A DNA stretch of 60,579 nucleotides from Chitinophagales bacterium (GCA_020629205.1 JAHDDV010000001.1:1-60579); one strand, 5' to 3'; positions 1-60,579 are shown, counted from the first letter of the stretch. A program made the numbers and translations. The notes: generated by a model not told the origin, from the sequence alone.

Positions 1-9539: not shown

Positions 9540-11465
9540 TTAGACTTTTTTCTTTAGGGTGACCACTTCACGGTAGCTTTTCTTGACTTGCTTAACCATT
9601 TGATTCCAGCTTTCAAATTGCTCAGGGCTGATCATCAGGGATTTGTTGGTGAAGTGAAAACTATAGTAGACAGAGGTACTGTCTTGACTGTACTTAATGT
9701 TCAGATTTAACAGTTCATTCGAGACATCGAGGTCTTTTGGCAGATACTCGACTTCGTAGCCATTTGGGATTTCTAGTTCAATATGTTTGATGATTTCAAA
9801 GGCGTAATCTTGCTTGACAGGCATAGTTCGATCATCGTCCAGCTTTTGATCACTGAATAGTTTTTCCAGATTCAAGTTAACAAATATTTTATCATCAGTT
9901 CGACTAATGTAATCGTCGATTTGGTAATCGAATTGCAATCTAGTAAGGCTGTCTCCAAAGCTTGGTTTACCGTAGTCGGTCAATTGAAACTTGTTGTTGC
10001 CTCTCTCGTGATAGTATTTGAAAAACTTCACAGGATCTTCTCCTTTCATCTTTGCAAACTGCCGACGATACTTGCCATGATGATATCCTCGGTATTCGGT
10101 CTGTGATTGACCCCTTAGCTGATCCTTTTCTATGACAAGTTTAGAGCTGTCGCGAAGGCCTGAGTTATGGAATGGTGCCGCCGGAACTTCCTTAAGTTTG
10201 AAGTCATTTTCAGACATATAGATGAGGGCTTGTTTGCCTTGTATGAACTCTGAAGGGTAGCCCAGTGGTAGATATTCATCCGTTGCATCCAGAAACCAAT
10301 AATCTCCTTCCGGGGTAACATAGGTAGCAATCATGTGATTGTCTATAAATGGAGCAGGAAATTCCTCGTAGCTCAAAGCAATATCGCGGGTGCCGATCCA
10401 GGTAAAGTGGCTTTCGACCCCAGCATGATCCATCATATTAACCAACATGCAAGACATATCTTTGCAGTCGCCAAACTTCTGTTGATAGATTGTATTAGGA
10501 TCTCTCGGGATGAAGCCTTCCATATCATTTTCGATTGCCAGATACTTGATATTGGATTTCACCCAGTCATAGATTCCATTCACAAGGCTCTTCTCGGTTG
10601 GGGAGTCTTGTTTGATAGAGTCCACAACAGCTTTGATCTCATTGTTGATCTCACCATCTTTAATGCTGTCGATCCAGGTGGAATACCAGGAGAATAGATC
10701 AGAAACATCACGGAGAACCGCTTTGCTTTCTCCATTAGTCTCATAGCTTTTTACCCGAACAGCTACAGTTGGCGATACGCTTCGAAAGGAAGGAGCACTA
10801 CTTTCTGGTTCGAATCCGGGGATGCTTTCCATGGTCCATTTATGATAGATCCTGCCTTTTTTGCTTGAAGTTTCATAGCGAATTTTGGATTCCGGATCGT
10901 TGTAGGTCTTCATTTCCAGTTCAATATCTTCATCGACATCGATCTCGAAGATGGCCATTTCCGTATCGTAGAAGGAATTGAAGTAATAGGGATTGACAAA
11001 TCGAGCATCTTGTAACTGTTCTTTATACTCTAGCGTGAGGTGAGCACCTGGTCGGGCATTTGGATAGGTGAAACTGGTGGATTTGCGCCCGTCATAGAAG
11101 TTTCGCTCGCTAAGAACCTCTGCAGTTTCGAAGTCTTTAACGCTGTAATTTTTGTACTTTCTGCCATCTGGTACACGCGTCATCGCTTTGATCTCCACTA
11201 ATTCAAAGAAATCACTGTACTGAATAGATCTATCGGCAAAGCTGGCTGCATTCTTATTGAGCAGCAGCAGTTCCTCTTTGACTGTGTTGGAGGCTTCCAA
11301 AGTCCCGTCAATGATGTCAATTCTCAGATGTCTTTCGTCTAGTATCTGAACCAATGGGGCTTTCGGGAACCGCTCTTGGTAGCGCTCCAGCTCACTTTGG
11401 CCATTGGAATGGGTATACATAGCCACAAAAACAAGGCAACAAACAAGTCGCTGGCAAAAATTCAT
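9540..11465 (-). CDS. DUF3857 + transglutaminase-like cysteine protease domain protein
   Basis: The transglutaminase core Cys is in FGDCKDMSCML, followed by NHMIATYV (His) and WFLDATD (Asp). I prefer the start at M24 (MNFCQRLVCCLVF, a signal peptide), which avoids overlap with the upstream gene. The ORF track extends to 11534. Confidence 0.75.
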   Translation of the reverse strand: MNFCQRLVCCLVFVAMYTHSNGQSELERYQERFPKAPLVQILDERHLRIDIIDGTLEASNTVKEELLLLNKNAASFADRSIQYSDFFELVEIKAMTRVPDGRKYKNYSVKDFETAEVLSERNFYDGRKSTSFTYPNARPGAHLTLEYKEQLQDARFVNPYYFNSFYDTEMAIFEIDVDEDIELEMKTYNDPESKIRYETSSKKGRIYHKWTMESIPGFEPESSAPSFRSVSPTVAVRVKSYETNGESKAVLRDVSDLFSWYSTWIDSIKDGEINNEIKAVVDSIKQDSPTEKSLVNGIYDWVKSNIKYLAIENDMEGFIPRDPNTIYQQKFGDCKDMSCMLVNMMDHAGVESHFTWIGTRDIALSYEEFPAPFIDNHMIATYVTPEGDYWFLDATDEYLPLGYPSEFIQGKQALIYMSENDFKLKEVPAAPFHNSGLRDSSKLVIEKDQLRGQSQTEYRGYHHGKYRRQFAKMKGEDPVKFFKYYHERGNNKFQLTDYGKPSFGDSLTRLQFDYQIDDYISRTDDKIFVNLNLEKLFSDQKLDDDRTMPVKQDYAFEIIKHIELEIPNGYEVEYLPKDLDVSNELLNLNIKYSQDSTSVYYSFHFTNKSLMISPEQFESWNQMVKQVKKSYREVVTLKKKV

Positions 11466-11469
11466 ATCT

Positions 11470-14400
11470 CTACTTGATTTCAAAAATGGTGTCTGCAAAG
11501 TACAGCAGCTCCGCTTTGATGCTACCGTCTTCATTATAAATCTTTGCCGGGCCGTTTAGTTCGCCATCAACATAGTTTAATTGTGCTTTCAGCTTTCCGT
11601 TCTTGTGATAGGTGCTCATTTCTCCCGAATAGGCGTCTAGATCGTACTGGCCTTTTGATTCAAGGGTCCCATCTTCGTAATAGGACTCAAAGGGCCCATG
11701 GGTCAAACCTTTTTCCATCATTGCTTTTCTTTGCAGCTGACCATTGGGGTGATACCTCAGGTATGGGCCATGGAATTGTCCCTTTTCGTAAAAAAAGTGT
11801 CTGGCCAGTTGCCCATTTGCATAATAGGATTTTACCTCTTGCGGATCAGCGGTGATTGGGATCTTGGCCACCGGCTTGCTTGATTCATCGAAATAGCTGT
11901 AGGCGATCGGCAGTCCTTGGTCGTAGTAGCGTAGGAATTGGACTTCGCCGGAACTGTGAAGCAAGCGCTCTTCTCCTTCTAGATAGCCGTATTCGTAGGT
12001 GGATTCTGTGATGGCTTGACCATTCTCGTCGTAGTTGCGATAGTCCCCATGCAGGTTTCCATGTAGATAGTTGGACTCGTTCTGCAATTTTCCCGAATCA
12101 TGGTAGCTTTTCCATTTTCCTTCTCGAACGCCATCAACATAATTGCCTTCTTTAGTCAAGGTCCCTTCCATGGAATAGGCCTTGTATTGACCATGTGGTT
12201 CATTGTGTTGGAATTCTACTTCACTTTTGATTTGACCGTTCGGATAGTAGTGGCTTAGCTTGCCAACAACTTGACCATGTTTGTACTCTTTCCGAAACAT
12301 GCTCTGTCCATTGGCATATTTTGGCTCAAGTACGCCCGCTCCTTTTAGAAGATCAACTTTTCCGATCGGGGCACCGTCAGGCCCGAATCTCGTACTACCG
12401 ATAAAGCTACCGTCACGCATTTTGTCCTTTGACCAAATCCGTCCATCGGCAGAGTAGCTGGATTGTTCTCCATGTTGGACCCCTTCTACATAATACTCGT
12501 CATATTCCAGAGTGCCGCTTATTGTGTAACGCTTATAAGGTCCATGCTGTAGATCGTCCAAATAATGTATTTCCGTGCTTGTTTGTCCATTTGCATAGTA
12601 GCTGTTGCTAGGACCTTGAGCCAGGCCTTCTTGATAATTGCGTTCAGATAGGAGTTCGCCCCAATTCGTGTAGGTTTTTGAAGGCCCATGGGCGGTCTTG
12701 TTGCTGTAAGTATCAAGTCCGGTTCTCACTCCGAAGGCGTTGTAGTAGGACCATTCACCTTCTCTTGATCCTTCTTCATAATTACCTGAAGTAGATAGGA
12801 CACCATTGTCATGAAAGTTCTCGAACCAGAATTTTTGTTTCTTTCGCTCTACTTCTTTTATGGTTTTGCCCTCTTCATCAAAAAGTCGGTATTTCACGAT
12901 GGTGCCTTTCTTGTATTCCAGTTGTAACTGCAGTTTTTCCGAGCGTGTATAAGTATTTAGCAGACCGGAATATTTCCCATTTTCGTCATATTCTGCTGTT
13001 TCTGACATTCGTCCTGCTTCATCGTAACTAGTCCATTTGCCACTCTTATTGCCTTTAACATACTTTCCTTGCTCTCTCAATTGGCCATGTTTGAAGTACT
13101 CAGAATAAGGACCATTGAGGAGGCCATTTTCATACTGACTTGTCGATTTTACTTGTCCATTGTTGTAGAAGCTTTCGACCTTACCTTGTAGCTCATCTTC
13201 TATGTAAGTCCCCCGTTCCTGAACCTCTCCATTGCTATGGTAGGTGATAAATGTCCCATTTTTCTTGTCTTCGCTAAGATCTACCTTGAAGCGTGGGCTG
13301 CCATCAGGAAAATAATACTGTATCGGGCCTTCTCCTTTGCCGTCTACGTAGTTGATTATCGCATATAAATTGCCATTGTAGTCATAGGTGCTTACCTTGC
13401 CATGGATGATGCCGTCTTTGTATTCTTCTTCAGTTTCAGTCACACCATTATCGAAATAGGTCTTGCGTGTTCCCTCTAGCTTTCCATCCTTGCTGTAGTG
13501 ATTGGTTTCACTTAGCTGGCCATTGGGATGAAGAAATTCCCATTTGCCCACTCGGATGCCATTTTCATACTTACCTTGACCAGCCAGGGCCCCAGTTTGG
13601 TGTATCAATTTGAAAGGGCCTTCCGGCTGTCCATTGATCAGTGTTCCGATGGCAACCAATTGACCATCTTCGCGAATGAAATCTACCATTTGATCGGAGC
13701 CATCCCAATTCATCATCCTCTTTTGGCTATAGTCACGCCACTCTACATTGAGATAAGGAATGAATTCCTGAATTTTCTTAATTTGTTTCTCGAAGTGCTG
13801 GACATGCTGCGGATTAGTACTGCTTAAGCACATTAGATTTGCCAATTGCTCGAACTGGTTTTCTGCCACCAGTTTTTGGTAGAATTTCAAGTAGGTGTTG
13901 GTCCAAAATCCGTCTTGACCGGAGTCGGCCTTATCAAAAAGCATGTATGACTGTCTGGCAAGAGCAATGTTGAGTTTGCTGGGTGTCTTGTACTTGGCAT
14001 CCAGGGCAACATAATTGTTGATCAAGAGATCGGTATGGGAAAAGTCTTCTTGCGGTGATACATCCAGGTCTGTCTTACTGCCTATATGCTTGGCAGAAAC
14101 GGCCTCGTTGATTCTTGTAAGGGCTTGCTGCGCAGTTGGATTTTGAAAATCAAGCGCCAGAAATGTCACAAATGCTAAAATAGCTTCACTTACTTGCTCT
14201 TCCTCTAGGGCTATTTCACCTAGCTGGTAGTGACTTGGACTGTGAAAAGGGTCAATGGCAACAGCACTTTGGAGGTCTTCCAGAGCTCCAGCGCGGTCTT
14301 GCAGCTGGATCTTTGTCACTGCCCGATGGTAGAACAGTGGCGCATGGTAGGGCATTTGCTTGATGGCTTCAGCATAAGTGGCTAATGCTTCATCAGCCTT

Positions 14401-14742
14401 GCCCAAAAGATCCAGTGATACAGCTTTCTTCACGTAGAAGTCAGAATGAAAATTCTGGTCCAAAGCTAATCCTTGCTCACAAATCTCAATGACCTTTTCA
14501 TATCTCTTCAGAGCATGCAAGCTGATGGCTTGTTCCACAAGGCAAGCGAGATAATTCTCATCGTTGGGATTAACGCTTTTGTACTGCTCAAGTGCTTTTT
14601 CATAGTGGCCTTCTTCGTGCATCTCGATGCCTGCCAGTATAATATCCCGAGAATCCGGGATGGAATCCTGCTGTTGTGCATTAACGGCATGAAAGAAGGG
14701 GAGAAATGTGAATAGGATCAGGATTGTTCGTGGACTCAGCAT
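11470..14742 (-). CDS. TPR + MORN-variant (YwqK-like) repeat protein
   Basis: 1090 aa. It has a signal peptide and N-terminal TPR-like helices, then several hundred residues of 22-23-aa repeats of the form G.....Y..NGQ......Y..G...G. Confidence 0.75.
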   Translation of the reverse strand: MLSPRTILILFTFLPFFHAVNAQQQDSIPDSRDIILAGIEMHEEGHYEKALEQYKSVNPNDENYLACLVEQAISLHALKRYEKVIEICEQGLALDQNFHSDFYVKKAVSLDLLGKADEALATYAEAIKQMPYHAPLFYHRAVTKIQLQDRAGALEDLQSAVAIDPFHSPSHYQLGEIALEEEQVSEAILAFVTFLALDFQNPTAQQALTRINEAVSAKHIGSKTDLDVSPQEDFSHTDLLINNYVALDAKYKTPSKLNIALARQSYMLFDKADSGQDGFWTNTYLKFYQKLVAENQFEQLANLMCLSSTNPQHVQHFEKQIKKIQEFIPYLNVEWRDYSQKRMMNWDGSDQMVDFIREDGQLVAIGTLINGQPEGPFKLIHQTGALAGQGKYENGIRVGKWEFLHPNGQLSETNHYSKDGKLEGTRKTYFDNGVTETEEEYKDGIIHGKVSTYDYNGNLYAIINYVDGKGEGPIQYYFPDGSPRFKVDLSEDKKNGTFITYHSNGEVQERGTYIEDELQGKVESFYNNGQVKSTSQYENGLLNGPYSEYFKHGQLREQGKYVKGNKSGKWTSYDEAGRMSETAEYDENGKYSGLLNTYTRSEKLQLQLEYKKGTIVKYRLFDEEGKTIKEVERKKQKFWFENFHDNGVLSTSGNYEEGSREGEWSYYNAFGVRTGLDTYSNKTAHGPSKTYTNWGELLSERNYQEGLAQGPSNSYYANGQTSTEIHYLDDLQHGPYKRYTISGTLEYDEYYVEGVQHGEQSSYSADGRIWSKDKMRDGSFIGSTRFGPDGAPIGKVDLLKGAGVLEPKYANGQSMFRKEYKHGQVVGKLSHYYPNGQIKSEVEFQHNEPHGQYKAYSMEGTLTKEGNYVDGVREGKWKSYHDSGKLQNESNYLHGNLHGDYRNYDENGQAITESTYEYGYLEGEERLLHSSGEVQFLRYYDQGLPIAYSYFDESSKPVAKIPITADPQEVKSYYANGQLARHFFYEKGQFHGPYLRYHPNGQLQRKAMMEKGLTHGPFESYYEDGTLESKGQYDLDAYSGEMSTYHKNGKLKAQLNYVDGELNGPAKIYNEDGSIKAELLYFADTIFEIK

Positions 14743-15139
14743 AGCAATGATTTAAGGAGAATGGAATTCTGGGCCATTAGATCGGAAAGCTACGATAAAA
14801 GATACGCATTTGCTGAAAGAGGGCAACGAAAATCACCACATAGGTCCACATTTGCCCATATTTGGATTAATTGCCCTGATACGACCAGCGAGAAGTCTTT
14901 AATGTATTGGTTTAAATGTTAATATCTTCAAAGCTTATTTCAGACACAATCACTTACAAACGTCCAAAATTGACATAATTAACGCCATTTTTTTGCTTAA
15001 AATTTTGCCTATACAGCATAAACTGATAATTTACTACACAGTGTTTACACGGTTTCTGCGGTGAATTCTTTCTTCCAAATTCTTGCTAGACAACTAAGTA
15101 CACCATACAACTGCCCCGCCAGTACAAATTACACTATCC

Positions 15140-18100
15140 ATGATCAAGTTTAGGAATCTTCTACTCCTATTGCTCTGCTGCCTCGTGACCTTTCCTGCAG
15201 AGCTTCAAGCAACCGATGAACGTCTTATTATTAGTTCAATTGCCAATGGCGCTTCAAGCGGACTAATTGGACAAATGACTGTTGAGAATATCTCGGAGGA
15301 TTTGGTGCCTTTTCAATTTGGCCCCTACGTAATTCCAGCTTCAGAAGCAAGTCAGGGATACGTCTTGCCAGGTGAAAGAGTCGTCATGATTCCCCCGGGA
15401 GAAGCTAAAACGCTTCCACTGTACGGATATTGCTACAGCTTACATAAGGCACCCGCCAATGCTAATGGCAGTTTTGCTTCAATTGAAGATTGGGTACAGC
15501 CGGAAGACATGGATGGAGCCTGGGTGGAAAACCTCCGGTTCGGTGGCGTAAAACCTGATTTTCTTGAAGATTACCAGCCAAGTCAAACAACTCTACTGGT
15601 GCCTGCCAGCAATTTTGAGATGCCCTATGCCATTGACGAAGAAAGTAATCTCGTAGATGCAGCTGCACTGTATGTGGAGGCTTTGCGAAGAATTCACCTG
15701 GCTTACTATCAGACCGATGGAATGGATTGGCTCGAAACGCCTTTTGATTACAAGAAGCAAAAGGAGCGAAATGCGGTCATTCAACAAACCTTCTGGATAT
15801 TCACTCAGGCCCTGGCTGGAGATGAGTACACATTTAGCGAGTTTGAAGAGCTCGTGTTCAGACAGCAAGTAGTCAAGGATTGGTCTAGTTCAAATAGCCG
15901 CTCGGTAAAAAATGAAGGCCTAAAGAGAGAAATCGTGAACTGGTGGGCGCTATTTAAAGACCTGGGAATAGTGGCGGGAATATTCAGAGCAGATATTTAT
16001 GACACCTTCCCGGCAAGTGTGTACCTCGATGCTCCTCAGGACTCCATTTCCCGCATACGTAAGCCTGAAAGTGTGCCAGACCTCGATTGGATACTCACTT
16101 ACCCATCCGACCACAATATTGGGCTGCGGGACAGTCTTGTAAACTCCGATCCTAATCTCTGGACAGAATGGAATGAAGAACTAAAAAAGGGACCGAAGAA
16201 AAGTGCTGATGGAAACATTCTTATCACGGTACCGATTTTCGATTGGGAGCAACATGACCCATACGCCAGACCTCAAAAGGCAGGTATAGACGACATGTGG
16301 CGGTTCATCGAATTGACCGGCTCTCTATTGAAAGAGTCCCCTAAAAAACCAGTTTGGCCATATGTAGTTGCCGCAGCGGCAGTAGTTGGCTCAGTGACTG
16401 CCATAGCCTTACTCAGCAATCAAGCCGATGATTGCGGCGATTGCGATGACGGCGACCCTTGTACCAATGATGTTTGTGTCTATCCGGATTGCGTAAACAC
16501 CCTTATCAACTGCGACGATGGCGATCCCTGCACCGCCGATTATTGTGAAAATGGAATTTGCATCAATGCGCCCATTCAGGATTGCTGCCAAAGCGAAGAA
16601 GATTGTGCTGATGACAACCCTTGCACCATCAATACCTGTGTCAATGGAACGTGTCAATTGGAGTTCATAACCTGCGATGATGGCGATCCTTGTACAACCG
16701 ATTTTTGCCAGAATGGTACCTGTGTATACGAACCCAATGCTTGTGACGATGGAGACCCATGTACCATTGATGACTGCGATGAAGAAGGGAATTGCACGCA
16801 TGAACCAAAAATCTGCGATGACGAAAACCCCTGTACAATTGATGCATGCGATGAGAATGGAAACTGCTTTTTCACCTCAATACCATGCGATGACGGTGAC
16901 CCATGTACTGATGACAGCTGTGAAAATGGAGATTGCGTATTTGTAGCTATTGACTGTGATGATGGTGATCCATGTACACAGGACTCTTGCGATGGTGCTG
17001 GAAACTGTATCAATGAACCGATCGTCTGTGACGATGGAGATCCCTGTACACAGGACAGTTGCGACGAGGGAGACTGTGTGTTTGAAGCTATTGTTTGTGA
17101 CGACGGTGATCCCTGTACGACTGACTATTGCGATGAAAACGGAGATTGTGTCTTCGAAGGTACTACATGCGATGATGGCGATCCTTGTACAATAGACAGT
17201 TGTGATGAGTTTGGGGACTGTGTCTTTGAACCAGTAGTTTGTAACGATGGAAATGCTTGTACCGAAGACCTTTGTGATGAAAACGGTAGCTGTATTTCAA
17301 TTCCAATCATTTGCGATGACAATGATCCGTGTACGGAAGACTCTTGCGATCCGGTTCTTGGCTGCGTTTATGAACCAATTGAAGCCTGCTGTACCGGCCC
17401 GGAGAGTTGTGATGATGGCGACCCATGTACTATTGATCAGTGTAATACTTTTACCGGAGAATGTTTCTCAGTACCGGTGATCTGTAATGATGGAAATGCC
17501 TGCACGCTGGACTATTGTGATGGCAATGGAAGCTGCGTTTCAGAACCAATCGTTTGCGACGATGGTGATCCCTGTACTGAAGATCTCTGCGATCCCGTAG
17601 ACGGCTGCCAATTCATACCAATTGAAAACTGCTGCGATGGCATCGGGAATTGCGATGATGGTGATCCTTGCACTATTGACCAATGTAACCCTGAGACAGG
17701 TGAATGTGTCTCCATCCCACTCAACTGCAATGACGGCAATGCTTGTACTATTGATACTTGCGATGATGAAGGAAACTGTAGCCATGAAGAAATCACTTGT
17801 AACGATGGTAATCCCTGTACAGAGGATGTTTGTGATCCTGAGCTGGGTTGTCAGTTCATTCCAATCGAAGGTTGTTGTACTTCACCTCTGGCTTGTGATG
17901 ACGGCGACCCCTGTACCGTGGACCAATGTACCGGCAACAACGTCTGTGTACATTTTCCACTAAACTGTGATGACGGTGATCCCTGTACTGAGGATTTCTG
18001 TGAGGATGGAGGCTGCCAAAATGTACCCATCAGTTGTGACGATGGGAACCCGTGTACAGAAGATACCTGTGATCCGGAGCTCGGTTGTATCTATACACCC

Positions 18101-21100
18101 ATCGCGGCTTGCTGTCAAAGTCCTGAAGACTGCGACGATAATAATCCCTGTACAGAAGATACTTGTGATCCCGAAACAGGGATTTGCAGCAATATTGAAA
18201 TCGACTGTGATGATGGAGATCCTTGTACCGTTGATGTTTGTCAAGGCAATGGCATCTGTGATCATATCTTCATTACAGATTGTTGCGGTGAAAATGGAAA
18301 CTGCGATGATGGTGATCCATGTACTGTAGATAGCTGTGATCCCTTCTCAAGCGAGTGTATTAATGAACCGATTGTCTGCGATGATGGTGATGCCTGTACC
18401 TATGATAGCTGTGATGAGGAGGGCAATTGTGTTAGCATCCTCTTTATTTGTCAGGATGGTGATCCTTGTACCCAGGATACTTGCGACCCCGAGCTCGGAT
18501 GTATATTCATTCCGATTGAAAACTGCTGTTCAGGTATCGGGACTTGTGATGATGGTGACCCATGTACTATTGATGTTTGTGATGAGGATACGGGCACTTG
18601 TATCAGCAGCCCGATTAATTGCGACGATGGCAACCCTTGTACCCTGGATCAATGCGATGGAGAAGGAAACTGTATCTACTTTGAAGTCGGCTGCTCGGAT
18701 GGGGATATCTGCACCGAAGATATCTGTGACCCAATTGAAGGCTGCATCTTCGTTCCGATCGAAGGCTGTTGTGCCAATGCTTCCGATTGTCCAATCTCCG
18801 ACCCATGTACTCAGGCAATTTGCAATCTTGAAAATGGCGAATGCTTATATGTTCCCATTGACTGTGATGACGGGGATCCTTGTACCAATGATTTCTGTGA
18901 GGACGGGTTCTGCCAATTCGTTCCAGTCGTTTGCGATGATGGAAATGATTGTACCGAGGATATCTGTACAGAAAATGGTTGCGAGTATATCCCAATTGAA
19001 GCTTGCTGTGCAGATGAGGCTGATTGCGATGATGGCAATGCATGTACCATTGATACCTGTGATCCAGAAACGGGACTTTGTAGCAACGAGCCGATTTCTT
19101 GCGATGACGGTGATCCCTGTACAGAAGACTTCTGCTCTGGCGATGGTATCTGTGTCAATCAACCGATTGTCTGCGATGATGACAACCCTTGCACTGAAGA
19201 TGCATGCGTAGATGGCGAATGTGTGTTTACAGATATTGATTGTGATGATGGAAACCCATGTACCGAAGATCTCTGTGACGCCTTTTTGGGTTGCCAGAAT
19301 GTACCTATTGGAGGTTGCTGTCAGGGAAGTGAGGATTGTGATGATGGCGATCCCTGTACAATTGATACTTGTGATGCGGAAACCAACACCTGTATGAGCA
19401 TCCCAGTTAGTTGCTCGGACGGAGACGCCTGTACCACAGACTTCTGTGATGGTGAAGGCAATTGTGTCCATGAGGCAATCACCTGCGATGACGGTGATCC
19501 TTGTACCGAAGATAGCTGTGATCCCGTAACAGGTTGCGTCTTTACACCGATTGAGGGATGTTGTCAGGTAGCTGCCGATTGCGATGATGGCGATCCATGT
19601 ACTGTTGCCGAATGTGATCTGGAAGCAGGTTCTTGCGTCTTCGTTCCAATCGATTGTGATGACAACAACGCTTGCACCACCGACTTCTGTAATGAGGATG
19701 GAGCCTGCGTGCATGAGCCGATTTCTTGCGATGATGGTGACCCTTGTACAGAAGATTCATGCGATCCTGTGGAGGGCTGTATATATACACCAGTCGAAAA
19801 CTGTTGCTCCGATGCTGTCGACTGCGACGATGGTGATCCTTGTACAATCGATACCTGCGAAGACGGAAACTGTGTCAACAGCCCAAAAGACTGTGATGAC
19901 GGCGATGCTTGTACCATCGATAGCTGTGACGCCGAAGGAAATTGCATTTACGAAGAATTCGTCTGTGACGATGGAAATGACTGTACCGAAGACTTCTGTG
20001 ATCCGGTGGAGGGTTGCCGATATGTACCAATCGAAAGCTGTTGCTCGGGCCCGGAGGATTGTGATGACGGTGATCCTTGCACAATCGATGACTGTGATCC
20101 CGAGACAGGAGAATGTATGAACACTCCCGTAGCCTGCGATGATAACGATGCATGTACAACGGATTCCTGCAATGAACTGGGAGAATGCGTGTTTGAAGCC
20201 ATCAGCTGTGATGACGGCGACCCTTGTACTGAAGATACCTGTGATCCTGAATTGGGTTGTGTCTATACCGCCATTGAAAATTGCTGTGAATCGGGTAATG
20301 ACTGCGATGACGGAAATCCTTGTACCTTGGACACCTGTTCAGAAAATGGCGAATGCATATATGCACCGATCTCATGTGATGATGGCAATGCCTGCACCAT
20401 CGACACCTGTGATGGAGAAACCGGTGCCTGCATCAATACTCCTATAGATTGCGATGATGGTGATCCTTGTACCACCGATAGCTGTGATGGAAGTGGAAAT
20501 TGCATCAACGAAGCAATCTCTTGTGATGATGGCAATGCTTGTACCATTGATAGCTGCGACGCAGATGGCAACTGTGTGTACGAGTTTACTGCCTGCGACG
20601 ACAATGACCCATGTACCGAAGACCTCTGCGATTCTGATACAGGAGAGTGTACATCAGTGCCGCTGGATTGCAGCGATGGGAATCCATGCACCATCGATAG
20701 CTGCGATGGTGAAGGCAATTGCATCAATACGCCTATCGATTGTGCGGATGATAATCCTTGTACTGAGGACATCTGCAACGGAGCAACTGGTGAATGTGTC
20801 CACGTGATTATCAATTGCGATGATGGCAATGCCTGTACCTGGGACTACTGCGATGGTGAAGGCAATTGCATCCATCAGGAGTTTGAGTGTGATGATGGTG
20901 ATCCATGTACCATCGATTCTTGCGATCCGGCTCTGGGATGCGTCTCTACTCCTATAGAAGGATGTTGTACTGAAGAAGCTGATTGCGATGATGGTGATCC
21001 TTGTACCATCGATTCCTGTGAAGCAGGTACTTGTACCAACACACCGATCAGCTGTGATGATAACGATCCATGTACCGAAGATAGCTGCAATGCCGAGACA

Positions 21101-24100
21101 GGAGACTGTGAGTACACTCCGATAGAGGGATGCTGCGAAGGACCAGATTCCTGCGACGATGGTGATCCATGCACAGTAGATACCTGCGTAGACGGCACTT
21201 GCATCAACACACCAAATGATTGTGACGATGGCGATCCTTGTACTGCAGATTCCTGCGATACGGAAACCGGCGACTGCATCAATGAGCTGATTGCCGATTG
21301 CTGTACCGAACCTGCTGCCTGCGACGATGGCGATCCATGTACAGTGGATACCTGTGAAGACGGCACTTGTGTCAATACCCCAAATGATTGCGACGACGGA
21401 GATCCTTGCACCACAGATTTCTGTGATCCTGAAACAGGTGATTGCATTAATGAGCTTTCATCCAATTGCTGTGATCTGAATGAAGACTGCGACGATGGCG
21501 ACCCATGTACCGTAGACACTTGCGAAGACGGCACTTGTGTCAATACCCCAAATGATTGCGATGATGGCGATCCCTGCACCATCGATACTTGCGAAGATGG
21601 CAACTGTGTGAACAGCCCTCAGGTTTGTGATGACGAAAACCCCTGTACCATTGATACCTGCGAAGATGGCAATTGTCTCTTCACCCCAATTGACTGCGAT
21701 GACGGTGATCCTTGCACAACGGACTTCTGCGACTCCGAAACAGGGGAATGTGTATATGTTACCATCGAGCTTTGCTGTACGGAGCCGGGCGACTGTGATG
21801 ACGGCGATCCTTGTACAGTCGATACCTGCGAAGACGGCCTTTGTGTCTTCACACCAACGAGCTGCGATGATGGCGATCCATGTACGACTGACAGCTGCGA
21901 TCCAATTACTGGCGATTGCCTGTTTACACCAAATGACAACTGCTGCTCAGAACCGGGCGACTGCGATGATGGCGATCCCTGTACCATTGATACCTGTGAG
22001 GATGGGGTTTGTGTCTTCACTCCAGCGACTTGCGATGATGGCGATCCATGTACCACAGATAGCTGCGATCCCGACACAGGCGATTGCGTGTTCACTCCAA
22101 ATGAAAACTGCTGTTCGGAACCAGGCGATTGTGATGACGGCGATCCTTGTACGGTCGATACCTGTGAGGATGGAGTCTGTGTCTTCACTCCAGCCGATTG
22201 CGATGATGGTGATCCTTGTACGCTTGACTCCTGTGATCCGAAGACGGGCGACTGTGTAAATGTACCGCTCGATTGTGATGACGGTGATCCTTGCACAATC
22301 GATAGCTGCGATGGCGGCGAATGCATCAATGAACCTGTGAACTGTGATGATGGCGATCCTTGTACCGTTGACAGCTGCGACGCCAGCACTGGCGAATGTA
22401 TCAATGAAGCGGTAGTGTGCGATGATAATAATCCATGCACTGATGATGCTTGCAATGCTGTAACAGGGGAATGCGAATTCACCGACAATGGTACTTGCTG
22501 CAATGGCATCGAAGATTGTGATGACGGTGATCCTTGTACCATCGATACCTGCGAAGATGGTGCCTGTGTAAACACCCCGAATCCATGCGATGATGGTGAC
22601 CCTTGTACGATAGATACCTGCGAAGAAGGAGGCGTCTGTGTCAATACCCCACAGCTCTGCGACGATGGTAACCCATGTACAAACGAATTCTGTAACGAAG
22701 ATGGTGATTGTGTCTATCAAACTATCGTTTGCAATGACGACAATCCCTGCACCAACGATTTCTGTGATGGAGAAGGAAATTGTGTGCATGAACCCATAGT
22801 CTGCGATGATGGTGATGCCTGTACCGTGGATACCTGCGATGCCGATGGCAACTGTGTCTTCACACCGATCACCTGCGATGATGGCTCCGATTGTACGGAG
22901 GATAGCTGCGATCCAGTGCTAGGCTGTGTATTCACTCCCGTAGACGAGATCTGCTGCGATTCCTCCATCGATTGTAATGACGGAGATCCTTGCACAGTCG
23001 ATACCTGTGAGGATGGCGCTTGCTATAACAGACTCTTTGTCTGCGATGACGAAGATCCCTGTACCACTCAATATTGTGAAGACGGTATTTGCTACTTCGA
23101 ACCAATCCTCTGCGATGATGGAAACGCCTGTACCTTTGATACTTGTGTGGATGGCAGCTGTGTCTTCACACCGATTATCTGCGATGATGGCGATCCATGT
23201 ACCGAGGAGTTCTGCAATGATGGTATCTGTGTAGGTAGTTTTGTCAATTGCGATGATGGCGATCCTTGCACCATCGATTATTGCGACAATGGTGCCTGCT
23301 ACCACGAACCTATTGTTTGTGATGATGGCGATCCTTGTACCTTTGATTTCTGTCTGGGCGGTGTATGCATCAGTACTACTATCGCCTGCGAAGACGGTGA
23401 TGGATGCACAATAGACTATTGCGAAAATGGCGACTGCTTCTCTGAGCATCTCTATGAATGGGAGTTCAATATCAACAATCCAAGTGCGATTGGCGAAGGC
23501 GATGGCTCGATCACCATGACCATCACCAACACGCCGATGGATTCGCTCTATTGGTTCTGGTTGATTCAAGGTTCGGATACACTCGAAATTGGCAATGATC
23601 TCACGACCTACACTTTTGATGAATTGTTTGCCGGAGATTACTTCGTCGAGGCATTTATTGCTGATAGCTGTACCACGGGTCCTCAGCTCATCACGCTGGA
23701 TGACGGCCCCGGACATCAGCCGCTCCTGCAAGCAGACCAATGGCTGCTATGGACCCTGACTAATCCGGCAACGCTGCAATGGCAGCCAAGTGCTGAAGCG
23801 ATCAGGCCAGAGCGGGAGCTAGTTGGCAATGAAGCCTTTGATGGAAATTGGGTCTTAGTGCCATCCAACAATGCGAATGCTACCTTTGCTCAACCGATTT
23901 CGCCAAATGCACGCGTGCAGCTTAGTACGATGCTCTTTGATGGCCAGGTGTTCTACTTCTCCGAAAATCCACAGACCAACAATTGGACGGCCTTAGAGGA
24001 CCCGGTTTTGGTGACACAGTTGAAAGGACTATTGCTGGAAGGTAGCTATCAATACTTCCCGACATCGAAGCAGCAAGTTTATCTGGGTGCTGGTCTAAAT

Positions 24101-24331
24101 TACCAGTACATCACTGCGGGTCCGACAGTCCTTTACACGGATTTAGGTGCCACCACCTTCCCGGAGATTGAGCAGGATCATTACCTGATACCATATTTGG
24201 AAGCTGGATTTGATAAAGACATAAGTAAACGAATTAACCTACATGGACGAGCGGCCTTGTACCATGGACTCCAACAATCCTGGGCTCCATATTTCAATCT
24301 CGGTCTGCGCGTTCCTTTGGAAAGAGAATAG
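15140..24331 (+). CDS. Giant (3063 aa) Cys/Asp-rich tandem-repeat surface protein
   Basis: A single uninterrupted ORF with an ATG start and signal peptide MIKFRNLLLLLLCCLVTFPAELQA. It comprises a ~400-aa unique N-domain, a hydrophobic segment, about 90 CDDGDPCTxDxC modules, one SprB-repeat-like module and a ~270-aa Cys-free C-terminus. Confidence 0.85.
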   Translation: MIKFRNLLLLLLCCLVTFPAELQATDERLIISSIANGASSGLIGQMTVENISEDLVPFQFGPYVIPASEASQGYVLPGERVVMIPPGEAKTLPLYGYCYSLHKAPANANGSFASIEDWVQPEDMDGAWVENLRFGGVKPDFLEDYQPSQTTLLVPASNFEMPYAIDEESNLVDAAALYVEALRRIHLAYYQTDGMDWLETPFDYKKQKERNAVIQQTFWIFTQALAGDEYTFSEFEELVFRQQVVKDWSSSNSRSVKNEGLKREIVNWWALFKDLGIVAGIFRADIYDTFPASVYLDAPQDSISRIRKPESVPDLDWILTYPSDHNIGLRDSLVNSDPNLWTEWNEELKKGPKKSADGNILITVPIFDWEQHDPYARPQKAGIDDMWRFIELTGSLLKESPKKPVWPYVVAAAAVVGSVTAIALLSNQADDCGDCDDGDPCTNDVCVYPDCVNTLINCDDGDPCTADYCENGICINAPIQDCCQSEEDCADDNPCTINTCVNGTCQLEFITCDDGDPCTTDFCQNGTCVYEPNACDDGDPCTIDDCDEEGNCTHEPKICDDENPCTIDACDENGNCFFTSIPCDDGDPCTDDSCENGDCVFVAIDCDDGDPCTQDSCDGAGNCINEPIVCDDGDPCTQDSCDEGDCVFEAIVCDDGDPCTTDYCDENGDCVFEGTTCDDGDPCTIDSCDEFGDCVFEPVVCNDGNACTEDLCDENGSCISIPIICDDNDPCTEDSCDPVLGCVYEPIEACCTGPESCDDGDPCTIDQCNTFTGECFSVPVICNDGNACTLDYCDGNGSCVSEPIVCDDGDPCTEDLCDPVDGCQFIPIENCCDGIGNCDDGDPCTIDQCNPETGECVSIPLNCNDGNACTIDTCDDEGNCSHEEITCNDGNPCTEDVCDPELGCQFIPIEGCCTSPLACDDGDPCTVDQCTGNNVCVHFPLNCDDGDPCTEDFCEDGGCQNVPISCDDGNPCTEDTCDPELGCIYTPIAACCQSPEDCDDNNPCTEDTCDPETGICSNIEIDCDDGDPCTVDVCQGNGICDHIFITDCCGENGNCDDGDPCTVDSCDPFSSECINEPIVCDDGDACTYDSCDEEGNCVSILFICQDGDPCTQDTCDPELGCIFIPIENCCSGIGTCDDGDPCTIDVCDEDTGTCISSPINCDDGNPCTLDQCDGEGNCIYFEVGCSDGDICTEDICDPIEGCIFVPIEGCCANASDCPISDPCTQAICNLENGECLYVPIDCDDGDPCTNDFCEDGFCQFVPVVCDDGNDCTEDICTENGCEYIPIEACCADEADCDDGNACTIDTCDPETGLCSNEPISCDDGDPCTEDFCSGDGICVNQPIVCDDDNPCTEDACVDGECVFTDIDCDDGNPCTEDLCDAFLGCQNVPIGGCCQGSEDCDDGDPCTIDTCDAETNTCMSIPVSCSDGDACTTDFCDGEGNCVHEAITCDDGDPCTEDSCDPVTGCVFTPIEGCCQVAADCDDGDPCTVAECDLEAGSCVFVPIDCDDNNACTTDFCNEDGACVHEPISCDDGDPCTEDSCDPVEGCIYTPVENCCSDAVDCDDGDPCTIDTCEDGNCVNSPKDCDDGDACTIDSCDAEGNCIYEEFVCDDGNDCTEDFCDPVEGCRYVPIESCCSGPEDCDDGDPCTIDDCDPETGECMNTPVACDDNDACTTDSCNELGECVFEAISCDDGDPCTEDTCDPELGCVYTAIENCCESGNDCDDGNPCTLDTCSENGECIYAPISCDDGNACTIDTCDGETGACINTPIDCDDGDPCTTDSCDGSGNCINEAISCDDGNACTIDSCDADGNCVYEFTACDDNDPCTEDLCDSDTGECTSVPLDCSDGNPCTIDSCDGEGNCINTPIDCADDNPCTEDICNGATGECVHVIINCDDGNACTWDYCDGEGNCIHQEFECDDGDPCTIDSCDPALGCVSTPIEGCCTEEADCDDGDPCTIDSCEAGTCTNTPISCDDNDPCTEDSCNAETGDCEYTPIEGCCEGPDSCDDGDPCTVDTCVDGTCINTPNDCDDGDPCTADSCDTETGDCINELIADCCTEPAACDDGDPCTVDTCEDGTCVNTPNDCDDGDPCTTDFCDPETGDCINELSSNCCDLNEDCDDGDPCTVDTCEDGTCVNTPNDCDDGDPCTIDTCEDGNCVNSPQVCDDENPCTIDTCEDGNCLFTPIDCDDGDPCTTDFCDSETGECVYVTIELCCTEPGDCDDGDPCTVDTCEDGLCVFTPTSCDDGDPCTTDSCDPITGDCLFTPNDNCCSEPGDCDDGDPCTIDTCEDGVCVFTPATCDDGDPCTTDSCDPDTGDCVFTPNENCCSEPGDCDDGDPCTVDTCEDGVCVFTPADCDDGDPCTLDSCDPKTGDCVNVPLDCDDGDPCTIDSCDGGECINEPVNCDDGDPCTVDSCDASTGECINEAVVCDDNNPCTDDACNAVTGECEFTDNGTCCNGIEDCDDGDPCTIDTCEDGACVNTPNPCDDGDPCTIDTCEEGGVCVNTPQLCDDGNPCTNEFCNEDGDCVYQTIVCNDDNPCTNDFCDGEGNCVHEPIVCDDGDACTVDTCDADGNCVFTPITCDDGSDCTEDSCDPVLGCVFTPVDEICCDSSIDCNDGDPCTVDTCEDGACYNRLFVCDDEDPCTTQYCEDGICYFEPILCDDGNACTFDTCVDGSCVFTPIICDDGDPCTEEFCNDGICVGSFVNCDDGDPCTIDYCDNGACYHEPIVCDDGDPCTFDFCLGGVCISTTIACEDGDGCTIDYCENGDCFSEHLYEWEFNINNPSAIGEGDGSITMTITNTPMDSLYWFWLIQGSDTLEIGNDLTTYTFDELFAGDYFVEAFIADSCTTGPQLITLDDGPGHQPLLQADQWLLWTLTNPATLQWQPSAEAIRPERELVGNEAFDGNWVLVPSNNANATFAQPISPNARVQLSTMLFDGQVFYFSENPQTNNWTALEDPVLVTQLKGLLLEGSYQYFPTSKQQVYLGAGLNYQYITAGPTVLYTDLGATTFPEIEQDHYLIPYLEAGFDKDISKRINLHGRAALYHGLQQSWAPYFNLGLRVPLERE
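16430..23440 (+). repeat. In-frame coding tandem-repeat array (about 90 units of 66-90 nt)
   Basis: I hand-counted 90 [PADIG]-C-T motifs in the consensus C-D-D-G-D-P-C-T-x-D-x-C-x(3-6)-C-x(4-7). A longer variant ending in ..PIExCC....C recurs periodically. Confidence 0.9.
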
Positions 24332-24350
24332 TAATTTTGAGTATATGCGT

Positions 24351-24553
24351 TTTTGGAGCCGGGCAGATCGGGCCGTAGCAGCGGCCTACCCGTGCTCCGC
24401 TAATACTCAGCACCCAGCTAGCTGCTCCAGCTCAGCCAGTAGCATCTCCTCCTATCGTCGGAGCTACTACTGGCTGGCTTGCGCCACGCTATCCGGGCAC
24501 TTCGTTCCGCTGCGCCCGGGGCTATTGGGCCAGGTCTTTCGAGCGCGCTAAAT
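24351..24553 (+). repeat. Interspersed intergenic repeat, copy C (long form with tail)
   Basis: Starts 19 nt after the giant gene's stop. It differs from copy F by 10 substitutions and no indels over 172 nt (hand alignment). The tail is GGGCCAGGTCTTTCGAGCGCGCTAAAT. Confidence 0.85.
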
Positions 24554-24633
24554 AGACGATCTAAGGAATGTAGCACTGTGTCAATATAGTTGCAATACTC
24601 GCTATTGATGCCACGGATTTTGTATGAGAAAAG

Positions 24634-24836
24634 CTAACGCGCTCGAAAGACTGCGCAAATTAGCCCGGATAGAAATGGAAATGAAGGCCTCAGTTCAGGA
24701 GACTGAGCGCCAGCTAGTGCTGGCTGTGAGGAACGAGCAGACAGCAATAGCTGTGCAGCGAAGCCCTGAATGAGGCCTTCATTGGAATGGATAGCCGGAC
24801 GGTCGCTGCTACGGCCGAAAATGCTGGGCTCCAAAA
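24634..24836 (-). repeat. Divergent subfamily copy D, inverted relative to copy C
   Basis: The reverse complement starts TTTTGGAGCCCAGC..GGCCGTAGCAGCGACC and ends GTCTTTCGAGCGCGTTAG, so its termini are shared with copy C. The interior is different and contains an 18-bp long-range stem (24680-24698 / 24766-24783). Confidence 0.7.
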
Positions 24837-24961
24837 GATTAATTAGCAAAAAAAGACATAGTGCAGAAGGACATCAATGAGGGACAAGAATACCGAATCG
24901 GGATCGGCCGCATTTCCGGTAATGATGGTATTGGATTACTGGGGAGCGCAAATGAATACAG

Positions 24962-25570
24962 ATGATCACCTACGGAATTATTGCTCTGACCTGCCTCATT
25001 TCCTACCTTGGTTTCGACAATCAATCGCTGCGTAACAAGCTGCTTTTTATTCCTTATCGAGTAAAGCACAATCGGGAGTTTCACCGCTTTGTCAGTTCAG
25101 GGCTGGTTCACGCAGATATGCTGCATCTAGGTTTCAATCTTTTTGTGCTTTTTCAATTCGGGCCGATTCTAGAGCGGTATTATGCGTCCATTCTAGGGGC
25201 AGGATATGGAATAGCCTACCTGCTGTTGTACTTTGGAGGTATGGCAGCGGCAGATTATGCGACCTATTTGAAATTCAAAGATAATTCATCCTATCGAAGT
25301 CTGGGAGCATCAGGGGCGGTTTCGGCTGTCCTCTTGAGTTTTATCGTTATTGATCCCTGGTCGAAACTGCAGCCGATCTTCTTTCCGATGGAAATTTATT
25401 CCTTCTACATCGGCATTGCATACCTGCTTTATTCCTATTTTGCTGGACGAAAACTCAAAGACAATATCAACCACGATGCTCATTTGTTTGGAGCCATTTG
25501 GGGTATATTATTCACCTTTGCCATGGAACCCAGACTGATAAGAAGATTGGGAGATTCACTGGGATTTTAA
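24962..25570 (+). CDS. Rhomboid family intramembrane serine protease
   Basis: 202 aa and multi-TM, with HLGFNL, the catalytic GASGAV, and the downstream His in AHLFGAIWG. Confidence 0.85.
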   Translation: MITYGIIALTCLISYLGFDNQSLRNKLLFIPYRVKHNREFHRFVSSGLVHADMLHLGFNLFVLFQFGPILERYYASILGAGYGIAYLLLYFGGMAAADYATYLKFKDNSSYRSLGASGAVSAVLLSFIVIDPWSKLQPIFFPMEIYSFYIGIAYLLYSYFAGRKLKDNINHDAHLFGAIWGILFTFAMEPRLIRRLGDSLGF

Positions 25571-25571
25571 C

Positions 25572-26597
25572 ATGATAATGATAGACTTAAGAAGTGACAC
25601 AGTAACGCGGCCTTCTCCAGAGATGAAGGACTATATGATGAAGGCTCCGCTGGGGGATGATGTATTTGCAGAGGATCCTACCGTGATCAAATTGGAGAAA
25701 ATGGCTGCGGAGATGTTTGGAATGGAAGCAGGCCTTTTCTGTCCATCCGGCACTATGACAAACCAAATTGCTGTAAAGGCACATACGCAACCTTTGGACG
25801 AATTAATCATTCACAAGCTCTCTCACATCTACTACTACGAAGTCGGCGGTATTGCCTTTAATTCGGGTGTATCCGTGAAGCTCTGTGATGGACCGAATGG
25901 CTTTTTGACGGCTGAAGATGTAAGCAAGAATGTTATGCCTGATCAGGACTGGTTTCCCAATACGCGATTGGTCTGTTTGGAGAACACTACGAATAAGGGA
26001 GGAGGAGCTTGCTATGAGCTAGCGCAAATGAAAGAGCTGAGCGAGCGCAGCCGCGAGCATGGGCTAATGGTGCATTTGGATGGTGCCCGACTGTTTAATG
26101 CAATCGTGAAAAAAGGATACACAGCCGGGCAAATTGGACCAATGTTCGACAGCATTTCCATTTGTCTCTCCAAAGGATTAGGAGCGCCAGTAGGTAGTCT
26201 CCTGCTCGGAAAGCAGGCATTTATCAAAAAGTCTCGCAAGATTAGGAAGGTGCTAGGAGGGGGAATGCGGCAGGCAGGAATTCTGGCTGCTGCCGGTATC
26301 TATGCCCTTGAACATAACATCGAACGCTTGTCAGAAGACCATAGGAGAGCCAAGGAACTTGAAAGCTGTCTGGCCAGACAAAGTTACATTACCAATATTC
26401 GACCAGCAGAGACAAATTTGGTCATCTTTGAAACGGTAGAATCGCTTGATGCAGGGCTGCTGAAGCAATCAATGGCAGAACGAGGGATCGAGATGGTAAA
26501 TATGGATGCATCACTGGTGAGATTTGCGACCCATCTGGACTTTACTGATGATATGCTTGCCCATGTTTGCGAAACGCTGGACAATCTAAATTTCTAG
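25572..26597 (+). CDS. ltaE: Low-specificity L-threonine aldolase
   Basis: Near-colinear with E. coli LtaE: MIDLRSDTVTRPS, LENT, HLDGAR.FNA, SICLSKGLGAPVGSLL, GGGMRQAGILAAAG. The start could instead be 25578. Confidence 0.92.
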   Translation: MIMIDLRSDTVTRPSPEMKDYMMKAPLGDDVFAEDPTVIKLEKMAAEMFGMEAGLFCPSGTMTNQIAVKAHTQPLDELIIHKLSHIYYYEVGGIAFNSGVSVKLCDGPNGFLTAEDVSKNVMPDQDWFPNTRLVCLENTTNKGGGACYELAQMKELSERSREHGLMVHLDGARLFNAIVKKGYTAGQIGPMFDSISICLSKGLGAPVGSLLLGKQAFIKKSRKIRKVLGGGMRQAGILAAAGIYALEHNIERLSEDHRRAKELESCLARQSYITNIRPAETNLVIFETVESLDAGLLKQSMAERGIEMVNMDASLVRFATHLDFTDDMLAHVCETLDNLNF

Positions 26598-26787
26598 TAC
26601 CCAGGGCACTAGTATTAACAATCTACATACTATGTTTGGATAGCGAAGCCGGTCTTTTCGCTTTCCAATCCGCGCGCTTGTCTGCGAACAGGCTAAAAGG
26701 GTAGCGCTACAGCCGATTTCTGGCATGAATTCTGCACTTTATTCCTTCGGCTGTTGAGCTCTTTCAATCCCGTATTAAGCAACTAGC

Positions 26788-29265
26788 ATGCATATCGTTC
26801 GACTGCAGAATTATCTTCGGTTTTGCTCCTTTGTACTATTGTTCCTGTCCTTTCAAGTCTGCTCTGCTCAGACAGAGATAGCTGGCGTGGTTAACGAGTA
26901 TTTTAAGGTAGGGGGCATCGATACCTCCCTATGTCCGCCCGAGATCACAACCGAAGCCGAGCATACACTGGCGGTTGGCGACAAGGTGCTACTAATTCAG
27001 ATGAATGGTGTGGCTTGTAATTTTCCTCTCGATCTCAGCTATGGGGAAATTGCTGATTACCAGAATGCAGGTAATTACGAGTTCCTTATTGTCGAGGAAA
27101 TTTCTGCAAATAGCTTCAAATCGACTGCTTCACTCAGTAACGATTACGACCCCGGCTTTGCTGTACAAGCCATCAAGGTGCCCGTTTACGAATCAGCTGT
27201 AGTGGTGGGAGACATTAGTCCATTGCCCTGGGATGGGCAACTTGGAGGTGTCATTGCTGTGGATGTGCTTGATGAGTTGGAACTGCAGGGAAACCTTGTG
27301 GCTGACGGTATGGGCTTCCGTGGAGGAAGCGATATGCTGAATGCCGGTTTTGAATGTGAGGCATTCGATCTCTTCTACACAAGCGCTCAAAGTCTCGCTT
27401 CTGAAAAGGGAGAGGGACTTTATCCGAATGATCCAGCAATGCAATACGGAACAGGCGCCATCGCCAATGCTGGTGGTGGTGGAAACAAGTCCAATTCCGG
27501 AGGTGGAGGTGGTAGTAATTTTAGTGCTGGAGGCCAAGGAGGTTTTCAGAGTGCCGACTGTTTTTTTACAGATGTAGGGGGTAAAGGTGGTTGGCAAATT
27601 GATGATTTTGAGAAGCGTGCCTTTATGGGAGGCGGTGGCGGAGCTGGTCAATCCGAACTAGTGGATGATCTTGGAATGCCGACCAGTACTGCCGGAACCA
27701 ACGGAGGTGGAATTATATTTGTAAAAGCCGGCAAGCTGGTGGGAAATAGCTTCAGCATTTCTGCGGCTGGACTTAATCAGGATGAAATCGCCCTGAGTGG
27801 TGGTGGCGGTGGAGCCGGTGCGGGAGGTACGGTCGTTTTCGAAGTAGCCTCTTTTGAAGGCTTGCTGACGCTGAAGGTCAATGGTGGCAATGGAGGAAAA
27901 GTGGATGGAGGTGAGTTTGCCGCATTTGACTGTTTTGGCCCAGGTGGTGGTGGCGGTGCAGGTGTTATGAAGATCAATGCCACAAGCATACCGGAAGGCA
28001 TCTTGAGTCTGGCTTCTCAGGGACTGGCTGGTGTCGAGCTCAACACTGTATCCAATTGCTTCAACACGCCCAACGGTGCTGAGAACGGCGCTTCTCCAAA
28101 TGGGCTGGGTGTTGTGGATAGCTTCGCAGCCACACCTGCAGAACCTATACTCGATCTAGGTGCAGACAACATACAATTTTGCGAAGGAGATAGTGCACAA
28201 CTTGCCGTAGAGGATTTGTTTCAACAATATACCTGGAGTACAGGGGACACTATGGCGCAGATATGGGTATACGAGCCGGGTATCTACAGCCTGGAAGTCC
28301 TGACCTCCTGTGGGACGAAGTCGGCTGAAATAACGGTTCTGGATCATCCTACTTTCCCAGAGACTGGATGGCCGGCAGATACCACATTGTGTGAAGGACA
28401 AATACTGGAGCTTGACCTTTCGGGTGTTTTTGACACTGTGCTGTGGATGGATTCATCCACTTCCGAAACGTATAGCACTGAACAATCAGGTACGATCACA
28501 GCTACTGTAGAAAATGCGGAAGCTTGCCAAAAGGAGCTCTCCATTAATGTAAATTTTGTAGAAGCCAGTCCGCTTGATTTGGGGGAAGACAGATACTTTT
28601 GTGAAACCGAGTCAGCGACAATTGAAGCTCCCGAAGGTTTCCAGACATACGAATGGGACAATGGGCTAACAGGAAGCTCACTGGAAGTGATTTCAGAAGG
28701 ATATTATACTTTGACGACCAGCGATACCAACAATTGTGTAGCAGAGGATGTACTATTCGTTGGATTCAGATCAGCCCCTGCACCTGAACTGCCAACGACA
28801 GAGACCATCTGTCTAGGGCAAAGCAAATTTGTCGATCCTGGTTACTTCGATTCCTATCAATGGAGCACAGGTAGTACAGATCGAGTGCTGCAGTTGACAG
28901 AGCCAGGAACAATTGAATTAGTCGTGATGGATGAATACGGCTGTACGGCTGAACGTAGCATGGAAGTTACGACATATTGCGAAGCTGGTATTCAGATAGT
29001 CAATGCCTTCAGTCCAAATGGTGATGGTGTCAATGATGTCTTTAGAGTAATCAGCACACCTCTGGAGCAATTTGAGCTGCTCGTTCACGACCGTTGGGGT
29101 AAATTGATTTTTGCCAGCAATGACCCAAACCTCGGTTGGGATGGTGACTTCGAAGGCGAAGCCTTGCCGATCGGTACCTATGTCTGGTTTATGCAAGCTG
29201 AGTATATGGACAATGGTCAGTTAGTTTCTGACGAAAGGAGTGGCAACATCACCTTGGTGCGTTAA
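26788..29265 (+). CDS. T9SS type-B (gliding motility-associated, CHU_C) C-terminal domain protein with a Gly-rich N-terminal region
   Basis: 825 aa with a signal peptide. It has multiple poly-Gly blocks (GGGGNKSNSGGGGGS, GGGGGAGQ, GGGGGAGAGG, GPGGGGGAG) and 4 Cys-bracketed Ig-like modules. The C-terminus reads FSPNGDGVNDVF...WDG....LP.GTYVW. Confidence 0.85.
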   Translation: MHIVRLQNYLRFCSFVLLFLSFQVCSAQTEIAGVVNEYFKVGGIDTSLCPPEITTEAEHTLAVGDKVLLIQMNGVACNFPLDLSYGEIADYQNAGNYEFLIVEEISANSFKSTASLSNDYDPGFAVQAIKVPVYESAVVVGDISPLPWDGQLGGVIAVDVLDELELQGNLVADGMGFRGGSDMLNAGFECEAFDLFYTSAQSLASEKGEGLYPNDPAMQYGTGAIANAGGGGNKSNSGGGGGSNFSAGGQGGFQSADCFFTDVGGKGGWQIDDFEKRAFMGGGGGAGQSELVDDLGMPTSTAGTNGGGIIFVKAGKLVGNSFSISAAGLNQDEIALSGGGGGAGAGGTVVFEVASFEGLLTLKVNGGNGGKVDGGEFAAFDCFGPGGGGGAGVMKINATSIPEGILSLASQGLAGVELNTVSNCFNTPNGAENGASPNGLGVVDSFAATPAEPILDLGADNIQFCEGDSAQLAVEDLFQQYTWSTGDTMAQIWVYEPGIYSLEVLTSCGTKSAEITVLDHPTFPETGWPADTTLCEGQILELDLSGVFDTVLWMDSSTSETYSTEQSGTITATVENAEACQKELSINVNFVEASPLDLGEDRYFCETESATIEAPEGFQTYEWDNGLTGSSLEVISEGYYTLTTSDTNNCVAEDVLFVGFRSAPAPELPTTETICLGQSKFVDPGYFDSYQWSTGSTDRVLQLTEPGTIELVVMDEYGCTAERSMEVTTYCEAGIQIVNAFSPNGDGVNDVFRVISTPLEQFELLVHDRWGKLIFASNDPNLGWDGDFEGEALPIGTYVWFMQAEYMDNGQLVSDERSGNITLVR

Positions 29266-29351
29266 TCTCCGATTTGTATAATCAAGGAATTCCAGACAGA
29301 CAAATCACTTATTAATTGGACACAGTCAATTGCAGGCTGCTGCCAAGGCAA

Positions 29352-29816
29352 TTACTTACAGTGACATTTATAGTGATTCTTAAGGTCGATAGCCGTAATG
29401 ACTTTCGTTTCCCGTCCACAGTCTGCAAAAACAATCCTGACCGTTTGATTATCATGTGTTACTCCTTCAACGGCGAAGGTTGGACAAGGGCTATCTCCCA
29501 GATTACTTTTGCGTTGGTTGATTTTACCATTGGCAAGAATCTCATCAATTTCCTCTCTATCGATATGGCGGCAACCCATTCTGCATTTGGCATGTTTGGT
29601 GAAAATCAGCCGGTCATTCTGCATCCCCTCTAAAGCTCCATCAAAAGACATCCCTGGAGGTATTGGATTATCGGTCGTGTTTTTCTTCTGACTTTGATAG
29701 TGCTTTCCGCCTCCGCCACGTTGCAGCCATTCAGTGTTGCCAGTAGCGTAGGCGAGGATGACCAGTATCAAGGCCACTACTGGTCCGATCATTTTTTGGA
29801 TATCTTTATTCTTCAC
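29352..29816 (-). CDS. Membrane-anchored or secreted DUF4258-like (small toxin-fold) protein
   Basis: FTKHAKCRMGCRHIDREEIDEIL matches the DUF4258 signature (H-A..R M..R.I..EEI). There is an N-terminal hydrophobic helix IGPVVALILVILAYA. The ORF start is GTG at 29816; an alternative ATG lies at 29792. Confidence 0.6.
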   Translation of the reverse strand: MKNKDIQKMIGPVVALILVILAYATGNTEWLQRGGGGKHYQSQKKNTTDNPIPPGMSFDGALEGMQNDRLIFTKHAKCRMGCRHIDREEIDEILANGKINQRKSNLGDSPCPTFAVEGVTHDNQTVRIVFADCGRETKVITAIDLKNHYKCHCK

Positions 29817-29922
29817 TACTTGTTGACGATCTTTGTGCTATTCGTTACATGGAGTTTATCCCATTTTTCTTGTTAAATTGCACACTGTTCATGAATCTTT
29901 CACGCCACCATCTACACTGCAT

Positions 29923-31689
29923 ATGTTAGCTACCCTGGATTGGATTGTTATTACTGTCTTTATGGTCCTGTTTATCGGGATCGCGCTTTCTTACACGCGC
30001 AAGGCTGGTAAAAGCATGGACAATTTCTTTCTTGGTGGAAGAAACCTCCCTTGGTATATCGCTGGAATCTCCATGGTAGCAACGACATTTGCAGCTGACA
30101 CGCCTTTGGCTGTCACAGAGATAGTGGCGGATAAAGGTATCTCAGGCAACTGGCTGTGGTGGAGCTTCCTCGCAGGTGGTATGCTTACCACCTTCTTCTT
30201 TGCTAACCTCTGGCGACGATCGGGTGTGTTAACTGAAGTCGAATTTATTGAGTTGCGGTATGCAGGCCTGCCTGCAGCAGCTCTGCGTGGATTCAAGGCG
30301 CTGTACCTTGGTGTTTTCATGAACCTGATGATTATCGCCTGGGTCAACGTCGCTCTGATTACTCTGCTGAAAGTCTTTTTTAGCTTGCCAGAGGAGCTGG
30401 CCTTTCAATTTTGTGTATTAGCCATGCTGGTCGTTTCTGTCTACTCTTCTCTGTCTGGTTTTCTGGGAGTGGCCATGTCCGACGTATTGCAATTCATTAC
30501 AGCTATGGTAGGTTGCATATTGCTGGCCTACTTTGTGGTCAGTTCGGAGGAAATAGGAGGGCTAGCCAATCTGAAGCAGTCGATTGATCCGTCAGTGCTA
30601 GAATTCTTTCCAAGGATAGGCGAAGAAAGCACCGGCTCAATGGCCAAGTCATTTACCATAGGTTTTGGCACATTCATGGCCTACTTCACCATGCAGTGGT
30701 GGGCGAGTTGGTATCCCGGAGCAGAACCTGGTGGTGGTGGATACGTAGCACAGCGAATGATGAGTGCTAAAGACGAACGAAACGCAGTCTATGCCACCTT
30801 GTTTTTTCAGGTAGCTCATTACTGTATCCGCCCCTGGCCTTGGATTTTGGTTGCCCTAAGCGCGATGGTACTTTATCCAAATTTCGAAGATCCCAAAGAA
30901 GGATTCGTCTGTGCCATGGTGGAGTATCTACCGGATGGCATCAAGGGGCTCCTGCTAGTGTCTTTTCTTGCTGCCTACATGAGCACAATTTCTACTCAAT
31001 TGAATTGGGGCGCCAGCTACGTTGTAAACGACTTCTACAAGCGTTTCATAAAGCCAGAAGCAACACAGAAGAATCAGGTTTTGGTCTCACGAGTTGTAAC
31101 CTTGATATTGATGGTTCTGGGATTGATCGTGGCAAAGAACATCAATAGCATCTCCGGTGTCTGGAGTTTCCTGATAGAAATTGGTGCTGGTCTGGGTTTG
31201 GTCTTGATTCTGCGTTGGTATTGGTGGAGGATCAATGCCTGGAGCGAAATTGCGGCTACATTAACACCGCTGTTTGCCTATCCAATTGCCCGTTATGTCC
31301 TGGAGTTTGAGGGACTGCCAGATTCGCCAAATACTTTCTTCTTTACGGTTGGCTGTACCACGCTGATGTGGTTGGCAGTAACCTACCTAAGTCCAAGACA
31401 GGATGAAGAGCATCTAAAGGATTTCTACCTGAAAGTACGACCGGATGGCAATTGGGGACCTATCTCTGCGCTGACCAATGAGGCAGGAAAGCCATCTCAG
31501 TTAGGCAAGCTCGCCATCTGTTGGTTGGCTGGGATCACAATGGTCTATGCTATACTATTTGCCATTGGAAAATTCCTCTTTTTGGAATATGAAACCGCAG
31601 GTCTCTGTACGCTTCTGGCAATTGTGGCTTTCTTTGTGCTGAATACAACGCTGCGCAGAACCAGAATCATGGGAGATGGTTCTAGATAG
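29923..31689 (+). CDS. Sodium:solute symporter family transporter
   Basis: About 13 TM segments, with FFLGGRNLPWY near the N-terminus. I prefer the ATG at 29923 (MLATLDWIVIT). The ORF track begins at 29833. Confidence 0.8.
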   Translation: MLATLDWIVITVFMVLFIGIALSYTRKAGKSMDNFFLGGRNLPWYIAGISMVATTFAADTPLAVTEIVADKGISGNWLWWSFLAGGMLTTFFFANLWRRSGVLTEVEFIELRYAGLPAAALRGFKALYLGVFMNLMIIAWVNVALITLLKVFFSLPEELAFQFCVLAMLVVSVYSSLSGFLGVAMSDVLQFITAMVGCILLAYFVVSSEEIGGLANLKQSIDPSVLEFFPRIGEESTGSMAKSFTIGFGTFMAYFTMQWWASWYPGAEPGGGGYVAQRMMSAKDERNAVYATLFFQVAHYCIRPWPWILVALSAMVLYPNFEDPKEGFVCAMVEYLPDGIKGLLLVSFLAAYMSTISTQLNWGASYVVNDFYKRFIKPEATQKNQVLVSRVVTLILMVLGLIVAKNINSISGVWSFLIEIGAGLGLVLILRWYWWRINAWSEIAATLTPLFAYPIARYVLEFEGLPDSPNTFFFTVGCTTLMWLAVTYLSPRQDEEHLKDFYLKVRPDGNWGPISALTNEAGKPSQLGKLAICWLAGITMVYAILFAIGKFLFLEYETAGLCTLLAIVAFFVLNTTLRRTRIMGDGSR

Positions 31690-31709
31690 TATAACAATCG
31701 CTACTCAAT

Positions 31710-33308
31710 ATGCCATTTTCGTCCGCTACTAAGATCGACCCACAGGAAACGAATGCCTTTTCCAAAACGGTGATCGATTACCTTAATCAGGAAACATATA
31801 TCGAAAGCTTGCAAGCACATCCAGTAACAATGGAAGGCTTTGCCGAAGCAATCGAAGTTCGCAAGATGAGACAGTATCCGAGACAGCTGCTGGTGAAGGT
31901 AATCCGAGATCAGTACAAGGCTCTCGATACGAGTTCGGCTTGGCAAGGACAACTGGATCAGCTGAAAAGCAAGGACACCTTTACGGTAATAACGGCCCAT
32001 CAGGCCAATCTATTCTCTGGTCCGCTGTACTTTATCCTCAAGACAGTATCAGCCATCAAACAAGCCCGGAATTTGCAAAAGCAGTTTCCGGACCATCATT
32101 TTGTTCCCATCTTTTGGATCGGCTCAGAAGACCACGATATCGAGGAACTAAATCATATCAACCTCTTTGGCGAAAAGCTAGTCTGGCCAGCCTCCGAAGG
32201 TGGAGCAGTTGGCAGATATAGCCCAAGTTCACATGCCGAGCTCATCGAGCAGATTCAGGCACTTGGTCAAGGAAGACCACACTTGGAAGAGAGCATTGAA
32301 CTACTCCAAAAGGCCTACCTCAACAGAACAACTGTGACGGATGGTTTGCGAGCATTACTGCATGAATTATTTGGAGACTTTGGTTTGATCGTGATTGATC
32401 AGGATGATGCTGCCTTAAAGAAAGCCTTTGTGGCTCAGTTTCGTGACGAACTTTTGCAGCAAAAGACCCACCACTCCATCCAGTCTAGTCTGACACACTT
32501 CGCAAAGCACAAGCTCAAAGTGCAGGCAAGTCCCAGGGAGATCAACTTATTTTATCTGCAACCCGGTAGTCGCAAACGAATCATCAAAGAAGGAGAACAC
32601 TACAAGGTCATCGATACTGAGCTGACTTTCACGGAGGAGGAGATCCTACTGGATCTGGATGCTCATCCCGAAAACTATAGCCCTAATGTATTACTGCGGC
32701 CCATTTATCAAGACTTCCTATTCCCTAATCTCGCCTACATTGGTGGGGGAGGAGAGCTGGCCTATTGGTTGCAGTTGAAGCCGGTATTTGAGGCTTTTGA
32801 GCTGCCCATGCCGATAGTCATGCTGCGAGATACGGCGATTTTTGTGGAGCAGAACACAAATCGAAAGATTGAGAAAGTCCAACTGCCAATAGAGAGCTTT
32901 TTTCAGGACACAAACGCAATGGCGAATATGTTGGTAGAAAGAGAGTCTACGACGGAGATTTCACTGAAGAAAGAGACGGAGCAACTTTCGATATTCTTTG
33001 AAACACTAGAACAGAGGGCCAGCCAGATTGATCCAGGACTCAAACAATCGATTGCCGCGGAGAAAGCCAAAGCCTTGAAGTCACTGGGGAAGATAGAACA
33101 AAAGATGAAGCGGGCGGAAAAGAGAAAGCATGATGTCGTCATCCAGAGGGCACAACGGATAAAGGAAGACCTATTCCCAGCGGGCAAATTGCAAGAGCGG
33201 CACTACAGCTTTCTGCATTACTACGTACAGTATGGTTCTGACTTTATTGACCTTTTGATGGAGCAACTTGATCCCATGCAACAGAAAGTGACTATTTTTG
33301 CCCAATAA
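31710..33308 (+). CDS. bshC: Bacillithiol biosynthesis cysteine-adding enzyme BshC
   Basis: 532 aa. HQANLFSGPLYFILKT....IFWIGSEDHDIEELN parallels B. subtilis BshC GQQAGLLTGPLYTIHK...IFWVAGEDHDLDEIN. GGGGELAYWLQLK is also present. Confidence 0.85.
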   Translation: MPFSSATKIDPQETNAFSKTVIDYLNQETYIESLQAHPVTMEGFAEAIEVRKMRQYPRQLLVKVIRDQYKALDTSSAWQGQLDQLKSKDTFTVITAHQANLFSGPLYFILKTVSAIKQARNLQKQFPDHHFVPIFWIGSEDHDIEELNHINLFGEKLVWPASEGGAVGRYSPSSHAELIEQIQALGQGRPHLEESIELLQKAYLNRTTVTDGLRALLHELFGDFGLIVIDQDDAALKKAFVAQFRDELLQQKTHHSIQSSLTHFAKHKLKVQASPREINLFYLQPGSRKRIIKEGEHYKVIDTELTFTEEEILLDLDAHPENYSPNVLLRPIYQDFLFPNLAYIGGGGELAYWLQLKPVFEAFELPMPIVMLRDTAIFVEQNTNRKIEKVQLPIESFFQDTNAMANMLVERESTTEISLKKETEQLSIFFETLEQRASQIDPGLKQSIAAEKAKALKSLGKIEQKMKRAEKRKHDVVIQRAQRIKEDLFPAGKLQERHYSFLHYYVQYGSDFIDLLMEQLDPMQQKVTIFAQ

Positions 33309-33320
33309 ATCCAACAGAAC

Positions 33321-35075
33321 TTGAACCAACTTATTACAAAAACCCGAGCGCAAGAATCGAGAACAGCTATTGAACGCCTCTATATCTCAATGAGGCACAT
33401 GTTTAATCGAGGCTACTACAAACCTTTTGGCCGCTCAGGCATGGCCATCGTTGAAGCGCTGCGCACCCTACAACCAGAAATCTACGGATCGATCAACGAT
33501 CCGGAGAAAGTCGAACTAGAAGGGCTGGTATACGTGATCACCAGATTGCCCAAAGGAATTGAAGAGTGCAGATTGATCAAACTCACCTCAGATGAAGGAT
33601 ATCGGGAGTCCGGCTTCCCGATCTTGGTTCCTTCAAAGAGAAGACGTAACTGCTATCGGATTGATCCTGAGCAAATGTTCATTGAAGTAACCAGAGGACG
33701 AAGCGAGATCTACGATATTCTTACCCACCTGAGCTTCCTGTTTCTGGAATCCGAAAAGATTCGCAGGAAGGCCATCGACGAAGATGGAAATGAAACCTGG
33801 GTATGGAAAAAGATCAAGGAGATAATCGAGGGCAAAATCAAGATAACTCAAAAGAACCGTGAAGTAACTATTTCCTATCTCAGTACAATTCTTGGCCGTA
33901 CATTTTTAGAGACTGAGTCAGCATACCGGCGATTTAATGAAGACCCTGAGCGGAATAACGACCTCTTTCATGTGGTCTATTGGATGGGAACTACAGCAAT
34001 AGCCGAAGCGGCTAGTCCTGCTGCCGGAAGAGAAATAACTTTTACTTCCACCCTGCGCGAGCGCATTGGTTTGCACATCTACGGTAGCATGTGGGCCAAA
34101 AATATCAAGCAGTTAATGTATGAGCATGATTTACTGGATCGTCCTCTGCACATTATCTCTGCAAATCTACATAGCGTACTCAACACCTTTTATGCCCCGC
34201 CTGCACTTTCCGGAGAGATTGAAGAGCCAATGAGCATCATCGACATGGCCACCAATGTCATCTCAGAAAACCCGGATCGGTATATGCCGGAGGTCATTGA
34301 CTATGGTCAAATGCAGGGTCTCCACATACTAGATGATGAGTCGGGAACCAATATCACCGTTCAGATCATAGATACTGCAAAGATTGACCGAAGTCGACTC
34401 TCAGATGAATTGACCATCTCAGACGAAGTCTGGAGTCAAAAACCAGTCTTGCTGGTTATGGACTATGCCTTTGGAGAGCAAGCCTATGAAACTATGGATG
34501 AACTCTTGCGGCCATTTCAGAAAGATGGTATCATCAAGAAGATGAATGTTGTGTCCGTCAATATCATGGGCAAAGCAGGAACACTAGTAGGAGAGAAGGG
34601 AGATATCATGATCCCTTCAGCCCACGTTTTCGAAGGATCTGCCGATAACTATCCAATTCAAAATGAATTCTCCAGCAAAGACTTCGCTCAATATCCAGGC
34701 GATGTGTTTCAGGGTACAATGATCACCGTTCTTGGAACTTCGCTGCAAAACAGAGATGTTCTGAGCTATTTCAAGGAGACATCATGGCAAGCGATTGGAT
34801 TGGAGATGGAAGGAATTCACTACCAAAAGGCTATACAGGCCGCAACCAAAGTCAGAAACGTCATCGATGACGATGTATTATTGCGATACGCCTATTATGC
34901 ATCGGATAATCCTCTGGTATCCGGAGGAACATTGGCATCTGGAAGCCTTGGCATCACAGGGGTATTGCCGACCTACTTCATTACCATCAAGATGCTAAAT
35001 GCCATCTTAACAACGGAGAGTCAGGAAATTCACTTGGACAATGAAGAGATCGCAGAAAACAAAAAGCTTTCCTAG
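33321..35075 (+). CDS. Uncharacterised protein with a C-terminal AMP-nucleosidase-like (PNP_UDP phosphorylase superfamily) domain
   Basis: 584 aa. C-terminal blocks are colinear with E. coli Amn: IMGKAGTLVGEKGDIMIPSAHV ~ MVGHCGGLRNSQKLGDYVLAHAY; AIGLEMEG ~ AIALDMES; YYASDNPLVSG ~ LCVSDKPLHGE. The N-terminal ~370 aa is not recognised. The ORF start is TTG; the next ATG is at 33390. Confidence 0.55.
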   Translation: MNQLITKTRAQESRTAIERLYISMRHMFNRGYYKPFGRSGMAIVEALRTLQPEIYGSINDPEKVELEGLVYVITRLPKGIEECRLIKLTSDEGYRESGFPILVPSKRRRNCYRIDPEQMFIEVTRGRSEIYDILTHLSFLFLESEKIRRKAIDEDGNETWVWKKIKEIIEGKIKITQKNREVTISYLSTILGRTFLETESAYRRFNEDPERNNDLFHVVYWMGTTAIAEAASPAAGREITFTSTLRERIGLHIYGSMWAKNIKQLMYEHDLLDRPLHIISANLHSVLNTFYAPPALSGEIEEPMSIIDMATNVISENPDRYMPEVIDYGQMQGLHILDDESGTNITVQIIDTAKIDRSRLSDELTISDEVWSQKPVLLVMDYAFGEQAYETMDELLRPFQKDGIIKKMNVVSVNIMGKAGTLVGEKGDIMIPSAHVFEGSADNYPIQNEFSSKDFAQYPGDVFQGTMITVLGTSLQNRDVLSYFKETSWQAIGLEMEGIHYQKAIQAATKVRNVIDDDVLLRYAYYASDNPLVSGGTLASGSLGITGVLPTYFITIKMLNAILTTESQEIHLDNEEIAENKKLS

Positions 35076-35133
35076 CGGTTCTTTCTGTACCCTGCTGATT
35101 TAACTCCATATTCCCGCTAGAAGAATTTTCTTT

Positions 35134-36975
35134 ATGTACAAATCGACCAGAGACTGCGTTAAGGATCTAGATAAGCATAAGCATCTCGTAGTCATCAAAG
35201 AGGAAGTGGACCCATATCTGCAAATGGCAGCCATCCATAGAAGAGTCTACGATCATGAAGGCCCGGCAATCCTATTCGAAAACGTGAAAGGCTGCGAGTT
35301 TCCTGCAGTGTCCAATCTCTTTGGTACCATGGACCGCAGCCGATTCATTTTTAGAAAGACCATCGAATCTGTCAAAAAGCTGGTCTCCTTAAAGGCAGAC
35401 CCGAGCGCCCTGCTCAAAAACCCCTTTGGTTACCTCGCAATGCCATTTGTAGGCCTCAATGCTTTACCCAAACCAGCCATCTTTTCTAAGCCCGTTCTGG
35501 CCAGAGAGATAGCGATCAGCGATTTGCCGCAAATTCAATCATGGCCTGATGACGGAGGTGCTTTCGTAACCCTGCCACAAGTCTATACCGAAGACCCAGA
35601 CAATCTCGGTATCATGAAATCGAATGTGGGAATGTACCGGATCCAGCTCGGAGGCAATGACTACATCCCAAACAAAGAGATTGGATTGCACTATCAAATT
35701 CATCGCGGCATTGGCGTGCATCAAGCTAAGGCCAATGCCAAAGGGCAAGCGATGAAGGTGAGCATATTTGTTGGGGGCCCACCTTCTCACAGTCTAAGCG
35801 CCGTGATGCCCCTACCAGAAGGTCTGCCTGAAGTGGCCTTCGCAGGTGCCATGGCTGGGAGGGGATTCCGCCACACAAGAGTCGATGGCTTTACCTTGTC
35901 TACCGATGCGGATTTTGTCATTACCGGTACGGTACATGAAAAGGAAACCAAGCCCGAAGGCCCCTTCGGAGATCACCTCGGCTACTATAGCCTGATTCAC
36001 GATTTCCCGCTTATGAAGGTGCATAAAGTTTACGCACGTAAAGACGCGATATGGCCCTTCACGGTAGTTGGCAGGCCTCCGCAAGAAGATACGAGTTTCG
36101 GAGCACTGATACATGAAATCACTGGTGCCGTTATTCCAACTGAACTTCCCGGATTGCATGCAGTGAATGCAGTTGATGAAGCAGGGGTTCATCCACTTTT
36201 GCTCGCTATCGGAAGCGAACGATACACACCTTACGAAGAGCTGAAAAGGCCACAGGAATTACTTACAATTGCCAACCATATTTTGGGTTTTGGCCAGATG
36301 TCCCTGGCTAAGTACCTCTTGATTGTTGCTAAGGAGGATGATCCAAAACTGGACATTCACCACATCGATGACTTCTTTACACACATGCTGCAACGTATTG
36401 ATTGGAGACGAGACCTGCACTTTCAAACAGAGACCAGTATCGACACGCTGGACTACTCTAGTAAAGGCCTAAACGAAGGTTCAAAAGTGGTGATGGCTGC
36501 CGCAGGGCCAACGATCAGATCATTGGCAAAACAGGTGCCTGGAGATTTTTCCTTGCCAGCTCCTTTCAATCAGGCACAACTGGTCCATCCGGGAATTCTG
36601 GCTATTCAGGGCCAGAACTTTCAGTCCTACGAAAAAGCGGAAAAGGAACTTCAGACTCTGACGGATTTTTTGGAAGATCAACACCTCGAATCACTCAAAT
36701 CCATTCCCTTGATCGTGCTCGTAGACGATTCCGCTTTTCTCGCAGAAAGATTTGCCAACTTTCTCTGGGTAACCTTCACCCGTAGCAATCCTTCGCATGA
36801 CATCTATGGTGTTGCAGCAGGGACACGATACAAGCATTGGGGCTGTAAGTCTTCCCTCATAATTGATGCCCGCATTAAGCCATTTCACGCTCCACCCTTG
36901 ATCGAAGATCCAAGAGTAGAGGCATCAGTGGATGCACTTGGAGCAAAGGGTGGACCCTTACACGGCATCATTTGA
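35134..36975 (+). CDS. UbiD family decarboxylase (long form, menaquinone-biosynthesis-decarboxylase-like)
   Basis: 613 aa. The N-terminus is typical of UbiD: L..H..L..I.EEVDP.LQMAAI.RRV....GPAILFENVKG. Confidence 0.85.
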   Translation: MYKSTRDCVKDLDKHKHLVVIKEEVDPYLQMAAIHRRVYDHEGPAILFENVKGCEFPAVSNLFGTMDRSRFIFRKTIESVKKLVSLKADPSALLKNPFGYLAMPFVGLNALPKPAIFSKPVLAREIAISDLPQIQSWPDDGGAFVTLPQVYTEDPDNLGIMKSNVGMYRIQLGGNDYIPNKEIGLHYQIHRGIGVHQAKANAKGQAMKVSIFVGGPPSHSLSAVMPLPEGLPEVAFAGAMAGRGFRHTRVDGFTLSTDADFVITGTVHEKETKPEGPFGDHLGYYSLIHDFPLMKVHKVYARKDAIWPFTVVGRPPQEDTSFGALIHEITGAVIPTELPGLHAVNAVDEAGVHPLLLAIGSERYTPYEELKRPQELLTIANHILGFGQMSLAKYLLIVAKEDDPKLDIHHIDDFFTHMLQRIDWRRDLHFQTETSIDTLDYSSKGLNEGSKVVMAAAGPTIRSLAKQVPGDFSLPAPFNQAQLVHPGILAIQGQNFQSYEKAEKELQTLTDFLEDQHLESLKSIPLIVLVDDSAFLAERFANFLWVTFTRSNPSHDIYGVAAGTRYKHWGCKSSLIIDARIKPFHAPPLIEDPRVEASVDALGAKGGPLHGII

Positions 36976-38059
36976 TCCTGCTAAAACATCGATCCCAGCG
37001 AATGCCCTGGAAGAAGGGTTTATGAGGTTTTCTGGACATCCAGATAAAAGTAGCCTTGCCGATTAAATGATCCTCCGGTACAAAACCCCAGAAGCGACTG
37101 TCCTTACTTAAATGACGATTGTCTCCCACCATAAAATAGTAATCGAGTTCAAAGACATATTGCTCCCTGCGCTCCCCATCCAAATAAATACCGGCTTCGT
37201 CATAGGCCAACTCATGACCTTCATATAGCTCAATAGCAGTCCGATACAAAGGCAATGTCATAGTATTCAAAGCAATCGTGTCACCCTTCTTTGGAATGTA
37301 CAAAGGGCCAAAGTTATCCAGATTCCAAGGGTATTGTTCAGGAGCATTTGGGAAGGTCGGTTCATATTCCATCGTCATACCTTTCACCCGCTGGATAGTG
37401 TCGACCTTGATCACATTTTCAAAGTCGGCGAGCTTTTTCAAATTGCCAGGAGTAAGGGCATATTGATAATGTTTGATGTCGTGAAACATGCCTCCCTCCG
37501 AAATATCCAGCTTCTGGAGCGAAAGCTTATTGATGGGATCGCCGTTTGTCTTTATCAGATAGTTAAACTGAATGGTCTCCGGATTGACGGAAATCTCGCT
37601 ATTGACAAGCACCTGCCGATTTACAATCTCCAGTGTGTCTCCAGGCAAGGCAACACAGCGTTTCACAAATACGGTCCTTCGATCCGCTGGTACAGTATGA
37701 TCCATTGGTGTGTTGAAAACCACTACATCATTTCGCTGCACTCCGGTGAAACCTGGAAGCCGGAAGTAAGGCCATGTGATCCACTCGGTATAGGATTTGG
37801 TTTGTGTCCCAGGCAATTTGTCATCAGCAAATGGAAAGGCCAAAGGAGTGATGGGCATCCGCGGACCATAATGCAGTTTGGACACAAGCAAGTAGTCGCC
37901 AACCATCAAGGTCTTTTGCATCGAAGTAGTAGGGATAACATACAGCCCGATCAGAAACAACTGCAGCACCCAAGCCATTAGTATGGCTATCACAGTGGCA
38001 TAAAGAAGATCCTTGAGAAAGGATCGCTTCTTTCCAGACTTACCCTGCTTGCTCATCAT
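36968..38059 (-). CDS. lepB: Signal peptidase I (paralog 1)
   Basis: PTTSMQKTLMVGD (Ser), VKRCVALPGD (Lys) and GDNRHLSKDSRFWGFVP. The 3' end overlaps the convergent ubiD-family gene by 8 nt. Confidence 0.9.
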   Translation of the reverse strand: MMSKQGKSGKKRSFLKDLLYATVIAILMAWVLQLFLIGLYVIPTTSMQKTLMVGDYLLVSKLHYGPRMPITPLAFPFADDKLPGTQTKSYTEWITWPYFRLPGFTGVQRNDVVVFNTPMDHTVPADRRTVFVKRCVALPGDTLEIVNRQVLVNSEISVNPETIQFNYLIKTNGDPINKLSLQKLDISEGGMFHDIKHYQYALTPGNLKKLADFENVIKVDTIQRVKGMTMEYEPTFPNAPEQYPWNLDNFGPLYIPKKGDTIALNTMTLPLYRTAIELYEGHELAYDEAGIYLDGERREQYVFELDYYFMVGDNRHLSKDSRFWGFVPEDHLIGKATFIWMSRKPHKPFFQGIRWDRCFSRIK

Positions 38060-39172
38060 CTATTCCACCAGCGAACTGACCGTTCGCATACAACGCCCCC
38101 AACGTATCTTTGGGAAGCTACAGTGTTTGCAGTTGGACATCCAAACGAATATAGGCTTGCCAACAATATGATCTTCCGGTACCATTCCCCACATTCGGGA
38201 ATCCAGGGAGTTGTCGCGATTATCTCCCATCATCCAATAATAGTCCATCTTGAAAGTGTAATTCTTGATAGGCTTTCCATCTATATGGGCTCGGTCTCCC
38301 TTCCAGGCCAGCGTTGGATTATTTTCGTATATACGAATATTCTTCTCATAGAGAAGGTAATTCTTCCGATTCAAACGAATCTTATCTCCCTTCTTCGGAA
38401 GATATATCGGACCATAGTTGTCCTTGTTCCAATTGAACTCGCCACTCTGATTTGGGTAGCAATTGTCCGGCACATCAGCCTGTGCTATGATGGGCTTGAT
38501 ATTCACAACATTGGAAAATTTCCGAATCTTCTCCACCTTGTCAACATCCAGAAACATGCGCAATTGATTCGCTGAACGCTGCCTGTTGCGTGCAACATAC
38601 TCCTCGATATTGATGTCCAATTCTTTCAATTGCGATTCCGAGAAACTCAAGCCATTGGTTTCAATCAAATACAAACCTTGCAAATGTTCCGGATTATCAA
38701 CCATCTTCCCATTGATATACACTTGCTTCTCCAGCACAGACAAGGAGTCGCCCGGAATGCCCAAACAACGCTTGATGTAGTTCTCCCGCTTGTCTACCGG
38801 CAAGGCACGCTTGTAGTCGTCAGGATAATTGAACACCACAACATCATTGTTCTTGATACTTGTAAAACTTGGCAAGCGCCAATAGGGCAGCTTGATCAAT
38901 TCGCTGAACGAGCGTCCACCCAGGAAAGGAATTGTATTATGCATAAATGGAAGAGCCAAAGGCGTATTCGGAATCCGTGGCCCATAGTGCAGCTTACTCA
39001 CAAACAGCTTGTCACCCACCAACATCGAGCCCTCCATAGAGGAAGTAGGAATCGCATAAGACTGCACCACAAAAATATTCAGTATCGGCACCACGATGGC
39101 AGCAAACAATAGCGCCTCTCCCCATTCGCGTATACTGGACTTTTTTTTCTTGTCCTTGTTTCTTTTGGCCAT
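38060..39172 (-). CDS. lepB: Signal peptidase I (paralog 2)
   Basis: PTSSMEGSMLVGD, IKRCLGIPGD and GDNRDNSLDSRMWGMVP. The stop directly abuts the paralog 1 start. I prefer the ATG at 39172; the ORF track's GTG is at 39187. Confidence 0.88.
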   Translation of the reverse strand: MAKRNKDKKKKSSIREWGEALLFAAIVVPILNIFVVQSYAIPTSSMEGSMLVGDKLFVSKLHYGPRIPNTPLALPFMHNTIPFLGGRSFSELIKLPYWRLPSFTSIKNNDVVVFNYPDDYKRALPVDKRENYIKRCLGIPGDSLSVLEKQVYINGKMVDNPEHLQGLYLIETNGLSFSESQLKELDINIEEYVARNRQRSANQLRMFLDVDKVEKIRKFSNVVNIKPIIAQADVPDNCYPNQSGEFNWNKDNYGPIYLPKKGDKIRLNRKNYLLYEKNIRIYENNPTLAWKGDRAHIDGKPIKNYTFKMDYYWMMGDNRDNSLDSRMWGMVPEDHIVGKPIFVWMSNCKHCSFPKIRWGRCMRTVSSLVE

Positions 39173-39408
39173 TCTGAAATTTTTCACAAAAATAAGTAAT
39201 TCAGACGTCTATTAATCAAAACTATTGCTTTAAGACAGATTTATTAGACCTGCCAAAAAACAGGATGCAGAACAGCAAGCGCGCGAGCCCTTTTGTTTTG
39301 CAACAATAAGCATTAATTGAAACGTAGGAAAGGCCTCAAAGGTGCAGAAGGCAAAGCTTAACATTATTTATGCCCGATCTCGGAAGAGATGTTATTTTCT
39401 AGAGATGA

Positions 39409-39590
39409 TTTTTTTTGGAGCCGAGCTGATAAGGGCGCGCTGGCATATTACGGGTGCTCCGCTAATACTCAGCACTGTGCTAGCTGCTCCTGCTCAGCCT
39501 CTGCCGTCTCCTCCTATCGTCGGAGCCGCCATAGGCTGGCATCCGCCACGCTATCACAGCACTTCGTTCCGCTGCGCCCCCGGCTATATA
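39409..39590 (+). repeat. Interspersed intergenic repeat, copy E (most diverged main-family copy)
   Basis: TTTTTTTTGGAGCCGAGC...GGGTGCTCCGCTAATACTCAGCACTGTGCTAGCTGCTCC...TCTCCTCCTATCGTCGGAGCC...CACGCTATCACAGCACTTCGTTCCGCTGCGCCCCCGGCTATA. Confidence 0.8.
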
Positions 39591-39690
39591 GCACCCGCGT
39601 ACTACCGCGCTGGCACCAAATAAAAATCCACCGGCTCCGAAAACAAATAGGGAAATCCCTGCAAAATGCAGCATCTGACGATAATTCAAT

Positions 39691-39731
39691 ACACATACAC
39701 AATACACAATACACAATACACAATACACAAT
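39691..39731. repeat. Heptanucleotide microsatellite (ACACAAT)n
   Basis: One degenerate unit (ACACAT) is followed by 5 perfect ACACAAT units (39697-39731). It sits 12 nt beyond the stop of the response-regulator gene. Confidence 0.9.
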
Positions 39732-39743
39732 GCAAATCTAAAA

Positions 39744-40436
39744 TCACCCAGTAGAAAACTTATAACCCACCCCTCTCACAGACTGGAAGAAGCTAGGCTT
39801 CTTAGGATCCTTTTCAAAGTACTTTCTAAAGTTCAGGATAAAGTTGTCAATGGTCCGGGTTGTAGGGTATACATCATAACCCCAAACAAATTGCAGAATC
39901 TGCTCTCGGCTCACCACCTCATTCTGTCGATCTATCAATAATTTGAGCAACTTCGCTTCTTTCTTAGTCAGATTGAAGGCATCTTTCTCCGTCTTTGCTT
40001 CAAATGTTCGAAAGTTAATATGGTTGTCACCAAACTGATAAGTCTCCAACTCTCTCTTCTCCTCCGCCGGCATACTGCGTTTGATCAATACACGCACCCT
40101 CAATAGAAACTCTTCGAGGTCGAATGGTTTTGTCATATAGTCATCAGCCCCTTTACGCAAACCCTCAACTTTATCTGAGGTGTCATCTTTGGCGGTAAGG
40201 AACAAAATCGGGATATCGGGATTGTCCAGACGTATCTGCTCGCACACGGCCAAACCATCCATTTCCGGCAGCATGATATCCAAAATTGCAATGTTGAATC
40301 GCTGCTCTCCAAACTTCTTTATGGCCTCAAGGCCATCGCCAGCAGTTACCACTTCGTAGCCTTCCAATTCCAGATTCATCTTAATCGCAGTTTGTAGACT
40401 CGGCTCGTCTTCCACCAATAGAATTCTTTGGTCCAT
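39744..40436 (-). CDS. OmpR/PhoB-family response regulator (orphan; no adjacent histidine kinase)
   Basis: The receiver domain has ILLVEDEP, ILDIMLPEMDG and LTAK. The C-terminal winged helix has RTIDNFI...VRGVGYKF. I prefer the ATG at 40436 (MDQRILLVEDE); the ORF track's TTG is at 40457. Confidence 0.9.
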   Translation of the reverse strand: MDQRILLVEDEPSLQTAIKMNLELEGYEVVTAGDGLEAIKKFGEQRFNIAILDIMLPEMDGLAVCEQIRLDNPDIPILFLTAKDDTSDKVEGLRKGADDYMTKPFDLEEFLLRVRVLIKRSMPAEEKRELETYQFGDNHINFRTFEAKTEKDAFNLTKKEAKLLKLLIDRQNEVVSREQILQFVWGYDVYPTTRTIDNFILNFRKYFEKDPKKPSFFQSVRGVGYKFSTG

Positions 40437-40583
40437 ATCTAGGGTATTTTGTGTCAATAAGTTAGCTAAAATGCACCGCGAAGTAAAGCTGCAATTATCA
40501 CAGTTTTGTCAAAATGGCGAAAATAACTGGTATCTTCGAGCGGTCGGTCAAAGACCACAATACCAAACCAAAACTATCAAAAA

Positions 40584-43190
40584 TTGGCAAAGAGGAAGAA
40601 GGAAAAGAAGGCCACGCCCCTAATGGTCCAGTACAATGATATCAAAGCAACTCACCCAGATGCAATTTTGTTGTTTCGAGTCGGAGATTTTTATGAAACC
40701 TTTGGAAAGGACGCTATCACAGCCTCTGCAGTTCTGGGAATTACACTAACCAAAAGAGGCAATGGTTCGGCCAACGAGGTTGAGCTGGCAGGTTTCCCGC
40801 ACCACGCCCTTGACACTTATTTGCCGAAACTGGTCAAAGCCGGTTACAGAGCTGCCATCTGCGAGCAGCTCGAAGATCCTAAAGCGACAAAAAAACTTGT
40901 CAAGCGAGGTGTTACCGAGTTGGTCACCCCAGGTGTAGCACTGAACGAGAAAATTCTTGATCACAAATCAAACAACTATCTCTGTTCAGTAGCTTTCGAT
41001 AAAGACAGAATAGGTTTGTCCTTTCTGGATGCTTCAACAGGAGAATTTCTGGTGGCAGAAGGAAACGCGGCCCAAACGGACAAACTTCTTCAAAGCTTCA
41101 GTCCTGCGGAACTCATATTCTCCAAGGAGCAGAAAAAAGAAATGACTGCACAATTCGGGGAACGCTATTACACATATGGACTGGAGGATTGGGTGTTTTC
41201 GGAGGACTTTGCCCGAGAGACTTTGCTGAAGCATTTTGAGACAAAAACCCTCAAAGGATTTGGCGTACAAGGTATGCCTGCTGGCATCATTGCGGCCGGT
41301 GCAGCACTGCACTACATACAGGAAACCGCAAAGGCGGGCATGCAACATATCTCGGCGCTTAGTCGAATTGCTCAAGATAAGTATGTCTGGCTCGATAACT
41401 TTACCATCCGCAATTTGGAGCTGTTATACAGTCCCAATGAAAATGGAGTGCCGCTGCTGAAGATTTTGGATAAGACCAAGACAGCAATGGGAAGTCGATT
41501 ACTAAAAAAGTGGATAGCATTGCCCCTGAGGGAACGGACAGCTGTAGAAGAGCGGCTCGATATTGTAGGTTTCTTGAAAGAGAATGAAGACTTTGCAGAT
41601 AAGCTGCGGCAAGAAATCAAGCAAATTGGGGATATCGAGCGTCTAATTGCCAGAGTACCTGTTGGAAAGATCAATCCCAGGGAAATCGTGCAGCTGAAGA
41701 AAGCCCTCTTCGCCATTTCCCCAATTAAGCAACTCTGTTTGGAATCTGGCTTGAAGCCACTAACGGTGATAGGGGATCATCTAAATCCTTGCACTGTGAT
41801 CAGAGACCGCATACAACAAGAACTCAATGAAGAAGTTCCTGTTCAGGTTTCCAAGGGATCAGTCATTGCAGAAGGAGTGTCCCAGGAATTGGATGAACTG
41901 AGAGCCATATTGCATTCTGGCAAAGACTTCTTGGAAAAGTTGCGGGCCCGAGAGGCTGAAAGTACAGGCATTACTAATCTAAAGATTGGTTTCAACAATG
42001 TGTTCGGCTATTATCTCGAAGTCACAAACAAGTACAAAAATCAAGCTCCTGCGGACTGGATCAGAAAACAAACCTTGGTCAATGCCGAGCGATATATTAC
42101 AGAAGAGTTGAAAGAGTATGAACAGAAGATCTTTGGGGCGGAAGACAAGATATTGATTCTTGAAGCCAAGCTCTTTGAAAACATTGTTCAGGCAGTAGGG
42201 GAGTACATCAAGCCTGTGCAGCACAATGCCCACACCATCGGAAAGTTGGATTGCCTGCTATCCTTTGCAGAAGTAGCTGAGCGCAATGACTATCGACGTC
42301 CCATAATGACCGATGGACTCGAATTGGATATAAAGCAGGGGCGTCACCCAGTAATTGAGCAACAGTTAGCCCTTGGGGAATCTTATGTCCCAAATGACTT
42401 ATTCCTTGATGCAGAATCTCAACAACTGATTATCATCACAGGGCCAAACATGTCCGGTAAATCTGCCTTGCTAAGGCAGACAGCTTTAGTTGTGCTAATG
42501 GCGCAAATTGGCTGCTTCGTTCCTGCGGAAAGCGCCCAAATTGGGATGGTTGACAAGATATTCACAAGAGTAGGGGCTTCAGACAACCTCTCAATGGGAG
42601 AATCGACCTTCATGGTGGAGATGAACGAAACAGCAAGCATCATGAACAACCTATCCAATAGGTCGCTTGTATTGCTCGACGAGATTGGGCGAGGAACCAG
42701 TACCTACGATGGCATTTCCATTGCCTGGGCACTGGCAGAGTACATCCACGAACACGCTACTGCCAAAGCCAAGACCCTCTTTGCAACCCATTACCATGAA
42801 TTGACCGAGCTTTCTGAGAAGTTCAACCGAATCAAGAATTACAGCGTGTCCACAAAAGAGGTGGGCAAGAAGGTGATTTTCCTCCGGAAGCTGATCCCGG
42901 AGGGAAGCAAGCACAGTTTTGGAATTCACGTGGCAAAGATGGCTGGAATGCCTCCGGATTTGGTCCGGCGTGCAAAGGAGATCCTCTCTGTTCTGGAAAA
43001 GAAAAATATAGAAGGTGCCATTGTTGAAAACCTGCGGGCGGTTCCAAAGAGGCAAAATATGCAACTGAGTATTTTTGAGATGGATCCTGCTCTCAAAGAG
43101 CTACAGGATACGCTTCAGTCCCTGGATATAAACAGTCTAACGCCAATCGAAGCCCTTCTCAAATTACAGGAACTCAAAAAAATGTGCTAA
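40584..43190 (+). CDS. mutS: DNA mismatch repair protein MutS
   Basis: 868 aa with TPLMVQY..IK at the N-terminus, Walker A GPNMSGKS, DEIGRGTSTYDG and THYHEL. The start is TTG at 40584; an alternative ATG at 40623 would remove the conserved TPLM. Confidence 0.93.
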   Translation: MAKRKKEKKATPLMVQYNDIKATHPDAILLFRVGDFYETFGKDAITASAVLGITLTKRGNGSANEVELAGFPHHALDTYLPKLVKAGYRAAICEQLEDPKATKKLVKRGVTELVTPGVALNEKILDHKSNNYLCSVAFDKDRIGLSFLDASTGEFLVAEGNAAQTDKLLQSFSPAELIFSKEQKKEMTAQFGERYYTYGLEDWVFSEDFARETLLKHFETKTLKGFGVQGMPAGIIAAGAALHYIQETAKAGMQHISALSRIAQDKYVWLDNFTIRNLELLYSPNENGVPLLKILDKTKTAMGSRLLKKWIALPLRERTAVEERLDIVGFLKENEDFADKLRQEIKQIGDIERLIARVPVGKINPREIVQLKKALFAISPIKQLCLESGLKPLTVIGDHLNPCTVIRDRIQQELNEEVPVQVSKGSVIAEGVSQELDELRAILHSGKDFLEKLRAREAESTGITNLKIGFNNVFGYYLEVTNKYKNQAPADWIRKQTLVNAERYITEELKEYEQKIFGAEDKILILEAKLFENIVQAVGEYIKPVQHNAHTIGKLDCLLSFAEVAERNDYRRPIMTDGLELDIKQGRHPVIEQQLALGESYVPNDLFLDAESQQLIIITGPNMSGKSALLRQTALVVLMAQIGCFVPAESAQIGMVDKIFTRVGASDNLSMGESTFMVEMNETASIMNNLSNRSLVLLDEIGRGTSTYDGISIAWALAEYIHEHATAKAKTLFATHYHELTELSEKFNRIKNYSVSTKEVGKKVIFLRKLIPEGSKHSFGIHVAKMAGMPPDLVRRAKEILSVLEKKNIEGAIVENLRAVPKRQNMQLSIFEMDPALKELQDTLQSLDINSLTPIEALLKLQELKKMC

Positions 43191-43307
43191 ATGCAAGCGA
43201 TTTTCCGGCCACTTAATAGTCGAATAATCTCTATTTATCGACAAATGTGCGCCTGGACTGGACCTTTGAAAGAAAGTGAAAAAAAAGGGATAATTTTTCC
43301 TCCCTAA

Positions 43308-43340
43308 TTTGGTTTTATTGAGGAAGTCGTCCTATATTTG
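43308..43340 (+). promoter_or_regulatory. Candidate Bacteroidota sigma-A promoter for the tRNA pair
   Basis: TTTG (43308-43311) and TATATTTG (43333-43340) are 21 nt apart and match the -33 TTTG / -7 TAnnTTTG consensus. The site lies about 27 nt upstream of tRNA-Gly. Confidence 0.45.
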
Positions 43341-43366
43341 CAGCCGTTACGCCGCAAGGCTTACAA

Positions 43367-43439
43367 GCGAAAGTAGCTCAGCTGGTAGAGCACAACCTTG
43401 CCAAGGTTGGGGTCGCGAGTTCGAATCTCGTCTTTCGCT
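43367..43439 (+). tRNA. tRNA-Gly (anticodon GCC)
   Basis: Hand-folded cloverleaf: acceptor GCGAAAG/CTTTCGC, D arm GCTC/GAGC, anticodon stem CAACC/GGTTG with loop TTGCCAA, and T arm GCGAG-TTCGAAT-CTCGT. CCA is not encoded. Confidence 0.9.
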
Positions 43440-43461
43440 CTCTTTTTTTTCTTACCTTCAC

Positions 43462-43550
43462 GCCCAGGTGGTGGAATTGGTAGACACGCAGGACTTAAAA
43501 TCCTGTGGGCAGTAATGCCCGTGTGGGTTCAAGTCCCACCCTGGGTACCA
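43462..43550 (+). tRNA. tRNA-Leu (anticodon UAA), CCA encoded
   Basis: Acceptor GCCCAGG/CCTGGGT, anticodon stem CAGGA/TCCTG with loop CTTAAAA, a long variable arm (TGGGCAGTAATGCCCGT), T arm GTGGG-TTCAAGT-CCCAC, then ACCA. Confidence 0.9.
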
Positions 43551-44021
43551 CCTTGCCCAAAGCACAGCGATACACCCGTAGACGCTGTCGAAGATCCAAA
43601 TTTTTATTGGCACTTTTATCGTAGTGGGGACATGTAGCGCCCTTACTATACTCTAATTTCGTGTAGAGCAAAGAAATATTGATCACCTTGCATCCTTTTT
43701 CTGGATCTAAGGCTCTATGTAATTGTTTTTTGGCTCGAAATTATGCTGCTTATACTAATGAGTGGCGAAACTATCAGTCACCATTAAAAGCGATCATACC
43801 CAAAATGAACGTGTGGATATTGCGCCTGCAATACGATGTCCGCATGGCTTGGTTCTAATGTCAATGTATAACCAATTGTAAAACAAGGCACTAATCTCAG
43901 CTGGGATTATTGATCTTCGATGCGGCAGCTCGTCCTGCCATAATCGTAACAGTACCCGATTGGCGGTTTTGTAACCGCCTTCGAATTCAGATTCGTCTGA
44001 CTAAACTCGGGTATAAATTCG

Positions 44022-44029
44022 TAACTTTG
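44022..44029 (+). promoter_or_regulatory. Candidate -7 box (TAACTTTG) for the C25-like giant gene
   Basis: Matches TAnnTTTG 35 nt upstream of the ATG at 44064. There is no convincing -33 TTTG at the expected spacing. Confidence 0.3.
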
Positions 44030-44063
44030 CACAAAATTTCAACAAACTTAACCTGTCACGGAA

Positions 44064-47000
44064 ATGAAAAGACTATTATGTATCCTGTGGCTTGTCTTCT
44101 TCACTGCCAATCTATTCGGTCAGTATTACAACGAATGGATTTCAGAATCTGGGTATGACAAGACCTACTACAAGTTTCCGGTATATTCGGATGGGATTTA
44201 CCGAATTCCGTACAGCGCTCTAACTGCGGCTGGAGTGTCTGTAAACAATGCCTCAAACTTTAAGATTTATGCAAAAGGGGAACAAATTCCTGTCTACGTT
44301 AGTAATCCTACCAGCTTTGGTTCGGGTGATTATGTGGAATTTGTAGGGCAACAGAATGATGGAGAAATGGATACTCCACTGTTCCCGGTTAACACCTGGC
44401 AATTGTCTGATGAGCGGACGCTCTTTTCTGACACACTTTACTACTTCCTTACTTGGGATAACAATGGCAACCAATCCCGGTACCAACAAGAGGTAAATGA
44501 TATTTCTAATCCACCAGCTCCGGAGCAGTACTTTATGCATCGGTCAATCAAATGGAATAGAAATGTTTATTACCCTGGAGTACCATTCCGATTTGCTGGT
44601 GTTAACAATTCCTACAGTGCTTTTGATAAAGCAGAAGGTTGGGTATCCGGTGTTATCAAGAGTTCCGGACAAAACACCCAAACGGCGTCAATAAGCACAC
44701 CGGCCTTCTATCAAGGACCTGGAGCACCTTCCCCAACTTTGGAATGCAAGGTGGTGGGACGATCCAATGAGTTTGCCTACTATCCGGATCATCATACACA
44801 GGTTTCAGTAGGTGGTACCGTTTATGTGGATGACACCTATGAAGGCTATGCTGTCAAGAATTACACTGCACAAATAGCTGCCAGTTCTATGAACACACTT
44901 CCGAATGAAAGGACAGAAGTGAAGTTTCTGGCTGTAGGAGATATCTATCCAGACGGAGATGACGACTTTTCAACAGCTTACTCCTTTATCACCTACCCAC
45001 GCGAATTTGATTTTGCAAATCAAAAAGGTTTCCAATTTACATTGGATAATGATGGAGACAAGTACATAGAAATTTCCAATTTCAATGGAGGATCTGCCCC
45101 AGTACTCTATGATATGACAAATAACAAGCGTTACACACCGAGCTCTATCGGTGGGGTCTACAAGATTCGAGTCAAGTCCAATCCTGCCAATGGACCCAAA
45201 ATGGAATTGTTCTTTGGTTCGACAGACAACTTTGGAAACGCATTCTATGTAGAAGTTCCTGCTTTGCAATCGCAGCAGTTTGTTGATCTAAATCAGATCA
45301 ACAATCAAGGAAATTATGTTATGATCTATCATTCTAAGATCAACCAGTTCAGCAATGGGGTATATCCTGTGGATGCATATGAAAGTTATCGTTCATCCGC
45401 TGATGGCGGAGGCTATGTTACTCAGGCATTGGACATTGAAATGTTGTATGACATGTTTAGTTGGGGGGTACGAAAGCACCCGCTCGCCATTCGTAACTTT
45501 GCCAACTTTGCCATGGACAATTGGAACATCACGCCAGAATTCTTGTTCTTGATTGGAAAGTCGGTTAATTACAAGTCATGTTTGTTTAGCTCCACGATTT
45601 CTGCTCAAAATCTAGTGCCCTCTTTCGGTAATCCAGCAGCAGACCCTTTGCTCACTTCTACCAATAATGTGAGTTATAGACCACAGATAGCAACAGGAAG
45701 AATCAGTGCGAACACGCCGGCAGACCTCAAAAACTATTTGGATAAGGTGATAGAGCACGAATCCTGGACAAATGTTACCTACTGTGATGATCTGGCAAAG
45801 CGTGATTGTGCCAGAAACTCCATACACTTATCCGGTGCCTACAATCAGGATTACGACGATGATGGTGTTTCGGATCAAGCCGAAGGATTCTTGAACTTAT
45901 TAGGTGAATGGGGCGAATATATCGAAAATGATGTCTACCGAGGAGAAGTTCTGGAAACCTACAGCTATGTAAGTCAGGTCTATCCTAATGGAGCACCTGG
46001 TTCTTATCCAAGTTCAGCAGACTTTCAGCAGTTCAAAGATCACCTGGAAGAAGGGGTAGGTATTATTAACTTCCTCGGTCACGCCGACAATGATGATTAC
46101 ACTACATGGTCATGGAGCAGCGGCTGGAATTTCAACCCTTCTAGCTTTGATGTAGGAAAGTATCCAATGATATTTTCTGGCTCCTGTTTTGTCGGCAACA
46201 TCCACGTAGATGTTTCGTCTCCCTCCATGGCAGAGCTTTGGACCTTGACTCCCAATCGCGGGGCAATTGGTTTTCTGGCTGGTGTAAACTTTGGTTTTCC
46301 TGAGTACCTTTCAAATTATGTATCAGCTGTTCACTCAAACTTTGCCGGTGACCTTTATGGTGAACCGATTGGAACCTGCATCATGGAGGCCATTGATGAT
46401 ATCTATGTTTCCTCTGCTGTTGATAGTACAACTATTTACTATCAGGGGATGAGAAAAACAATCGAGGAATTTACCTGGTCAGGTGATCCGGCAGTCAGTT
46501 TGATTTCCTACGATAACCCAGAATATTATTTTGCCAATGGTGACAACAGCGTGACTTTTTCTCCAGACCCGATTACAGAAGGCACAACTGAATTGACAGT
46601 TTTCGTAAGCGTGAGTAACGCCGGTAATGTGGATTTTACACCACTACCAATCACCATCACAGCAAATGGTCAAACAGTGGTAAACGTTGCTGAAGCGAAT
46701 CCGCCGACAGGCACTTCGCTGTACACTTACACAATCGATCTAGCTGACCTCACTCCAGGTAACAACACATTTACGGTGACGGTCAATGGAGCAGGTACGA
46801 TCACAGAGGATTGCCCAGACAACAATCAAGCATCAAGAACAATCAATATTCCAGCTGTTGGGAATTGTGGTAATTTCCAAATTGCAAATACACAAACAAC
46901 TTTCTGTTCCTCTGACGCTCCAGTTACTTTGACAGGGACTGGTGATAGCGGTACCTTTTATGTAAACGGTACACCCACTTCTACATTTAATCCTGCCGCT

Positions 47001-50000
47001 GGGCCTGGAACATACAACATTCAATATGTAGGTACCATAACAGGCACCTCTTGTGAATCTTCAAGCACCTGGACAGTGACTGCTGCTCCAGCAGGAGGAA
47101 GCTTGACTGCCCAACAAAATACTGTTTGTCTGGACAATCCTGAAGTAACCTTTACTTATGCAGGCATCCAGGCTACTGGCTACAATTATTCCTGGGACTT
47201 TGGTGCGGGTGCAAATCCACCTACAGCCGTTGGGCCTGGTCCGCAAACAGTCACATACGCGACTGCAGGAAGCAAAGTTGCTTCCTTGACAGTGAGCCAT
47301 CCTGAATGCGGATCTGCAACCTCACAGTATTCAGTAACTGTTTACGATGCAATCACCCCACCAGTAGTAAACTGTGGTACTGCGACAGCTAACTCAGTTA
47401 CCGTCGATTGGAACGATAATCCAAATGTTCAAAGCTATCTGGTTTCCTACAACGGGACACAGAATTTTAGCAGTGATAATTCCTTTTCCATACCCGGCCT
47501 GACACCAGGCGAACAAGTATCCTTCACAGTAGAAGCAATTGGTCTGGGTAATTGCGGATCTGCAGTATCAAACACGATCTTTTGTACAGCATCGGATTGT
47601 CCGGATTTAGGCGTGACATTCAACGGAATTGCTGACAATCAGGTCTTTTGTGCAAACTCTGGTCCGGTTACTCTATCTGGCTTTCCTTCTAATGGATCAT
47701 TCTCTGGCTCCGGTGTTGCGGGAAGCACTTTCGATCCGCAAGGTTTGGCTCCAGGTGCATATACCTTGAGTTATGCAGTGGATAGTGGTGGAGACTGCCC
47801 AGTACAGACTAAAAATGTCGTTGTGGTGGTATCGGGAGGTACGACCCCTACAATCGTTCCTTCAAATGGATCGGGCACGCTCTGTTCAGATGAGGAGATT
47901 ACCTTGTCTGTGCTTGGTGACTTCAGTTCCTACGGATGGGTTGGTGGGCCTTCTACTCCTGAGTTTGTAGTGACTGAGGCAGGTACATACACAGTAAATA
48001 CTGTTGATCTGGACGGATGTCCATCTTCCAATAGTTACACAGTTGTTCCCTACGAGGTGGTAGGAAGCATAGTTTCAAATCAAAGCGATTTTGCAATCTG
48101 TCCTGGTGAATCTATTCAGCTCTCTGTGAGTACTGACCCCGGTAACCAGATTCTTTGGTCAAACGAAGATCCCAATGCTACCATCATTGTAGACGCAGTG
48201 GGAGAGTACAGTGCTACAATTACAGCACCGAATGGCTGCGAGAGGGAGGTTTCTGTAAATGTGGTAGAAGGAGCGATCGACCCACCAACTTTTAGCACAA
48301 GTACAGGAGGGAACCAGATTTGTCAGGGACAAAGCCTCACACTATTTGGTCCACAAGGCTATGCTTCTTACTCCTGGACCTTAGGAGGTCAGATATTGCA
48401 AGTGCCTCTCGGGCAGAGCTTTATCGAAATCAACCCTGACCTAATTGCCGGTAGTACATATGAAGATCTGGCAGGCGCCTACCAGTTGACCGTAATCAGT
48501 AATGGTGGCTGTAGCAACAATGCCAGTTTCGATATCTCCTTGATAGATTTGGTGCCACCTACAATAGATGGATCACTGTCTGTTTGTCAGGGGGCCAGTA
48601 CAACCTTGACAGCTCAAGGAGACTACAGTGAATACATTTGGTACAATGATGCCGGAATCGCACAACAAGTTGGTCCCTCTTGGACACCATCTCAACCTGG
48701 CGAGTGGTTGCTTTGCGGAACCAATGCCCTGGGATGTACAGAATGTCTAAACTTTGAAATTTACGGTGGAGGGGCTCCTCCCGTGGTCGAAGGTGTCCTG
48801 TCAGTCTGTGGTAACTCAGCAACAACCCTGACAGCATCGGGTGACTATGAGGCCTACACTTGGGTAGATAGCAATGGTGCTGAAATCGGTACAGGAGCAA
48901 CAGTTTCAATTAGCGAATCAGGCACCTACAGTGTCTTTGGAACTACCTCAGCTTCTGATTGCGAAGGCCAGGAAACCTTTGTAGTAGGGACTGGTGTAGC
49001 GGCTTCTAGCCCAACGATCTCAGGACAAAACGAAATTTGCCCATCTGGAAGCACCATATTACAAGCCTCTGGTGATTTTGTGGAAGCAAACTATATCTGG
49101 TACTTAGGCAACGAATCTGTAGCCACTGGCACCAGCAGTTACGAAGCAACTACAGCAGGTACCTATTCAGTTATTGGAAGCGATACACAAGGCTGTCAGG
49201 GAACTTCTCAGGTATTTGAAGTGACTGTGCAGCAGCTCTTTAGTCCAATTCTGGCAGGTAGCCCGGTAGTCTGCGCAGGAGGCTCTACGACGCTCACTGC
49301 ACAAGGAGACTTTGCCAGCTACAAGTGGTTGGATGCGGAAGGATTAGTGATCTCTGTGGATCCCTCCTTTAGTACAAGTGATCCAGGCGAATACAGTCTG
49401 GTTGGGGTCAGTGAAATTGGCTGTGAAAGCTCTGTACCAGTTAGCATCCAAAGTGGAGGAACTGTACCTGAAGTTTCCGGCGATACCCAATTGTGTGAAG
49501 GTGCAAGCAGCACTGTCTTGTCCGTCCAGACTGAGTTCCAAATTGTGAACTGGCTAGATGACACTGGCTTCAATGTCGGTACTGGACCACAGGTTGCCAT
49601 TGCCAATGCGGGTGATTACACTGTTTCTGCTACAGACCAGTTTGGTTGTACTGAGGTGACTGCCTTTAGTGTGAGCTTTGACACTGCTCCGATTCCGTCA
49701 GTTGAAGGAATATCTGAGATCTGTGAAGGAACAAGTCTCGAATTGACAGCTGCTGGTCCATACTCGCAGTGGACTTGGACGAACGCAGCTGGCGAGGAAC
49801 TGGGCACCAACGAAACATTGAGTGTTTCTGCTGCTGGAACCTACACCATTACCGGTATGACGGATGCAGATTGCATGGGCGAAAATACAATTGAAATTGG
49901 GACTGGTACACTTGATGAACCGGCTATTGATGGCGCTCTAAGCATATGCGAAGGTTCGACAACCACGCTTTCTGGTCCTGAAGGACTGGCTTGTACCTGG

Positions 50001-52469
50001 TACAAAGATGGAGAAATTGTATCAGTTGAGAACTCCGTAGAGCTGGGTGAGCAAGGTGATTATACACTGATCTGTACAGATGCCATCGGCTGTCAAGGGG
50101 AAAGTAACTTCTCCATTGCGGTAGGTCAATTGCCAGAACCAGAATTGAACGGTGCACTTTCCTTCTGCGAAAATGGAAGTACCACGCTTTCTGGTCCTGA
50201 AGGACTAAACTGTACCTGGCTGCTTGATGGTGAAGTGATTGCTGAAGGATCGGAGATTACCATTACAGAAGCCGGTGACTATGAACTTATCTGTGAAGAT
50301 GAATCTGGTTGTCAGGGTATGAGCGAGTTTACCGTCTCGGTAGGTGAGTTGCCAGAACCCATAATCAATGGTGCACTTGTCTTCTGTCCAGAAGGTAGCA
50401 CCACACTAACCGGTCCCGAAGCATTGAGCTGCACCTGGTTCTATGAAGGAGAGGAAATTGGAACTGGCTCTGAGATAATTGTCACCGAAGCGGGTGAATA
50501 CGAACTTGTTTGCGAAGATGATGAAGGATGTGGCTCAAGTAAGATTTTTGAAGTGGAAATCGAAGATGTTGCAGCACCTGTGGTTGAAGGGACCTTGCAA
50601 GTATGTGCAGATGCTCCGACCACAGTTTCAACGACTGATGAAGGCACATGCAGCTGGTTCCAGGATGGCGAGCTAATCGGTGATGCAAATGAAATTACAA
50701 TTGAAGAGGTAGGACAATATACTTTGGTTTGTCAAACGGAAGTTGGTTGCGAATCAAGTTCAGACTTTGTGATAACTCCTGGCACTACGGATGTAGAACC
50801 ACTTATAGACGGAATTACAAATGTCTGTGGTGAAGAGTCCGTGACCCTGACTGCTGTAGGGACTGAGTTCCTTAGCTTTACATGGGCTCCTGCGGATACG
50901 GGAGTTCCTTTTAGTGAAGAGGAGGTAGTGGAAATTACTGAAAGCGGAGATTATATACTATCGGGTATCGATGCGGCAGGATGTTCCGGCTCGTTGATCT
51001 TTGATGTGAATATCAACGATGTTCCAAACCTGGGCTACCAGGGCATTTCCGCAATCTGTAACGGTTCAACAACCGTACTGGAAGGAACTGGCGACAATTT
51101 GGCCAGCTTCGGATGGTACAACCTGGAAGGAGATCTGATTTCAGAGCAGCTGGAATTGGAAGTGTCTAATCCTGGATTCTATACATTCGCAGGAATGAGC
51201 GAAGAAGGATGTGACTCTGAAATTGAAGTTGAGGTTGTGGAGGTTGAGCTACCTGCTCCGACAATTTCTGGTCCTACAGTGCTTTGCCCCGGTGAAGAAA
51301 TTGAAATCGCTGTTGAAGGTCAATATGTCTCCTACGTTTGGAGCACAGATGGAGGAACACAGGGTACAGATGCAGCATTGACAATCTCTGCTGTAGGGAC
51401 ATACAGCGTCTTGGTAGAAACAGAAGATGGCTGTACGAGCAGCAATGTAATCGAAATAGAAGTAGACGCAGCAGCTAGCCCGATTTCAGTAATTAGCAAT
51501 GAAGCAGTTAGTGTTTGTCTGGGCGAAAGTGTAAGCTTCACAAATGAAAGCGAGAATGGAGCTGGTTTCATGTGGACATTTATCAATAATGACACTGGAA
51601 CAGAAGTAACTTCCGAGGACGCTGCTCCTGAATTGGTGTTTGAAGAAGAAGGTGTTTGGGATGTTATTCTGGAAACTTTTGGATGCGGAACAACGAGCGA
51701 TGAGACAGGTGAAGTAAATCTGGTAACCGTGGCAGCAGCTCCAAGTCTGAGTATTGATGCAGATCAAAACAGCTATTGTGAAGGTGATGAAGTGGTACTC
51801 ACAGCGACAGGTGCCGACTCATATAGCTGGAATGGTGGTGGATTGACTGATGCTGCAGGAGAGCAAGTCACCGATATGCCAGGTGCAGGAACCTACACTT
51901 ATATTTTGACAGGATTTAAGGATGGTTGCTCTGCATCAGAGGAAGTGGAGTTAGACTTCTCAGCACTACCAGGTATTTCCATGATCCCTGATTCTACAAT
52001 ATGCCCTACGGAACCTCTTGAGCTTTTTGCCTCTGGAGGAATTGAGTACAGCTGGACGGGAGAAGGATTGGATGACCCTAACTCTTCAAATCCGATCGCT
52101 ACAATCAGCGAAGACACCACTTTTGAAGTGCTTGTAACTGATGAGAATGGTTGCAGCAAGACTGGTATGGTTACGATTACCGCAGATTTCTCCGTTTGTC
52201 CGGAAGAGGAAATTAAGAATGTGATTACCCCGAATGGTGATGGAAAGAACGATACCTGGGTCTTGGATTTCATTGATGCATACCAAGGCAATGAGGTAAA
52301 GATCTTCAATCGCTGGGGGCAACTGGTCTACGAATCCCGTGACTATGCTAATAACTGGGACGGATCAAATATGGATGGGGATGCCTTACCACATGCGACT
52401 TACTACTACATCGTAGATAAGAATGATGGAAGTGAGCCACTAACCGGTAATGTTACCATTCTTAAATAG
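44064..52469 (+). CDS. Giant (2801 aa) T9SS type-B cargo: gingipain/C25-like peptidase domain + Ig-like module array + CHU_C CTD
   Basis: It has a signal peptide and a PorU/C25-like N-terminus (YYKFPVYSDGIYRIPYSAL). The candidate dyad is His673 (FLGHAD, nt 46080-46082) and Cys708 (FSGSCFVGN, nt 46185-46187). About 19 C..G.S..L.A.G....Y.W...GC modules follow. The C-terminus reads ITPNGDGKNDTW...FNRWGQLVY...WDG. Confidence 0.85.
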   Translation: MKRLLCILWLVFFTANLFGQYYNEWISESGYDKTYYKFPVYSDGIYRIPYSALTAAGVSVNNASNFKIYAKGEQIPVYVSNPTSFGSGDYVEFVGQQNDGEMDTPLFPVNTWQLSDERTLFSDTLYYFLTWDNNGNQSRYQQEVNDISNPPAPEQYFMHRSIKWNRNVYYPGVPFRFAGVNNSYSAFDKAEGWVSGVIKSSGQNTQTASISTPAFYQGPGAPSPTLECKVVGRSNEFAYYPDHHTQVSVGGTVYVDDTYEGYAVKNYTAQIAASSMNTLPNERTEVKFLAVGDIYPDGDDDFSTAYSFITYPREFDFANQKGFQFTLDNDGDKYIEISNFNGGSAPVLYDMTNNKRYTPSSIGGVYKIRVKSNPANGPKMELFFGSTDNFGNAFYVEVPALQSQQFVDLNQINNQGNYVMIYHSKINQFSNGVYPVDAYESYRSSADGGGYVTQALDIEMLYDMFSWGVRKHPLAIRNFANFAMDNWNITPEFLFLIGKSVNYKSCLFSSTISAQNLVPSFGNPAADPLLTSTNNVSYRPQIATGRISANTPADLKNYLDKVIEHESWTNVTYCDDLAKRDCARNSIHLSGAYNQDYDDDGVSDQAEGFLNLLGEWGEYIENDVYRGEVLETYSYVSQVYPNGAPGSYPSSADFQQFKDHLEEGVGIINFLGHADNDDYTTWSWSSGWNFNPSSFDVGKYPMIFSGSCFVGNIHVDVSSPSMAELWTLTPNRGAIGFLAGVNFGFPEYLSNYVSAVHSNFAGDLYGEPIGTCIMEAIDDIYVSSAVDSTTIYYQGMRKTIEEFTWSGDPAVSLISYDNPEYYFANGDNSVTFSPDPITEGTTELTVFVSVSNAGNVDFTPLPITITANGQTVVNVAEANPPTGTSLYTYTIDLADLTPGNNTFTVTVNGAGTITEDCPDNNQASRTINIPAVGNCGNFQIANTQTTFCSSDAPVTLTGTGDSGTFYVNGTPTSTFNPAAGPGTYNIQYVGTITGTSCESSSTWTVTAAPAGGSLTAQQNTVCLDNPEVTFTYAGIQATGYNYSWDFGAGANPPTAVGPGPQTVTYATAGSKVASLTVSHPECGSATSQYSVTVYDAITPPVVNCGTATANSVTVDWNDNPNVQSYLVSYNGTQNFSSDNSFSIPGLTPGEQVSFTVEAIGLGNCGSAVSNTIFCTASDCPDLGVTFNGIADNQVFCANSGPVTLSGFPSNGSFSGSGVAGSTFDPQGLAPGAYTLSYAVDSGGDCPVQTKNVVVVVSGGTTPTIVPSNGSGTLCSDEEITLSVLGDFSSYGWVGGPSTPEFVVTEAGTYTVNTVDLDGCPSSNSYTVVPYEVVGSIVSNQSDFAICPGESIQLSVSTDPGNQILWSNEDPNATIIVDAVGEYSATITAPNGCEREVSVNVVEGAIDPPTFSTSTGGNQICQGQSLTLFGPQGYASYSWTLGGQILQVPLGQSFIEINPDLIAGSTYEDLAGAYQLTVISNGGCSNNASFDISLIDLVPPTIDGSLSVCQGASTTLTAQGDYSEYIWYNDAGIAQQVGPSWTPSQPGEWLLCGTNALGCTECLNFEIYGGGAPPVVEGVLSVCGNSATTLTASGDYEAYTWVDSNGAEIGTGATVSISESGTYSVFGTTSASDCEGQETFVVGTGVAASSPTISGQNEICPSGSTILQASGDFVEANYIWYLGNESVATGTSSYEATTAGTYSVIGSDTQGCQGTSQVFEVTVQQLFSPILAGSPVVCAGGSTTLTAQGDFASYKWLDAEGLVISVDPSFSTSDPGEYSLVGVSEIGCESSVPVSIQSGGTVPEVSGDTQLCEGASSTVLSVQTEFQIVNWLDDTGFNVGTGPQVAIANAGDYTVSATDQFGCTEVTAFSVSFDTAPIPSVEGISEICEGTSLELTAAGPYSQWTWTNAAGEELGTNETLSVSAAGTYTITGMTDADCMGENTIEIGTGTLDEPAIDGALSICEGSTTTLSGPEGLACTWYKDGEIVSVENSVELGEQGDYTLICTDAIGCQGESNFSIAVGQLPEPELNGALSFCENGSTTLSGPEGLNCTWLLDGEVIAEGSEITITEAGDYELICEDESGCQGMSEFTVSVGELPEPIINGALVFCPEGSTTLTGPEALSCTWFYEGEEIGTGSEIIVTEAGEYELVCEDDEGCGSSKIFEVEIEDVAAPVVEGTLQVCADAPTTVSTTDEGTCSWFQDGELIGDANEITIEEVGQYTLVCQTEVGCESSSDFVITPGTTDVEPLIDGITNVCGEESVTLTAVGTEFLSFTWAPADTGVPFSEEEVVEITESGDYILSGIDAAGCSGSLIFDVNINDVPNLGYQGISAICNGSTTVLEGTGDNLASFGWYNLEGDLISEQLELEVSNPGFYTFAGMSEEGCDSEIEVEVVEVELPAPTISGPTVLCPGEEIEIAVEGQYVSYVWSTDGGTQGTDAALTISAVGTYSVLVETEDGCTSSNVIEIEVDAAASPISVISNEAVSVCLGESVSFTNESENGAGFMWTFINNDTGTEVTSEDAAPELVFEEEGVWDVILETFGCGTTSDETGEVNLVTVAAAPSLSIDADQNSYCEGDEVVLTATGADSYSWNGGGLTDAAGEQVTDMPGAGTYTYILTGFKDGCSASEEVELDFSALPGISMIPDSTICPTEPLELFASGGIEYSWTGEGLDDPNSSNPIATISEDTTFEVLVTDENGCSKTGMVTITADFSVCPEEEIKNVITPNGDGKNDTWVLDFIDAYQGNEVKIFNRWGQLVYESRDYANNWDGSNMDGDALPHATYYYIVDKNDGSEPLTGNVTILK

Positions 52470-52476
52470 AAGGAAA

Positions 52477-52505
52477 GGAAACTGAGGGCAATACCCTCAG
52501 TTTCC
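52477..52505 (+). terminator. Stem-loop between the giant gene and porP/sprF (weak terminator or attenuator)
   Basis: GGAAACTGAGGG-CAATA-CCCTCAGTTTCC is a perfect 12-bp stem. It is followed by CCTATTCTTT, which is only moderately T-rich. Confidence 0.45.
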
Positions 52506-52535
52506 CCTATTCTTTAATCACAAAGGAAAATTTCA

Positions 52536-53492
52536 ATGAAAAATATATTTATACTGACGCTTGCCCTTTGCATCTATGGTTTCGCGAATGGACAGCAGAT
52601 ACACCAGCTTACACAGTATTCGATGAATGACTTTGTTTACAATCCAGCAGTTGCAGGTAGTAACGATTTGATCGAAGCCAAACTGAACTTACGCAAGCAG
52701 TGGGTAGGATTTGATGATGGTGATTCACCTTTTACGCAATTTATTTCTGCACACAGCCGACTGCCCCAGTTTGAGAACGTAGGAGTAGGGGCGATCTTTT
52801 ACAATGATCAAACCGGGCCAACAGCAAGGTCAGGCCTGAAATTGGTCTATGCCTACCAGTTACCTCTAGATGAAGGAAGAGAGAATGTTCTTTCACTAGG
52901 TATAGGTGCCACCGTGATGCAGCAAAGAGTAAACTTCTCTGACTTAGACCCTCGTGACATTGATGATGTTGTAGTCGGTTCTGGCAAGGCTTCCAAGATG
53001 GGTTTCGATGCTGACTTTGGAGCCTACCTCTACGGCGAAGATTACTACCTTGGCGCCTCAGTAAATCAGCTATTGGCCACCAAATTCAAGATTGAAGATG
53101 CAGAATCATTGGAAAATAGTCGTCACTTATTCCTCTCTGCCGGTTACAACTTTGATCTAAGTGAAGAATTTGCCATCGAACCTATGGTTTTTGCCAAAAT
53201 GGTCAGTGGTGCAGATGCACAATTTGATTTTGGAGCTAGAGGTATCTACGAGGATGCTTATTGGTTGGGTTTAAATTATAGAACCTCTGATGCCATATCT
53301 ATATTGGCAGGAGTAACATTCGATGACATGTATCACCTGGCTTACTCCTATGATATCACAACCTCAGAAATCAAAGACTTTAGCACTGGTTCGCACGAAC
53401 TAAGCTTCGGTATCGACTTTGACTGGGGCTATAGTTACGGCAGTGATCGCGAATACGATGCTGCAGAACCTGATGATCCACTGGAGAACTAG
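52536..53492 (+). CDS. PorP/SprF family type IX secretion system membrane protein
   Basis: 318 aa. The signal peptide is followed by QQIHQLTQYSMNDFVYNPAVAGS, the family's N-terminal signature. It lies immediately downstream of a type-B CTD protein. Confidence 0.88.
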   Translation: MKNIFILTLALCIYGFANGQQIHQLTQYSMNDFVYNPAVAGSNDLIEAKLNLRKQWVGFDDGDSPFTQFISAHSRLPQFENVGVGAIFYNDQTGPTARSGLKLVYAYQLPLDEGRENVLSLGIGATVMQQRVNFSDLDPRDIDDVVVGSGKASKMGFDADFGAYLYGEDYYLGASVNQLLATKFKIEDAESLENSRHLFLSAGYNFDLSEEFAIEPMVFAKMVSGADAQFDFGARGIYEDAYWLGLNYRTSDAISILAGVTFDDMYHLAYSYDITTSEIKDFSTGSHELSFGIDFDWGYSYGSDREYDAAEPDDPLEN

Positions 53493-53520
53493 GATTGATT
53501 TTCAATAGATAAACAGTTAA

Positions 53521-53562
53521 GATCGCCGAATCTCAAGCCGAGATTCGGCGATCCCTATTTTT
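53521..53562 (+). terminator. Rho-independent terminator after porP/sprF
   Basis: GATCGCCGAATCTC-AAGCC-GAGATTCGGCGATC is a perfect 14-bp stem, followed by CCTATTTTT. Confidence 0.8.
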
Positions 53563-53660
53563 GCCTTATCTGTTATCAATACCTGCAGGCACTGGTGCCC
53601 AGGGCACCAGAAGCTTGCAGAGGCAAATTTCTACGTACAAATTGCTACTTTTGTAAGGTT

Positions 53661-54737
53661 ATGAAAGGCATAATTAAGCACTTCCTGTTTTGCACAATAG
53701 CCATTCTGCTATGCACAATGCTGACAGCGCAGAACAGAAAAAGCAAACCCAAAGGCGTAAAGCAAAAGGCTCCTAAAATCCGCTACAAAAAGTACTCCGG
53801 TCGAGCTTTGCTCAAGACTGGTCTCAAGCTGGAAGGAGAATTCAAATACAAAGATCCCAAGAAAGGAGTCCCGTATTTTCTTGTAAAAGAGCGAAAGTAC
53901 CCAGGGAAAAAGAAGATCGACATCACAATGTTCGAAACGCTGGTACTGTCCGGTGCCGAAAAAGGGGTGACAGATAGAAAAGATTCCACCGTCTTTAAGT
54001 GGCTTGATGGCTATGATGATTTGTACCGTCAAGTAAGGTCTGCTGATATCGCTGTTTACGACAATTCCCGTGTAATTGCCGAAAAGTACAAGTATATTCC
54101 CGGTTATATCATGATTGCCGATCGGACTGATTTTAACACCACCATTATCAGCGAACTTAGCGACCTTACTCCATTGATGACAGACCGGCCTTACTTCATG
54201 GAGTCCGCCAAAGCCACAGGTAAACATGATAGCAGAGATTTGCGTGTCATCATTTATCTCATTGATCTCTTCAATGACAAGAATCCAATGAAGAATCTAA
54301 GGTGGAATCCTGTAGAAGTCATTCTGGAAAATGGTGAGATTCTGGAGGGCAAAGGCTATGTACAACCAGTAGATCTGAGGAATGAATTTACAAAGAACAG
54401 TGACGCCTTTCTACACTTTCATAATGGCAAGGACTTTCAGCTACTAACCCAGGAGCAGGTTAAGTGGATTTACCAATCCGGGAGCAAATACGTCCCTGGA
54501 TTCTACAGTATGACAGATAAACATGCCTTTGGCATCCCATGGGAGCACGATGGCGAGAAGTATTTGGTAGCCAAAAAGCTAACAAACACAAGATCCTACT
54601 ACTTTGTCAGCAGATATACCAGCGGCGAAGATTTGGTTATATTGCAAGAGTTTCATGGCTCATTTAAGCGCGCAGGAAATGAACCTTTACTAAAGGCAAA
54701 GTATTTGATGGAAATGAAGGAACAACAGAAAAAGTAA
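53661..54737 (+). CDS. Hypothetical secreted, Lys-rich protein
   Basis: I prefer the ATG at 53661 (MKGIIKHFLFCTIAILLCTMLTAQ signal peptide). The ORF track's start at 53595 is a GTG inside the terminator-proximal spacer. No family recognised. Confidence 0.6.
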   Translation: MKGIIKHFLFCTIAILLCTMLTAQNRKSKPKGVKQKAPKIRYKKYSGRALLKTGLKLEGEFKYKDPKKGVPYFLVKERKYPGKKKIDITMFETLVLSGAEKGVTDRKDSTVFKWLDGYDDLYRQVRSADIAVYDNSRVIAEKYKYIPGYIMIADRTDFNTTIISELSDLTPLMTDRPYFMESAKATGKHDSRDLRVIIYLIDLFNDKNPMKNLRWNPVEVILENGEILEGKGYVQPVDLRNEFTKNSDAFLHFHNGKDFQLLTQEQVKWIYQSGSKYVPGFYSMTDKHAFGIPWEHDGEKYLVAKKLTNTRSYYFVSRYTSGEDLVILQEFHGSFKRAGNEPLLKAKYLMEMKEQQKK

Positions 54738-54741
54738 ACAA

Positions 54742-55239
54742 ATGGATATTATATCTTCTCTCAGCCCTCAGAACATGCTACTACTGGCAGTGGCCATTAT
54801 TGTGATGGTGACCGTCTTCTTTAAAGTAGCAAGAAAGCTCTTTCGTATTATTGCTTTTATACTTCTGGGCTTAGTGGTGTACACACTATGGAGCGGTAAA
54901 GACCTGAAAGAAACAGTCGGGGACACTATTGAAGCTACGCTGCTTCGTAGACCAATTGCCAAAATGGTCTCTACCTGCGAAGGTGAAAAAGGCAATAAGG
55001 CCAAATGCGAATGCATCTACCTACCCCTGTATCAACAGTTGAGAAGCACCTATTCAGACAATGAAATCAGAAATCTGGAAAGTGATCGTGACGCAAAAAG
55101 AAAGGCCATCGCTGAAGCATACAGAAACAAGAAATCCATTGTCTCTGATTGTTTGAAAAGACGAGGGACAGAAGGAGGAGGCAAAGCCCTGAAAGCAGCA
55201 GTAAATATGCTAAACAACCTGGATGCAAGAAACCGATAG
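54742..55239 (+). CDS. Hypothetical membrane protein (2 TM + basic soluble tail)
   Basis: 165 aa, starting 4 nt after the preceding stop. No family recognised. Confidence 0.55.
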   Translation: MDIISSLSPQNMLLLAVAIIVMVTVFFKVARKLFRIIAFILLGLVVYTLWSGKDLKETVGDTIEATLLRRPIAKMVSTCEGEKGNKAKCECIYLPLYQQLRSTYSDNEIRNLESDRDAKRKAIAEAYRNKKSIVSDCLKRRGTEGGGKALKAAVNMLNNLDARNR

Positions 55240-55252
55240 AGCAACAATGTAA

Positions 55253-55849
55253 CTATCTTTCTGACCAATTGGCCAATAGAGACTGCTTTTGGCCTTCACT
55301 AAGAGCACTGGGATAATGGCCGGCGGCCAATTTCTGTCGAAGCGCCTCATAGACGGTTACAGCACATGCAACTGATATATTAAGACTCCTAATCATCCCG
55401 AATTGTGGGATGATAAAATTGCCATCCGATAAAGCAAGCGCCTCGTCGGTAACACCATCCTTTTCATTGCCGAAAACCAAGGCACAGCTCTGGCTGAAAT
55501 CCATATCATGAATAGGGACAGCCTCTGCGGATAGATGAGTAGAGTAGATCTTCCCATATTTGCGGCGCACGGCCTCAAAACAGGCCTCCAGTTCCTCAAA
55601 AAAATGGAGATCCAGCCACTTTGAGGCACTTGCCGAACTCTTTGCCCCAAACTTACCCCCACTCTTTAAGGTCTTACCAGACTGCGTCACCGTATTGAGG
55701 ATATATACCTCAGTGATGCCTACTGAATCACAAGATCGCAGGCAGGCTGCTATATTATGGGGATCATGAACATTCTCCATGATCACTGTCAGGTCATGTT
55801 GCCGGTTGTCTATCACCGATCGCATCCTCGCTTCTCTTTCTGGTGTCAT
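55253..55849 (-). CDS. SpoU/TrmH family RNA 2'-O-methyltransferase
   Basis: 198 aa with the SpoU motifs HDPHNIAACLRSCDSVGI, LVFGNEKDGV and IPQFGMIRSLNISVACAV. Confidence 0.85.
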   Translation of the reverse strand: MTPEREARMRSVIDNRQHDLTVIMENVHDPHNIAACLRSCDSVGITEVYILNTVTQSGKTLKSGGKFGAKSSASASKWLDLHFFEELEACFEAVRRKYGKIYSTHLSAEAVPIHDMDFSQSCALVFGNEKDGVTDEALALSDGNFIIPQFGMIRSLNISVACAVTVYEALRQKLAAGHYPSALSEGQKQSLLANWSER

Positions 55850-55855
55850 CTTCTC

Positions 55856-56560
55856 CTAGTCTAGCACAGAATACTCCGTGATACTTTGTACTGATCGAAT
55901 CTCAAAGCTATCCTCGCCCTGACCAACAATGGCCACATCGATGGATTCTACAAGACCGACATTATCGCTGTATGATCGCTCAGATTCAAACAGCTTTTGG
56001 AAGATGCCCTCCGAATCCATCGCATAGTAACTGTCTCGCATGCGTATAATGTTCCTGAAAAATTCAGATCCCACAAACTTTTCCTCATCTACCGCTAAGA
56101 CTTCATGGACAATTCTTGACTCTTCGCCAAAGAGCTCCTCCCACTGATCTCCCACTGCAGCTTCTGCACGCAAAAAGTTAGACTCATAAACAGCACTCAT
56201 ATCCAAGGTCTCTACTATGCTAAAGTATTGGCCATCCTCTTCACGAGTGAAAAATTGATCAGTTGTGCCATTTTCCTGAGACACCCGAAAGCTCTTGCCA
56301 AGAAGTGTGCTGTCATTTGGTGTCATATAAATGAACAAGCTGCTGGTGTCTTCTTCCTCAGTGATAATCTCATAGATCCAATAGTCATCGGCTGTCGAAG
56401 GAAAGTAGTTGTGCGTTGCCGTCTGAGCATCATTTGGATCATTATCATCATCTCCACACGAAGTCCAGATCAATGGCAAAAAGCAGACAACTAGCAATAG
56501 GATTGGGTGGTATACTTTTCTTTTCAAAACAAGATTTTGGTGACAAATGGAATTTTCCAA
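55856..56560 (-). CDS. Hypothetical lipoprotein
   Basis: It has a lipobox-like LIWTSCGDDD. The ORF start is TTG at 56560; an internal TTG at 56527 would give a more typical MKRK... signal peptide. No family recognised. Confidence 0.55.
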   Translation of the reverse strand: MENSICHQNLVLKRKVYHPILLLVVCFLPLIWTSCGDDDNDPNDAQTATHNYFPSTADDYWIYEIITEEEDTSSLFIYMTPNDSTLLGKSFRVSQENGTTDQFFTREEDGQYFSIVETLDMSAVYESNFLRAEAAVGDQWEELFGEESRIVHEVLAVDEEKFVGSEFFRNIIRMRDSYYAMDSEGIFQKLFESERSYSDNVGLVESIDVAIVGQGEDSFEIRSVQSITEYSVLD

Positions 56561-56631
56561 CTAGACTGACGGTTAAGCCTGTATGCCTTTCGATAAATGG
56601 CAGAATAACCTACAGTAAAGGTATAAATACT

Positions 56632-56639
56632 TATTTTTG
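56632..56639 (+). promoter_or_regulatory. Candidate -7 box (TATTTTTG) for valS
   Basis: Matches TAnnTTTG 19 nt upstream of the valS ATG. No clear -33 element. Confidence 0.3.
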
Positions 56640-56657
56640 CCCCAAAATTTGAATCCT

Positions 56658-59276
56658 ATGGAAATCGCAAAAACCTATAGTCCAAATGAGGTTGAAGATC
56701 GCTGGTACCGCTACTGGCTCGAAAACCAGGTCTTCAAGTCCACACCAGACGAAAGAGAGGCATACACTATCGTCATTCCTCCGCCAAATGTCACAGGTGT
56801 CTTGCACATGGGTCATATGCTTAACAACACCATTCAGGATTTATTGATCCGTCGCGCACGAATGCGTGGCTACAACGCCTGCTGGGTGCCGGGAACCGAT
56901 CACGCAAGCATCGCCACAGAAGCCAAAGTGGTCAACATGCTGGCCGAAAAAGGCATTAAGAAAGAGGACCTGACACGAGAGCAGTTCATGGAACACGCTT
57001 TCGAATGGAAAGAAAAGTACGGAGGAATCATCCTAAAGCAGTTGCAAAAGCTTGGTGCCTCCTGTGATTGGGATCGTACCCGATTTACTTTGGAGCCAAA
57101 GCTCTCGGATGCCGTAATCAAGGTTTTTGTTCAGCTATACGAAAAAGGCCTCATTTACAAGGGCTATAGAATGACCAATTGGGATCCTGTGGCCAAGACG
57201 GCCATTATGGACGAGGAAGTATACCACGAAGAACGGAATGCCAGATTGTACCATGTGCGCTATAAGATCGAAGGGACAGAAGATGAATGGGTAACCATCG
57301 CTACGACAAGGCCGGAGACCATTATGGGGGATACCGCCATTTGTTTCCACCCTGAAGATGAACGATACGCTCACCTCAAGGGTAAAAGAGCTATCATTCC
57401 GCTCATAAATCGCTCCATTGAATTCATCTACGACGAATATGTAGATATGGAGTTTGGTACCGGTGCCCTCAAAATTACACCCGCACATGACCCTAATGAT
57501 TATGTACTGGGTAAGAAGCACAATCTGGAGATCATCGATATCCTCAATGAGGACGCGACCCTAAACGAAAAAGCACAAATATACGTAGGTGAAGACCGAA
57601 AGGTAGCCCGAAAAAAGGTGGCCAAAGACCTCGAAGAAGCTGGCCATCTGGTTAAAGTCGAGGACCTTAGGCACAAGGTGGGCTTTAGCGAACGCACCAA
57701 GGTGGTCATTGAACCCCGACTCACCAGTCAGTGGTTTGTGAAGATGAAAACCTTGGCAGAACCAGCACTCAAGAGCGTTTTAGAAGAGGATATCAAGTTC
57801 TTTCCCAAAAACTACGAAAACCTCTATCGGCACTGGATGGAAGGCATTCACGATTGGTGTATTTCCCGTCAGCTTTGGTGGGGACAACGTATCCCGGTCT
57901 GGTACATCAATGATGATGAATTTGTAGTGGCTGAAAATGAAGCCGCTGCACTTGAAAAGGCTAGAGAAAAAACGAACAATCCGAATTTGCAGCTAGCTGA
58001 TCTACGGCAAGAAGAAGATGTAGTAGATACCTGGTTCTCCTCCTGGCTCTGGCCAATCTCAGTTTTCGATGGCTTCGAATCCGAAGAAGAACTCAACTAC
58101 TACTATCCAACTCAAGTGCTGGTAACAGGCTGGGATATTATCTTTTTCTGGGTAGCCAGAATGGTCATGGCCGGTATCGAATTCAAAGGTGAAAAACCAT
58201 TTAGCCATGTATACTTCACAGGCATGGTACGTGATACGCAGGGAAGAAAGATGTCCAAATCGCTGGGTAACTCGCCGGATCCACTGGATTTGATCTCCAA
58301 TTTTGGGGCTGATGCAGTACGTATCGGTCTGCTCTTCGCTTCCCCCGCCGGAGGTGATCTGCTATTCGATGACAAGCTATGTGATCAGGGCCGCAACTTT
58401 AGCAATAAGATCTGGAATGCACTACGCCTCATCAAAGGATGGGAAGTGAAACCAGGAGATAATCCAATCAATGTTCCGGCAATGGATTGGTTTGAAAATA
58501 AACTCTACAAAGTAATCGCTGAAACAGATACACAGTATGAAACCTATCGTATTTCAGAACTGCTGAAGCAACTTTATTCCTTTGTATGGAATGACTTCTG
58601 CTCTGTTTATCTGGAAATGGTGAAGCCGGACTTCGGTGAGCCCATCGACGAGTTTACATACGAAAAGACGGTATGGTTCTTTGGCGAATTGATGAAGCTG
58701 CTACATCCACTCATGCCGTTTATTACCGAGGAGATTTACCACCAACTTGAAGAGCGCTCGGCTGGGGATTGCATTGCATTGGCCAGCTATCCGATGACAG
58801 CCCCGCATGATGAAACAGCTCTGCAAAACGGCGAAATGGCTAAGGACATCATCTCAAGGATCCGTGATATTCGAAACAAGCAGGGACTGAAACAGAGAGA
58901 GCCGCTAAAGCTATATTACAATAGTGCGAACCTGCATACGCATGCAGAGTTTAAGGAACTCATCAAGCGTAAGGCATTCCTGGAGTGCTTCGAAGCTACG
59001 GACCAGGAAGTCGAAAATTCTGTCAACTTTATGATCGAAAAGGACAGCTTCTTTGTTGAGACAGGAAAGACGGTGGATGTGGAAACGGAGCTGAAGCGAT
59101 TGAAAGAAGAGCAGACCTACCTTACCGGATTCGCAAACTCAGTTCGCAAAAAATTGTCTAACGAACGCTTTGTGAACAATGCGCCGGAAGCGGTAGTCAA
59201 TAAAGAAAAGAAGAAACTGGAAGACGCAGAATCAAAGCTGCAAACCATTCAAGCAACGATTTCACAGCTTTCCTAA
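56658..59276 (+). CDS. valS: Valine--tRNA ligase
   Basis: HIGH-type motif PPNVTGVLHMGH, KMSKS, and a C-terminal coiled coil. I prefer the ATG at 56658 (MEIAKTYSPNEVEDRWY); the ORF track starts at 56637 on a non-ATG codon. Confidence 0.95.
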   Translation: MEIAKTYSPNEVEDRWYRYWLENQVFKSTPDEREAYTIVIPPPNVTGVLHMGHMLNNTIQDLLIRRARMRGYNACWVPGTDHASIATEAKVVNMLAEKGIKKEDLTREQFMEHAFEWKEKYGGIILKQLQKLGASCDWDRTRFTLEPKLSDAVIKVFVQLYEKGLIYKGYRMTNWDPVAKTAIMDEEVYHEERNARLYHVRYKIEGTEDEWVTIATTRPETIMGDTAICFHPEDERYAHLKGKRAIIPLINRSIEFIYDEYVDMEFGTGALKITPAHDPNDYVLGKKHNLEIIDILNEDATLNEKAQIYVGEDRKVARKKVAKDLEEAGHLVKVEDLRHKVGFSERTKVVIEPRLTSQWFVKMKTLAEPALKSVLEEDIKFFPKNYENLYRHWMEGIHDWCISRQLWWGQRIPVWYINDDEFVVAENEAAALEKAREKTNNPNLQLADLRQEEDVVDTWFSSWLWPISVFDGFESEEELNYYYPTQVLVTGWDIIFFWVARMVMAGIEFKGEKPFSHVYFTGMVRDTQGRKMSKSLGNSPDPLDLISNFGADAVRIGLLFASPAGGDLLFDDKLCDQGRNFSNKIWNALRLIKGWEVKPGDNPINVPAMDWFENKLYKVIAETDTQYETYRISELLKQLYSFVWNDFCSVYLEMVKPDFGEPIDEFTYEKTVWFFGELMKLLHPLMPFITEEIYHQLEERSAGDCIALASYPMTAPHDETALQNGEMAKDIISRIRDIRNKQGLKQREPLKLYYNSANLHTHAEFKELIKRKAFLECFEATDQEVENSVNFMIEKDSFFVETGKTVDVETELKRLKEEQTYLTGFANSVRKKLSNERFVNNAPEAVVNKEKKKLEDAESKLQTIQATISQLS

Positions 59277-59280
59277 TTTC

Positions 59281-59460
59281 TTTTTTTGGAGCCCGGCAGA
59301 TAGGGCCGTGGCGGCGACCTACCCGTGCTCCGCTAATACTCAGCACCCAGCTAGCTGCTCCAGCTCAGCCATTAGCGTCTCCTCCTATCGTCGGAGCCAC
59401 TACTGGCTGGCTTGCGCGACGCTATCAGGGCACTTCGTTCCGCTGCGCCCGGGGCTATTT
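59281..59460 (+). repeat. Interspersed intergenic repeat, copy F (short form; used here as the reference copy)
   Basis: Starts within 5 nt of the valS stop: TTTTTTTGGAGCCCGGCAG...CCCGTGCTCCGCTAATACTCAGCACCCAGCTAGCTGCTCCAGCTCAGCC...TCTCCTCCTATCGTCGGAGCC...GACGCTATCAGGGCACTTCGTTCCGCTGCGCCCGGGGCTATT. Confidence 0.88.
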
Positions 59461-59576
59461 AGCAAGGATCTTGGATCGCGCAAGAGAGAAACTTGTGCCT
59501 TGAAATCAATTTGTGGATAGTTTGACTGAAGTATCTTTATGGCCAGAAAAAATAATATCCAAATAATCGCTCCAGC

Positions 59577-60509
59577 ATGAAGGAGCTATACTTAGACCCG
59601 ATGAAAGCAAATATCTCTATGAACCTTCGACATTTTAGCCCCTATATTGTGCTCTTTGCAGCTATCTCTGTACTAGCTGCTTGTGCTGCAGGCAATGCAG
59701 CCAAGCGTATGCCAACCGAAAATTCTCTGCTATGGGAGATTACAGGCAAGGGCCTGGAAAAGCCATCTTACCTTTTTGGCACCATACACGCGATAGGAGA
59801 GTCGGACTTCTTTCTCCGGGAGGAAGTCAAAAATACCTTTGCAAATGCGGAGCGACTGGTCATGGAGGTCAAGATTGATGAGCCGGGCTTGCAGGCAAGC
59901 ATGCGTGAAAAAATGATCATGAGTGATGGTCAGTCATTGGATCAGCTGCTCTCAGCAGCGGAGTACGAGAAGCTAAAAGCCTTTATGCGAGAGAAGGCAG
60001 GCATGCCCGAATTGATGTACAATAAGGTCAAGCCTATGTTTGTGCAGTCCTTCATTTATCCTTCGATGATTGGAGAACCAATGAAGAGCTACGAAACTGT
60101 TTTCTCAGAAATGGCGACAGAGGCAGAAATGGACATCATGGGTCTCGAAACAGTGGATGAGCAACTCAGCTATGTAGATCAGATCTCGCTAGAAGATCAA
60201 CTGGAAATGCTCATGCAGGGTGTAGATGATTTTGATGGACAATTAGGGGAATGGAAGCAAATGGTTTCCCTGTATGTTTCGGAAGATATCGCTGGTTTAT
60301 CGGGCCTAATATCGGAAGAAAGCAAAGAGTATAAGAAGTTTGAAAAGAAACTTCTTGGCGAAAGAAACAAGAACTGGATAAGCCGAATCGGTACACATGT
60401 TCGTGCAGAGCCTAGTTTTATTGCCGTGGGTGCCGGTCACCTTGGTGGCAAGAATGGTGTCATTAGCCTTCTGAGAAAGGAAGGTTATGAGCTCCGGGCA
60501 TTGAAGTAA
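59577..60509 (+). CDS. TraB/GumN family protein (probable lipoprotein)
   Basis: 310 aa with LWEI.GKG...SYLFGTIH and AVGAGHLGGKNGVISLLRKEGYEL. The signal peptide contains LAACAAG. Confidence 0.8.
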   Translation: MKELYLDPMKANISMNLRHFSPYIVLFAAISVLAACAAGNAAKRMPTENSLLWEITGKGLEKPSYLFGTIHAIGESDFFLREEVKNTFANAERLVMEVKIDEPGLQASMREKMIMSDGQSLDQLLSAAEYEKLKAFMREKAGMPELMYNKVKPMFVQSFIYPSMIGEPMKSYETVFSEMATEAEMDIMGLETVDEQLSYVDQISLEDQLEMLMQGVDDFDGQLGEWKQMVSLYVSEDIAGLSGLISEESKEYKKFEKKLLGERNKNWISRIGTHVRAEPSFIAVGAGHLGGKNGVISLLRKEGYELRALK

Positions 60510-60579
60510 GTATCGCTTGATCTTAACCACAGAAATGCACGCAGTACCAAATGGTTACGGTCCCGCGATCGACGAACGG

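Follow-up and report, generated by a model that had tools for sequence, protein, structure and literature searches.

Fibrillar adhesins are defined by their length, a rod-like repeat region, an adhesive or non-stalk domain and a surface anchor (PMC9210967), and the Gram-positive TIE proteins combine a thioester head, a repeat stalk and an LPXTG anchor (PMC4450167). The Entamoeba Gal/GalNAc lectin HgL contains pseudo-domains of 20-35 residues, each with four Cys that make one intra-domain and two inter-domain disulfides, and its arm is stiffened through interdomain disulphide bonds (PMC12948311). The secreted Dictyostelium proteins EcmA, EcmB and PsiA, from the extracellular matrix and prespore cells, carry tandem arrays of a further small unit with four Cys and a period of ~24 aa, the PF00526 (Dicty_CTDC) repeat.

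Here we describe a gene with 90 Dicty_CTDC modules in a Chitinophagales bacterium (GCA_020629205.1 JAHDDV010000001.1:1-60579; this stretch of 60,579 nucleotides is called the window). With moderate confidence, we read the array as a rod-like stalk in a giant surface protein that is exported by Sec, resembles fibrillar adhesins and belongs to a Chitinophagales-type (Saprospiraceae-like) member of the Bacteroidota. The reading frame holds 3063 codons with no internal stops and encodes, in order, a signal peptide, a head, a hydrophobic segment, the array, an Ig-like domain and a tail, with the array filling the middle 2,341 of 3,063 residues (Table 1). Similar signals begin other members of the family, including proteins that consist of a head only. 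Proteins of the head, tail and bacterial CTDC families are all annotated as 'hypothetical', and none has been the subject of an experimental study, which counts against this reading.

Table 1. Features of the giant gene, in window coordinates
Feature	Residues (aa)	Position (nt)	Strand	Basis
Whole gene, 3063-aa protein with head, proposed stalk and tail		15140..24331	+	one unbroken ORF
Sec-type signal peptide, MIKFRNLLLLLLCCLVTFPAELQA	1-24	15140..15211	+	sequence reading and hydropathy profile
Head domain, predicted β-sandwich plus helical bundle, uncharacterised family	about 25-300	15212..16039	+	HMMER, AF2
Cys98 codon, sole Cys in mature head, near-invariant	98	15431..15433	+	family alignment
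Linker, less conserved, W..ELTGS motif at its end	301-403	16040..16348	+	comparison with L001
TM-like hydrophobic segment, PVWPYVVAAAAVVGSVTAIALL	404-427	16349..16420	+	hydropathy, conservation
90 Dicty_CTDC modules (proposed stalk)	435-2775	16442..23464	+	module counts, Pfam PF00526, AF2, Foldseek
Three-module super-repeat zone (32+25+24 aa), modules 13-48		17312..20302	+	module-length string
Two-module super-repeat zone (23+33 aa = 168 bp), modules 58-72		20984..22198	+	TRF
Ig-like (SprB / Ig_7-like) domain	2776-2860	23465..23719	+	sub-threshold Pfam Ig_7, E=0.05
C-terminal tail, candidate outer-membrane anchor	2861-3063	23720..24328	+	alignment with relatives' C-termini

The CTDC array and its ortholog

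A regular-expression search (C-x5-C-T-x3-C) counted exactly 90 modules, from a first Cys at nt 16442 to a last module that begins at nt 23387. Most modules (67) are 23-26 aa long, and the other 23, of 31-33 aa, contain an additional CC pair. C1, C7, T8 and C12 occur in 90/90 modules, and a fourth Cys, 4-6 residues past C12, is also invariant. D3 (89/90), D/N5 (89/90) and D10 (84/90) are nearly constant, and D2 (76/90), G4 (75/90) and P6 (71/90) less so. The 2341 residues include 406 Cys, 458 Asp, 172 Glu, 3 Lys and 2 Arg, so that 630 acidic residues face 5 basic ones and the net charge is about -625. Together with C432, just ahead of module 1, and C2844 downstream, the Cys tally is even. The initial annotation had described about 90 tandem modules in a single protein, extreme acidity and more than 360 Cys, all of which these counts confirm; the array it had placed at 16430-23440 is present with corrected bounds (16442-23464), and its consensus motif holds with a narrower spacing between the third and fourth Cys (4-6 rather than 3-6 residues).

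Its suggestion that the modules are Dicty_CTDC repeats was borne out by Pfam, as PF00526 matched the protein in 75 separate stretches with 1508.6 bits (E=0), far above the curated gathering threshold of 27 bits. An AF2 model of six modules (aa 725-886, pLDDT 93.5) is a chain of β-hairpins with two short strands per module. Foldseek placed an Entamoeba HgL chain (9gjc_H) as the best PDB match to the modelled modules (E=6.4e-5, probability 1.0), making these small β units with four Cys the closest solved fold, although sequence identity is only about 18% and the TM-score is low, both structures being flexible rods. By analogy with HgL, we infer that the array's disulfides form both within modules and between adjacent ones, which would be locked together.

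A syntenic ortholog in Chitinophagales MAG-174 (L001:10001-19285, 3094 aa) has 91 modules, and the order of module types is nearly the same in the two proteins, identically so in the three-module super-repeat zone. Alignment paired 402 of 411 Cys. The two arrays are 66-75% identical, a level that matches that of a neighbouring enzyme, and the range for neighbouring proteins is 47-76%; pN is 0.16-0.22 and pS is saturated. Judged from this alignment, the array is under strong purifying selection. All indels of more than two residues fall within aa 2000-2400, and whole-module differences lie mostly inside or beside the two-module super-repeat zone.

These data bear on a possible artefact, in which the repeat would be misassembled or the gene a pseudogene in decay. 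Long tandem repeats misassemble readily, and the copies of the 168-bp super-repeat (TRF period 168) are 82-83% identical. However, the copies have diverged, and because neighbouring DNA copies across the array are only 69-83% identical, misassembly is unlikely to have collapsed or expanded it. The gene also runs for 9.2 kb without a stop or frameshift, an independent genome keeps the modules in the same order, and purifying selection on the array is strong. An artefactual origin, which the initial annotation had raised as a concern, is thus effectively refuted.

Head, hydrophobic segment and tail

An exhaustive HMMER search found 363 representatives of the head family at E<=1e-3, and no Pfam or NCBIfam model matches the head. 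Its AF2 model is confident (pLDDT 84.5, pTM 0.85), with nothing better than E 0.08 in a Foldseek search of the PDB. No recognised adhesive or lectin domain was found in the head by sequence or fold (Pfam, PDB profile search, Foldseek), which counts against the stalk reading. Among 123 full-length head domains, Q72, Q215 and W219 are kept in all and C98 in 122. These residues lie in the motifs GYC(T/A)D, (V)IQ(Q/H)TFWI(Y)T, the latter in a predicted helix, and YQ(G/P)YIV. The corresponding motifs of bacterial thioester domains (TEDs) are [YFL]C-Φ-ζ, TQxxΦWΦxζ and ΦQζΦΦ (PMC4450167). The order of the elements is different, as the β-context Gln precedes the Cys in the head and follows it in TEDs. 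In Pfam the head matched nothing, TQXA_dom included, even at E<=10, a profile search of PDB sequences with the head also came up empty, and no TED was among the 50 best Foldseek matches listed. The Cys/Gln pattern may therefore be described as a motif-level echo of thioester adhesins, to which the fold search lent no support.

A more speculative extension, which we consider doubtful, is that the head is an unrecognised covalent-adhesion module, a Gram-negative TED analogue or circular permutant in which Cys98 would form a thioester with Gln72 or Gln215. It would tip a disulfide-interlocked CTDC rod of ~100-200 nm, with the Ala/Gly/Pro-rich hydrophobic segment taking part in a new export or anchoring mechanism. 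If true, that mechanism would be common to a family that combines head, hydrophobic segment, stalk and tail. Its members come so far from MAGs of Saprospiraceae and Chitinophagales and from metagenome contigs with no assignment.

Between head and array, aa 300-434 are 63% identical to the ortholog, and the linker has a weak match at the equivalent position in two relatives (P0121 and P0123). The hydrophobic segment reaches a Kyte-Doolittle 19-residue mean of 2.1 and is kept in the ortholog and in every tail-bearing relative. Its location between an exported head and the stalk counts against the stalk reading, since, under the usual rules of Sec export, a segment that stopped transfer at this point would keep both stalk and tail cytoplasmic. 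The segment could instead make the protein something other than a simple fibre anchored in the outer membrane, acting as a true transmembrane anchor or as a processing or sorting signal, so that the protein might be cleaved into head and stalk products or bridge two membranes or cells. Its hydropathy, basic flanks and conservation are consistent with this alternative, as is its resemblance to a signal or sorting peptide (basic n-region, Ala/Gly-rich h-region, small polar residues), and a rhomboid protease gene comes after the giant gene in both the window and L001. That gene is non-adjacent in three more distant relatives, however, and an internal start would lack any Met conserved with the ortholog. 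Stop-transfer would also mean that 406 Cys, a β-signal-like tail and, in relatives, the Ig-like domains all lay in the cytoplasm. We regard this alternative as quite unlikely.

The Ig-like domain is 79% identical to that of the ortholog and has a homologous segment in P0262 and the tail-bearing relatives. The tail aligns with the C-terminal ends of P0122, P0230, P0241, P0251 and P0262 and has the motifs FxGxGLxWQ and YLSxG in common with them. Pairwise support is weak for the window protein and L001. However, an HMM built from these same sequences (A4) finds the tail again, located C-terminally, in the L002 and L003 genes. The last strand is β-signal-like, and β-amphipathic periodicity is weak, about 1.5 sd above shuffles. 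The only hint of a family was Pfam DUF481 (E=0.04), as the tail matched no PDB entry and no known anchor family in Pfam or NCBIfam. This lack of a known anchor family or solved structure also counts against the stalk reading.

Two established surface classes were considered and rejected. Assignment as T9SS cargo (Por_Secre_tail / CHU_C) failed for want of a sorting-domain match: TIGR04183/PF18962 and TIGR04131/PF13585 were not found in the C-terminal 314 aa with NCBIfam, nor in the whole protein or C-terminal 288 aa with Pfam, libraries that do detect T9SS domains in neighbouring genes and in a metagenomic CTDC protein (L052). A classical (type Va) autotransporter was rejected because no C-terminal 12-stranded β-domain matched in Pfam or NCBIfam and a Cys-rich passenger would be atypical. 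The β-domain of that class is roughly 250-300 aa, whereas the tail is shorter, at about 200 aa.

Relatives with other stalks and the proposed role of the array

Relatives from Saprospiraceae and Chitinophagales MAGs (P0121-P0123, P0145, P0230, P0241, P0251 and P0262) have the same head family and hydrophobic segment. The tail family is common to the window protein and P0122, P0230, P0241, P0251 and P0262, all of which except P0122 also have the Ig-like element before the tail; the tails of P0121, P0123 and P0145 do not group with this family. The relatives differ from the window protein in their stalks, made of Big_9, Cadherin_5, HYR_4C or Ig_7, and in their length of 1,300-2,100 aa, and the CTDC stalk occurs among head-stalk-tail proteins only in the window protein and its ortholog. 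Since relatives with the same head, segment and tail swap the type of stalk, the middle is an exchangeable spacer, and this comparison shows that the stalk is interchangeable among relatives.

The stalk function proposed in the initial annotation gains support from the array's location, as the head and tail on either side of it flank Ig-like stalks in relatives, and the β-hairpin rod model fits. Each 23-33-aa module would fold into a small β-hairpin unit, and its four (or six) Cys would bond within the module and to neighbours as in the Entamoeba lectin, giving a covalently interlocked, extremely acidic filament. The length of several hundred nm first suggested is probably too high, as analogy with disulfide modules of ~24-40 aa gives an estimate of roughly 100-200 nm. 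Such a stalk would keep the N-terminal head, which would bind a ligand, apart from the C-terminal Ig-like domain and β-rich tail, and the tail would fix the whole molecule to the envelope, probably at the outer membrane. We infer the extracellular location and the mode of anchoring.

An array on this scale had been thought unusual for a bacterium, an expectation that a metagenome scan did not support. Among the best 79 loci listed, 8 carry between 79 and at least 149 modules (L040, L050, L073, L045, L062, L043, L031 and L052). Arrays of such a size are common among environmental bacteria. Like the window gene, each of these is a single ORF, and their lengths run from 3,350 to at least 4,900 aa. 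Their termini are either a lipoprotein-type signal and acidic linker with CTDC modules reaching the very C-terminus, or a P-domain with a T9SS Por_Secre_tail, and none of the 8 has a window-type head or tail. The Por_Secre_tail in L052, a Bacteroidota locus with 79 modules, shows that CTDC arrays are exported in this phylum.

An alternative is that the window array is a secreted building block of a matrix or sheath, as EcmA and EcmB are, held by intermolecular disulfides or association with polysaccharide and presenting no head. Many Saprospiraceae are filamentous or sheathed, and many of the metagenomic giants are nearly pure CTDC arrays with neither head nor tail. The PF00526 family also holds Dictyostelium matrix proteins (PMC4931340 Table 4). 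Against this stand the conserved frame of head and tail, in which relatives use adhesin-type Ig, cadherin or HYR stalks, an even Cys count compatible with all-intramolecular pairing, and a module-by-module positional orthology that suggests a defined single-molecule structure. We consider a matrix role unlikely.

The composition of the array also allows a polyanionic binder of Ca2+ or thiophilic metals (Cu, Zn, Cd) that would serve to store or detoxify them or to nucleate minerals. The excess of acidic residues and the 406 Cys would suit this role, as would the conservation of D2, D3, D5 and D10, and PF11617, which we take to be a putative metal-binding motif, is also present in some CTDC-containing matches. 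The D-D-G-D stretch presumably resembles calcium-binding loops, at the level of the motif only. However, the window protein matches no metal- or Ca-binding family: at E<=0.01, Pfam reported Dicty_CTDC alone for the whole protein, and none of the known Ca-binding repeats (thrombospondin type 3, cbEGF, LDLa). The high-confidence fold places its Cys as in disulfide-rich extracellular modules, the closest solved analogue uses its Cys as disulfides, and the head and tail frame favours a spacer. Metal binding as the purpose of the array is thus very unlikely, though the stalk may well bind Ca2+ as a stiffener.

Comparison with known systems

The window protein has the repeat of the Dictyostelium CTDC proteins in a bacterial host, with 90 units per chain flanked by a head, a hydrophobic segment, an Ig-like domain and a tail, and without PA14 or another amoebozoan partner domain. 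HgL, the closest solved fold, is a type I membrane protein of a eukaryote and contains many fewer units. Unlike the TIE proteins, the window protein belongs to a Gram-negative host and has an internal hydrophobic segment, and its role in adhesion is putative. In overall plan it resembles fibrillar adhesins (PMC9210967; PMC4450167): the protein is very long, its N-terminal head lies outside the repeats, tandem small domains make up the rod, and the C-terminal region would serve for attachment. Its head, stalk module and candidate anchor, on the other hand, all come from families that the described fibrillar adhesins do not use.

Organisation and conservation of the module array

The giant gene is an uninterrupted open reading frame, and a C-x5-C-T-x3-C expression applied to its product found exactly 90 modules. 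Positions C1, C7, T8 and C12 do not vary across these modules, D3 and D/N5 each occur in 89/90, D10 in 84/90, D2 in 76/90, G4 in 75/90 and P6 in 71/90, and a fourth Cys lies 4-6 residues downstream of C12. Most modules (67/90) are 23-26 aa long, while the remaining 23/90, which measure 31-33 aa, have an additional CC pair. The 2341-aa array contains 406 Cys and 630 Asp+Glu, with only 5 Lys+Arg. These counts leave the module number, spacing, composition and coordinates given in the initial annotation essentially unchanged, and the likeness to the Dicty_CTDC repeat that it had pointed out was borne out by Pfam, where PF00526 matched the whole protein over 75 stretches with E=0 and 1508.6 bits. 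At E<=0.01, Pfam reported no other family in the giant protein, and no Ca-binding repeat family matched. The calcium binding put forward in the initial annotation is not supported; judged by charge alone, Ca2+ binding through the conserved Asp positions would be plausible. As a side observation, D-[ST]-[AILMTV], the sequon for O-glycosylation in Bacteroidota, does not occur in the array (0 observed vs 13.9 ± 3.6 in composition-preserving shuffles), and this absence may be a mere effect of the fixed T and S positions in the repeat.

Coordinates of the giant protein, its neighbours in the window and transmembrane (TM)-like segments in head-family relatives
Feature	Protein (aa)	Window (nt, strand)	Remark
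Giant ORF		15140-24331 (+)	3063 codons
Sec-type signal peptide	1-24		
Head	about 25-300	15212-16039	
Linker			between head and hydrophobic segment
Hydrophobic segment	404-427	16349-16420	KD mean 2.1
Array	435-2775	16442-23464 (+)	follows hydrophobic segment; first Cys at nt 16442 (aa 435), last module begins at nt 23387
Ig-like domain	2776-2860		Ig_7 E=0.05
Tail	C-terminal end		200 aa
TM-like segment, P0230	771-795		
TM-like segment, P0241	715-739		
TM-like segment, P0251	759-783		
TM-like segment, P0262	721-745		
TM-like segment, P0156	493-517		
DUF3857/transglutaminase-like paralog		7572-9539 (-)	
DUF3857/transglutaminase-like paralog		9540-11534 (-)	
TPR + MORN_2 repeat protein		11470-14742 (-)	1090 aa
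Gap after giant gene		24332-24961	630 bp
Rhomboid gene		24962-25570	
Signal peptidase I		36968-38059 (-)	
Signal peptidase I		38060-39187 (-)	
Second giant ORF		44064-52469 (+)	2801 aa
PorP/SprF-family gene		52536-53492 (+)	

Neighbouring DNA copies within the array are only 69-83% identical, and an exact-sequence look-up of the giant protein returned no record. When the N-terminal domain was scanned against one genome per species, a single locus was recovered, in Chitinophagales bacterium isolate MAG-174 (L001), where synteny extends to either side of the giant gene: S8 peptidase, two DUF3857/transglutaminase genes, MORN/TPR gene, giant gene, rhomboid and threonine aldolase. The ortholog has 3094 aa and 91 modules, showing that array length is kept between the two. 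Strings of module length classes are identical over the first 57 modules save two length changes, and again over the final modules, and all indels of more than 2 residues fall within aa 2000-2400, in or around a zone of two-module (168-bp) super-repeats. Cys is aligned to Cys at 402/411 positions. Array identity is 66-75%, against 76% for the neighbouring threonine aldolase and 47-73% for several other neighbours; pN is 0.16-0.22, set against pS instead of given as dN/dS because synonymous sites are saturated. It follows that single modules are orthologs by position and that purifying selection acts on them. The array is therefore no artefact.

Upstream of the giant gene, the two tandem paralogs combine DUF3857 with a transglutaminase-like core and the TPR + MORN_2 gene is divergent from it; the pair and the MORN/TPR gene keep the same order in L001. 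This MORN/TPR gene was considered as a conserved partner and set aside, the divergent 1113-aa gene at L002, the locus of a more distant relative, being unrelated. Neither a convincing ORF nor an Rfam match was found in the gap that separates the giant gene from the rhomboid protease gene, and an Rfam scan of the window found nothing except two tRNAs. Elsewhere, two signal peptidase I (Peptidase_S26) genes lie adjacent in tandem, and in the second giant ORF NCBIfam recognises both a 'putative T9SS sortase PorU2' N-terminal domain (E=4e-172) and a C-terminal sorting domain of T9SS type B. The PorP/SprF-family gene (Pfam E=6e-75) directly after it matches the customary partner arrangement for type-B cargo.

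Predicted module fold and giant arrays in other bacteria

The Dicty_CTDC repeat is familiar from social-amoeba matrix proteins and, to our knowledge, no structure of it has been solved. A 162-aa array fragment matched 293 proteins, with PF00526 present in 120/120 of those listed. These 120 matches came from Polyangiaceae, Kofleriaceae, other Myxococcales MAGs and Lacihabitans (Bacteroidota), as well as Dictyostelium, a marine eukaryote transcriptome and many metagenomes; presence of the repeat in both Amoebozoa and bacteria bears on whether matrix modules have been transferred horizontally.

The repeat found nothing meaningful among PDB sequences. AlphaFold2 was run on six modules, with window fragments and fragment homologs aligned as input, and returned a chain of hairpins with mean pLDDT 93.5; every modelled module has a pair of short β-strands, and a short helix lies at the CC insert. 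In a fold search with this model the best PDB match was the Entamoeba lectin chain HgL (9gjc_H, E=6.4e-5), and TNF-receptor-type modules fell below significance. The confidently predicted hairpin chain resembles the arm of that lectin, in which disulfides interlock the units. The lectin's cysteine-rich region consists of β pseudo-domains of 20-35 residues with four Cys apiece, the first and last paired internally and the second and third linked to neighbour units (PMC12948311). The lectin suggests by analogy that the bacterial array would form a rod whose units are interlocked covalently. Adding C432 just before module 1 and C2844 beyond the array to the 406 Cys within it gives an even total, compatible with such a rod and with the connectivity presumed from the lectin. 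Other disulfide modules of 24-40 aa lead to an estimated stalk length of roughly 100-200 nm. This offers a hypothesis for a widespread, unstudied repeat, namely that it may act as a covalently stapled spacer resisting protease and force.

The initial annotation had called such an array unusual at this scale in a bacterium, a view that does not hold. Scanning metagenomes with the 162-aa fragment gave at least 600 stretches, at least 426 of them confirmed, and 8 of the 79 loci kept encode 79 to at least 149 modules. L040 encodes 149 modules or more, its ORF of at least 4,918 aa being still open at the locus end, and the ORFs of L050 (at least 126 modules) and L073 (at least 100) are 5'-open. Complete ORFs encode 87 (L045), 85 (L062), 84 (L043), 81 (L031) and 79 (L052) modules, the first four in 3,352-3,458 aa. 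Several giant loci have a lipoprotein-type signal and acidic linker followed by CTDC through the final residue. In L031, L040, L043, L045 and L062 such a signal (..LAVACSG, for example) is followed by a low-complexity acidic linker and by 81 to at least 149 modules, and GC content is 0.50-0.61; GC and the taxa of the fragment matches suggest that these five may be Myxococcota. L052 adds a P-domain and a T9SS Por_Secre_tail to its modules, and L045 carries CTDC alone. With multiple giant arrays and varied termini, giant CTDC arrays are therefore recurrent in bacteria and use several anchoring schemes, and proteins built from 80-150 units of the repeat rank among the largest in environmental bacteria. 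In the searchable literature, we found no mention of these giant bacterial CTDC proteins.

Head, hydrophobic segment and tail

Word-indexed searches with the head alone and the tail alone gave no match; the tool apparently passes over proteins much longer than the query (the 120 listed matches to the 162-aa query were all <=284 aa). Orphan status of the head was rejected by an exhaustive HMMER search, which gave 363 cluster representatives at E<=1e-3, 233/363 of them at E<=1e-10. Some family members comprise just a signal peptide and the head; in others the head is repeated in tandem or precedes a long stalk. Members with names are all annotated 'hypothetical', and no Pfam or NCBIfam model covers the head. 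A Saprospiraceae MAG contig (L003) also holds a second head-family gene of 695 aa (1033-3120, -), divergent beside a head-stalk-tail gene (3604-8829, +). AlphaFold2 modelling from 32 sequences (pLDDT 84.5, pTM 0.85) predicted a fold that opens with a β-sandwich and continues into a helical bundle, for which the best Foldseek match in the PDB had E=0.08; the head profile found nothing among PDB sequences.

Across 123 full-length head domains, Q72, Q215 and W219 are invariant, C98 and N50 are found in 122/123 and W118 and Y230 in 121/123; none of the conserved residues is a His, Asp, Ser or Lys. C98, the sole Cys of the mature head, lies in a GYC(T/A)D motif at a β-strand end; IQ(Q/H)TFWI(Y)T occurs in a helix and YQGYIV in a β context. 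These three motifs echo those of Gram-positive thioester domains (TEDs), [YFL]CΦζ, TQxxΦWΦxζ and ΦQζΦΦ, which like the head are N-terminal to repeat stalks, sitting at their tip, and were reported 'exclusively in Gram-positive bacteria' (PMC4450167). However, the motif order is not the same, and Pfam, PDB sequence search and Foldseek give no sequence or fold link to solved TEDs, so we did not class the head as a TED member. A head of the thioester type, which would be a covalent-binding module, is a speculative and unlikely reading.

The hydrophobic segment lies downstream of an exported head, with a basic N-flank and an acidic C-flank, and is kept in all tail-bearing relatives as a Trp/Pro/Gly-rich stretch with a consensus around P-W-x-W...VPxxGG. 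Its position is topologically paradoxical, and a true stop-transfer at this point, leaving the stalk in the cytoplasm, is implausible; the segment may be the remnant of an internal signal, mark a site of processing or serve in membrane insertion. The downstream rhomboid protease was rejected as a processing enzyme for this Ala/Gly-rich segment, being adjacent only in L001 and not in L002-L004, the loci of more distant relatives.

The tail can be aligned with the extreme C-termini of five head-family relatives (P0122, P0230, P0241, P0251 and P0262), which have the motifs FxGxGLxWQ and YLSxG in common, with weak pairwise support for the window and L001. An HMM built from this same alignment recovers the tail in the L002 and L003 genes, in both at the C-terminal end. 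The tail ends in a β-signal-like strand, and its β-periodicity is weak, about 1.5 sd above shuffles. Family and structure searches with the tail gave no match beyond a DUF481 hint, its profile found nothing meaningful among PDB sequences, and no T9SS sorting domain or autotransporter β-domain matched the giant protein in Pfam or NCBIfam. Three weak matches were taken as noise: DUF481 (E=0.04), Ig_7, and a stretch of P0230 that resembles sigma-70 (E=0.016).

Exchange of the stalk and comparison with fibrillar adhesins

Relatives with the same head and hydrophobic segment, five of which also have the tail family, have a middle of Big_9, Cadherin_5, HYR_4C or Ig_7 domains and are 1,300-2,100 aa long; a Saprospiraceae MAG contig is among them. 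The same frame with different middle domains argues that the middle is an exchangeable spacer. None of the best 150 of 363 head relatives contains the CTDC motif, and neither head nor tail was found in the 79 metagenomic CTDC loci. Sequence comparison indicates that, in the window's lineage, CTDC modules fill the spacer position, so that a putative head-stalk-tail surface protein has them for its stalk instead of Ig-like domains. The head, tail and internal hydrophobic segment come from undescribed families; the head family (at least 363 representatives, with a Cys/Gln/Trp signature), the tail family and the segment are uncharacterised and merit Pfam entry.

Fibrillar adhesins are long proteins that combine a rod-like stalk of repeats with a surface anchor and an adhesive region (PMC9210967). 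Because the middle is exchangeable and the architecture resembles that of a fibrillar adhesin, we read the array as a stalk, as first proposed in the initial annotation. The comparative architecture of the relatives and the AlphaFold2 model support its assignment as a stalk; the whole would be a giant surface protein of fibrillar-adhesin-like type, similar to known fibrillar adhesins in overall layout and with Dicty_CTDC modules for its stalk.

Follow-up and report, generated by a model that had tools for sequence, protein, structure and literature searches.

Long hairpin repeats in the intergenic spacers of a Chitinophagales bacterium and their kinship with the Flavo-1 family

Results

A repeat family in the spacers of a Chitinophagales contig

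The DNA analyzed here, referred to throughout as the window, is the whole of a 60,579-nt stretch from a Chitinophagales bacterium (GCA_020629205.1 JAHDDV010000001.1:1-60579), whose closest homologs carry Chitinophagales labels. The 26 window proteins that were scanned are housekeeping or of unknown family, and no transposase, HUH protein, RAYT, reverse transcriptase, or tnpA/tnpB product was found among them. One ORF of 3063 aa (15140-24331, plus strand) holds dozens of tandem Cys-rich units of ~23-24 aa (CDDGDPCT.D.C...), with repeat periods of 69-72, 141-168, and 243 nt; its ortholog in the Chitinophagales genome MAG-174 is 3118 aa long, with no Pfam match on record.

Dispersed between these genes is a repeat. 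An nhmmer profile built from the window copies and run on the whole window matched six places with E values from 1e-23 to 1e-70, here called copies A to F, and gave no further matches in the window beyond these six. A seventh copy, G, begins at the very end of the window and is documented by a Logan contig (L099:1113-1210) that overlaps the window end and matches the profile with an E value of 6e-11. Copies in MAG-174 are given the prefix M_ (M_Sel, M_Rtc, and M_E). The copies and the parts of copy F are as follows, each with the strand that folds (see below):

1..118, minus strand: copy A, cut by the window start
7338..7540, plus strand: copy B, main type, between convergent genes (nhmmer 7318-7549)
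24348..24549, minus strand: copy C, main type (nhmmer 24338-24569)
24636..24839, plus strand: copy D, divergent type (nhmmer 24616-24849)
39410..39611, minus strand: copy E, main type, between the signal-peptidase and response-regulator genes (nhmmer 39400-39631)
59281..59482, minus strand: copy F, whole element, placed by nhmmer (59271-59501, E 1e-70), column-to-coordinate mapping, and sequence
59454..59458, minus strand: UAGCC leader of copy F, immediately 5' of the hairpin
59322..59453, minus strand: long imperfect hairpin of copy F, 42 bp, from RNAalifold and pair counts
59281..59292, minus strand: 3' terminus of the folded strand of copy F, GCUCC then A7 (TTTTTTTGGAGC on the plus strand)
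60563..60579, plus strand: copy G, start of the first small hairpin (hp1) only, continuing past the window end

A preliminary description of the window, made from its sequence, had placed six strictly intergenic copies at about these coordinates, and both the positions and the intergenic location are borne out, as the ORFs that overlap copies are spurious and the copies sit between real genes. It had missed copy G, at ~60563, and a further ~22 nt of the element, since along the strand used in that description the true 3' end of every copy lies ~22 nt farther on, at a conserved GCGCG. The end motif that it gave for the main family does not hold for copy E, which ends in GCGCCCCCGGCTATA and lacks CAGCTAGCTG. 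The distances that it gave between copies and stop codons are accurate: the 3' terminus of copy F begins 5 nt past the valS stop codon, and copy C lies 17 nt past the stop codon (24329-24331) of the 3063-aa gene. Copy A lies 125 nt downstream of a carbonic-anhydrase gene and in the same orientation. For copies C and F, the reported count of 10 substitutions across 172 nt, with no indel, is exact (94% identity). The elements have a GC content of 0.59-0.61, against 0.46 for the window, and the motif TTTTGGAGC occurs nine times in the window against 1.0 expected, with five of the nine occurrences being copy starts.

Short-read Logan contigs of the source organism (L099, L100, L101, L102, and L120, from SRR14415273-5) end inside copies A, B, F, and G, as would be expected of a high-copy repeat in assembly. 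No strain-level empty site was seen in these contigs, which end within the repeats.

A long hairpin maintained by compensatory change

In an alignment of five window copies, RNAalifold returned one long imperfect hairpin in which 22 of 55 pairs were compensated. A larger alignment (A6, n = 13), drawn from three sources, comprises the window copies, six from the MAG-174 loci L103, L105, and L106, and those of L002 and L092; here the hairpin spans ~135 nt and 42 bp with 95.2% of cells paired, and double changes are seen at 36 of the 42 pairs. Not one of 500 shuffles reached any of the five measures applied, and when the partner strand was slid by 1-3 columns pairing fell to 24-41%. Even copies C and F, despite being 94% identical, are separated by one A-U to G-C double change. 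The preliminary description, which saw no compensatory base changes in support of a conserved fold, was thus mistaken on this point.

Read along the folded strand, the unit consists of GCGCG with hp1, then (A)AAUAGCC, the ~135-nt hairpin, a second hairpin (hp2), YUUCGCUCC, and a run of A4-8. The hairpins hp1 and hp2 lie outside the long hairpin and are small and variable in sequence; the conserved motifs (A)AAUAGCC on the 5' side and YUUCGCUCC with its A4-8 run on the 3' side are single stranded, and the UAGCC leader is invariant in 13 of 13 copies. The internal loops of the long hairpin are conserved and purine rich, and AGCGGA is present on both arms, giving a pseudo-symmetric A.G / G-C / C-G / G.A block whose tandem G.A pair is swapped for Watson-Crick pairs in other subtypes. 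In the case of copy F, the order is GCGCG with a variable hp1, AAAUAGCC, the long hairpin, hp2, GCUCC, and the A-run, and the hairpin has the purine-rich internal loops, AGCGGA on each arm, and a motif of the Flavo-1 type at its base.

Several other structures were tried and rejected. The closing helices AGCCCCGG/CCGGGCU, GGGCGCAGCGG/CUGCCGGGCUC, and AGCGCG/CGGGCU are each 78-79% paired, no better than shuffles, and the partner in a GGAGC...GCUCC helix on the opposite strand varies without compensation. Readings as an integron attC site, an sso-type origin (TAGCGT), or a K-turn depend on motifs that are not conserved across subtypes, and a small ORF or type I toxin mini-gene of 10-12 codons, which follows AGGAGG in copies F and C, has no start codon in copy E.

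Only one strand is under selection to fold

Selection to fold acts only on the complement of the strand on which the preliminary description had read the family. On this strand G-U accounts for 35 cells of the 42 pairs and A-C for 4, and in none of the 13 copies does A-C outnumber G-U. In all seven copies compared (7/7) the folded strand has the lower minimum free energy, by 12-20 kcal/mol, and copy F has a z-score against shuffles of -2.2 on the folded strand and +0.5 on the opposite one. A mutational strand bias cannot explain the G-U asymmetry, because copies occur in both chromosomal orientations. The orientation given earlier must therefore be reversed, and the folded strand is also the one matched by the Rfam Flavo-1 model. 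What had been taken for the start of each copy, a T-run followed by GGAGC, is actually the 3' end of the folded strand, GCUCC with the A-run; in copy F the T-run of the plus strand is this A-run.

Genomic context of the copies

Almost every copy has a gene 3' end on one side or both, and six of the copies begin 0-32 nt past a stop codon; at these six the transcript of the gene would carry the non-selected strand. Relative to the adjacent gene, eight copies are sense and five antisense, and relative to the putative direction of replication the split is four against three, with no bias in either respect. Scans of the copy ends for a terminator (a hairpin with a U-tract) found none on either strand, and scans for a sigma-70-like site coinciding with the copy ends were likewise negative. 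Inspection of the T-run, and of the sequence upstream of the folded strand, gave no consistent second box for a promoter of the Bacteroidetes type (TTTG / TAnnTTTG), and this reading was rejected. Inspection of the flanks of 13 copies showed no consistent direct repeat of the kind left by target-site duplication; AAAAG flanks copies B and D only. The spacer of copy E also contains a microsatellite, (CAATACA) x 6.6, at 39687-39731, ~75 nt from the end of the copy at 39611. Copies C and D lie tail to tail, with element ends at 24549 and 24636, 86 nt apart.

Site turnover between genomes

The nearest public relative is the Chitinophagales genome MAG-174, which is syntenic with the whole window and has amino-acid identities to it of 86% for ValRS, 67% for the S8 peptidase, and 58% for BshC. 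The two genomes are too diverged for nucleotide-level junctions, and empty and filled sites were compared at the level of spacers:

Sites A, C, and F: occupied in the window; occupied in MAG-174 in the same position and orientation
Site B: occupied in the window; empty in MAG-174, with a 12-nt spacer
Sites D and G: occupied in the window; absent from MAG-174
Site E: occupied in the window (39400-39631, 213 nt from the signal-peptidase gene); occupied in MAG-174 (L105:17669-17900, 210 nt from it) in opposite orientation
SelR / carbonic-anhydrase spacer: empty in the window; degenerate copy M_Sel in MAG-174
Downstream of RtcB: site beyond the window; copy M_Rtc in MAG-174

In a third genome (L104, GCA_020629335.1, a more distant Chitinophagales with 70% ValRS identity) the valS spacer is 131 nt long and gives no profile match. 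Identity is 55-57% for copies at the same site in the window and in MAG-174, against 65-83% among the window copies and 66-77% between these and the main-type copies found elsewhere in MAG-174 and on a metagenome contig. The lower identity at shared sites suggests either the recent spread of a subtype that overwrote older copies or strongly site-specific insertion. The hp1 tail behaves as a separate module: copies C and F differ at 13 of 32 tail positions against 10 of 172 core positions, and the cores of C and D are 56% identical, yet these two copies have a near-identical 14-nt tail motif, GTCTTTCGAGCGCG.

Taken at the level of spacers, these comparisons show that, between two syntenic genomes, copies have been gained, lost, replaced by another subtype, or inverted. 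The dispersed, mobile-like or REP-like behavior that the preliminary description had proposed is supported by the empty, extra, replaced, and inverted sites, and copies are not simply fixed at orthologous loci, site B being empty in MAG-174.

Beyond these genomes, scans of genome and metagenome collections with exact motifs returned mostly chance matches, the true relatives being only L002, L014 (MAG-174), and L092; a viral scan with the main-type motif and BLASTN against plasmids and phages gave no matches. In the L014 contig of MAG-174 a tandem array of CACCTTG/AACCTTG heptamers (3411-3475, minus strand) adjoins a truncated copy of which the first ~55 nt are left. On L002 (MAG-174 contig JAHDEE010000220), the gene segment for the C-terminal part of a type IIG restriction-methyltransferase (1046-1996, minus strand; PADLOC E 2e-89) is followed ~120 nt downstream by the main-type copy, and the same contig has a weak second, degenerate repeat match at 282-405.

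Relationship to Flavo-1 (RF01705)

Flavo-1 has a one-sentence description and was listed as a probable non-coding RNA found in Bacteroidetes, with 239 representatives, stems of variable length, and covariation (Weinberg et al. 2010, PMC2864571). It has been in Rfam since 2010 with the label 'Gene; sRNA', and is among the most abundant bacterial Rfam sRNA families by instance count (PMC9029176). Of its matches in F. psychrophilum many are untranscribed, and the orientation to transcripts may be sense or antisense (PMC9723704). A literature search found no functional study of the family.

The RF01705 model has 76 positions and a gathering threshold of 42 bits. At that threshold Rfam reports only two tRNAs in the window, adjacent genes at 43367-43439 and 43462-43547 on the plus strand, and no copy passes, so that by the Rfam cut-off the main type is not a member of Flavo-1. 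Copy D comes close, with 40.8 bits and an E value of 1.2e-7 at 24658-24805 (plus strand); its match spans the entire model with a 78-nt insertion at the apical loop and falls on the strand inferred independently from pairing. The degenerate MAG-174 copy M_Sel scores 36.8 bits, against 45.4 and 42.2 bits for two bona fide elements used for comparison (L109 and L107). Targeted scans of copies F, C, and M_E gave no match at E<=5-10, and a sensitive scan of F returned junk. Copy D is tied to the main type by a profile built from main-type copies only, which recovers it over its full length with an E value of 1.6e-10.

The relationship emerges in both directions when dedicated covariance models are used. 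Model R1 was constructed from 13 type-a Flavo-1 seeds from the literature; its 11 best matches include all six window copies, on the folded strand, and it aligns copy F at 59315-59460 (minus strand) in the correct register, with main-type matches that are individually non-significant (E 0.27-2.7). Conversely, model R2, built from the stem bases of 11 copies without an Rfam match, scores copy F at 75 bits and recovers the Rfam-passing elements on viral contigs (L109, E 5e-6; L107, E 0.004), with no false match in 178 kb. The 13-copy consensus runs from its base as helix, 1-nt bulge, 2 bp, 3-nt purine loop, 2 bp, GGA loop, helix, and variable apical stem, which is exactly the Flavo-1 architecture. 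Models and architecture together show the repeats to be a branch of the Flavo-1 family, which is widespread in Bacteroidota; the branch is specific to the present lineage and has diverged and lengthened. The preliminary description had recognized no named RNA family and had let the novelty of the element depend on its escaping assignment to one; the link to RF01705 lowers that novelty.

The 3' module (hp2, UUCGCUYC, and the A-run) lies outside the Rfam model. In published alignments inspected with their flanks, it is present at three of four Flavobacterium type-a loci (...CUUUUCGCUUCAAAAAAAA, ...CUGCUUCAAAAAA, and ...CUUGCUCCUAAUAA), and in L109 it reads ...GUUCGCUCCUAAAAAA.

Flavo-1 elements above the Rfam threshold occur on two IMG/VR contigs labeled viral, at L107:841-926 (minus strand) and at L109:9082-9148 (plus strand), the latter with a GUUCGCUCC+A-run 3' module. 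Three other IMG/VR contigs (L111, L114, and L115) are matched by the seed-built model alone (29.2 bits). The more distant Chitinophagales genome L104 holds two type-b Flavo-1-like elements, at 6170-6312 and 17276-17419 (both minus strand), with UUAGGGAUGG...GGACAGCCCGACC, a long GGCU...AGAC apex like that of the present copies, and an outer helix GGCUU/AAGCC; both are weak matches that were found by model only and missed by the type-a sequence profile, and one of the two also has a ~70-nt perfect hairpin.

Discussion

The explanation that we favor, at a probability of about one half or slightly better, is that the family is a non-autonomous selfish repeat, copied or converted by an enzyme that acts in trans and recognizes a hairpin in a single-stranded intermediate. 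The family would persist by a REPIN-like logic as an interspersed element, new copies being made, or existing ones overwritten by conversion, through an enzyme whose gene lies elsewhere. Such an enzyme would recognize the pseudo-symmetric hairpin, and perhaps the 3' module too, in an intermediate that may be ssDNA or RNA. Copies would survive where insertion is harmless, mostly in spacers beside gene 3' ends, and effects on the host, for example on mRNA ends, would be secondary. No mobilizing enzyme was found among the 26 window proteins scanned, and the four-to-three distribution relative to replication does not favor a lagging-strand-template mechanism. Two considerations weigh against a selfish repeat: gene conversion or deletion without transposition could produce an equal pattern of presence and absence, and the conserved loops and ongoing compensatory change would fit an RNA useful to the host equally well.

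A host RNA could take two forms, both of which we consider unlikely. If the copies were independently transcribed sRNAs, acting in trans or using the paired AGCGGA loops to sequester a dimeric RNA-binding protein, then the extensive covariation, the strand-specific folding, and the conserved purine-rich loops would follow, as would the listing of Flavo-1 as a probable non-coding RNA (Weinberg 2010, PMC2864571). Flank inspection and scans found no conserved promoter or terminator in or beside the copies, however, and neither their mixed orientation relative to neighboring genes nor the presence of seven copies in 60 kb with turnover of sites is what such genes would lead one to expect; many F. 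psychrophilum matches, moreover, are untranscribed or antisense (PMC9723704). The copies might instead be cis-acting parts of mRNAs, co-opted as 3'-UTR stabilizers, processing sites, or terminators, in keeping with the 3'-UTR or terminator-proximal role that the preliminary description had suggested. The prevalence of neighboring gene 3' ends, the six copies that begin 0-32 nt past a stop codon, and a CUAUUU(U) that follows the hairpin of the present lineage on the strand first read are all consistent with a role in cis. At the stop-proximal copies, however, the transcripts would carry the non-selected strand, the copies as a whole are split into eight sense and five antisense to the adjacent gene, no hairpin with a U-tract was found on either strand in the scans, and orthologous genes do without the element (site B in MAG-174, and valS in L104).

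Explanations that look to double-stranded DNA account less readily for the fold. Classical MITEs, with terminal inverted repeats and cut-and-paste movement by the DDE transposase of a parental IS, would be gained and lost between genomes as the present copies are, and some MAG copies do have matching ends (T-run+GGAGC and GCGCC+A-run), with 11 of 12 positions agreeing in M_E. In most copies, however, the similarity of the termini is weak or absent and the terminal helices do not covary, there is no target-site duplication, no IS with such ends was found in the 180 kb examined, and transposase binding to the ends does not explain pairing along the whole hairpin or the G-U asymmetry. We consider a MITE origin quite improbable, and of the two affinities suggested earlier, the mobile or REP-like character is supported and that of a classical MITE with terminal inverted repeats is not, given the missing target-site duplication and the weak, inconsistent inverted similarity of the ends. 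It is also conceivable, if very improbable indeed, that the copies act as binding sites for a nucleoid or other DNA-binding protein, or in replication or recombination, with no need of mobility. Direct AGCGGA repeats on both arms, A-tracts at each end, and a GC content of 0.60 against 0.46 for the genome would suit a protein-binding site, whereas a duplex site needs neither hairpin covariation nor strand asymmetry, and the occupancy of individual sites is not conserved.

Flavo-1 as a whole could consist of mobile structured elements that spread across the Bacteroidota through a single-stranded intermediate, with the A-run as part of the mechanism. This wider proposal we regard as a long shot. 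The 3' module with its A-run might be likened to that of a SINE-like retroposon, or the element to a REPIN-like ssDNA element served by a domesticated enzyme; a literature search found nothing linking REP/RAYT or MITE systems to Flavobacterium or to Flavo-1. What the window adds is a branch of Flavo-1 that the Rfam model misses, a fuller anatomy in which the 3' hairpin, UUCGCUYC, and the A-run are conserved between Chitinophagales and Flavobacterium, an independent line of evidence on which strand folds, and comparative evidence of gain, loss, replacement, and inversion at specific spacers. An orphan sRNA thereby becomes the subject of a testable hypothesis, that of a structure-dependent selfish repeat. 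In practical terms, short-read assemblies of this lineage are fragmented at the repeats, which annotation pipelines will overlook.

Several known repeat systems share features with the family. REPs, as defined for this comparison, are palindromes of 20-40 nt with a GTAG or CGTC tag, two of which form an inverted pair in a REPIN (PMC3733652). The REPIN/REP-RAYT systems resemble the present repeats in being intergenic, high-copy, and non-coding, in having a long hairpin kept by compensatory changes and a strand-specific single-stranded form, and in the existence of similar copies around a master type that persist vertically with turnover. The copy sequences contain no GTAG or CGTC tag and no REP palindrome unit; the present element is twice as long, and its arms carry identical rather than complementary conserved motifs, which produce internal loops. 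Elements derived from IS200/IS605, such as PATEs and transposon-end guide RNAs, are similar in having no terminal inverted repeats or target duplications, in their strand specificity, and in placing small hairpins near both ends and a constant short motif at one flank. In contrast to these, the end hairpins of the present repeats are unrelated to each other, and the constant T/A run is on the wrong side for the folded strand; Rfam gave no match of the copies to IS605- or HEARO-type RNAs, and no tnpA/tnpB was found. The Bacillus bcr1, enterobacterial ERIC/IRU, Neisseria Correia, and pneumococcal BOX/RUP elements are likewise intergenic repeats of 100-220 nt that form stable hairpins. They often lie near gene ends in either orientation, expand in lineage-specific bursts, and have clear terminal inverted repeats with target duplications (TA, TTTAT) or a modular box structure; the present copies differ in that no clear terminal inverted repeats, target duplications, or modular boxes were seen.

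Finally, Flavo-1 is the nearest of the known families, with several differences. The main type falls below all Rfam reporting thresholds, its loops are changed from GAU.uG.aAG to GG.GC.GCA, the apical stem is 78-103 nt long compared with about 5-40 nt, the 5' GCGCG hairpin tail is specific to the present lineage, and the 3' module and the turnover of sites go beyond the published one-sentence description. What the two have in common is the matched strand and the 5' UAGCC, shared by the Rfam consensus, the seeds, and all 13 copies, the basal sequence of 3-4 bp, 1-nt bulge, 2 bp, 3-nt purine loop, 2 bp, GGA loop, and a stem of variable length, and a multi-copy distribution in Bacteroidota with no fixed gene neighbor, seen here as seven copies in 60 kb in mixed contexts.
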